This document shows, piece by piece, positions 1-32,139 of a DNA stretch of 32,139 nt. The stretch lies in assembly GCA_030637655.1 (NCBI GenBank), contig DAOWGI010000009.1:1-32139 (forward strand). The letters run 5' to 3'. Each line of letters starts with the position of its first letter. The first letter of the stretch is position 1. This stretch comes from a candidate division FCPU426 bacterium. GTDB taxonomy: Bacteria; Oederibacteriota; JAAXVQ01; JAUVAV01. Under the pieces are notes generated by a model. The model was not told the origin of the DNA. It saw only the letters and a program-made list of their open reading frames with translations, and searched no databases. The translations under genes were made by a program, and so were the position numbers.

Positions 1-1
1 C

Positions 2-970
2 GAGCCTTGGTCAAGTGGTAATCTGGAAGAGACGCTCACAGCAGGCAGAGCCTATTTCTTCGCGCAACAAAGAACACCAGGTGTTGTCCGCTACTTAAGA
101 GCCGAGGATTCGGATGATTCGAACATTAAAGATGAATCTTCGCCGGACAATGCGTGGGGTTTGATACGTGTGGTAGAGGAGACGGATGTTAGTTTTCGTG
201 TCTATGTGGAAGGGGTGGAGGCTGTTGACAATACTCCGGTCTATGTTGATGCCAAACCCAATACCTTTACCATGCGTGTTGAAATACGTTATAATGGTAC
301 TGGTGAAATTGTGAATACAACCGGATCTTTTATCATGGAACCATCATTAACAACCGGCTCCTATACAGCAGCTAACGGGACATTAGGCATAACAGACGGT
401 CAGACAATGTACGGCGTATCGGAAATAAATAACCAAACTTATAGTATAACGGAAAACATATATATTAGAGTGCGTGATGCCGGCGGAACGGGTAGTCCGG
501 ATGAGGGTTATTCACCAGAGATTCGGGTAAGGGTTATCGCAACACCAACCAGCACACCGACTTATACTCCAACCACAACCACTGTAACTGTAACGCCAAC
601 GCCGAAACAAGCCATGACAGCGACTTATACTCCAACCCCAACGGCAACTGTAACCGCAACACCGGTAGTTCGCACAGATGCCGGGCATCGCCTCAGAGCG
701 TTTAATAATAAATTCAATCCGCTTAAAAATAGTCAACCGGCGAGTATCAGTTTTTATCTTGACGCAGAAGGAGAGGTAAGTATTAAGGTCTTTACGGTGA
801 ACGGTACACACATAAAGACATTGCTGCAGCAGCATTATTCGGCAGGCATGCATGCTGTGACCTGGGACGGGAGATCAACGGACGGTGATGTTGTTCCTTC
901 CGGAATATATATTGTGCATGTTACGGCGCCGGGTATTAACCAATATGTGCGCATTGGGATTGTGAAATAA
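2..970 (+). CDS. 5'-partial exported protein with PT-rich linker and C-terminal FlgD-Ig / T9SS type A-like sorting domain
   Basis: The frame is open from position 2 (EPWSSGNLEETL...), so the gene starts upstream of the window. TPTSTPTYTPT linker, then NKFNP...ISFYL...VSIKVFTVNG..IKTL...WDGRSTDGDVVPSGIYIV, typical of a FlgD-Ig C-terminal domain. Confidence 0.85.
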   Translation, partial: EPWSSGNLEETLTAGRAYFFAQQRTPGVVRYLRAEDSDDSNIKDESSPDNAWGLIRVVEETDVSFRVYVEGVEAVDNTPVYVDAKPNTFTMRVEIRYNGTGEIVNTTGSFIMEPSLTTGSYTAANGTLGITDGQTMYGVSEINNQTYSITENIYIRVRDAGGTGSPDEGYSPEIRVRVIATPTSTPTYTPTTTTVTVTPTPKQAMTATYTPTPTATVTATPVVRTDAGHRLRAFNNKFNPLKNSQPASISFYLDAEGEVSIKVFTVNGTHIKTLLQQHYSAGMHAVTWDGRSTDGDVVPSGIYIVHVTAPGINQYVRIGIVK

Positions 971-1028
971 ATTATGCGGATTAGTATTTTAAACCAAAAG
1001 ATGATCGTCATAAAAGGAGGAATTTAAG

Positions 1029-2003
1029 ATGAGGATAAAACAATGGATAATTGCCGGTTTAATAATAGGCTGGGGTTGGCCCACAGCAGCTTATGCCTTG
1101 AGCGGGGGAGAGTTACTGCGTGAACCGGCCGGCGCCAGGCAGGCGGGTATGGGTGAGGCGCATACTGCCATATCAGGTAATTTGGATGGGCTGTATTATA
1201 ATGCCGCTAGTGTGGCAGACATCAAGGCTCTGCAATTTAGCAGCATGTATGCTCTGAATGCCTTTGAAAATAAAAATATTAGTGTTGCTCTGGGTGTGCC
1301 GGTGCTGTGGTGGGGAAAAGGCGGTTTGGCCATCGGGTTGACTAGTCTGCTGGGGGCTGAAATGGAGATCAATTATTTGGACGGTTCCCAAGAGATGGTT
1401 ACTTCGCAGCAAGATATCGCTTTAACTATTGGTTATGGGCATCAATTAACAACGGGCATGCTGATCGGCGCCAGTATCAAGGCCTTTCATTCTCAACTAA
1501 TGGAAGAGTATGACGCTTTAGCCCTGGGCGCGGATATTGGTCTGATTTATAAACTTCAGGATTTGCCCGGTCTGAGCGCGGGGGTTGCGCTGCAAAATAT
1601 CGGGACTGAAATCAAGTACCTGGACCAGGGTGATCCTATGCCAACGATTCTACGCGCGGGTTTGGCTTACGCGAAGGCTGTTGGACAAGATCATTACTTG
1701 GTAGCCGGCCTGGATGCGCTCTTTAGTAATGACAAGGATCCCCAGCAGCATGTGGGGATCGAGTATGCCTGGCAGGATATGTTGTTTTTACGGACCGGTT
1801 ATAAGCTTGGTTATGATATTGATTCACTAACCGCGGGTGCGGGGTTGAAAATTGAGGGATTGCAGATTGATTATGCTTTTACCAGCCGGAGCATTGCCGA
1901 GAGTATTCACCGTTTTAGCATTGGCTATACTTTTAGTGCCGGTAGAAATAAACAAGCTATAAATCAATCCCCTGAAACTAAGCAGCAGAAAACAGTTAAA
2001 TAG
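1029..2003 (+). CDS. PorV/PorQ (UPF0164)-family outer-membrane beta-barrel protein
   Basis: AAGGAGG RBS, signal peptide, GARQAGMGEA-x-TA...YYNAA motif, DIGLIY, LQNIG, LRTGY, IDYAF, HRFSIGYTF C-terminal strand. Confidence 0.85.
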   Translation: MRIKQWIIAGLIIGWGWPTAAYALSGGELLREPAGARQAGMGEAHTAISGNLDGLYYNAASVADIKALQFSSMYALNAFENKNISVALGVPVLWWGKGGLAIGLTSLLGAEMEINYLDGSQEMVTSQQDIALTIGYGHQLTTGMLIGASIKAFHSQLMEEYDALALGADIGLIYKLQDLPGLSAGVALQNIGTEIKYLDQGDPMPTILRAGLAYAKAVGQDHYLVAGLDALFSNDKDPQQHVGIEYAWQDMLFLRTGYKLGYDIDSLTAGAGLKIEGLQIDYAFTSRSIAESIHRFSIGYTFSAGRNKQAINQSPETKQQKTVK

Positions 2004-2145
2004 TTTATGAGAGAGGTTTTTTAATGGGAATGGGGAGAGATATCGTGTCTTTATGAAAACAAAAAACATCTGGCCGGGATGGTGATGGCCGTTATTTCTT
2101 CAAGCTGCGGTTATTTTAGTAGGGGTTCAAAATTTTGAGCCCCTA

Positions 2146-4110
2146 CTATTTTTCGACCGGGGCCGGTATATTGAAAATAATTTCTACGCGACGGTTTTTA
2201 GCCTGCTTTTTGAGATTGCCGCTTTTAACTAAAAGATTTTCCGCGCCGTAACCTTGCGTGACGATTTTCCGGGAATAGGGTATACCGTGTTGCCGCAGGT
2301 ATTTTTTTACGTTTTCCGAACGCCGGCCGCTTATATTATAATTACCCCATTTCCGTCCAATGGAATCGGCATGTCCTTCAATACCGACCTGACTTTGCGA
2401 ACCATATTTTTGGTAAATCTCTAAAGTTTTTTCAAGCGAAGGCATCATCTCCGGTTGAATATTTGCTTTTTGGAAGTCGAAAATAATCCCGCCTATTTTG
2501 AAACGCACTTGCTTGCTGTCACGCGAAAGGAATTCCGCGGGTATGGGAATAATGGTTTTTTGAATAATAATCCGGGATCCCTCACAATCTGTCAGGTGTA
2601 ATTGATAGGCGTAGTGTTGGGAAGGATCTGCTAAGACACCCTGATCATCTTGTCCATCCCACAACTGTTCGGCCGGCAAGGGGCCGCGTTGCTTTATGGA
2701 GGTTACCTGCTTCCCTTGGTTTTCTTCGATATTCAAAATCCAGGAGTTAATTTTTTTCACATCTCCCTTAAACTGAAACGAAACCCCTGGTTCTATGCCT
2801 TCGCCCCGCTCTTTAAAACATAATTTCACGGCCGGCATAATACTCGGCCAGGTTTGGGTTTGGGTTATTAACCCACGGTCAGTAAAATATTCAAACTGAT
2901 ACACCAATCCATCGGGATTTACCGGCCGGCCCTCGGCATCCAGTCCATCCCAGGTAAACTGACGGGGGATAGCCTGGTGGGCATATGAAAACTCACGCAG
3001 GACATTGCCTTTACTGTCTTTGATTTTAAAATGTAATTCTTTCACTTGATAGTTTTGATCAATAGGTTTTGGCATAAAGATTATTTGGAAATCATTGCTG
3101 CGCGCAGGCAGCTTTTCACGCAATTCAGGAGCTACCGGTCTCGGATGAACGGTTGGAAGGGAGGTCTGAGAAGAAATTTTTTCAGTTAACTCACGCGGCG
3201 TCGCAGGGGGTGGCTGATAACGATAACCTAAGGTAATATAATGCGCGTCGCCGATAAAGCCCGTGGGTTCAAACACATAATCGAGATAGTAATTTTTCCA
3301 CTTGAAACCAATACCTGCCGTAAACCAGGATATTCCTGCCAGTTTTGCCGTATCTGCCGGCCCATTATGCCATCCCGTCCGCACGGCGAGAAATTCAAAA
3401 ACATTCCATTCCACCCCACTCCCAAGATAAATATTGCCATCACGCGGCAGGACAATATCTAAAGCCAGATTTAAACTGGAAAACAATTCCAGGCCGGCCC
3501 CGGTTCGTATTTCCAAACTTAAGGGATCACCGCTATCGGTTTGCCCCCAACGCAGCAACGACGCGCCTATGCGAAGATCAGGCGCGATTTCCCAATCCGC
3601 CCCGAGATCCAGGCCCCAGCCTTTCACCTGGGCAGTATGCAGATCCTGAACAATATAATGCAGTGCCACGCCTAAAGCCACTTCACCTATCATTTGGCCC
3701 CAGGCCAGAGAAGCATCCATATCCCAGGTCGCAAATGAGCCGGTAGGATTATCGAAATTGTCATAACCAAGGATATCGCTGGTTTGGGCATAAGTAAGGC
3801 TTAAGGCCGGCACGCCCCAGGGCAGGGGCCAAGCTGCCCGGAAAAAGCCAAGTTCTGTATCCAGAAGATGGCGGCAAAAGGAAAGCTCCGCATTAAGATA
3901 ATCATAATATGTCAAAGCAGCCGGGTTCCAGTCCAAAGCCTGCGCTCCCACTGCTGCGGCAGTGCCTGCTCCGCCCATAGCCAGTAATCGCGAAGCAGAC
4001 GGCTGTGCCGGCAATAAGGCAGCTGATGTTCCGGCGTTATCTGTGCCAAAAGCCTGGACCTGACTATAAAGGAGAAAGAGGCAGATTGACAGGAGCAGGA
4101 TTTTTTTCAA
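2146..4110 (-). CDS. PorV-family beta-barrel fused to two FlgD-Ig-like modules and a C-terminal OmpA-like peptidoglycan-binding domain
   Basis: AAGGAGG RBS with TTG start, signal peptide, SRLLAMGGAGTA..WNPAAL, HYITLGYRY; FTWDGLDAEG and LWDGQDDQG modules; IIFDF..IEGHADSIG..NYNISGRRS..GYG..NRRVEI OmpA motif. Confidence 0.85.
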   Translation of the reverse strand: MKKILLLSICLFLLYSQVQAFGTDNAGTSAALLPAQPSASRLLAMGGAGTAAAVGAQALDWNPAALTYYDYLNAELSFCRHLLDTELGFFRAAWPLPWGVPALSLTYAQTSDILGYDNFDNPTGSFATWDMDASLAWGQMIGEVALGVALHYIVQDLHTAQVKGWGLDLGADWEIAPDLRIGASLLRWGQTDSGDPLSLEIRTGAGLELFSSLNLALDIVLPRDGNIYLGSGVEWNVFEFLAVRTGWHNGPADTAKLAGISWFTAGIGFKWKNYYLDYVFEPTGFIGDAHYITLGYRYQPPPATPRELTEKISSQTSLPTVHPRPVAPELREKLPARSNDFQIIFMPKPIDQNYQVKELHFKIKDSKGNVLREFSYAHQAIPRQFTWDGLDAEGRPVNPDGLVYQFEYFTDRGLITQTQTWPSIMPAVKLCFKERGEGIEPGVSFQFKGDVKKINSWILNIEENQGKQVTSIKQRGPLPAEQLWDGQDDQGVLADPSQHYAYQLHLTDCEGSRIIIQKTIIPIPAEFLSRDSKQVRFKIGGIIFDFQKANIQPEMMPSLEKTLEIYQKYGSQSQVGIEGHADSIGRKWGNYNISGRRSENVKKYLRQHGIPYSRKIVTQGYGAENLLVKSGNLKKQAKNRRVEIIFNIPAPVEK

Positions 4111-4177
4111 CCGGCAGGTTCCTCCTTTATATTTTTTAGTAACTCTTTTATATTCCGCACAAAGGCCGGGTATTTCT

Positions 4178-6628
4178 TCACGGGGTAATCACGACTTTTT
4201 GTTTGCGTATTTGGCCATCCAATTTCATGATTACCATGTAGGTTCCAGGGGCCAGCTGCTTACCGGCCTGATTTATTCCTTGCCAGAATATACAGCCCTT
4301 ACCCGCGCCGCACCGCGCATTAATTAGGGTAATAATATGCCGTCCGCGCAAATCATAAATTTCCAGAGTAAACCGGCCGCTATGAGGCAAAGCATAGGGG
4401 ATGGTAACGCGCTGGCCGCGCGGGACCGGATTGGGAAAGACATGATGCGCGATGGGTAATCCCTCTCTTTGCTGAAGGCTGATATTAAATTCCTTTGCCG
4501 TATCCTGGGAAAGCGTCACCTCAATATCCGTACTCGCATAATTGAGGTGTATGGGATCTTCCACTCTTAAGGTGTAGGGCAAAACCAAGGGATTAGCTGC
4601 TAATAATTTATATACTCCTACTGAATTGGATTGCACTGCGGTCACGGTCGCGTTCTCAGAAGTCTTGAGCGTCAAGCGGATATCGGGCAAACCCTGTCCG
4701 CTGGCAGCATCACTGACTAGGCCGTATAAGCCGGGAACGAATTCAATCGTTGGTTTAGTGTTGATTTTAACCCCCATAACGCTTACGCTTAGAGTTTTTT
4801 GACCGGCTAGCGGAGAAATCATTTTTGCCGAATATTTCCCCGAACCGGCAGTATCTTCATCCCAGGCCCCAGATAAAAGCGAAGCATCTCCTCCGGATAT
4901 GGTTACGTTGAAATCCGATCTGGACAAATCAGGGATAGGATTGTTGTCTTCATCACGCACCGTAATAGTAATCAAACTGTAATCCTCTTTCCGGCCTGAG
5001 GCTAAAACCGGCTGCGTTGCGGTTATAATTGTTTTATCCTGATCCGGCAATTTGGTCCAGCGCAACAGCATAGCCCCGCTTCGGCCGCCATAAGCAAAAT
5101 TCGTTTCATTCCAGGCTTTCTCCCATTCGACTATGCGCAGGTAATATTTTTGTCCGCTATTTGTGGGCCGGCTGCGCTTGACTTGTAAATCAAATGAGTC
5201 GTAAAAAGATGTATTGTCAATCTTAAACAAACCCGGTTCCCCGGCAACCGCATTAATGTTAGTTCCACTGATTTCCGCCAGGGTATCAGGCGAGACCATG
5301 GAATAGGAATGAAGAAAAATATAAAGTTGATAATCGGGTTGCGTCTCTGACAACAGGGCATTATTACTATTTTCCAGCCTGACTGTCGTACTAATCAATA
5401 CTTCAGGATCTTCTCGTTGTTTCGTTGCGCTCGCGAAACCAATATGGTGAAAAAGATTGGTGTTTTCGGCTAATTCCCAGCAACCTATATCCCACTTATT
5501 CTTCGGACGGGATGCGCCGTCATAATCAACTGCCGGAGCATATTTGCCGCCATATTTATTATTGCCATGTCCCAGAGCAATGGCGTCAAGTGCCGGCGCG
5601 GGCGGATTTTCCGGCCCCCAGGTGAGGGCATAGCAGAAACTGCTTCCCCAGCCGTCCCGCTTCAAGGCGCCCATCCAGGTTTTTTGATTGAAAAAAGAAA
5701 ACGTAGTAGCGCTCTCCAAAAGTATCCCAAAAGCTTGTCCGCTGACAGGTAGAATAAAATTATGGCCGCTCATCCAGGCAGTAACACACTGTTCAGCTTC
5801 ACACGTACTGCCATAGGTGGTATAAATCTGGGCATTGCTGTTATTGCTTATGATATTATTAAAAATAACGGTCCCGATACTGGCATCTTCCACTATAATT
5901 CCGTAATTGCTTTGTCCTTCAATAAAATTATTGACCACGACATTGTTCTTAGTATCCAATAAGTGTATGCCATTTTTATTCCCGTAAATCCAGGAGTTCT
6001 GAATCGTGATATCAGGACAGCGCTCAACCCAAAAGGCGGTTTGCAGGCCGGTGATTATTCCTTTGCTGAATTGTATATCCTTACTCTTGCCGGTGATCAG
6101 CAAACCGTTCCCAGAACCAGCGGTTACTTTTATACTGGACCCGGTGAATTCAATCTTCTGACTCTCCTCTATTTTGATCAAGCTGTCAGTGCCGCCGGGA
6201 TTGAGGGTGCGGAACACGAGCGACTCAAAGCTAATATTTTGGGAGTTTTGTATTTTTAAAACAAATGACTCAGTCTCTTTAGCTTTAATTTCTATTGGAC
6301 CCGGAGGAACAGCGGGAAAGTGACTACTCGATGTATCACCAACAAAACTTACTGCTTGCGGCGTTATTAAGCCGTTGATCTGAAGCCCCACGGTTTTATA
6401 AACCCCGGGCGCGATAATAACATTATATTTTATCGCGGTTGGCGAGTTTTGAATTTCATTGATAGCCTTACTTATGCTTTTTAGGGCGTTGGCAGCGGTC
6501 AGGCCGTCTTTGTCATCATCGCCGGTTGAAGAAACATAATAGGTGATGTCCGCGAATGACAGGCTGGTGTAAAAACAAAGTGAAAAAAGCAGAAGACCCC
6601 ATAGGCGACGAAAAAAAGTTCTGGACAT
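4178..6628 (-). CDS. Exported right-handed parallel beta-helix protein with invasin-type Ig and carboxypeptidase-regulatory-like domains and C-terminal T9SS/FlgD-like domain
   Basis: AAGGAG RBS, signal peptide, YYVSSTGDD..GLTAANALKSISKA start, N/I-rich beta-helix repeats, DYDGASRP..WDIGCWE, ITITVRDEDNNPI, GLVSDAASGQGL, VFPNPV..IYDLRGR..WQGINQAGKQLAPGTY..KVVI. Confidence 0.8.
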   Translation of the reverse strand: MSRTFFRRLWGLLLFSLCFYTSLSFADITYYVSSTGDDDKDGLTAANALKSISKAINEIQNSPTAIKYNVIIAPGVYKTVGLQINGLITPQAVSFVGDTSSSHFPAVPPGPIEIKAKETESFVLKIQNSQNISFESLVFRTLNPGGTDSLIKIEESQKIEFTGSSIKVTAGSGNGLLITGKSKDIQFSKGIITGLQTAFWVERCPDITIQNSWIYGNKNGIHLLDTKNNVVVNNFIEGQSNYGIIVEDASIGTVIFNNIISNNSNAQIYTTYGSTCEAEQCVTAWMSGHNFILPVSGQAFGILLESATTFSFFNQKTWMGALKRDGWGSSFCYALTWGPENPPAPALDAIALGHGNNKYGGKYAPAVDYDGASRPKNKWDIGCWELAENTNLFHHIGFASATKQREDPEVLISTTVRLENSNNALLSETQPDYQLYIFLHSYSMVSPDTLAEISGTNINAVAGEPGLFKIDNTSFYDSFDLQVKRSRPTNSGQKYYLRIVEWEKAWNETNFAYGGRSGAMLLRWTKLPDQDKTIITATQPVLASGRKEDYSLITITVRDEDNNPIPDLSRSDFNVTISGGDASLLSGAWDEDTAGSGKYSAKMISPLAGQKTLSVSVMGVKINTKPTIEFVPGLYGLVSDAASGQGLPDIRLTLKTSENATVTAVQSNSVGVYKLLAANPLVLPYTLRVEDPIHLNYASTDIEVTLSQDTAKEFNISLQQREGLPIAHHVFPNPVPRGQRVTIPYALPHSGRFTLEIYDLRGRHIITLINARCGAGKGCIFWQGINQAGKQLAPGTYMVIMKLDGQIRKQKVVITP

Positions 6629-6835
6629 AATAACTCCTTCCTTAAATTGTAAGTATCGGCGCTTATTTCAATTTATATAGCTTATTTGCTGCCAACGATA
6701 CAATTCGGATAGGGACAATCGTCTGTCTTTGTCAAACAGACTATGACAGGACACGCGGCCGTTTACTACGTCTAAGTCCTTTACACACTATTTCGGATTT
6801 TGTTAAACTTTTCTTGAGAACCAATATCCTATTAT

Positions 6836-8152
6836 CTACCGCCAGGTGGGAACCAGATTGTCATAATAGCTTTTAGTGAGATTCCGCTGGTTGGTTCCGT
6901 CAATATTCATGATAAAAATATTCCAGGCGTTCTCCCAGCGGGCAATAAACGCCACTTCCGTACCATCGGGAGCAACCGCCGGGTCATCCTTGTCTGCGGG
7001 ATCCTGGGTTATTCGGTAGTGGTGATCCAGATTCAGGTCATACACGGATATTTGCCGGACTTTATACTCGCCGATGTCAGAGGTAAAGATCAATCTCCCT
7101 CCGGCAGGTGAGTAAACCGGGTCCCCTCGGTAGCCGAGCTCGCCGGTCTTGATCAGAACCGTGGATTTTCGCGTGGCCAGTTTCATGATAAATACTTCGC
7201 TGCGGTTGTTCACGCTGGACTCGTATGCAATGATTTTTCCGTCCGGGGAAAAACTGTATCCATGGTTGTTGCCGTAGGTATTGGTCAGGAGCGTGAGATT
7301 AGCCCCGGTGGCGTCCATCATGCCGAGCTCGGAAGAGCCCTCGCGATGGATGGTAAAGAGAATCCGGTGGTTATTCGGACTCCAGATTGGATTTGTTTTG
7401 TCTTTGGGACCGGACGTGATCCGGCGAATAGCTTGGGTTTTGAGATCCAGCAGGTAGATTTGATAAACGCTGCCTTCCCGGTTGGAGCTGAAGGCAATGG
7501 TCTCGCCGTCGTAGGAGAAGTGCGGATCGCGGTCAAACGCGTTGCACTCCGTCAGGCGCTCCACATTGTTCCCGTCCGAATCCATCATATGCAATTGATA
7601 AAAACGGCCGTTTGCGCGGTTGGAGGCAAAAGCAATCTTGCGGAAACCGCCTCCTGTCGGAGTAGGCGTGGGTACAGGCGTCTGCGTTATGGTGGAAGTA
7701 GGGGTCGCACTTGGATACAGGATTTTGGGCTTGGGTTTCGGCTTCGGTGGAGCGGATTTTAAAATTATGGGTCGGGGTTCGGGCTTCGGCTTCGGCACGG
7801 AGCCGTAGTCGTAACACGGACCCAAAGTGAAGAGGATAAACAGCATTAAAAAAGCCAGCACCATCAGGCTGCTCAATAAAAATCCGTCGTCATCCGAAAT
7901 GTCAAACCAGTGAATGATTTTCGAAATGACCGGCCATTGCTTGAATTTCAGGTTAGCCAGCCATTGTTTGGCTTTTACCGGCCATCGCTTACATTCTGAA
8001 TTTTCCAACCATTCTTTGATTTTTGACAGAAACAACTGCGGTTTGATATTCGAGAGATTCAGCCACTGCCTGATTTTCGAAATGTCCAACCACGGTTTAT
8101 TTTTCAAGGTTCCCCATCCGAAAATTTGCTCAGCGCGGCTGCCCACTTTCAC
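6836..8152 (-). CDS. Membrane-anchored TolB-like beta-propeller (PD40 repeats)
   Basis: KIAFASNR, DPHFSYDG, PIWSPN, FSPDGK, PVYSPAG, PAVAPDG repeats; a TM helix near aa 91-110 followed by a Pro/Thr-rich linker. Confidence 0.85.
   Translation of the reverse strand: MKVGSRAEQIFGWGTLKNKPWLDISKIRQWLNLSNIKPQLFLSKIKEWLENSECKRWPVKAKQWLANLKFKQWPVISKIIHWFDISDDDGFLLSSLMVLAFLMLFILFTLGPCYDYGSVPKPKPEPRPIILKSAPPKPKPKPKILYPSATPTSTITQTPVPTPTPTGGGFRKIAFASNRANGRFYQLHMMDSDGNNVERLTECNAFDRDPHFSYDGETIAFSSNREGSVYQIYLLDLKTQAIRRITSGPKDKTNPIWSPNNHRILFTIHREGSSELGMMDATGANLTLLTNTYGNNHGYSFSPDGKIIAYESSVNNRSEVFIMKLATRKSTVLIKTGELGYRGDPVYSPAGGRLIFTSDIGEYKVRQISVYDLNLDHHYRITQDPADKDDPAVAPDGTEVAFIARWENAWNIFIMNIDGTNQRNLTKSYYDNLVPTWR
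7895..8095 (-). repeat. Degenerate ~9-aa Trp-containing repeats in the N-terminus of the TolB-like protein
   Basis: WLDISKIRQ/WLNLSNIKP/QLFLSKIKE/WLENSECKR/WPVKAKQ/WLANLKFKQ/WPVISKIIH/WFDIS. Confidence 0.6.
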
Positions 8153-8298
8153 ACTATAAATGATACCTTACTGAAAAGCTATTATTTTAATGAAAATGTT
8201 CCGTCGCTTATACTTCCCGGATCGTACGCCCGAGGTTTTTATTATCGGGAAAAAAGCGGTTGTTTAAAGTATATAATGACACCCGCTCAAAAGGTGTG

Positions 8299-8345
8299 TT
8301 GACTCAAAATAAGGGTAACCCAAAGGAACCTTTATTTTGAGTCAA
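8299..8345. repeat. Long inverted repeat in the divergent intergenic region
   Basis: TTGACTCAAAATAA (8299-8312) and TTATTTTGAGTCAA (8332-8345) are perfect 14-bp arms, extendable to 18 bp with one G-T pair. Confidence 0.75.
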
Positions 8346-8367
8346 TAAGGTTAAAAAATTGGTGTTA

Positions 8368-8413
8368 TTGGATTTCGTGATTTTCATGTGCTATATTTAT
8401 ACTAGTATAAATA
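8368..8413 (+). promoter_or_regulatory. Putative sigma70 promoter of the giant ORF with an overlapping 20-bp palindromic operator
   Basis: TTGGAT (8368-8373), 18-bp spacer, extended -10 TGcTATATT (8389-8397); perfect palindrome TATTTATACTAGTATAAATA (8394-8413). Confidence 0.5.
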
Positions 8414-8529
8414 AGTATATATATTTATTACCAGTACTGTTCACTGTCTGAATTAGACAAAGGATGTTTTGGACAGGAATTATTTATTACAACTAATAAA
8501 TATGAATTAGCATTATTGCTTGTTTTTTA

Positions 8530-11500
8530 ATGAGGTCAATGATGAGTAATTATCTTATTTCTCAACAAAAAATAATGATGTTATCATTGTGGCATCAGCT
8601 TGCGGCAAAGAAAATCATCAGTATAATATCACTTTTACTTACACTCTCCTTTATTTTTCCTTATTTAACCTGGGCCTTTGAGAGCCAACCCCTGGTGACT
8701 GGAATGCCTGGAGTTGTTTTTAATCATCAGGCCATAAAAATTCCCCGGAACTTAGGCACAGTGACAAAAGCATTTCAGGGTAAAGAACGATTAGTGCTTT
8801 ATATCCATGATTTGCATTGCAATTATGAGGTGCAAACGCATATCGCGCGGCTGATTGAGCACCTGGCCCGTGAACACGGTCTGGACCTGGTGGGAGTGGA
8901 AGGCGCCGCCGGGAGGATTAATGTGAATAAATTATCGACGTTTCCGGTGAAGGCCGTAAAAGAGGAAGTCGGGAAATACTTCATGCAACAGGGAAAAATA
9001 ACCGGAGCGGAATATTATGCGGCTACTGGGAAGTATCCGATTTATTTGCAAGGCATAGAGACAGGTGAGGAGTATCAGGCCAACCGGGAAGCGGCCTTGC
9101 GCTTTTTAAATGATGAAAGTCAAGGTTATGTATTTGATTTGCGGGAGCAACTGGAGGACATTAAGCCGTCAGTTTATAGTGAAGTTTTGCAGAAGCACGA
9201 TAGTCACCGGACGAGGTTCAGTCAAGGAAGGCAATCATTACTGGAATATTGTGTGTTTTTATATAAGGCGGGGTTGCAGGCCAAAGTGCGGATGAAGAAT
9301 TTTCCGCAGTTGTATGCGTATGTATCCAAACGTATGAATGTTTTGCCACGGGAAGCGGATAGCGACGCGCTTTATGCGGAGATGGAGCGGATGGAACAGG
9401 GGTTGCGGGAGAGATTTTACCTGGGGCCGGATGAGCGCGAGCTGGACGGGCTGTTACATAAACTGGATGTAGTTGAGAAGTTGATTAATATTTCAGTCAC
9501 ACCGGAGGAGCTGGCAGAGTACTGTGGAAATAGTGAAAGCTTTCAGGTACAGGCGTATATGGATTTTATCGGGCCACGCCAAGCTGAGTATGGTTTGGGG
9601 CTGGACGAGGAAGTGTACCAACTGGACCAATATCTCAAGCAAGCAGAGGAATTTTACCGGTTGGCAGACAAACGAAGTGTCTCTTTTGTGGAAAACACCC
9701 TGCAGTGCATGGAGCAGCAGCAAACACAGTTGGCAGCGCTGGTAACCGGAGGGTTTCACAGCGAAAGAGTATTAGCGGAATTACAGAGGCATAAAATATC
9801 ATATGTATGCGTAAAACCCAGGCTGAGACAAACGGAAAATATAAACCCCTATTTTTCGTTGCTGCGGAACCAACGTACGCCTTTAGAGAAGCTGCTGGCT
9901 CAGAATCAAAATATTCTGGGCCTGCCAACGTCTTTTAGGGTGGACGGGAAACCACACTTGGAAGACGGACAGGTTTTTTATAAAAATCTTGGTACCACAC
10001 TGAAAACGACGAATTTTGTAGGCCTGATACGCGAGGGAATAAAAGAATTACGCCAATTGTTGATAGAACAGGGAGCGGACATTGCAGCCTACTCTGAAAA
10101 TGACCCGCAAAACGCGTCGATTAAGATAAAAGGCGCAGCAGCGAATATGGAGACCCAAACCTATGTGTTGTCCTTGAAAAACACGGACTTCACAGTAGTG
10201 ATTCAGCCGCGCGGCGCGAAAGAATGCGGGGCGGGAATACTGCGGACCAGGGCGGTATTTAAGGATTACCAAGTTACGATACTGCACAAGGTAACAGCAG
10301 AACAGCGGCAAGCGCTATTAGCAGGTCAAGCTGAGTTGCTAACCACAGAGATACTTTGGCAGGCAATACTAAAAAATCCAATAGCAAAGTTAATATCAGC
10401 CGGGGTCAAGGCCATGGCGCAGATTTTAAACCGGCTTCGCTCTTTGCCCCTGCTGAAAATAACCGGTTTAGCGGCCGCGTTTGCCTGCCTGTATGTTTGT
10501 GTGAGTCTGAGTTCCGCGAATATGCTTTTTGCCGGCGTGTTTTTATCAATTCTGCTCAGTCTTAATATGGCGGCAAATTATTGGACCCCGGTCTCGGATT
10601 GGCTTGGGGATTTTTCATTTTTATCCGCCCGGTCGGATCCGGAAGGCCGTCCAAACAACCTGATGATGAATAATGTATCTAAACCATCAACAACAGGCAT
10701 TTTGTGGGGACTATACCCAAAACCCAGGCAGCCGAGAAGATCAAATAACACTTCAAAACTTGATGAAGAAGTACACGACGCAATTATACAAGGGCAAATT
10801 TTAGAGAATATGGGAATATTATTTGTGCGCACGCCTAAATATTTAGAGGATTTATTTTCATTATATTATAATGACGAGTCGCCTATAGGAAAGCATGCCA
10901 AAAGGCTTGTGCCTGAATTATCCCAGTTGAAGACTAACAAGGAATTTATGGATACAATGTTTGAAGAACTTAAGGATAGGAAAAAGCAATGCAAATATTT
11001 TAATACTAAAAATGAAAAGGGTGTTCCAATGCGTATCTGGGTATATCCTGATGGAACCATAGTTAGATATAAACCAAGGACAGATGAGTCATACCATCAA
11101 CCGCTTTATACTGTCGAGATAAAAAGGTCTGTTTCCAATACATTTAATCTGAAAGCAATCAAGGAGCCTCCGGTATCATTGAGTGATATAGCGTTCAAAG
11201 TAAGTCCCACGGGCGAGCTACTACCAAAAAACAAACAGGAAATTAATAATCCGTATGACATTACTGATCTTGAATATGACGAATATGCGGAAATAATGAT
11301 GGCAAGAGCGCATAATTTTTTACTAAGAGATTCATCGCAAGACGACCTAAATGAAAGAAAACCACCTGCCCCAAGAAGTTGGGACAGACCAAAGACATCC
11401 TTAGAGGACGCGCAAATACCGCCCCCTGTATGGATGTTTCTGCCATTGTGGATAAGTCAAAAAACCCAACAATTACGAACAAGCTTTATTGTCAGCCTCA

Positions 11501-14500
11501 GGGACTGGCTAAAGATAGAAGAAACCGGCCTAGTTTTGGGACTAAAGCAAGCCAACCGGAAAGCAACGATTGATCGGGTAAATGGTAAAATTAAATCATG
11601 GCCGGCGTTTCTTTATAGTATTTGGAAGGAGAATCTTTTTCTGCTGTATTTCAGTTCAATTCATATTGTTGGTTTTGTTTTGGCTGCAGTATTACTTTCT
11701 TTAGGTGATCCTACGTTGCTTGCTTCACACATGCAATTTATAAATATACTGTCCTTTTATTTCGCAGTCTTGCTCTTTGCCATAATACCCTACGGCATAT
11801 CTTTGGATTCCTTTATTGAGGAGCATGGCGCAGAGGTCCCGGTCTGGGAAAATAAGAAAATTAGACTTGTTCCGCGCAACGAGGGCCATGATGTACAACT
11901 GAGCTTTTTATACGGCCTGATAGGCGCTACACCTATTGCCGGCACATGGTTTTTGACTACTTTAGTGGCTGCCAATGGAGGGTTTTTAGGATTTGGATTA
12001 ATTTCAAGTGTGCTCGTTATTTTGATTGCTGAGCCGGTGTTAGGAATGGCGGCTGCCTGGCTTCTCCATGTCTTTGGCTGGGATTTCGGATTAACCAAAT
12101 TGTTTCCGGGCTTGGCATGGGGACATCATGATAAATACTATAAATTCAGATCAGAAAACCGGCCTTCCGATTGGCCAAATACAGCAGAAGACTTAAGCGG
12201 TTTTTTCAATGAGCTGGCGTCGGCTGACAGCGATCAAATAGTTGAAATCTTACAAAGTATAAAACCAGAACACTGGCCTGAGATTACTGAATTTATCCAG
12301 ACCTCAATAGGCAACCGGTCATTGAAGAAGGAGCAGATTAAGCGTGTCCAAAAATCAATTGGCGATTTGAAAAACACACCTAACTATGATACATACTTGA
12401 ATACTTTTAGCATGACAGATGTGGAGATGGAAAACCTCAGGGCATTTATTAATTATTTAGACGGCATATTAGGGGTTGTGGCTGAAGTTGTTGATCCTAA
12501 AGGGGAAAGAGATCCGGTTATTGATCAGGTCATTATAGCCAATCTGAGCAGCATTAAAGGCATTATTGATGATAAGCGTTTTCGCGAATTCAACCTGCTG
12601 GAACAAGCAGTAACCGCTTTCTTTAATATCATACCCGACATCAAAGTAGATATGGCAGAGGCTCACGCGCCTCATAAAGATAAAAGGATGGCTCTGGCGG
12701 ATTTTATCTTCGCGCACTGGGCGGTAGGTGGAAATGAGGAAAAATGGGATTTGCTGTATAAAAATATTTACGCGTATCAAAGTTTTTCCAGAGAAGAACG
12801 TATGGCAATAAATAAATTTATTATGTCTCTGGAGCACGGCAACATAAATCTTGAAGTGCGACAAAACATTTTATCATACATAGCTTATATGGTGGCGGAG
12901 GTTAAAGGGATTACCCCCAAGCGGGAAGCGCTTATTTTAGCATTAAAAGAACAAGCGAAGGAGAAAGGGATTAAGTTTGATTTTGATGAAGAAACAATAA
13001 AAATGGCTAAAAAAGCTGCTGAGCCTGAAAAAACCAGGCCCAAACCCGTACAGCCCAAAGCCGCAGCTGAGAAAGCTAAGGAAGCTGAGAAAGCTGAGAA
13101 AGCTGAGAAAGCTAAGAAAGCTAAGAAAGCTGAGAAAGCTAAGAAAGCTAAGAAAGCTAAGAAAGCTAAGAAAGCTAAGAAAGCTAAGAAAGCTAAGAAA
13201 GCTAAGAAAGCTAAAGTTAAGGTTCCTGATATACACGAGGCTATGGCGCATGCGACCGGATGGGTGGCGGTGCTAGTGGATTTTATGGATATGTACAATG
13301 ATGAAGAAAAAGAAGATGTCCACCTGCGCAAAAGTTGGATACTTAAGTCGAAGAACGAGAACATAATTGTTGAATTCAAGACCCTGTATGATTTAATCAA
13401 TAAATTTGATACTCTGGAGGAAGAATTAAAGTTAGCCAAAAAGGTAGAATTAGAGGTAGCCAAAAAGGTAAAATTAAAATTAGCCGAAAAGGGCGAATTA
13501 GAGTTAGCCGAAAAGGGCGAATTAGAGTTAGCCGAAGAGGAAGAATTAAAGTTGGCTAAAAAGGTAGAATTAGAGTTAGCCAAAAAGGGCGTAGTTCTTA
13601 GGGACTGGTTTTATTTAAGAGAAACGATCAACGCGATCTTTAAGTCACTGAGGGAATCTTCGGATAACAAGCCGCAACCTAAAGAAAACCTCTTATTTGA
13701 AGAAAAGTTCCGAGAAAGCATTTTAGCTGATCCCAGCGTACTCCTGGACTGGCGGAAAGAGGTGCTGAGGAATAAATTTGAGCGTCTACACCAGGCAGCG
13801 ATAAGCATTGCTGCTGAAATATCAAAAGTCAATAAAACTATGAATAAAAGGCGCTTTAAGTCAATTGAAGGGAAGGTGGAATGTGAAGATTCAATCCCTA
13901 AAGCACTAAAAAGCCTGAGAGGTGTAGCAAAGCTGTTTTTAGTCGAAAAATTAAAATTAGAGAATAAACCCGCAGTAGCCAGGAAAAAGCCCGGGAAGCC
14001 CAGTAGTGGTAGCGCGGTAAAGCTTAGGGGAACGGCGCTTCCGCTCATTCCGCTCTTTCTTGCCTGGTTTTGGCAGGGCGAAAACTACCAGGTTTTAATC
14101 TTGGTATTTGCAGCTGCTGTCGGACTGTGGCATGCGGCCAGGTTAGGGGCAAAGCTTGTGGGAAAAATGTATTATCAATGGACTCTGCGCAGCGTGCGGG
14201 AACCCTTGGCAGATAAAGAAACCGGCCCAAAGGGGCAGTTAGAAAAGGATGGTTTACTCAAAGTTGCCCGATCTCAGGTTCCATCAACGGTTAGTAAAAT
14301 GCCAACCACAGAGCGTCTGACTGAAAGGGCGGGTGAAGCATATGCCCATCAATTTACCTTGGCACAAAAATTTACGCATTATTTATTACGTTCAATAATA
14401 TTTGCTCCGGGATTTGAACAAGCCGGCAATTTAAAGCTGCGTTTGCCAATAGAAGCTCTTGCCGGATTAATCGCAGTTGGCTTGATACTATTCAGAAGCG

Positions 14501-15525
14501 CTGTAAGATTGTGGCTGGGAACAGTGTCTGATGAAGGTGTTGACATTGACGTCAATCATCCGGAAATCGCGGCTTTACTGCTTGAAAACGGCTTGCCGGA
14601 TAAGACTGCTCTTAAGATGGCAGCTAAAAAAGGGACACCCTTACTAAAAATATGGATTATAGCGCTTAACCGGGAAAACAAAAAACAATTTGGTCGTACT
14701 TTTGGGATTATTGGCGGCTTTAAAATGCGGGAATCACAGGCAGACTTGTATCTGCCTGCTTTTCTGCTGCAAACCGTTATGAAAGGTTATCCGAAAACCG
14801 GGAACAATACCTTGCGCCTGCTTTGGGAGAAACAAAAATATGAAGTAAGCCGCTATTTTTTAAGTTTGTTGCTTAAACAGCATGCAACAACTTATCAAGC
14901 GAAAATCCGAATTGATGTGATAGTAGAGGTTTTACTCGCGAATTTAGCGCAAAAAGCAGAATCATTGGAACAGAATCTGCCAACCATGCATAAGGTTTTA
15001 AATCTGGCCGGCATATTGCCGAGGTTTTTACGCGCGCCTGTTCATTGTTACTACCGAAGGGAAAATCCGAAAAGTTATTTAAAGTTTGCATTAAAAGATT
15101 TGTCTACACCTTTTGCCAACAGGTTGCTTGATCCGAAAAACCAAGCCCATAAAATGTATTTATTGTATGCTCAAGTGGCGAATGAGGCTACTCGACAGTT
15201 GTTTGTAAACGCCATGATGGCAGAGCTTAAGCAAGTGATGTTAGTAAATACTGAGCCGGAGCTGCGGGCCTCAGTCGGTTCATTCATTATGCTTTCCAGC
15301 CAGACGCCGGATCTGCGGGGCCGAGAAATAGACAGATGGAAACATCAACCTGGCGGTGTTTTTGGGCCGAAGATTATTATTCCGAAATTGATGCTGCAAA
15401 AGGGAAACAGCGGAATACTTGGGATATTAAAAATTATTCTGGCCACCCTGCGGGAAGCACCGCAATGGAAAAACATTGCTCCCCTAAGGCCGCCGGTGCG
15501 CAGAGGCATAGCGGGTGCTGTTTAA
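8530..15525 (+). CDS. Giant (2331 aa) multi-TM protein with a probable EreA/ChaN/TIKI-like N-terminal domain; start codon uncertain
   Basis: 7-kb uninterrupted ORF; signal-like hydrophobic N-terminus; YIHDLH, LVGVEG, ADKRS..FVEN and LVTGGFH motifs; several hydrophobic TM clusters; low-complexity repeats. Confidence 0.8.
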   Translation: MRSMMSNYLISQQKIMMLSLWHQLAAKKIISIISLLLTLSFIFPYLTWAFESQPLVTGMPGVVFNHQAIKIPRNLGTVTKAFQGKERLVLYIHDLHCNYEVQTHIARLIEHLAREHGLDLVGVEGAAGRINVNKLSTFPVKAVKEEVGKYFMQQGKITGAEYYAATGKYPIYLQGIETGEEYQANREAALRFLNDESQGYVFDLREQLEDIKPSVYSEVLQKHDSHRTRFSQGRQSLLEYCVFLYKAGLQAKVRMKNFPQLYAYVSKRMNVLPREADSDALYAEMERMEQGLRERFYLGPDERELDGLLHKLDVVEKLINISVTPEELAEYCGNSESFQVQAYMDFIGPRQAEYGLGLDEEVYQLDQYLKQAEEFYRLADKRSVSFVENTLQCMEQQQTQLAALVTGGFHSERVLAELQRHKISYVCVKPRLRQTENINPYFSLLRNQRTPLEKLLAQNQNILGLPTSFRVDGKPHLEDGQVFYKNLGTTLKTTNFVGLIREGIKELRQLLIEQGADIAAYSENDPQNASIKIKGAAANMETQTYVLSLKNTDFTVVIQPRGAKECGAGILRTRAVFKDYQVTILHKVTAEQRQALLAGQAELLTTEILWQAILKNPIAKLISAGVKAMAQILNRLRSLPLLKITGLAAAFACLYVCVSLSSANMLFAGVFLSILLSLNMAANYWTPVSDWLGDFSFLSARSDPEGRPNNLMMNNVSKPSTTGILWGLYPKPRQPRRSNNTSKLDEEVHDAIIQGQILENMGILFVRTPKYLEDLFSLYYNDESPIGKHAKRLVPELSQLKTNKEFMDTMFEELKDRKKQCKYFNTKNEKGVPMRIWVYPDGTIVRYKPRTDESYHQPLYTVEIKRSVSNTFNLKAIKEPPVSLSDIAFKVSPTGELLPKNKQEINNPYDITDLEYDEYAEIMMARAHNFLLRDSSQDDLNERKPPAPRSWDRPKTSLEDAQIPPPVWMFLPLWISQKTQQLRTSFIVSLRDWLKIEETGLVLGLKQANRKATIDRVNGKIKSWPAFLYSIWKENLFLLYFSSIHIVGFVLAAVLLSLGDPTLLASHMQFINILSFYFAVLLFAIIPYGISLDSFIEEHGAEVPVWENKKIRLVPRNEGHDVQLSFLYGLIGATPIAGTWFLTTLVAANGGFLGFGLISSVLVILIAEPVLGMAAAWLLHVFGWDFGLTKLFPGLAWGHHDKYYKFRSENRPSDWPNTAEDLSGFFNELASADSDQIVEILQSIKPEHWPEITEFIQTSIGNRSLKKEQIKRVQKSIGDLKNTPNYDTYLNTFSMTDVEMENLRAFINYLDGILGVVAEVVDPKGERDPVIDQVIIANLSSIKGIIDDKRFREFNLLEQAVTAFFNIIPDIKVDMAEAHAPHKDKRMALADFIFAHWAVGGNEEKWDLLYKNIYAYQSFSREERMAINKFIMSLEHGNINLEVRQNILSYIAYMVAEVKGITPKREALILALKEQAKEKGIKFDFDEETIKMAKKAAEPEKTRPKPVQPKAAAEKAKEAEKAEKAEKAKKAKKAEKAKKAKKAKKAKKAKKAKKAKKAKKAKVKVPDIHEAMAHATGWVAVLVDFMDMYNDEEKEDVHLRKSWILKSKNENIIVEFKTLYDLINKFDTLEEELKLAKKVELEVAKKVKLKLAEKGELELAEKGELELAEEEELKLAKKVELELAKKGVVLRDWFYLRETINAIFKSLRESSDNKPQPKENLLFEEKFRESILADPSVLLDWRKEVLRNKFERLHQAAISIAAEISKVNKTMNKRRFKSIEGKVECEDSIPKALKSLRGVAKLFLVEKLKLENKPAVARKKPGKPSSGSAVKLRGTALPLIPLFLAWFWQGENYQVLILVFAAAVGLWHAARLGAKLVGKMYYQWTLRSVREPLADKETGPKGQLEKDGLLKVARSQVPSTVSKMPTTERLTERAGEAYAHQFTLAQKFTHYLLRSIIFAPGFEQAGNLKLRLPIEALAGLIAVGLILFRSAVRLWLGTVSDEGVDIDVNHPEIAALLLENGLPDKTALKMAAKKGTPLLKIWIIALNRENKKQFGRTFGIIGGFKMRESQADLYLPAFLLQTVMKGYPKTGNNTLRLLWEKQKYEVSRYFLSLLLKQHATTYQAKIRIDVIVEVLLANLAQKAESLEQNLPTMHKVLNLAGILPRFLRAPVHCYYRRENPKSYLKFALKDLSTPFANRLLDPKNQAHKMYLLYAQVANEATRQLFVNAMMAELKQVMLVNTEPELRASVGSFIMLSSQTPDLRGREIDRWKHQPGGVFGPKIIIPKLMLQKGNSGILGILKIILATLREAPQWKNIAPLRPPVRRGIAGAV
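13066..13215 (+). repeat. 9-bp in-frame tandem repeat GCTRAGRAA x16 (A-E/K-K)
   Basis: 16 full units at 13066-13209 plus a partial unit; encodes AEKAKEAEK...AKKAKK. Confidence 0.97.
13423..13590 (+). repeat. 24-bp in-frame tandem repeat x7 (ELELAKKG/V)
   Basis: Seven units resembling GAATTAGAGTTAGCCRAAAAGGKM starting at 13423, 13447, 13471, 13495, 13519, 13543 and 13567. Confidence 0.93.
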
Positions 15526-15554
15526 AAAATGCACGCTAAAAAAATAGTATTTTT

Positions 15555-15587
15555 CTGGACCCCGGCTAAAAGCATGCCGGGGTGGCA
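15555..15587 (-). repeat. Palindromic REP-like element (TGCCACCCCGGCATGCTTTTAGCCGGGGTCCAG), possibly also terminating the giant ORF
   Basis: ACCCCGGC/GCCGGGGT stem 30 bp after the stop codon; resembles GTCATYCCGGC...GCCGGRATCCAG-type extragenic palindromes. Confidence 0.6.
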
Positions 15588-15620
15588 TATTAATAGAATT
15601 TCAGAAACATGATACCAGGT

Positions 15621-15925
15621 ATTTTGACAACTGAGGTAAACCGGTAGTGTCAAGAAAGGAATGAAAGAAAAATGACAAACGATATCGAAGGGGCAAATCA
15701 TGTAATCATCTGTGATGTGAGGGCGATCACAAGGATCGCCCCTACGAAAGTGGGCGATGACGAATCGCGAAATCGCCCGTGAATGCCCCGGATGCCGTAG
15801 GGGCGAATCTTGTATTCGCCCGAAAATATGCCGGATAGGGGGGACAAGTAAAAAGCAGGAAAAACTTTGCATGATTTATGTTTTTGAGAATTAAGGTCAA
15901 AAAATTTTGACAACTGAGGTAAACC
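15621..15925 (+). repeat. 22-bp perfect direct repeat ATTTTGACAACTGAGGTAAACC (15621-15642 and 15904-15925)
   Basis: Two identical copies 283 bp apart (start to start), read directly from the sequence. Confidence 0.9.
15687..15821. repeat. Cluster of GTAG-family REP elements
   Basis: GTAGGGGCGATCCTTGTGATCGCCC (minus strand, 15721-15745), GTAGGGGCGAATCTTGTATTCGCCC (plus strand, 15797-15821), hairpin GGGCGAT..ATCGCCC (15752-15778) and a degenerate copy near 15687. Confidence 0.8.
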
Positions 15926-15941
15926 CAGTGGGAGAATATCT

Positions 15942-17240
15942 ATGCCTATACTAAAGCAATGGCGGCTTTTCTATTTACTGGTTTTGATCATGGGTGGGAT
16001 AACAGTTTTGTCCGGCAGAGCGGATTATATTGATGACGACAAGCTGCGCTGGAAAGAATTTTATCAGGAATTTACGCCCGAATCCAAAGCCAATCAGTGG
16101 TTTACGCCTTTTGCCGCAGAAAACCGCAATGATATAAAAACCATTCAAGTTGTCAGTGTTTTCGGTTCGCCCCGTAAATCCTATCTCAAAGGGCATATTC
16201 ATACCGGCCTGGATGTGATTCCGAAGAAGAAAGTGGAAAAATATGTCTATGTTTTTCCTCTGGCCAACGGGGTCGTGTGCTCAGTGCACTTGGGCCATCC
16301 GCATAAAACCATTGTACTTAAGCATGTGCTGCCAAACGGCCAATTGATATATACATCTTACAAGCATTTGGAAAGTATTTATTTGAGCCAGGGGGAACAG
16401 GTCACCCGGCACTTCAAATTGGGACGGCTGTACACCAGGAAAGAAGCTTTGGCCCAGGGCGGAAATTATGATCATTTGCACTTGGAAATAAGAAAACAAT
16501 TTGATGATTACGGAGTCGCCAGTTGGGCTACCCTGACTACAGATGCGCTGCGGCAAAGATTTTACAATCCCCTTGCATTTATGCGAAAAAAAATATCATT
16601 GGTTTTGCCCAAAGTCGTCATTATCAATCCCCGGAAGGATAAAAACGACCTGTCATTGGTGACCCCCATTATTGCCGCGCTGGATGTGAAATTCAGATGT
16701 CAGCCCGTGGTATTGCACTACCTTGAAGCGGATATTGAAAAAATCAAACAACTTTCGCCGCAGACCATTATTATTGCCGGGCAATCCACGCCCTGGCATT
16801 TGTATACCGCCGAAGAACTGACTGCTATTTTCACGTTGCTTAAAAGCACCACGGTTCCGGTGTTGGGCATCTGTGGCGGCCATCAACTCATTGCTTTGGC
16901 TTACGGCGCCAAGGTGGGATTGATCAAAGGGAAACACAAACCTGCTGCTTATAAAAATTGTTTTCGCTCAGAAGGAATGATTGCAACCAAAATTATAAAA
17001 CCGGATAAAATACTGGCAGGCTTACCGGCCAAACTCCGGGTCTATGTCTCGCATTGTGAGGAAATCAAATCTTTGCCGCGGAAATTCGAGCTGTTAATCA
17101 AAGGCCGGATGTCAAAATTGCAAATGATAAAACATAAAAACAAGGAAATCTATGGGGTGCAATTTCATCCGGAACAGAGATCGCCGGAAAATCCGGACGG
17201 CATGAAAATCTTGGAAAATTTTATTGAACACCATATGTAA
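15942..17240 (+). CDS. Exported M23-family metallopeptidase fused to a class I glutamine amidotransferase (GATase/peptidase C26-like) domain
   Basis: Signal peptide; HTGLD (HxxxD), YKHL and DHLHLEIR (HxH) of M23; PVLGICGGHQ and GVQFHPE catalytic triad of GATase-1. Confidence 0.85.
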   Translation: MPILKQWRLFYLLVLIMGGITVLSGRADYIDDDKLRWKEFYQEFTPESKANQWFTPFAAENRNDIKTIQVVSVFGSPRKSYLKGHIHTGLDVIPKKKVEKYVYVFPLANGVVCSVHLGHPHKTIVLKHVLPNGQLIYTSYKHLESIYLSQGEQVTRHFKLGRLYTRKEALAQGGNYDHLHLEIRKQFDDYGVASWATLTTDALRQRFYNPLAFMRKKISLVLPKVVIINPRKDKNDLSLVTPIIAALDVKFRCQPVVLHYLEADIEKIKQLSPQTIIIAGQSTPWHLYTAEELTAIFTLLKSTTVPVLGICGGHQLIALAYGAKVGLIKGKHKPAAYKNCFRSEGMIATKIIKPDKILAGLPAKLRVYVSHCEEIKSLPRKFELLIKGRMSKLQMIKHKNKEIYGVQFHPEQRSPENPDGMKILENFIEHHM

Positions 17241-17328
17241 TTTTTTAGTAACTTACAGCTTGAGCCTTGACCGGAAAAATATTGTGCTTCTAGGGGACGC
17301 TTCGTGAGTAATGAGTCTAATTATTCAT

Positions 17329-17356
17329 TTGCTTTTTTCCGGAAAAGGCGTATACT
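17329..17356 (+). promoter_or_regulatory. Putative sigma70 promoter of the DEAD-box helicase
   Basis: TTGCTT (17329-17334), 16-bp spacer, TATACT (17351-17356). Confidence 0.55.
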
Positions 17357-17579
17357 AATCCAACGATAGCGAGTATAACTTACCTTCCGGTTTTTCCTTT
17401 CTTAATAAAGAATCAACGGCAGAAAAAATATCGCTAATCAATAAAAATCCTGATGACTTAACTTTTTTCCGACAGGGTTTGCGGCTGTGTTCCAGCCCTC
17501 CAAATCAGACCTTGTTGCCAGTGAAACGTTTTCAGATGGATTTATATCTCTGTTTGCTTGCAAACACAAAGGAAGAAAC

Positions 17580-18797
17580 ATGAAATTTGAAAGTTTAAAG
17601 CTGGATGACCGGATTATCCGGGGAGTACAGGACGCCGGGTATCATGAGACAACTCCGATCCAGGAGGCGGTCATTCCCTCGGCCTCAAACGGCCAGGACT
17701 TAATCGGGACAGCCCAGACTGGAACAGGTAAGACTGCTGCGTTTGTGCTGCCGATTTTGCATCGATTAATACAAAATCCCGGAAAGGGCCGCACCCGCGC
17801 ATTGATTGTCACACCCACCCGGGAACTGGCCGAACAGATACAGGGAGTTGTAAAGGTTCTTGGAAAACACATGCCCTTCAGGTCTGCTACTGTTTATGGT
17901 GGTGTGGGTATGCAACCTCAAGTTGAGGCCTTGCGCCGTGGTTTTGAAATCATCGTTGCCTGTCCCGGACGCTTGTTGGACCATGTCGCACAAGGAAATA
18001 CCCGGCTGGATGCGGTCGAAATACTGGTATTGGACGAAGCGGACCGGATGTTGGACATGGGTTTTTTACCTTCGGTTCAGAAAATCATCAAATTGCTTCC
18101 AACTGCCAGACAGACTATGCTTTTTTCGGCGACCTTTGATGCAACCATGGAAAGGTTGATAAAAAACGCCTTGCGCCGGCCGCAGCGTTTCTGTGTGGAT
18201 GCTGCGGTGCCGGCCGAGACTGTTTCGCATACCCTTTACCCGGTAGCCCAGAACATGAAAAGCAGCTTGCTGTTGCAACTAATCAAGAAAACGGTTGCGC
18301 AAACGATCCTGGTTTTCACTCGCACCAAACATCGTGCGGATCGCGTAGTTAATATGGTTAAGCGCGCCGGTCATAACGCTGCTGCGCTGCATTCAAACAA
18401 GTCACAGAGTCAGCGTCAGCACGCTTTGGCTCAATTCAGGTCCGGCAGACTCTCTATTCTGGTGGCAACGGATATTGCGGCCCGCGGACTGGATATTGCC
18501 GGTATTTCCCATGTTATTAATTATGATATGCCGGATTCCGCGACAACCTATATCCACCGTATCGGCCGGACAGGCCGTGCCTCCCGCACGGGTGATGCCT
18601 TAACCCTGGCTACCTGGGAAGACGCGGACATGGTGAGGGATATTGAGAGGATACTAGGCACGCCTATCAAACGGGAAGCGCTGGAAGGAATAACGGACAA
18701 TATGGCCTTGCCCGTAAAAATTGACAAACCCGTCCAACGCATGACAATGAGCAACCGATGCACCGTGTCCGTGTCCCGGAGAATACATGCCTTTTAG
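17580..18797 (+). CDS. rhlE: DEAD-box ATP-dependent RNA helicase (RhlE-like)
   Basis: Q motif TPIQ, AQTGTGKT, PTRELA, GG, CPGRLLD, DEAD, SAT, LVATDIAARGLD, HRIGRTGR. ATG at 17580 follows AAAGGAAG and is preferred over the track start at 17487. Confidence 0.92.
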   Translation: MKFESLKLDDRIIRGVQDAGYHETTPIQEAVIPSASNGQDLIGTAQTGTGKTAAFVLPILHRLIQNPGKGRTRALIVTPTRELAEQIQGVVKVLGKHMPFRSATVYGGVGMQPQVEALRRGFEIIVACPGRLLDHVAQGNTRLDAVEILVLDEADRMLDMGFLPSVQKIIKLLPTARQTMLFSATFDATMERLIKNALRRPQRFCVDAAVPAETVSHTLYPVAQNMKSSLLLQLIKKTVAQTILVFTRTKHRADRVVNMVKRAGHNAAALHSNKSQSQRQHALAQFRSGRLSILVATDIAARGLDIAGISHVINYDMPDSATTYIHRIGRTGRASRTGDALTLATWEDADMVRDIERILGTPIKREALEGITDNMALPVKIDKPVQRMTMSNRCTVSVSRRIHAF

Positions 18798-18845
18798 CCT
18801 CCGGTGAATAAATATAAGTATTGAAAAAAATGTAGTATAAATGAA

Positions 18846-18873
18846 ATGCCCTGCTGAAAAATCAGCAGGGCAT
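18846..18873. terminator. Stem-loop, probable intrinsic terminator after the helicase
   Basis: ATGCCCTGCTGA-AAAA-TCAGCAGGGCAT, a 12-bp perfect stem with a weak U-tail. Confidence 0.65.
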
Positions 18874-19001
18874 ATTAGTAAAAAAAGCCAAAAATAGAAA
18901 TCAGAAAGCGGAATCGGTAATACGGGTAGCTAAAAAACTAATAATATTAATGAAAAGAGTACAAAGAATTACAAGGATAATCGTATTACCGAACAACGTC
19001 C

Positions 19002-19120
19002 GTGTGCCACGAGGCTGCACGAGAGATGAGGGCGGGTCCCTTGGCATCGGCTTGCACGAGCCGGTGCCAAACCGCCTTGAGCTGCTGTGCCCAAAAGGCA
19101 TGGTGGTGTAAATCCGGGGG
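19002..19120 (+). mobile_element. Group II intron 5' fragment (start of domain I), truncated
   Basis: Begins GTGTGCC; collinear with the element at 31645 (GATGA.GGCGGG..AAACCGCCTT..GCTGCTGT..CAAAAG..ATGGT.GTG..GGTGTAAAT) with compensatory stem changes. Confidence 0.75.
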
Positions 19121-19173
19121 CATCATACTTAACTATTTAATAATTAAAAACATCATAAGAATACAAGAAAACC

Positions 19174-20586
19174 TTATGAAGCTGAGACTAGCCCAATAGC
19201 AGGCCGTTTTCTTATAATTTGCAACAGAGCTCCATTATTGTTCCAACGGCTTACAATACTGTGCCACTCATCTAGTGATTTTAATTGGTTTGAATTGGAG
19301 ACGTGGGCCCAGTACTGCCCATAGCCAACGTAGATAATATTCTCTCCTTCCAATCCCCTCGTGCCGGTGGACTTGGTATTTTTAATATGCCCCCAATCTC
19401 CGGGAATCCAATCGTCTCTTGAAAGCACAAAATCGTCTACAGCTATTTCAGAAAATTCACTACCCACCATCATAGTGATGTAAGCGGCCAACTGACATCC
19501 TATCTTGTAATTAAATTTATCTTCTTTATCATTGTAGATATCAAGTAATGCCTCTTTGTAATCCTTGAGGTCGGTTTTAACTTGCCATTTATTTTTTTTG
19601 GTATCAGGATCAATAACCTTTTCCCAATATTTTGGATTCAACCTGGTATTTGAGCCGACACCGAAGCCATACGGTTTGTCCTTCCTGGTTAATTCGACGA
19701 TGCCCATTCTGGCTTCTATATGTGCCTTGAGATTTGTGATTGCCTCTGTGGTATTACTGCCCATGAGAGGGAATTCTCTTCCGGATGAGAGCATATCGCT
19801 GACGATCTGAGAGTCAAGCCAGGGCATCATGGTGCGGAATCTGGAATAGATGTCCCCTGTTCGTTGGGCGTCATGTATCTCGTGCTCTGCAAAAAACTCA
19901 TCAAGCGATACGTCGGGATGTACTTTGATCGTGCGTTGAATATGATTAGGCCCTTGCCGTTGGCTGACATGAGCCAATTCATGCGCTAAAAGCCACTTTC
20001 CCCGGGAGGTTGTTGGTGAATATTCACTACGGCCAAAAGCAATGGAGTTGCCGCAACTAAAGGCCCTGGCATTGATCCGCTGTGCCATGTTTTCTGCTTT
20101 TTGATCATGATGGATTCGAACTTGTAAAAAATCCTGCCCGAATCGGGATTCAAAATAGGAACGTTCAGATGCAGGCAGCGGTGATCCTTCACCCAGCGTT
20201 GACTGAACGCCGGATTTACTTGAGGTGGATTTTTGTGCATTGGTCTGGTGTTCTGCAGTTTCATTAATAGATGTACCACCCATAATTTCGTCAGCACGGC
20301 GATTTGCTGTTTGTTCATGTTTGTCATCTGGTTTTCCAATAGTTAGCTTCGGTTTCTGACAGGAGGGGCAACCGCCTTCACAAACGCATTTAGTTTGTAT
20401 CAGTGGAAGCGGTGCAGCGGCAACAGCCGGACTTTTTTGAGGCTGCAGGTTTTTTAGCGGAAAGACAATCCGTTTTTCCAGAAGATTGGATTTGGAAAGT
20501 CTCATAACAGTACGCATAATTTCCCGGTCCTTTTTGTTTTTTGTAATGCCATCGATAATGACGGTCTGCCGCTTATAATATTTCAT
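19174..20586 (-). CDS. DUF4157 (eCIS core) domain protein with C-terminal Tgl-like protein-glutamine gamma-glutamyltransferase domain
   Basis: CVCEGGCPSC, KLTIGKPDDKHEQTANRRADEI, GSPLP..FESRFGQDF..VRIH..ARAF..LLAHELAHVSQ; then NPKYW, YKIGCQLAA, DWIPGD, GENIIYVG..YWAH. Start codon uncertain. Confidence 0.85.
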   Translation of the reverse strand: MKYYKRQTVIIDGITKNKKDREIMRTVMRLSKSNLLEKRIVFPLKNLQPQKSPAVAAAPLPLIQTKCVCEGGCPSCQKPKLTIGKPDDKHEQTANRRADEIMGGTSINETAEHQTNAQKSTSSKSGVQSTLGEGSPLPASERSYFESRFGQDFLQVRIHHDQKAENMAQRINARAFSCGNSIAFGRSEYSPTTSRGKWLLAHELAHVSQRQGPNHIQRTIKVHPDVSLDEFFAEHEIHDAQRTGDIYSRFRTMMPWLDSQIVSDMLSSGREFPLMGSNTTEAITNLKAHIEARMGIVELTRKDKPYGFGVGSNTRLNPKYWEKVIDPDTKKNKWQVKTDLKDYKEALLDIYNDKEDKFNYKIGCQLAAYITMMVGSEFSEIAVDDFVLSRDDWIPGDWGHIKNTKSTGTRGLEGENIIYVGYGQYWAHVSNSNQLKSLDEWHSIVSRWNNNGALLQIIRKRPAIGLVSAS

Positions 20587-20713
20587 GTGACCATATTAAT
20601 ATTATACCTGAATTTTACACGTGATTAAGCTAAAAAAAGATATTCCCATCCGGGCGGGCGCTATAAGATATGTTTTCGACAAGCTTAGAAGGTCTAGGGG
20701 ACGTTGTCCCCCA

Positions 20714-20968
20714 TCATTGCCTAATACATATTTTACCACTAGTGATTTTCTGACCTGCTTGATAAATTAGATATAAATAAACGCCCGAAGATTGCAGACC
20801 GGGATCCCAGGCGATTATCGGCTGACTGGGATCAACCCGGTTGGATATTCGGGAGACCAGTCTACCTGCAGGTGTATAAATAAGAATTTCAATCTGCGCG
20901 TTCTTTTCAAGCGGAATATGAAAGTATACCAGGGATTTGCTGGGATTTAGAAGGTGAATTGTAATCAC
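20714..20968 (-). pseudogene. Orphan T9SS/FlgD-like C-terminal domain (gene remnant)
   Basis: NPS..VYFHIPL..IEILIYTPAGRLV..WD..SSGVYLY..GKICI; an in-frame TAA lies four codons upstream of the GTG; no signal peptide or RBS. Confidence 0.6.
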
Positions 20969-21023
20969 AAGTGCAACATTTTATCATTTATTATTGAACT
21001 ATAAAGATTTAAAGAAAAAGATC

Positions 21024-21158
21024 CACCACAATACCCAAACTACGGGCACGAGAGGCACAAAGGACACTAAGATACACAAAGGAAAGCCTAAGATAGACCT
21101 TAATTATTAATCATTATGCTGCTTAGTGAACCTTTGTGGCCTTAGTGCCTTGGTGGTG
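21024..21158. repeat. Imperfect inverted array of short CAC(A/T)AAGG-type units
   Basis: Left arm GGCACAAAGGACACTAAGATACACAAAGG; right arm CTTAGTGAACCTTTGTGGCCTTAGTGCCTTGGTGGTG (inverted orientation). Confidence 0.7.
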
Positions 21159-21353
21159 AGTTTTTTAAGGATAAAGTAACTATTTGCCTGTTTGTGTAGC
21201 AATCAGGCAATGTTGCAATATGAGTTACAATCTGCCACAGAAATATAATAGTCAATTAATTATTCCCAATCCGGCAAAAGCAGCGTAAAATATTCCTAAG
21301 TGCCACTTGCTATATTTGCCACGGCGATAATTGATAATCTTTATTGAGGGATT

Positions 21354-21368
21354 AGGTGCCAGGCACCT
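21354..21368. repeat. Short palindrome AGGTGCCAGGCACCT
   Basis: Perfect 7-bp arms with a 1-nt centre upstream of the SIMPL gene; a REP-like motif type. Confidence 0.5.
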
Positions 21369-21421
21369 GGAAAATATTCATAGTATTATAAGTTAAACAA
21401 ATAGTTTGTTGAGGAGGAGTT

Positions 21422-22147
21422 GTGGAAAAACATGGATTAGCAATTTTTGGTGTGTGTTTGGCGTTGGGTATAATTATTGGCACAGCTATATTTGTCACTG
21501 GGATAAAAGAGGTGGTGCCCAGCAATCAGGTAGTGAAAGTACGCGGCGTAGCTGAACAATTTATAGAAACCGATCGCGTTGATTGGAAAATTAGTATTAG
21601 TTATTCTCATAAAGAACTTGCTGCCGCTTATGCAAAAGTTGACATGGCTGTAAAAAAAGTGAAAACTTTTTTAGTTAAAAATCAGGTGCCGGAACAAGCT
21701 GTCAAACTTGTTGGTTATGACCAAAACAGACGGACACAGATGATCACCTTGGATGAATTTGGCAATCAAAAAGAAGAATTTATTGGTTATGAAGTAAGCT
21801 GTTCTGTATTTTTAGAAGCTTTTGAAGATTTGAATTTAGTGGAAAAGTTAAAAAAAGAGTTTGCCCTGGTCATCCAAAAACAAGGCATAGCTGCTGTAGC
21901 CCATTCTCCTTACTTTTATTATCATAAAAAAGTCAGTGACATAAAACCAGCCTTACTGGAAAAAGCTGCCAAAAATGCCTTTGAACGAGCTACAATTGTG
22001 GCTAAAAATAGCGGTGCTAAAATCGGCAAATTGAAAGCTGCGCGCCAAGGTAATTTTGAAGGCATGGGGGAAGACGGATTGGTTGGTGGGTATAATAGAA
22101 AACAACGGATAAGTGCCGTGGTGACTGTGGATTATTCGTTGAAATAG
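21422..22147 (+). CDS. SIMPL (DUF541) domain protein
   Basis: GAGGAG RBS with GTG start, N-terminal TM, VKVRGVAEQ..D...W, LLEKAAKNAFERATIVAKNSGAKIGKLKAARQG, VVTVDYSL. Confidence 0.88.
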   Translation: MEKHGLAIFGVCLALGIIIGTAIFVTGIKEVVPSNQVVKVRGVAEQFIETDRVDWKISISYSHKELAAAYAKVDMAVKKVKTFLVKNQVPEQAVKLVGYDQNRRTQMITLDEFGNQKEEFIGYEVSCSVFLEAFEDLNLVEKLKKEFALVIQKQGIAAVAHSPYFYYHKKVSDIKPALLEKAAKNAFERATIVAKNSGAKIGKLKAARQGNFEGMGEDGLVGGYNRKQRISAVVTVDYSLK

Positions 22148-22253
22148 ATTACTACTTGGGTGGGGGACGTTGTTTGGTAATGATTCTGCTGCAAAACCCA
22201 CTAAAAAGTCATTGCTTGTGCCCTTTGGGTACGAGCGATTGATTGTCGCTCAT

Positions 22254-22285
22254 AATTGTATTGCTTCAGTTGAAGCAATACAATT
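22254..22285. promoter_or_regulatory. 15-bp perfect inverted repeat, candidate operator of the ABC operon
   Basis: AATTGTATTGCTTCA-GT-TGAAGCAATACAATT, ending 67 bp before the first permease start. Confidence 0.6.
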
Positions 22286-22352
22286 GTGAGATATGTTGCG
22301 GCGAATTATTTTGCTGAATAAATAAGGATTGAAATGATAAATCGATAAGGAG

Positions 22353-23591
22353 ATGGACATGTTCTTTTTTCTCAAACTCGCTTTCAATAGTGTGCTCAAG
22401 AATAAACGCAGTACCTTTACGATTCTATTAGTGGTTTTTATCTGTGTATTGACCATGGAATTCACCGTGGGATATATGGATGGCTTTAAAATCAAGCTCA
22501 TGGATGATGCCTTAAAGCAAAGCGGCCATATTAAAATTTACAATCAGGGTTATTATGATAATTTTGATTTTGCTCCCATTGATTATAATTTGACTTTAAG
22601 CCCGGAGGATTTGACCCGCATCCATAATGTAGAGGGTGTAACCTCAATCCGGCCAGAAATCAATTTTGGCGCTATGGCAAATTCTGAGACAAAGAATCAG
22701 GAAACCATGGTCAAGGCGATTGATTATACTATTGCCGGGGATATTTACGACAAACGGAAAAATAATATTCGTCAGGGGCATTTTCTGCAAGCAGATAAGG
22801 ATGTTGTCATTGGTGAAAAAATGGCGCGAATACTTGAACTTAAAATAGATGATCAAGTTATTTTATTAACCATGGATCAATATGGAGGAATTAATGCGGT
22901 GGAAGGGAAGATTGTCGGTCTTTTTAAAAGTCAGATTCCCGCAGAAAATGACAGCCTCATCATTTGTTCCTTGGCCTTGGCCCAACAGCTGCTCGCTTTA
23001 GAAAATAGTGTTACGCAAGTCACCGTCAATATCGCTGATATCTGGCAAACAGAAACAGTGGTTAAAGAGATTGAAAAACTGTCTTTGGCAAACAGTATTG
23101 TAATTCCTTGGCAAAAAGGTCAGGCTTTTTTAGTTTCAATACTGGAAATGATGGATACCTGGATTTATGTGATTATGGGAATGATTATTTTTGTGGCAGC
23201 CATGGGTATTTCAAATTCCTTCTTAATGAATATTATGGGACGTTTGCCTGAGTTTGGTGTACTCCGCGCCATGGGCCTGAGCCGTTCGCAGATGTTTGGG
23301 ATGATTTTATCAGAGTCTTTTATACTGGGATTGTTGGGATCTATACTGGGTCTGATTCCTGGTGTGGGTTTAGTTTATTATTTTCAGATCAATCCGATTA
23401 ACTACGAAGCCATGGGAGAATCATTTGAAAGTTTCGAAGGATTAGACGCGGTTATCGGTACGGCCCTGGTACCTGAAACCGCCATTGCAGTATTAATAAC
23501 CGGATTGTTGATTTCGGTTTTTGCCGCTTCCTATCCAGCCCTGGTGGCTATACGAAAAAAACCGGTAGAAATTCTAAGGGTGCTGCAATGA
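22353..23591 (+). CDS. ABC transporter permease, LolC/E-FtsX (MacB-PCD) family
   Basis: LAFNSVLKNKRS, periplasmic domain, NSFLMNIMGRLPEFGVLRAMG, YPALVAIRKKPVEILR. Confidence 0.92.
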   Translation: MDMFFFLKLAFNSVLKNKRSTFTILLVVFICVLTMEFTVGYMDGFKIKLMDDALKQSGHIKIYNQGYYDNFDFAPIDYNLTLSPEDLTRIHNVEGVTSIRPEINFGAMANSETKNQETMVKAIDYTIAGDIYDKRKNNIRQGHFLQADKDVVIGEKMARILELKIDDQVILLTMDQYGGINAVEGKIVGLFKSQIPAENDSLIICSLALAQQLLALENSVTQVTVNIADIWQTETVVKEIEKLSLANSIVIPWQKGQAFLVSILEMMDTWIYVIMGMIIFVAAMGISNSFLMNIMGRLPEFGVLRAMGLSRSQMFGMILSESFILGLLGSILGLIPGVGLVYYFQINPINYEAMGESFESFEGLDAVIGTALVPETAIAVLITGLLISVFAASYPALVAIRKKPVEILRVLQ

Positions 23592-24832
23592 AAAATAAAA
23601 TTATAAAAATCGCCCTCCAAAATGTAATCAAGCATAAACGCAGAACGTTTTTTAATGCCTTAACCTTTGCGGCTAATGCTTTTGCCTTGGTTACTCTCAT
23701 CGGGATGCTAAATGGTATGTATAATAGTATTTATGAGCGTTCCATTGATTTGCAAACAGGTCATTTTAAAATTTATCATAAAGATTACCTGGAAGAAAAA
23801 AATAGAATGCCCTTGGAGTATAATATTGATCAGCCTTATCAAGTGATGGCAGATATTCACGCTATCCCTTATTTTGTGGGAGCAGCACCTCGGATTATGC
23901 ATAATGGGATTATCAGCAATACCCGCAACAAAACCGGAATAGCTGTAATTGGAATTGATATGGAGCAAGAGCTGGTTACCACGAAATTATTTGAGAAAAT
24001 TCCTCCGCAAGAGTATCTGGAAAAAAATCATGGAGAGATACTCATTGGCCGGCGCTTATCAGAATTATTAAAAACCGGCAAAGCTGATTTTCTCTTGTTT
24101 TACTCCCAGACCATTCACAAAGCCAATAACCTGGTTGATGTGGTGGTTAAAGGGATCTATAGCATTGGCTTTGATAAAATGGAAAAAAGCATTGCTTTTG
24201 TACCGTTGGCATTTGCTCAGGAATTTTTTGATATGGACGATAAAGCGACTGAGATTATTGTCAGAATTAAAGATCGAAAATATCTTCCTCAGGCGCAAGT
24301 TGCATTGGAAAAAATAATTCAGGCCAAATATTCCATGCTGGTGGTCAGTAATTGGAAACAAGAAGCTTCTGATTTGATTGCCGGTGCCCAAGCTGATTAT
24401 GTTTCCTACGCAGTAATTTTTGCGATCTTATTATTTTTGGCTATCTTTATAATTATGAATACTCTGACCATAACCGTTTTTGAACGTACAGCTGAGATAG
24501 GGACGCTGCGGGCTATTGGCCTGGAAACCGGCCAGGTGCGTTGGATGTTTTTGTATGAGGGGATTTTTCTCGCTTTAATCGGTGCGATTATTGGCGGCAT
24601 TTTAGCAATCCCCATGGCGTATTACATGAATGTAGTTGGAATATCCATGCCGGCGGAATTTAAAGATAAAATGCCCTTTCCGATTGAAGCCATGGTTTCT
24701 AAAAATGTTTGGTGGGATTGGGTTTTAGTAACCGGCATCTGCCTGGTCACCGGAATTATCGGTGCGATTTTACCCGCCAACCGGGCAGCCAAGATAAAAA
24801 TTGTTGATGCCTTGAAAAAAGGAGTCCGTTAA
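23588..24832 (+). CDS. ABC transporter permease, LolC/E-FtsX family (second subunit)
   Basis: ATGA overlap with the upstream gene; IALQNVIKHKRRT, NTLTITVFERTAEIGTLRAIG, PANRAAKIKIVDAL. Confidence 0.92.
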   Translation: MKNKIIKIALQNVIKHKRRTFFNALTFAANAFALVTLIGMLNGMYNSIYERSIDLQTGHFKIYHKDYLEEKNRMPLEYNIDQPYQVMADIHAIPYFVGAAPRIMHNGIISNTRNKTGIAVIGIDMEQELVTTKLFEKIPPQEYLEKNHGEILIGRRLSELLKTGKADFLLFYSQTIHKANNLVDVVVKGIYSIGFDKMEKSIAFVPLAFAQEFFDMDDKATEIIVRIKDRKYLPQAQVALEKIIQAKYSMLVVSNWKQEASDLIAGAQADYVSYAVIFAILLFLAIFIIMNTLTITVFERTAEIGTLRAIGLETGQVRWMFLYEGIFLALIGAIIGGILAIPMAYYMNVVGISMPAEFKDKMPFPIEAMVSKNVWWDWVLVTGICLVTGIIGAILPANRAAKIKIVDALKKGVR

Positions 24833-24879
24833 GTTAGAGGGAAACGGGTTTTAACTGGAATAGATAACTAAAAGAAGAG

Positions 24880-25692
24880 GTGAAGCAGATGAAAAAGATA
24901 GTGATTTTATTCTGTGTTCTAGGTATGACCAATATAGTGTTGGCAGAAGAAGCTAAATTAGAGAACGATCAAACCAAGCCAGGCAAAGCTGTGGGAGAAG
25001 AAATAACAACTGCTAAGCCAAAAAAATATTCTCAAGCACTGGCGCAAGAATTATTAAAGGCCAGTGATGACAGTATGTATCCGGAATATTTTAAATCAAC
25101 TTTTACTATGGTGACGCATCGTAAAAATAAAAAAGACTTAAAATATACGTATCTCATGCATGGAAAGGGAAGTAATACAGCTTTAATGGAAATTACTGAA
25201 CCTGCGAGGGAAAAGGGTAAAAAAATACTTTTAACTAAAGATAATTTATGGATGTATATCCCGGCAGTTTCGCGGCCGATCCGCTTAAGTCGTAAACAGA
25301 GTTTTATGGGTTCGGCTTTTTCCAATGAAGATCTCATGAATTCCACTATGGCTGATGATTATGCTCCGGAGATAATCGATAAAAAAGGTGAACTCTATCT
25401 ATTGAGTATGAAAGGCAAGAGGCGCGATGTGGCGTATGCTAAGATCGAAATGTGGATTCATGGTAAAACCAAGATACCAACTGCGGCGACTTATTATGGA
25501 TTATCAGGTAAAGCCATCAAAAAAATGGAATTTTCTGAGATTAGAAAACTAGCCGGTAAAATGCGTCCGGCTAAAATGCTAATGATCGATTTACTGGAAG
25601 CAGGGGCTTCAACTGAAGTGCTGATGAAGACCTTGGTAAAATTAAAGACAGTTCCTGATTATATGTTTGATCAAACCCAGTTAGGGCGTTAA
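24880..25692 (+). CDS. Outer membrane lipoprotein-sorting protein (LolA-like fold)
   Basis: Signal peptide; EPAREKGKKILL..NLWMYIP..RPIRLS..QSFMGSAFSNEDL motif. The start may be the ATG at 24889. Confidence 0.85.
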   Translation: MKQMKKIVILFCVLGMTNIVLAEEAKLENDQTKPGKAVGEEITTAKPKKYSQALAQELLKASDDSMYPEYFKSTFTMVTHRKNKKDLKYTYLMHGKGSNTALMEITEPAREKGKKILLTKDNLWMYIPAVSRPIRLSRKQSFMGSAFSNEDLMNSTMADDYAPEIIDKKGELYLLSMKGKRRDVAYAKIEMWIHGKTKIPTAATYYGLSGKAIKKMEFSEIRKLAGKMRPAKMLMIDLLEAGASTEVLMKTLVKLKTVPDYMFDQTQLGR

Positions 25693-25784
25693 TTTGTCCG
25701 GATTCCCGGTTTGATGTGAATTTGCCGGGGACTTCTTTTGGTTACGAGTCTGGGATGAAGATATTTTAAGAAAGCGGTAGAAAA

Positions 25785-26951
25785 ATGAAGGATCAAAAAA
25801 GCAGAATTATTTTGGGATTGATTTTTATTAGTGTTATCTTTGGTGCGCCACTAGCTGAGGCTTTTGATGTTAACCTGGAAGCGCAGACTCGCATCACTCA
25901 GACTGAGTATATCCAAAATGATATTTTGGATATACTGCATGACCAACAGAGTCTTTCTAAAACCACGGCCTTTGAAAAATTAACCTTCAAGTGTAAAAAG
26001 CGGTTGGATGATGTTCAGTTTGTTTTTGAAAATCGTTTAATACTCTGGCCGGACCAAACACCTATTGAGCATACAGTTGATAATGCGTATTTTTCAATTG
26101 CCAATGGTCCTTTGATTCTATATCTCGGAAAACAACGGATTAAGTGGGGCACAGGGTATTTCTGGAATCCAGTTGATGTATTGCAGTCGCCCAAGAATGT
26201 ATTTGATCTGTCCGACAGCTTGGAAGGAATAATGGCATTACGTTGTGAATATTCTCATCCCTGGTTAACCCCTTCAGTGATTCTTGTCTTAAACTCTAAC
26301 GATTATAGGCTGGAAGCTTCCAGTAATTATAAATTCGGCTTACAACTTTATAAATTAATTGGCACCATGGATTTATTCTTAAATTCGGTCTATTGGCATA
26401 ACAATCTGCAAAGTGTGGGAAGTGCCTTATCCTGGGATGTGGACTGGTTTATTATCAATGCTGAAGCAGGAGCAGTTAAATATATTAATAATACCTTTAG
26501 CCTGGCCCAAACCTTGAAAGATCAAGCAAGTCAAATACAATTTAATTATTTATTGGGACTTTCGCGACAAATGGGTGAGACCTTTTTTATTACTGCTGAA
26601 TATTATCATCATGCCGGTGGACTTAATAATACGGATTTTGATTTATATATTAATGAAGTGTTTCAAGATTCAGACTGGCTTCAATATATGGGCCCGGCTA
26701 TGAAAAAAGATTATGCTGCCTTTAATCTTTCCTATACCCTGGATAATACCTGGGGAATCAATGTAGTGGCGATTACCGGATTAAATGACGGCACTTTTTA
26801 TTTATATCCCAGACTAAGTTATGTTGAAAATCCCAATTATAGTATTGAGTTGGGGTATTTTAAAAATTTTGCCACCCCCGGCAACCAAGAAGGGTACTAT
26901 ATTACCCCTATGCAATATGCGGTAGAATTGCGATTGATCGGATATTTTTAA
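25785..26951 (+). CDS. Hypothetical outer-membrane beta-barrel protein of the ABC operon
   Basis: Signal peptide, GKQRIKWGTGYFWNPVD motif, AEYYH..G, alternating C-terminal strand ending in YF. Confidence 0.75.
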   Translation: MKDQKSRIILGLIFISVIFGAPLAEAFDVNLEAQTRITQTEYIQNDILDILHDQQSLSKTTAFEKLTFKCKKRLDDVQFVFENRLILWPDQTPIEHTVDNAYFSIANGPLILYLGKQRIKWGTGYFWNPVDVLQSPKNVFDLSDSLEGIMALRCEYSHPWLTPSVILVLNSNDYRLEASSNYKFGLQLYKLIGTMDLFLNSVYWHNNLQSVGSALSWDVDWFIINAEAGAVKYINNTFSLAQTLKDQASQIQFNYLLGLSRQMGETFFITAEYYHHAGGLNNTDFDLYINEVFQDSDWLQYMGPAMKKDYAAFNLSYTLDNTWGINVVAITGLNDGTFYLYPRLSYVENPNYSIELGYFKNFATPGNQEGYYITPMQYAVELRLIGYF

Positions 26952-26974
26952 TATGATTAGGTATAAAGGAGGTC

Positions 26975-27661
26975 ATGATGACATTAGCCATAGAAATTAA
27001 AGCAGTGAAAAAAGAATATGAATTGGGTAAAACCAAAGTGCCGGCCTTAAGAGGGGTTGATTTAGAGATTAAAGCCGGAGAATTTTTATCCATTGTCGGA
27101 CCTTCCGGTTCAGGTAAAACCACGCTGCTAAATTTGATTGGTTGTCTGGATGAGCCCACTTCAGGATCAGTCACGTTATTTGGCAACCAGGATATTTCGC
27201 ACTTGCAGGACAGCGTTGCCACAAAATTACGGCGGGATTCAATTGGTTTTATCTTTCAAACTTTTAATTTAATACCGGTTTTAAATGTTTTTGAAAATAT
27301 CGAGTTTCCTTTAATTATTCAAGGAGTGGAAAAGTCGGAAAGGAAAAAACGTATCGATCAAATTATCCAGGAAGTTAGTTTGGAAGAGTTTGTAGCCCAT
27401 AAACCGGATGAATTATCAGGCGGACAAAGGCAGCGGATTGCGGTGGCTAGAGCTTTGATTACCAACCCAAAACTTGTTCTGGCTGACGAACCAACAGCGA
27501 ATTTAGATAAAAAAACCGGTTTGAATATTTTGAATATGATGAAAGAAATGAATCGAACGCATAAAACAACTTTTGTTTTTTCGACCCATGATCCGAAAGT
27601 TATGCAACTGGCTCGTCGCGTAGTCGTGCTGGAAGATGGTGAAATTAGTTCAGACTCATAA
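26975..27661 (+). CDS. ABC transporter ATP-binding protein, LolD-like
   Basis: AAGGAGG RBS; GPSGSGKTT, LSGGQRQR, LADEPTANLD, STHD. Confidence 0.95.
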   Translation: MMTLAIEIKAVKKEYELGKTKVPALRGVDLEIKAGEFLSIVGPSGSGKTTLLNLIGCLDEPTSGSVTLFGNQDISHLQDSVATKLRRDSIGFIFQTFNLIPVLNVFENIEFPLIIQGVEKSERKKRIDQIIQEVSLEEFVAHKPDELSGGQRQRIAVARALITNPKLVLADEPTANLDKKTGLNILNMMKEMNRTHKTTFVFSTHDPKVMQLARRVVVLEDGEISSDS

Positions 27662-27677
27662 AATGAAGGTGCTTAAA

Positions 27678-27902
27678 ATGGATTTTTTAGCTTTATTGGT
27701 TTTTATTGTTGTTCAAATCATATTTATTCCACTGGCCATGGTTGGCTTTATTCTTGTTGCTTATAAGCAGATGTATGTTAGTAAAAAGCCGGGAGTTTCA
27801 GCTTCGGCCGGCGAAGTAATAAACGGCAGGTGGACAATGGATGTTTTCGGCTTACAAAAGGATTCCGTTTTTTCAAGACCTCAGTTCAAGGGAAAACTAT
27901 AA
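27678..27902 (+). pseudogene. Probable truncated gene; resembles the N-terminus of membrane-anchored class I SAM-dependent methyltransferases
   Basis: GAAGGTG RBS; MDFLALLVFIVVQIIFIPLAMVG..YKQMYVSKKPGVS..EVINGRWTM, then the frame runs into the 3' end of the convergent gene. Family recalled from memory. Confidence 0.4.
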
Positions 27903-28885
27903 ACCAGGTAATATTTTTTGAAATCATTGCCAATGCGGTAGGTATCACAAACAACATTATTATTTTTATTAATATGCAGGAAGGAATAAGTGCTGCGAGT
28001 AGTTGTCTCGCCACTGCCTTTGGAATGAGCCAGATTAATCTGCCAGACACCCTCGATTTGCATATGACTATAACTATGAGTATGACCGCAAAAGTAAGCC
28101 AAAACACCTTGCTCTTTTAATAATTCCCAAAATCGATCACGATTAGCTGGATAAAAATTCAAGCTGTCGGTACTATGTTTTGTCCGGCCGGTTTCCATAT
28201 CCGGTTGGGGATAAGCCGGTTCATGTCCAAAAACAAATTTGAGTGGTTGCTTAGTTTGAGTCAAATCATCAACCAGCCAATTGTAAAGATTATCTGAAAT
28301 ATCACCATCACTACCGCGATCATTAGTGCCGTCAAAATATACATTTAATATCACAAAATGTGCTTGTTGGAAATCAAAAGAGTAAGTGGTTTCCTCACCA
28401 CCTGCCGGACCACTATTTACTATATTAGGCAGCGAATTCCCGCGCTTATTGAAATTTCGCAACCATTCCATTTGGGCGGAATCCAGCAACTCATGATTGC
28501 CGACTACCGGATACCAGAGATAGCTTTGACCTAAATAGGACGTGACCATTTTATAGACATAAGCCGGCGGCGTCATATCACCCAGTGTGATCATAAAAGA
28601 GCCATAGCCACACTGCGCAATCGATTCACATACACCGCGAAAATAAGTCGGATAATCTCCAGTATATTCGTGAATATCGGCAGTGAGGCAAAAACTAAAA
28701 TCATGCTCGCATTTGGAAACGACCTCACTGCTTGACGGATCCGTTGGCAGCGAATTTTGTTGACTGCACGCAACCAGAATACTGCTGAGGATGGGTATGA
28801 GCAGCAGCAGAATACTTTTAAAAAAGAATTTAGAGCTTGAGGACGTTGGAACCCGATTTGAAAAGAGGATTGGCTGTAAAAGCAT
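27881..28885 (-). CDS. Calcineurin-like metallophosphoesterase, probable lipoprotein
   Basis: ADIH, GD, GNHE, GHEP, CGHTH motifs; LVAC lipobox after a hydrophobic stretch. Confidence 0.9.
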   Translation of the reverse strand: MLLQPILFSNRVPTSSSSKFFFKSILLLLIPILSSILVACSQQNSLPTDPSSSEVVSKCEHDFSFCLTADIHEYTGDYPTYFRGVCESIAQCGYGSFMITLGDMTPPAYVYKMVTSYLGQSYLWYPVVGNHELLDSAQMEWLRNFNKRGNSLPNIVNSGPAGGEETTYSFDFQQAHFVILNVYFDGTNDRGSDGDISDNLYNWLVDDLTQTKQPLKFVFGHEPAYPQPDMETGRTKHSTDSLNFYPANRDRFWELLKEQGVLAYFCGHTHSYSHMQIEGVWQINLAHSKGSGETTTRSTYSFLHINKNNNVVCDTYRIGNDFKKYYLVYSFPLN

Positions 28886-29317
28886 TTAGAGACACTACTC
28901 CCATTCCCCCCCCTTTATTTAATTTTATACTTCAACTCATTACTGTCCGAATTATCAGCATCCCTGGCGATATTAGATTACCACTTCAATAATTAATTTG
29001 GACACATATGACTTCAACCATTGTATTATCGTCAGCATTGCGGATTTTATTAATATTTATCTTTACTAAGGGGAATTATTCCTTGAATTTTAATTAATTT
29101 TCCATGGATTTTTTGTACAACATGATGTATTAATAGATTTAAATCAGGATTATTAGCATCCCTTTTCCGAATGAAAATATTAGTAATTACTTAGATACAT
29201 AACTTGGAGAAAACACCTTTTTAAATCGAGTATGTTCAGATGCCGGTTGCCGGTCTTTACCCAAGCAATAAGGTGGGGCGAAAATCATATTAAAAAGGAC
29301 AGCATCAGAGTAAAATT

Positions 29318-30223
29318 ATGAATAAATTAAAATGGAATAATTATATCGGCCTTAGTCTGGATGTTATTTTAATTTGTTTGATTCTGAGCGTTTGCGTCAG
29401 TTTGATTCTGGGCGGCTTTACTCTCGATTTCCGCGGCGTATCGCTCTCCCTGGATCGTTTATCCAAACCTGTTTTCCATATTATGAGTTTAATATATTTA
29501 AAATACCTTATCCAGCCGGCCTTTCGGGATAAGGTGGACGGTTTTTTTATAAATTTAGTCCAGGATCTCCGGAAACAGATATGCGTATTAATACTATTAC
29601 TGCTGGTTACAGGTGGTTTGGTACTATGTTATTTTATTTTCCCTCAATATGATATATGGAATCTGGATTTGGAAAGTGGACATGCTACTGCCTTTTCCGG
29701 TTGGATTCTATTCAACCTGGTGTTTCTCGGATCAGTGATTTATCGTATGGAAAAATCTCGTACACTCAGACAATCCCGATTATGGCTGCCGATTATCATC
29801 CTCTTTTTATATCTATCATTTGATGAGGTTTTTTCCTTTCATGAATGGTTGCCGGCCCCTGCATTTATTCAAGAACTTTCAAAAAAGTATCCGGTATTCG
29901 AAAGATTTGATTGGCTCAGAATGTATATTCCGATCTTCGCGGCCGTAGGTATTTACCTTATCTATTTTATGTTCAATAAGATTTACCAATATAAGTCGGC
30001 ATTTATAGTGATGGGATTGGGAGGTTTTGTGTATGCCCTATCCATTGGCACTGAAATGATAATGATGCAATTGAATCTTCGAGAAACCAGCTTCCATGAT
30101 GTGCAGGTAGCCAGTGAAGAAGGTTTGGAAATGTTGGGGACGATTTTATTTATATCGGCTTTTCTGATTTATTTAAGACTATTGCTAAAGAAAACCGAGA
30201 ACGGTTTTAAAAAAATTAACTGA
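29318..30223 (+). CDS. Hypothetical multi-pass membrane protein with DE..HE and EE..EM.G motifs
   Basis: About 8 hydrophobic helices; LSFDEVFSFHEWL, GTEM and SEEGLEMLG. Confidence 0.75.
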   Translation: MNKLKWNNYIGLSLDVILICLILSVCVSLILGGFTLDFRGVSLSLDRLSKPVFHIMSLIYLKYLIQPAFRDKVDGFFINLVQDLRKQICVLILLLLVTGGLVLCYFIFPQYDIWNLDLESGHATAFSGWILFNLVFLGSVIYRMEKSRTLRQSRLWLPIIILFLYLSFDEVFSFHEWLPAPAFIQELSKKYPVFERFDWLRMYIPIFAAVGIYLIYFMFNKIYQYKSAFIVMGLGGFVYALSIGTEMIMMQLNLRETSFHDVQVASEEGLEMLGTILFISAFLIYLRLLLKKTENGFKKIN

Positions 30224-30300
30224 AGTTTTGCTGTTTTTCGGTCAAGCCCCTATATTTTTGCACAAAACTTTGTCTGCTAAATGAGAGCCTCTTAGTTCTG

Positions 30301-30345
30301 GGGTCGAGTAGCCTGGGGCTGTAATTCCCCCGGGCTACTCGACCC
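30301..30345. repeat. 18-bp hairpin whose 3' part resembles a group II intron domain VI end; may act as a terminator
   Basis: GGGTCGAGTAGCCTGGGG-CTGTAATTC-CCCCGGGCTACTCGACCC, one G-T pair. Confidence 0.6.
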
Positions 30346-30429
30346 TTAACCACCTTTGATTTTGATTCCCAACTTGGCAAAGGTTGGGTAAAATTAGAAC
30401 CAATGTTGATATATTGTTGGAGGTAGAGT

Positions 30430-31146
30430 ATGAGTAAAATATCTGTAAAGGGCCGAGATATAACAATAGTTTCCCAAAAAGAAGAAGATTATATCTGCAT
30501 CACGGATATAGCACGATATAAAAATGCGGACCGAACTGATGACTTAATTCGGAACTGGTTAAGAAATAGAAATACCATAGAGTTTCTCGGTATTTGGGAG
30601 CAGCTCAACAACTCGAATTTTAAACCCGTGGAATTCGACGGGTTTAAAAAACAAGCTGGATTGAATAGTTTTACATTAACGCCAAGCCAGTGGATTGAAA
30701 AAACAAAAGCCATTGGCATAACCTCAAAAGCCGGACGCTACGGTGGCACTTATGCGCATAAAGATATTGCTTTTGAGTTTGCATCGTGGATTTCGGTTGA
30801 ATTTAAGTTATATCTAATCAAAGAATTTCAGCGGCTAAAAGAATCAGAACAAAAACAGCTCGGCTGGGATATAAAAAGGAACCTGGCAAAAATTAATTAC
30901 CGTATTCATACTGATGCCATAAAGGAAAATTTGATTCCCAAGGAATTAAGTAAGCAGCAAATCAATCAGGTATATGCCTCTGAAGCGGATGTTTTAAACA
31001 TGGCTTTGTTTGGTATGACTGCAAAAGAGTGGAGGGGTCCAAATTCGGATAAAAAAGGAAATATCCGGGATTATGCCAATGAATGGAGTCAAACTGGGAT
31101 GGTCCACTCTGACCCCGATTACGTCCAGCTATTTTTGAATATATAG
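30430..31146 (+). pseudogene. KilA-N domain DNA-binding protein, C-terminally truncated and fused to IS3 sequence
   Basis: DYICITDIA, NWLRNRNTIEFLGIWE, GRYGGTYAHKDIAFEFASWIS; family-like sequence stops at GNIRDYAN (31080) and is followed by transposase-like GMVHSD. Confidence 0.8.
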
Positions 31147-31255
31147 AAATCTTTTATAATCGTAACCGAATGCACTCGACGTTGGGATACATAAGTCCCG
31201 AGGAACATGAACGACAGTGGGTTAATTAGATGTCCGTTTTTCTAGGGCAAGTCCA
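31081..31255 (+). mobile_element. IS3-family remnant: transposase C-terminus plus right terminal inverted repeat
   Basis: 31116-31229 encodes [37 protein letters not shown]; 31231-31255 TGTCCGTTTTTCTAGGGCAAGTCCA ends in CA as IS3 right ends do. Confidence 0.85.
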
Positions 31256-31299
31256 GTGTGCCCGGAATTACGCTTTAGGAAGATTTCTGCCACTTAAGA

Positions 31300-31473
31300 T
31301 TATTGGCCCAAAGCAAGGAAAATTTGGTATATCAGGATAGCTGGCCACACCAAGGCTTTTAAAATACCTAAAATCCCTCCCCAAAAACTATGAGCATGTT
31401 GTATAAAGTAAATTGCTGCCCCAATACAGCCTAAAAAATAAAATCCTCCGGATGATGCGTGCGTGGTTTTCAT
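31300..31473 (-). CDS. Small (57 aa) two-TM membrane protein, absent from the ORF track
   Basis: TAAGGAG RBS; MKTTHASSGGFYFLGCIGAAIYFIQHAHSFWGGILGILKALVWPAILIYQIFLALGQ*. Confidence 0.8.
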   Translation of the reverse strand: MKTTHASSGGFYFLGCIGAAIYFIQHAHSFWGGILGILKALVWPAILIYQIFLALGQ

Positions 31474-31644
31474 AGGTTTTCTCCTTAAAAACTATTATTA
31501 ATGTAGAAAGGTGTATGGTTATTATCCTCTGATTCAGAGATTTACTTATAAAACCAAGGAAAAGTCAAGTAGAATGGGGGAAGTCCGGTAATTAAAATAA
31601 CCAGTTAACTAAGAAGTATTTTCAATGAAAAAACACTATTCCTG

Positions 31645-31897
31645 GTGCGCCGCAGATAAGCTGTATAAATAATGATGAAGGCGGGCCCTTCGGAGCCGGT
31701 ATGCAGGTACAGGCTTCAAACCGCCTTATGCTGCTGTAGTCAAAAGCTATGGTAGTGAGCGATGAGGAAAAGTCTCAACCAAATGAGGCAGGTGTAAATA
31801 TGGGAGACGAACGTAAGTGAACCACTGCTGAACGCGTCGAGAGGTTCCCGCACCGTTCTGCGAGCGGCTTAAGGGGAAGTTCCTTTGGCCGACTCAC
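31645..31897 (+). mobile_element. Internally deleted, ORF-less group II intron (5' domain I joined to 3' half of domain V plus domain VI)
   Basis: Starts GTGCG; ends CGAGAGGTTCCCGCACCGTTCTGCGAGCGGCTTAAGGGGAAGTTCCTTTGGCCGACTCAC with an AY terminus; 253 nt. Confidence 0.85.
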
Positions 31898-31910
31898 CTC
31901 AGTCAACTTT

Positions 31911-32139
31911 TCAACTTAAGCGAAATGGTGGATATTGATCGGTAATCAAAAGAAACGCATATGCTTGTATGCGGAGGACGTATCTAAAAACATTCACAAT
32001 ATAATTAAAAAGTCCTTGAGGAAAACGGCCAGTGAATAAAATACTAAACCAAGCAATGATAACAACCACGACAACTCCGATACTTAAAAAAGCCAGCACA
32101 ATATAGTGGGGTATGGCTAAAAACCACTTAACCAATGGC
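31911..32139 (-). CDS. DUF4389 domain membrane protein, 5'-partial (C-terminus only)
   Basis: LVKWFLAIPHYIVL..AWFSILFTGRFP.GLF..R...RIQAYAFLLITDQYPPFRL; runs off the window end. Confidence 0.88.
   Translation of the reverse strand, partial: PLVKWFLAIPHYIVLAFLSIGVVVVVIIAWFSILFTGRFPQGLFNYIVNVFRYVLRIQAYAFLLITDQYPPFRLS

What the first reader, a model, noticed from the sequence alone, without database searches (positions are those of the whole stretch)
19174..20586. DUF4157 (eCIS-associated) protein with a Tgl-like transglutaminase: candidate cross-linking or deamidating effector
Seen: after DUF4157 the C-terminus has NPKYW, YKIGCQLAA (C364), DWIPGDWGHIKN, GENII (E415) and YWAH (H428). Known: Bacillus subtilis spore-coat Tgl uses Cys116 with Glu187, and His200 lies 13 residues after Glu187, the same E-to-H spacing as here; DUF4157 proteins are linked to extracellular contractile injection systems and carry variable C-terminal toxin domains. 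The Glu before the Tgl Cys is replaced by Gly here. Inference: a spore-coat enzyme fold repurposed as an injected effector. No eCIS structural gene or obvious immunity gene is in the window.
Basis: partly seen in the sequence, partly recalled or inferred. Interest (0 to 1): 0.75.

Follow-up and report, generated by a model that had tools for sequence, protein, structure and literature searches.

The report
Spore-coat enzyme relative as injected toxin
This gene encodes a likely cargo protein of a bacterial injection needle, whose business end is a relative of the enzyme that cross-links Bacillus spore coats; many relatives sit inside needle gene clusters with a small neighbouring gene predicted to plug the enzyme, so it looks like an uncharacterised toxin–antidote family.

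Summary
Observation confirmed. The 470-aa ORF (likely start Met24) carries eCIS_core/DUF4157 followed by a Tgl-family domain. Its fold matches Bacillus-type Tgl best (Z 15.7). C364, E415 and H428 align with Tgl C116, E187 and H200; the Cys is present in 143 of 143 aligned sequences.

The domain is a C-terminal tip on two carriers, DUF4157 proteins and Rhs-type proteins. Of 31 GTDB loci with the DUF4157 form, 22 hold eCIS marker genes. A ~90-aa gene of no known family follows the domain in 28 genes and occurs nowhere else in the loci. A complex model of one cognate pair places it over the catalytic cysteine. That is the anatomy of a polymorphic toxin with an immunity protein.

Limits: this copy is an orphan, with no eCIS genes and no partner, and an intron fragment lies just downstream. 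Tgl's Glu115 and Trp149 segment are missing, so cross-linking is not established. A DUF4157–transglutaminase toxin of another family (EAT14) is published. The direction "spore enzyme repurposed" is untested and may be reversed. Verdict: new variant of a known kind.

The parts
19174..20586 (-). Whole ORF, 470 aa from Met1; probable gene 19174-20517 (447 aa from Met24): DUF4157-Tgl-family effector
20182..20517 (-). aa 24-135: polar, aromatic-poor N-terminal region with CxCxGxCxxC and KLTIG..D..E..A..AD motifs like other DUF4157 proteins; putative disordered eCIS loading sequence (inferred)
   Evidence: composition (W/F/Y 0.9% against 10% in the folded domains); alignment; role by analogy to 10.64898/2026.05.27.728243
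19951..20181 (-). aa 136-212: eCIS_core (DUF4157), HExxH intact (HELAH 202-206)
   Evidence: Pfam E 4e-27
19177..19944 (-). aa 215-470: Tgl-family (NlpC/P60-like papain fold) C-terminal domain
19495..19497 (-). C364, predicted nucleophile (= Tgl C116)
   Evidence: 143 of 143 sequences with a residue in the column
19342..19344 (-). E415 (= Tgl E187), in G-E-N motif
   Evidence: 132 of 150
19303..19305 (-). H428 (= Tgl H200)
   Evidence: 125 of 144
19028..19145 (+). Group II intron domain-I fragment (RF01999) about 30 nt past the stop codon, in the space where relatives carry the partner gene; no partner remnant detectable
   Evidence: 58.8 bits against gathering 36
18846..18873 (.). 12-bp hairpin between the converging DEAD-box helicase gene and this gene, with a T-tail on the minus strand; likely terminator
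   Evidence: consensus scan only

Best explanation
The protein is an eCIS cargo-type effector whose C-terminal domain belongs to an uncharacterised polymorphic-toxin family related to Bacillus spore-coat Tgl. Likely working: (1) the disordered N-terminus directs loading into the eCIS tube through the Afp15-type AAA ATPase (inferred from AlgoCIS); (2) after injection, C364 attacks the side-chain amide of glutamine in target proteins to form a thioester, helped by E415 and H428 (inferred from Tgl; residues and fold shown, chemistry not); (3) the thioester is resolved by an amine (cross-linking) or by water (deamidation). I put glutamine-directed chemistry at about 0.6 and cannot separate the two outcomes; loss of Tgl's Trp149 segment suggests a more open, less specific cleft. 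(4) In many relatives a ~90-aa protein encoded directly downstream binds over the active site and protects the producer (linkage shown, binding modelled, protection inferred). The window copy is an orphan without that partner; its particle, if any, must be encoded elsewhere in the genome.
For: Fold: model pLDDT 94.9; best match Tgl 7c9j Z 15.7, rmsd 2.8 over 172, next best Z 10.0; Foldseek 7c9j E 4.4e-8 and 4p8i E 1.3e-7, the only two at E<=0.001. Conservation. Carrier swapping: of the best 150 of 278 hits, 58 carry eCIS_core (56 above cut-off), 33 have an Rhs-end-like DPxG motif just before the domain by pattern match, 3 have Pfam RHS_repeat; the domain is nearly always at the C-terminus. Context: 34 DUF4157-Tgl genes in 31 of 47 GTDB loci; 22 of 31 loci hold at least one eCIS marker, 18 of 31 at least two, and 18 of the 20 loci with over 19 kb held have a marker; 0 of 7 Rhs-type genes do. 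The window domain's sister in the tree (95/82) is a Smithella gene inside a locus with 8 eCIS markers. Partner: all 29 profile hits at E<0.1 (28 genes) start -15 to +422 nt from a Tgl-domain stop on the same strand, none elsewhere in 742,846 nt. It lacks a hydrophobic N-terminus in 22 genes beside DUF4157-type or partial genes and has one in 6 beside Rhs-type or non-DUF4157 genes (4 scored, 2 read by eye). Complex model of the Chitinophaga sp. GbtcB8 pair: score 0.89, best of 3 controls 0.35; the mark was reached by 116 of 157 solved complexes and 2 of 215 mismatched pairs (counts hold only roughly with my alignments); runs agree in at least 95% of contacts, partner pLDDT at least 89. The interface includes the residues equivalent to C364, H400, E415 and N416. 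Precedent: EAT14 toxicity needs C298, D397 and H410.
Against: No activity or toxicity was measured. Position 363 is Ala in 71, Gly in 46 and Glu in 3 of 143, whereas Tgl E115A had no detectable activity and E187A kept about 60%. Cys-to-Glu spacing is 51 here against 71 in Tgl; Tgl W149, Y171 and W184 are absent, His and Leu here. The window has no eCIS gene and no partner gene. 15 of 34 DUF4157-Tgl genes also lack the partner, and 9 of 31 loci show no eCIS marker. The loci are not independent (five near-identical Nitrotoga-type loci, one identical pair) and were found with one peptide pattern. The partner profile was seeded from these same loci, and the complex was modelled for a relative 38% identical over the domain, not for the window protein.
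Confidence: 0.66

Rival explanations
1. Same effector role, but the domain is a cysteine hydrolase (protease or peptidoglycan peptidase/amidase like NlpC/P60, Tae3 or Tse1), not a glutamine-directed enzyme.
For: After Tgl, the next fold matches are NlpC/P60 and CHAP peptidases (Z up to 10.0). Tgl's E115 and W149 segment are missing. Partners beside Rhs-type genes look exported, as expected for an envelope target. The EAT14 authors also leave protease activity open.
Against: The canonical NlpC/P60 His position is Glu as in Tgl (PMC10318531 passage). Sequence and fold are clearly closer to Tgl. The partner of DUF4157 forms has no signal sequence, which implies damage in the cytoplasm, where there is no sacculus.
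Confidence: 0.18
2. The family reading is right, but this copy is a stranded cassette: acquired without its operon and partner, and not used.
For: No eCIS gene in 19 kb and 11.5 kb of flank; intron fragment just downstream; lone sorting-tail-like ORF upstream; long terminal branch of 0.96 against a median of 0.45; several departures from family consensus (H400, A427).
Against: The reading frame, HExxH and C/E/N/H are intact. Orphan and partner-less copies are common among relatives, including copies inside complete operons, and many verified eCIS toxins lack immunity genes (PMC8213781).
Confidence: 0.25
3. Not a toxin: a Tgl-like 'spot-welding' enzyme that cross-links the particle or a surface layer, with the small protein as chaperone or substrate.
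For: Tgl itself fortifies a protein assembly (PMC6490927). 15 of 34 genes have no partner.
Against: The domain occupies the variable C-terminal position on two unrelated toxin carriers and lies among other DUF4157 genes with other tips (21 of 31 loci). The partner follows the domain rather than the carrier, and the partner loop modelled in the cleft has no conserved Gln or Lys.
Confidence: 0.06

Closest known systems
Bacillus subtilis / Geobacillus Tgl spore-coat transglutaminase (PF20085; PDB 4P8I, 4PA5, 7C9J)
   Same: Fold; C116/E187/N188/H200/F69/R52 equivalents (C364, E415, N416, H428, F308, R293); E-to-H spacing of 13.
   Different: About 18% identity; no E115; the 20-residue segment with W149 is missing; W184/R185 are L412/E413; fused to a delivery domain; NCBIfam Tgl equivalog score 16.3 against cut-off 307; no sporulation context.
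EAT14 of Chitinophaga rupis (DUF4157-LysM-Transglut_prok; PMC11297309)
   Same: DUF4157 plus a C-terminal transglutaminase-like domain; Cys ... acid-x12-His arrangement (D397-H410); eCIS association.
   Different: EAT14 is in the Streptomyces/Kutzneria MTG family (PF09017), has LysM, Asp instead of Glu and a Cys-to-acid spacing of 99. None of 151 relatives scanned here hits PF09017, and 140 of 151 hit TGL. No partner of this kind is described in the passages read.
DUF4157 / PVC-metallopeptidase polymorphic toxins; AlgoCIS cargo Cgo1/Cgo2
   Same: Disordered N-terminus, DUF4157 with HExxH, variable C-terminal domain.
   Different: This C-terminal domain and its partner were not found described; the window copy is outside an operon.
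Tox-TGase and NlpC/P60 toxin domains (Zhang et al. 2012, PMC3482391)
   Same: Papain-fold toxin tips on polymorphic toxins.
   Different: Tox-TGase is described there as the AvrPphE/RTX-type clade; 'Tgl' occurs 0 times in that paper's listing. No direct sequence comparison was made.

Membership tests
Pfam TGL (PF20085) domain family | Score above gathering cut-off | tested here: met
   36.8 against 23.7 bits
Pfam TGL (PF20085) domain family | Tgl fold | tested here: met
   Z 15.7, rmsd 2.8, 172 aligned to 7c9j; Foldseek
Tgl spore-coat transglutaminase (orthologue) | Cys116, Glu187, His200 equivalents | tested here: met
   distances in the model could not be measured
Tgl spore-coat transglutaminase (orthologue) | Glu115 next to the catalytic Cys (dual dyad) | tested here: not met
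   Gly363; Glu in 3 of 143
Tgl spore-coat transglutaminase (orthologue) | Tunnel-entrance residues F69, W149, Y171, W184, N188 | tested here: not met
   F and N kept; W149 segment absent; Y171 is H400 (Tyr in 122 of 151 sequences); W184 is L412
Tgl spore-coat transglutaminase (orthologue) | Equivalog score NF002869 | tested here: not met
   16.3 against 307 bits
Tgl spore-coat transglutaminase (orthologue) | Gln-Lys cross-linking or amine incorporation | not testable with these tools
   needs assay
DUF4157 eCIS-associated toxins (EATs) | N-terminal polar region + DUF4157 with HExxH + C-terminal enzyme domain | tested here: met
   (composition only; no disorder predictor was run)
DUF4157 eCIS-associated toxins (EATs) | Gene within or beside an eCIS operon | tested here: not met
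   none in the window; met for 22 of 31 relative loci
DUF4157 eCIS-associated toxins (EATs) | eCIS operon elsewhere in the same genome | not testable with these tools
   the longest contig holding the protein is the window's length; the genome was not among the GTDB hits
DUF4157 eCIS-associated toxins (EATs) | Toxicity and loading into particles | not testable with these tools
   needs experiment
Polymorphic toxin-immunity systems | Same C-terminal domain on different delivery carriers | tested here: met
   DUF4157 and Rhs forms
Polymorphic toxin-immunity systems | Cognate immunity gene directly downstream (family level) | tested here: met
   19 of 34 DUF4157-Tgl genes at E<1e-5; 28 partner genes in all; binding modelled; protection not tested
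Polymorphic toxin-immunity systems | Cognate immunity gene beside the window copy | tested here: not met
   best score -1.5 bits, within the null range
MTG / Transglut_prok (EAT14 type) | PF09017 match | tested here: not met
   no hit at E<=0.1 for the window protein or E<=0.001 in 151 relatives
MTG / Transglut_prok (EAT14 type) | MTG fold | tested here: inconclusive
   not among the rows listed

The most novel reading that the evidence does not exclude
This family is a cross-linking or deamidating interbacterial toxin with its own active-site-plugging immunity protein, and Bacillus spore-coat Tgl is a domesticated descendant of it: a toxin tip that lost its carrier and inhibitor, gained Glu115 and tunnel residues, and became a structural enzyme. 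The toxin-type forms occur in many phyla and an archaeon, and the Rhs-type forms keep the helix after the Cys that Tgl has and the main DUF4157 clade lacks. The small partner would then be a natural inhibitor of Tgl-type transglutaminases.
Probability: 0.3. Interest if true: 0.72.

Novelty: new variant of a known kind. Interest (0 to 1): 0.52.

Why it matters
It supplies a testable toxin-immunity pair for eCIS, where most verified antibacterial toxins have no known immunity gene (PMC8213781). The pair exists in cultured isolates such as Chitinophaga sp. GbtcB8. It extends the Tgl family, known only as a spore-coat enzyme in the papers found, into conflict systems across many phyla, and makes the origin of Tgl a tractable phylogenetic question. 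Natural variants lacking Glu115 and the Trp149 segment test what this fold needs for cross-linking as opposed to hydrolysis. The window copy itself is a less useful experimental subject than its operon-embedded relatives.

Tried and rejected
Single-sequence PDB search found nothing; only the profile reached Tgl. tblastn of the domain against plasmids and GenBank phages gave no match. PADLOC gave no hit for 5 proteins, so a defence role has no support. The partner has no Pfam family; its model (pLDDT 82.8) has best Z 6.3, a common alpha/beta arrangement; Atlas look-alikes at 0.89-0.91 labelled enoyl-CoA hydratase are treated as leads only. A search meant to fetch Bacillales Tgl sequences returned 9 proteins, none of them Tgl, so no tree with Tgl could be built and the direction of descent is untested. 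A partner remnant downstream of the window gene was sought with stops read as X and not found; that the intron fragment displaced a partner gene is therefore speculation. An E115-to-E413 compensatory swap was looked at: the 3 sequences with Glu at 363 lack Glu at 413, too few to conclude. G+C and GC3 of the gene do not stand out from its neighbours. The ABC transporter beside relative L004 resembles the window's only at family level (22-47%) and was rejected as synteny. MTG structures were not among the fold rows listed, which does not exclude remote kinship. Cluster members and source names for the closest relative remain unseen. Metagenome and IMG/VR contig collections were not searched, so neighbourhoods of the metagenomic hits are unchecked.

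Full report
OBSERVATION. The protein collection calls the start at Met24 (447 aa). Pfam finds eCIS_core (DUF4157) at aa 136-212 (E 4e-27) and TGL above its cut-off (36.8 against 23.7 bits). The NCBIfam model for true Tgl scores 16.3 against a cut-off of 307, so this is a Tgl-family domain and not a Tgl orthologue. The neighbours are a DEAD-box helicase, a SIMPL protein, an ABC transporter cluster and PorV/FlgD-type secretion genes; none of the 19 ORFs scanned is an eCIS gene. tblastn with 25 eCIS proteins from relatives gave one 59-aa hit at E 0.004. The longest contig holding the protein is as long as the window, so the rest of the genome could not be examined.

FOLD AND ACTIVE SITE. A single-sequence PDB search found nothing. 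A 28-sequence profile hit only the two Tgl sequences significantly (7c9j E 7e-16, 4p8i E 1.1e-9). The AlphaFold2 model of aa 215-470 (108 sequences, pLDDT 94.9) matches 7c9j at Z 15.7, rmsd 2.8 over 172 residues, well above the NlpC/P60 peptidases that follow (Z up to 10.0). Foldseek agrees. Counting from the printed alignment, R293, F308, C364, E415, N416 and H428 correspond to Tgl R52, F69, C116, E187, N188 and H200. In the alignment of 152 sequences, C364 is present in 143 of 143 with a residue in that column, E415 in 132 of 150, N416 in 145 of 150 and H428 in 125 of 144. Differences matter. Position 363 (Tgl E115) is Ala in 71, Gly in 46 and Glu in 3 of 143. PMC6490927 (passages) reports no detectable activity for E115A, H200A and C116A, and about 60% for E187A. 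The 20-residue Tgl segment carrying W149 is missing (Cys-to-Glu spacing 51 here, median 52 in DUF4157 forms, 62 in Rhs-type forms, 71 in Tgl). W184 and R185 are L412 and a fairly conserved E413.

THE FAMILY. The domain alone found 278 clusters at 50% identity (E<=0.001); the best 150 were examined. With one further relative, 140 of 151 hit TGL and none hit Transglut_prok. Of the 150, 58 carry eCIS_core (56 above cut-off), 33 have an Rhs-end-like DPxG pattern just upstream, 19 have other QR-type N-termini and 40 are fragments or unclassed. The pattern rule is rough and misfiled at least one Pfam-confirmed Rhs protein; Pfam RHS_repeat was found in 3. The domain almost always ends the protein. 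One conserved enzyme domain at the tip of two unrelated carriers is the defining layout of polymorphic toxins (established knowledge; PMC3482391, passages).

GENOMIC CONTEXT OF RELATIVES. One GTDB scan with a single peptide pattern gave 47 loci from Acidobacteriota, Bacteroidota, Pseudomonadota, Cyanobacteriota, Planctomycetota, Thermodesulfobacteriota and others, plus two archaeal records. The window's own genome was not among them. They hold 54 Tgl-domain reading frames; 34 are DUF4157 fusions in 31 loci. With marker families confirmed by Pfam on representatives (sheath, tube, CIS_tube, baseplate J, gp25, spike OB, Pvc16_N, CIS_TMP, DUF6519, AAA), 22 of 31 loci have at least one marker and 18 of 31 at least two. 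Of the 20 loci with more than 19 kb held, 18 have a marker. None of 7 Rhs-type genes has one. Five Nitrotoga-type loci are near-identical and two others are identical, so the independent count is lower. In a tree of 52 domains (three short pieces left out), the window sequence falls in the main DUF4157 clade (96/93) as sister (95/82) to a Smithella gene inside a locus with 8 markers, on a long branch.

THE PARTNER GENE. All-against-all clustering showed a ~90-aa ORF family next to the domain. After two profile iterations, all 29 hits at E<0.1 (28 genes) begin -15 to +422 nt from the stop of a Tgl-domain gene on the same strand, and none lies elsewhere in 742,846 nt of loci or in the window. 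It follows 19 of 34 DUF4157-Tgl genes at E<1e-5. The 22 copies beside DUF4157-type or partial genes have no hydrophobic N-terminus. The 6 beside Rhs-type or non-DUF4157 genes have a hydrophobic N-terminus with a Cys (4 scored, 2 read by eye; no signal-peptide predictor was run). It has no Pfam or PADLOC family and no distinctive fold match. For the Chitinophaga sp. GbtcB8 pair (L010) the complex model scored 0.89 with best of 3 controls 0.35. The mark was reached by 116 of 157 solved complexes and 2 of 215 mismatched pairs, counts that hold only roughly with my alignments. Runs agreed in at least 95% of contacts and partner pLDDT was at least 89. The partner's Gly-rich loop 57-67 contacts toxin residues 129-132, 162-164 and 176-182, which map to window C364, H400, E413-N416. 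In Tgl, Y171, R185 and N188 line the glutamine-substrate entrance. This supports, but does not show, an inhibitor that plugs that entrance. It also indicates that the Cys helix and the GEN strand form one cleft.

THIS COPY. No partner is detectable downstream even with stops read as X (best -1.5 bits; null median -0.8, maximum 3.3). About 30 nt past the stop lies a group II intron domain-I fragment (19028-19145, 58.8 bits), then a hairpin at 18846-18873. Whether a partner gene was lost there cannot be told; the Smithella sister and 14 other DUF4157-Tgl genes lack it too.

MECHANISM. Shown: architecture, fold, conserved C/E/N/H, eCIS linkage of relatives, carrier swapping, partner linkage. Modelled: partner binding at the active site. 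Inferred: loading through the N-terminal region, since in AlgoCIS the disordered N-terminal domain is required and DUF4157 is dispensable (10.64898/2026.05.27.728243, passages); Cys-thioester chemistry on glutamine; toxicity; immunity. A partner that is cytoplasmic with one carrier and apparently exported with another suggests a target class present in both compartments, which fits protein modification better than peptidoglycan cleavage (inference).

WHAT IS KNOWN. PMC11297309 (passages, section 11 part 1, supplement searches) describes EAT14, a DUF4157-LysM-Transglut_prok protein toxic to E. coli and yeast and dependent on C298, D397 and H410. The concept is therefore published, but for the MTG family. 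In its supplements PF20085 and TGL occur 0 times, and three family motifs occur 0 times in the prediction table; I did not check whether that file was stored whole. The Atlas holds clusters automatically named eCIS core/protein-glutamine gamma-glutamyltransferase (51 and 53 members), so the domain pairing is already in automatic annotation. Eight literature searches turned up no paper describing Tgl-family toxin tips or this partner. PF20085 appears in one paper, PMC10318531 (passages), only as the spore-coat enzyme. For some searches only the top 20 of 161 and 67 listings were seen, and subscription journals are not covered. Also seen as passages: PMC8213781, PMC5612097, PMC7725329 and 10.1101/2021.10.19.465003 (its supplements, which list candidate toxin domains, could not be seen and may include this family). 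Fernandes et al. 2015 was not read directly.

DIRECTION OF DESCENT. The toxin-type forms are spread over many phyla, and Rhs-type members keep the post-Cys helix seen in Tgl. That Tgl proper is largely confined to spore-forming Bacilli is my recollection, only partly backed. Domestication of a toxin is thus at least as plausible.

VERDICT. Real, correctly described, and better supported as an effector family than the window alone suggested. It is a new variant of a known kind, and its most original element is the partner gene. Interest 0.52.

Noticed in passing
window 31646-31892 (+): Short ORF-less group II intron-like element: GTGCG start, domain-I match RF01999 (114 bits, 31677-31793) and a D5/D6-like end read by eye; a second, truncated fragment lies at 19002-19150.
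   Followed up: partly
window 8530-15525 (+): 2331-aa protein with no Pfam family above cut-off, several hydrophobic segments and a KKAKKA-type repeat; resembles giant proteins of candidate-phylum bacteria (recalled, not tested).
   Followed up: no
window 1-6628: PorV/PorQ-family genes (NF033709 above cut-off for 1029-2003) with cargo-like proteins ending in FlgD_ig domains, and a PorV-like/FlgD/OmpA fusion: a type IX-like sorting arrangement.
   Followed up: no
window 20714-20968 (-): Lone 84-aa ORF resembling a C-terminal sorting domain (Por_Secre_tail E 0.0066, below cut-off) just upstream of the effector; possibly a gene remnant.
   Followed up: partly
window 15942-17240 (+): Fusion of a Peptidase M23 domain and a class I glutamine amidotransferase domain.
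   Followed up: no
window about 21000: G+C falls from about 45% to about 38% to the right of the effector, across the SIMPL and ABC transporter cluster.
   Followed up: no
L043 1-6339; L045 1-3103: Tandem arrays of Tgl-domain genes, each followed by an exported-looking partner, in Planctomycetota and Armatimonadota; they resemble toxin-immunity cassette arrays.
   Followed up: partly
L044 9805-10246; L042 9989-10341: The Tgl-domain gene is in two pieces inside an eCIS operon (L044); Ca. Methanoperedens holds only a C-terminal piece plus a partial partner (L042).
   Followed up: no
L003 1401-17783: Acidobacterial array of eight DUF4157-containing frames with no eCIS structural marker within 10 kb on either side.
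   Followed up: no
L010 9392-12063; L026 9581-12702; L039 7213-10231: Adjacent duplicated DUF4157-Tgl genes; in L026 each copy has its own partner, in L010 only the first.
   Followed up: partly
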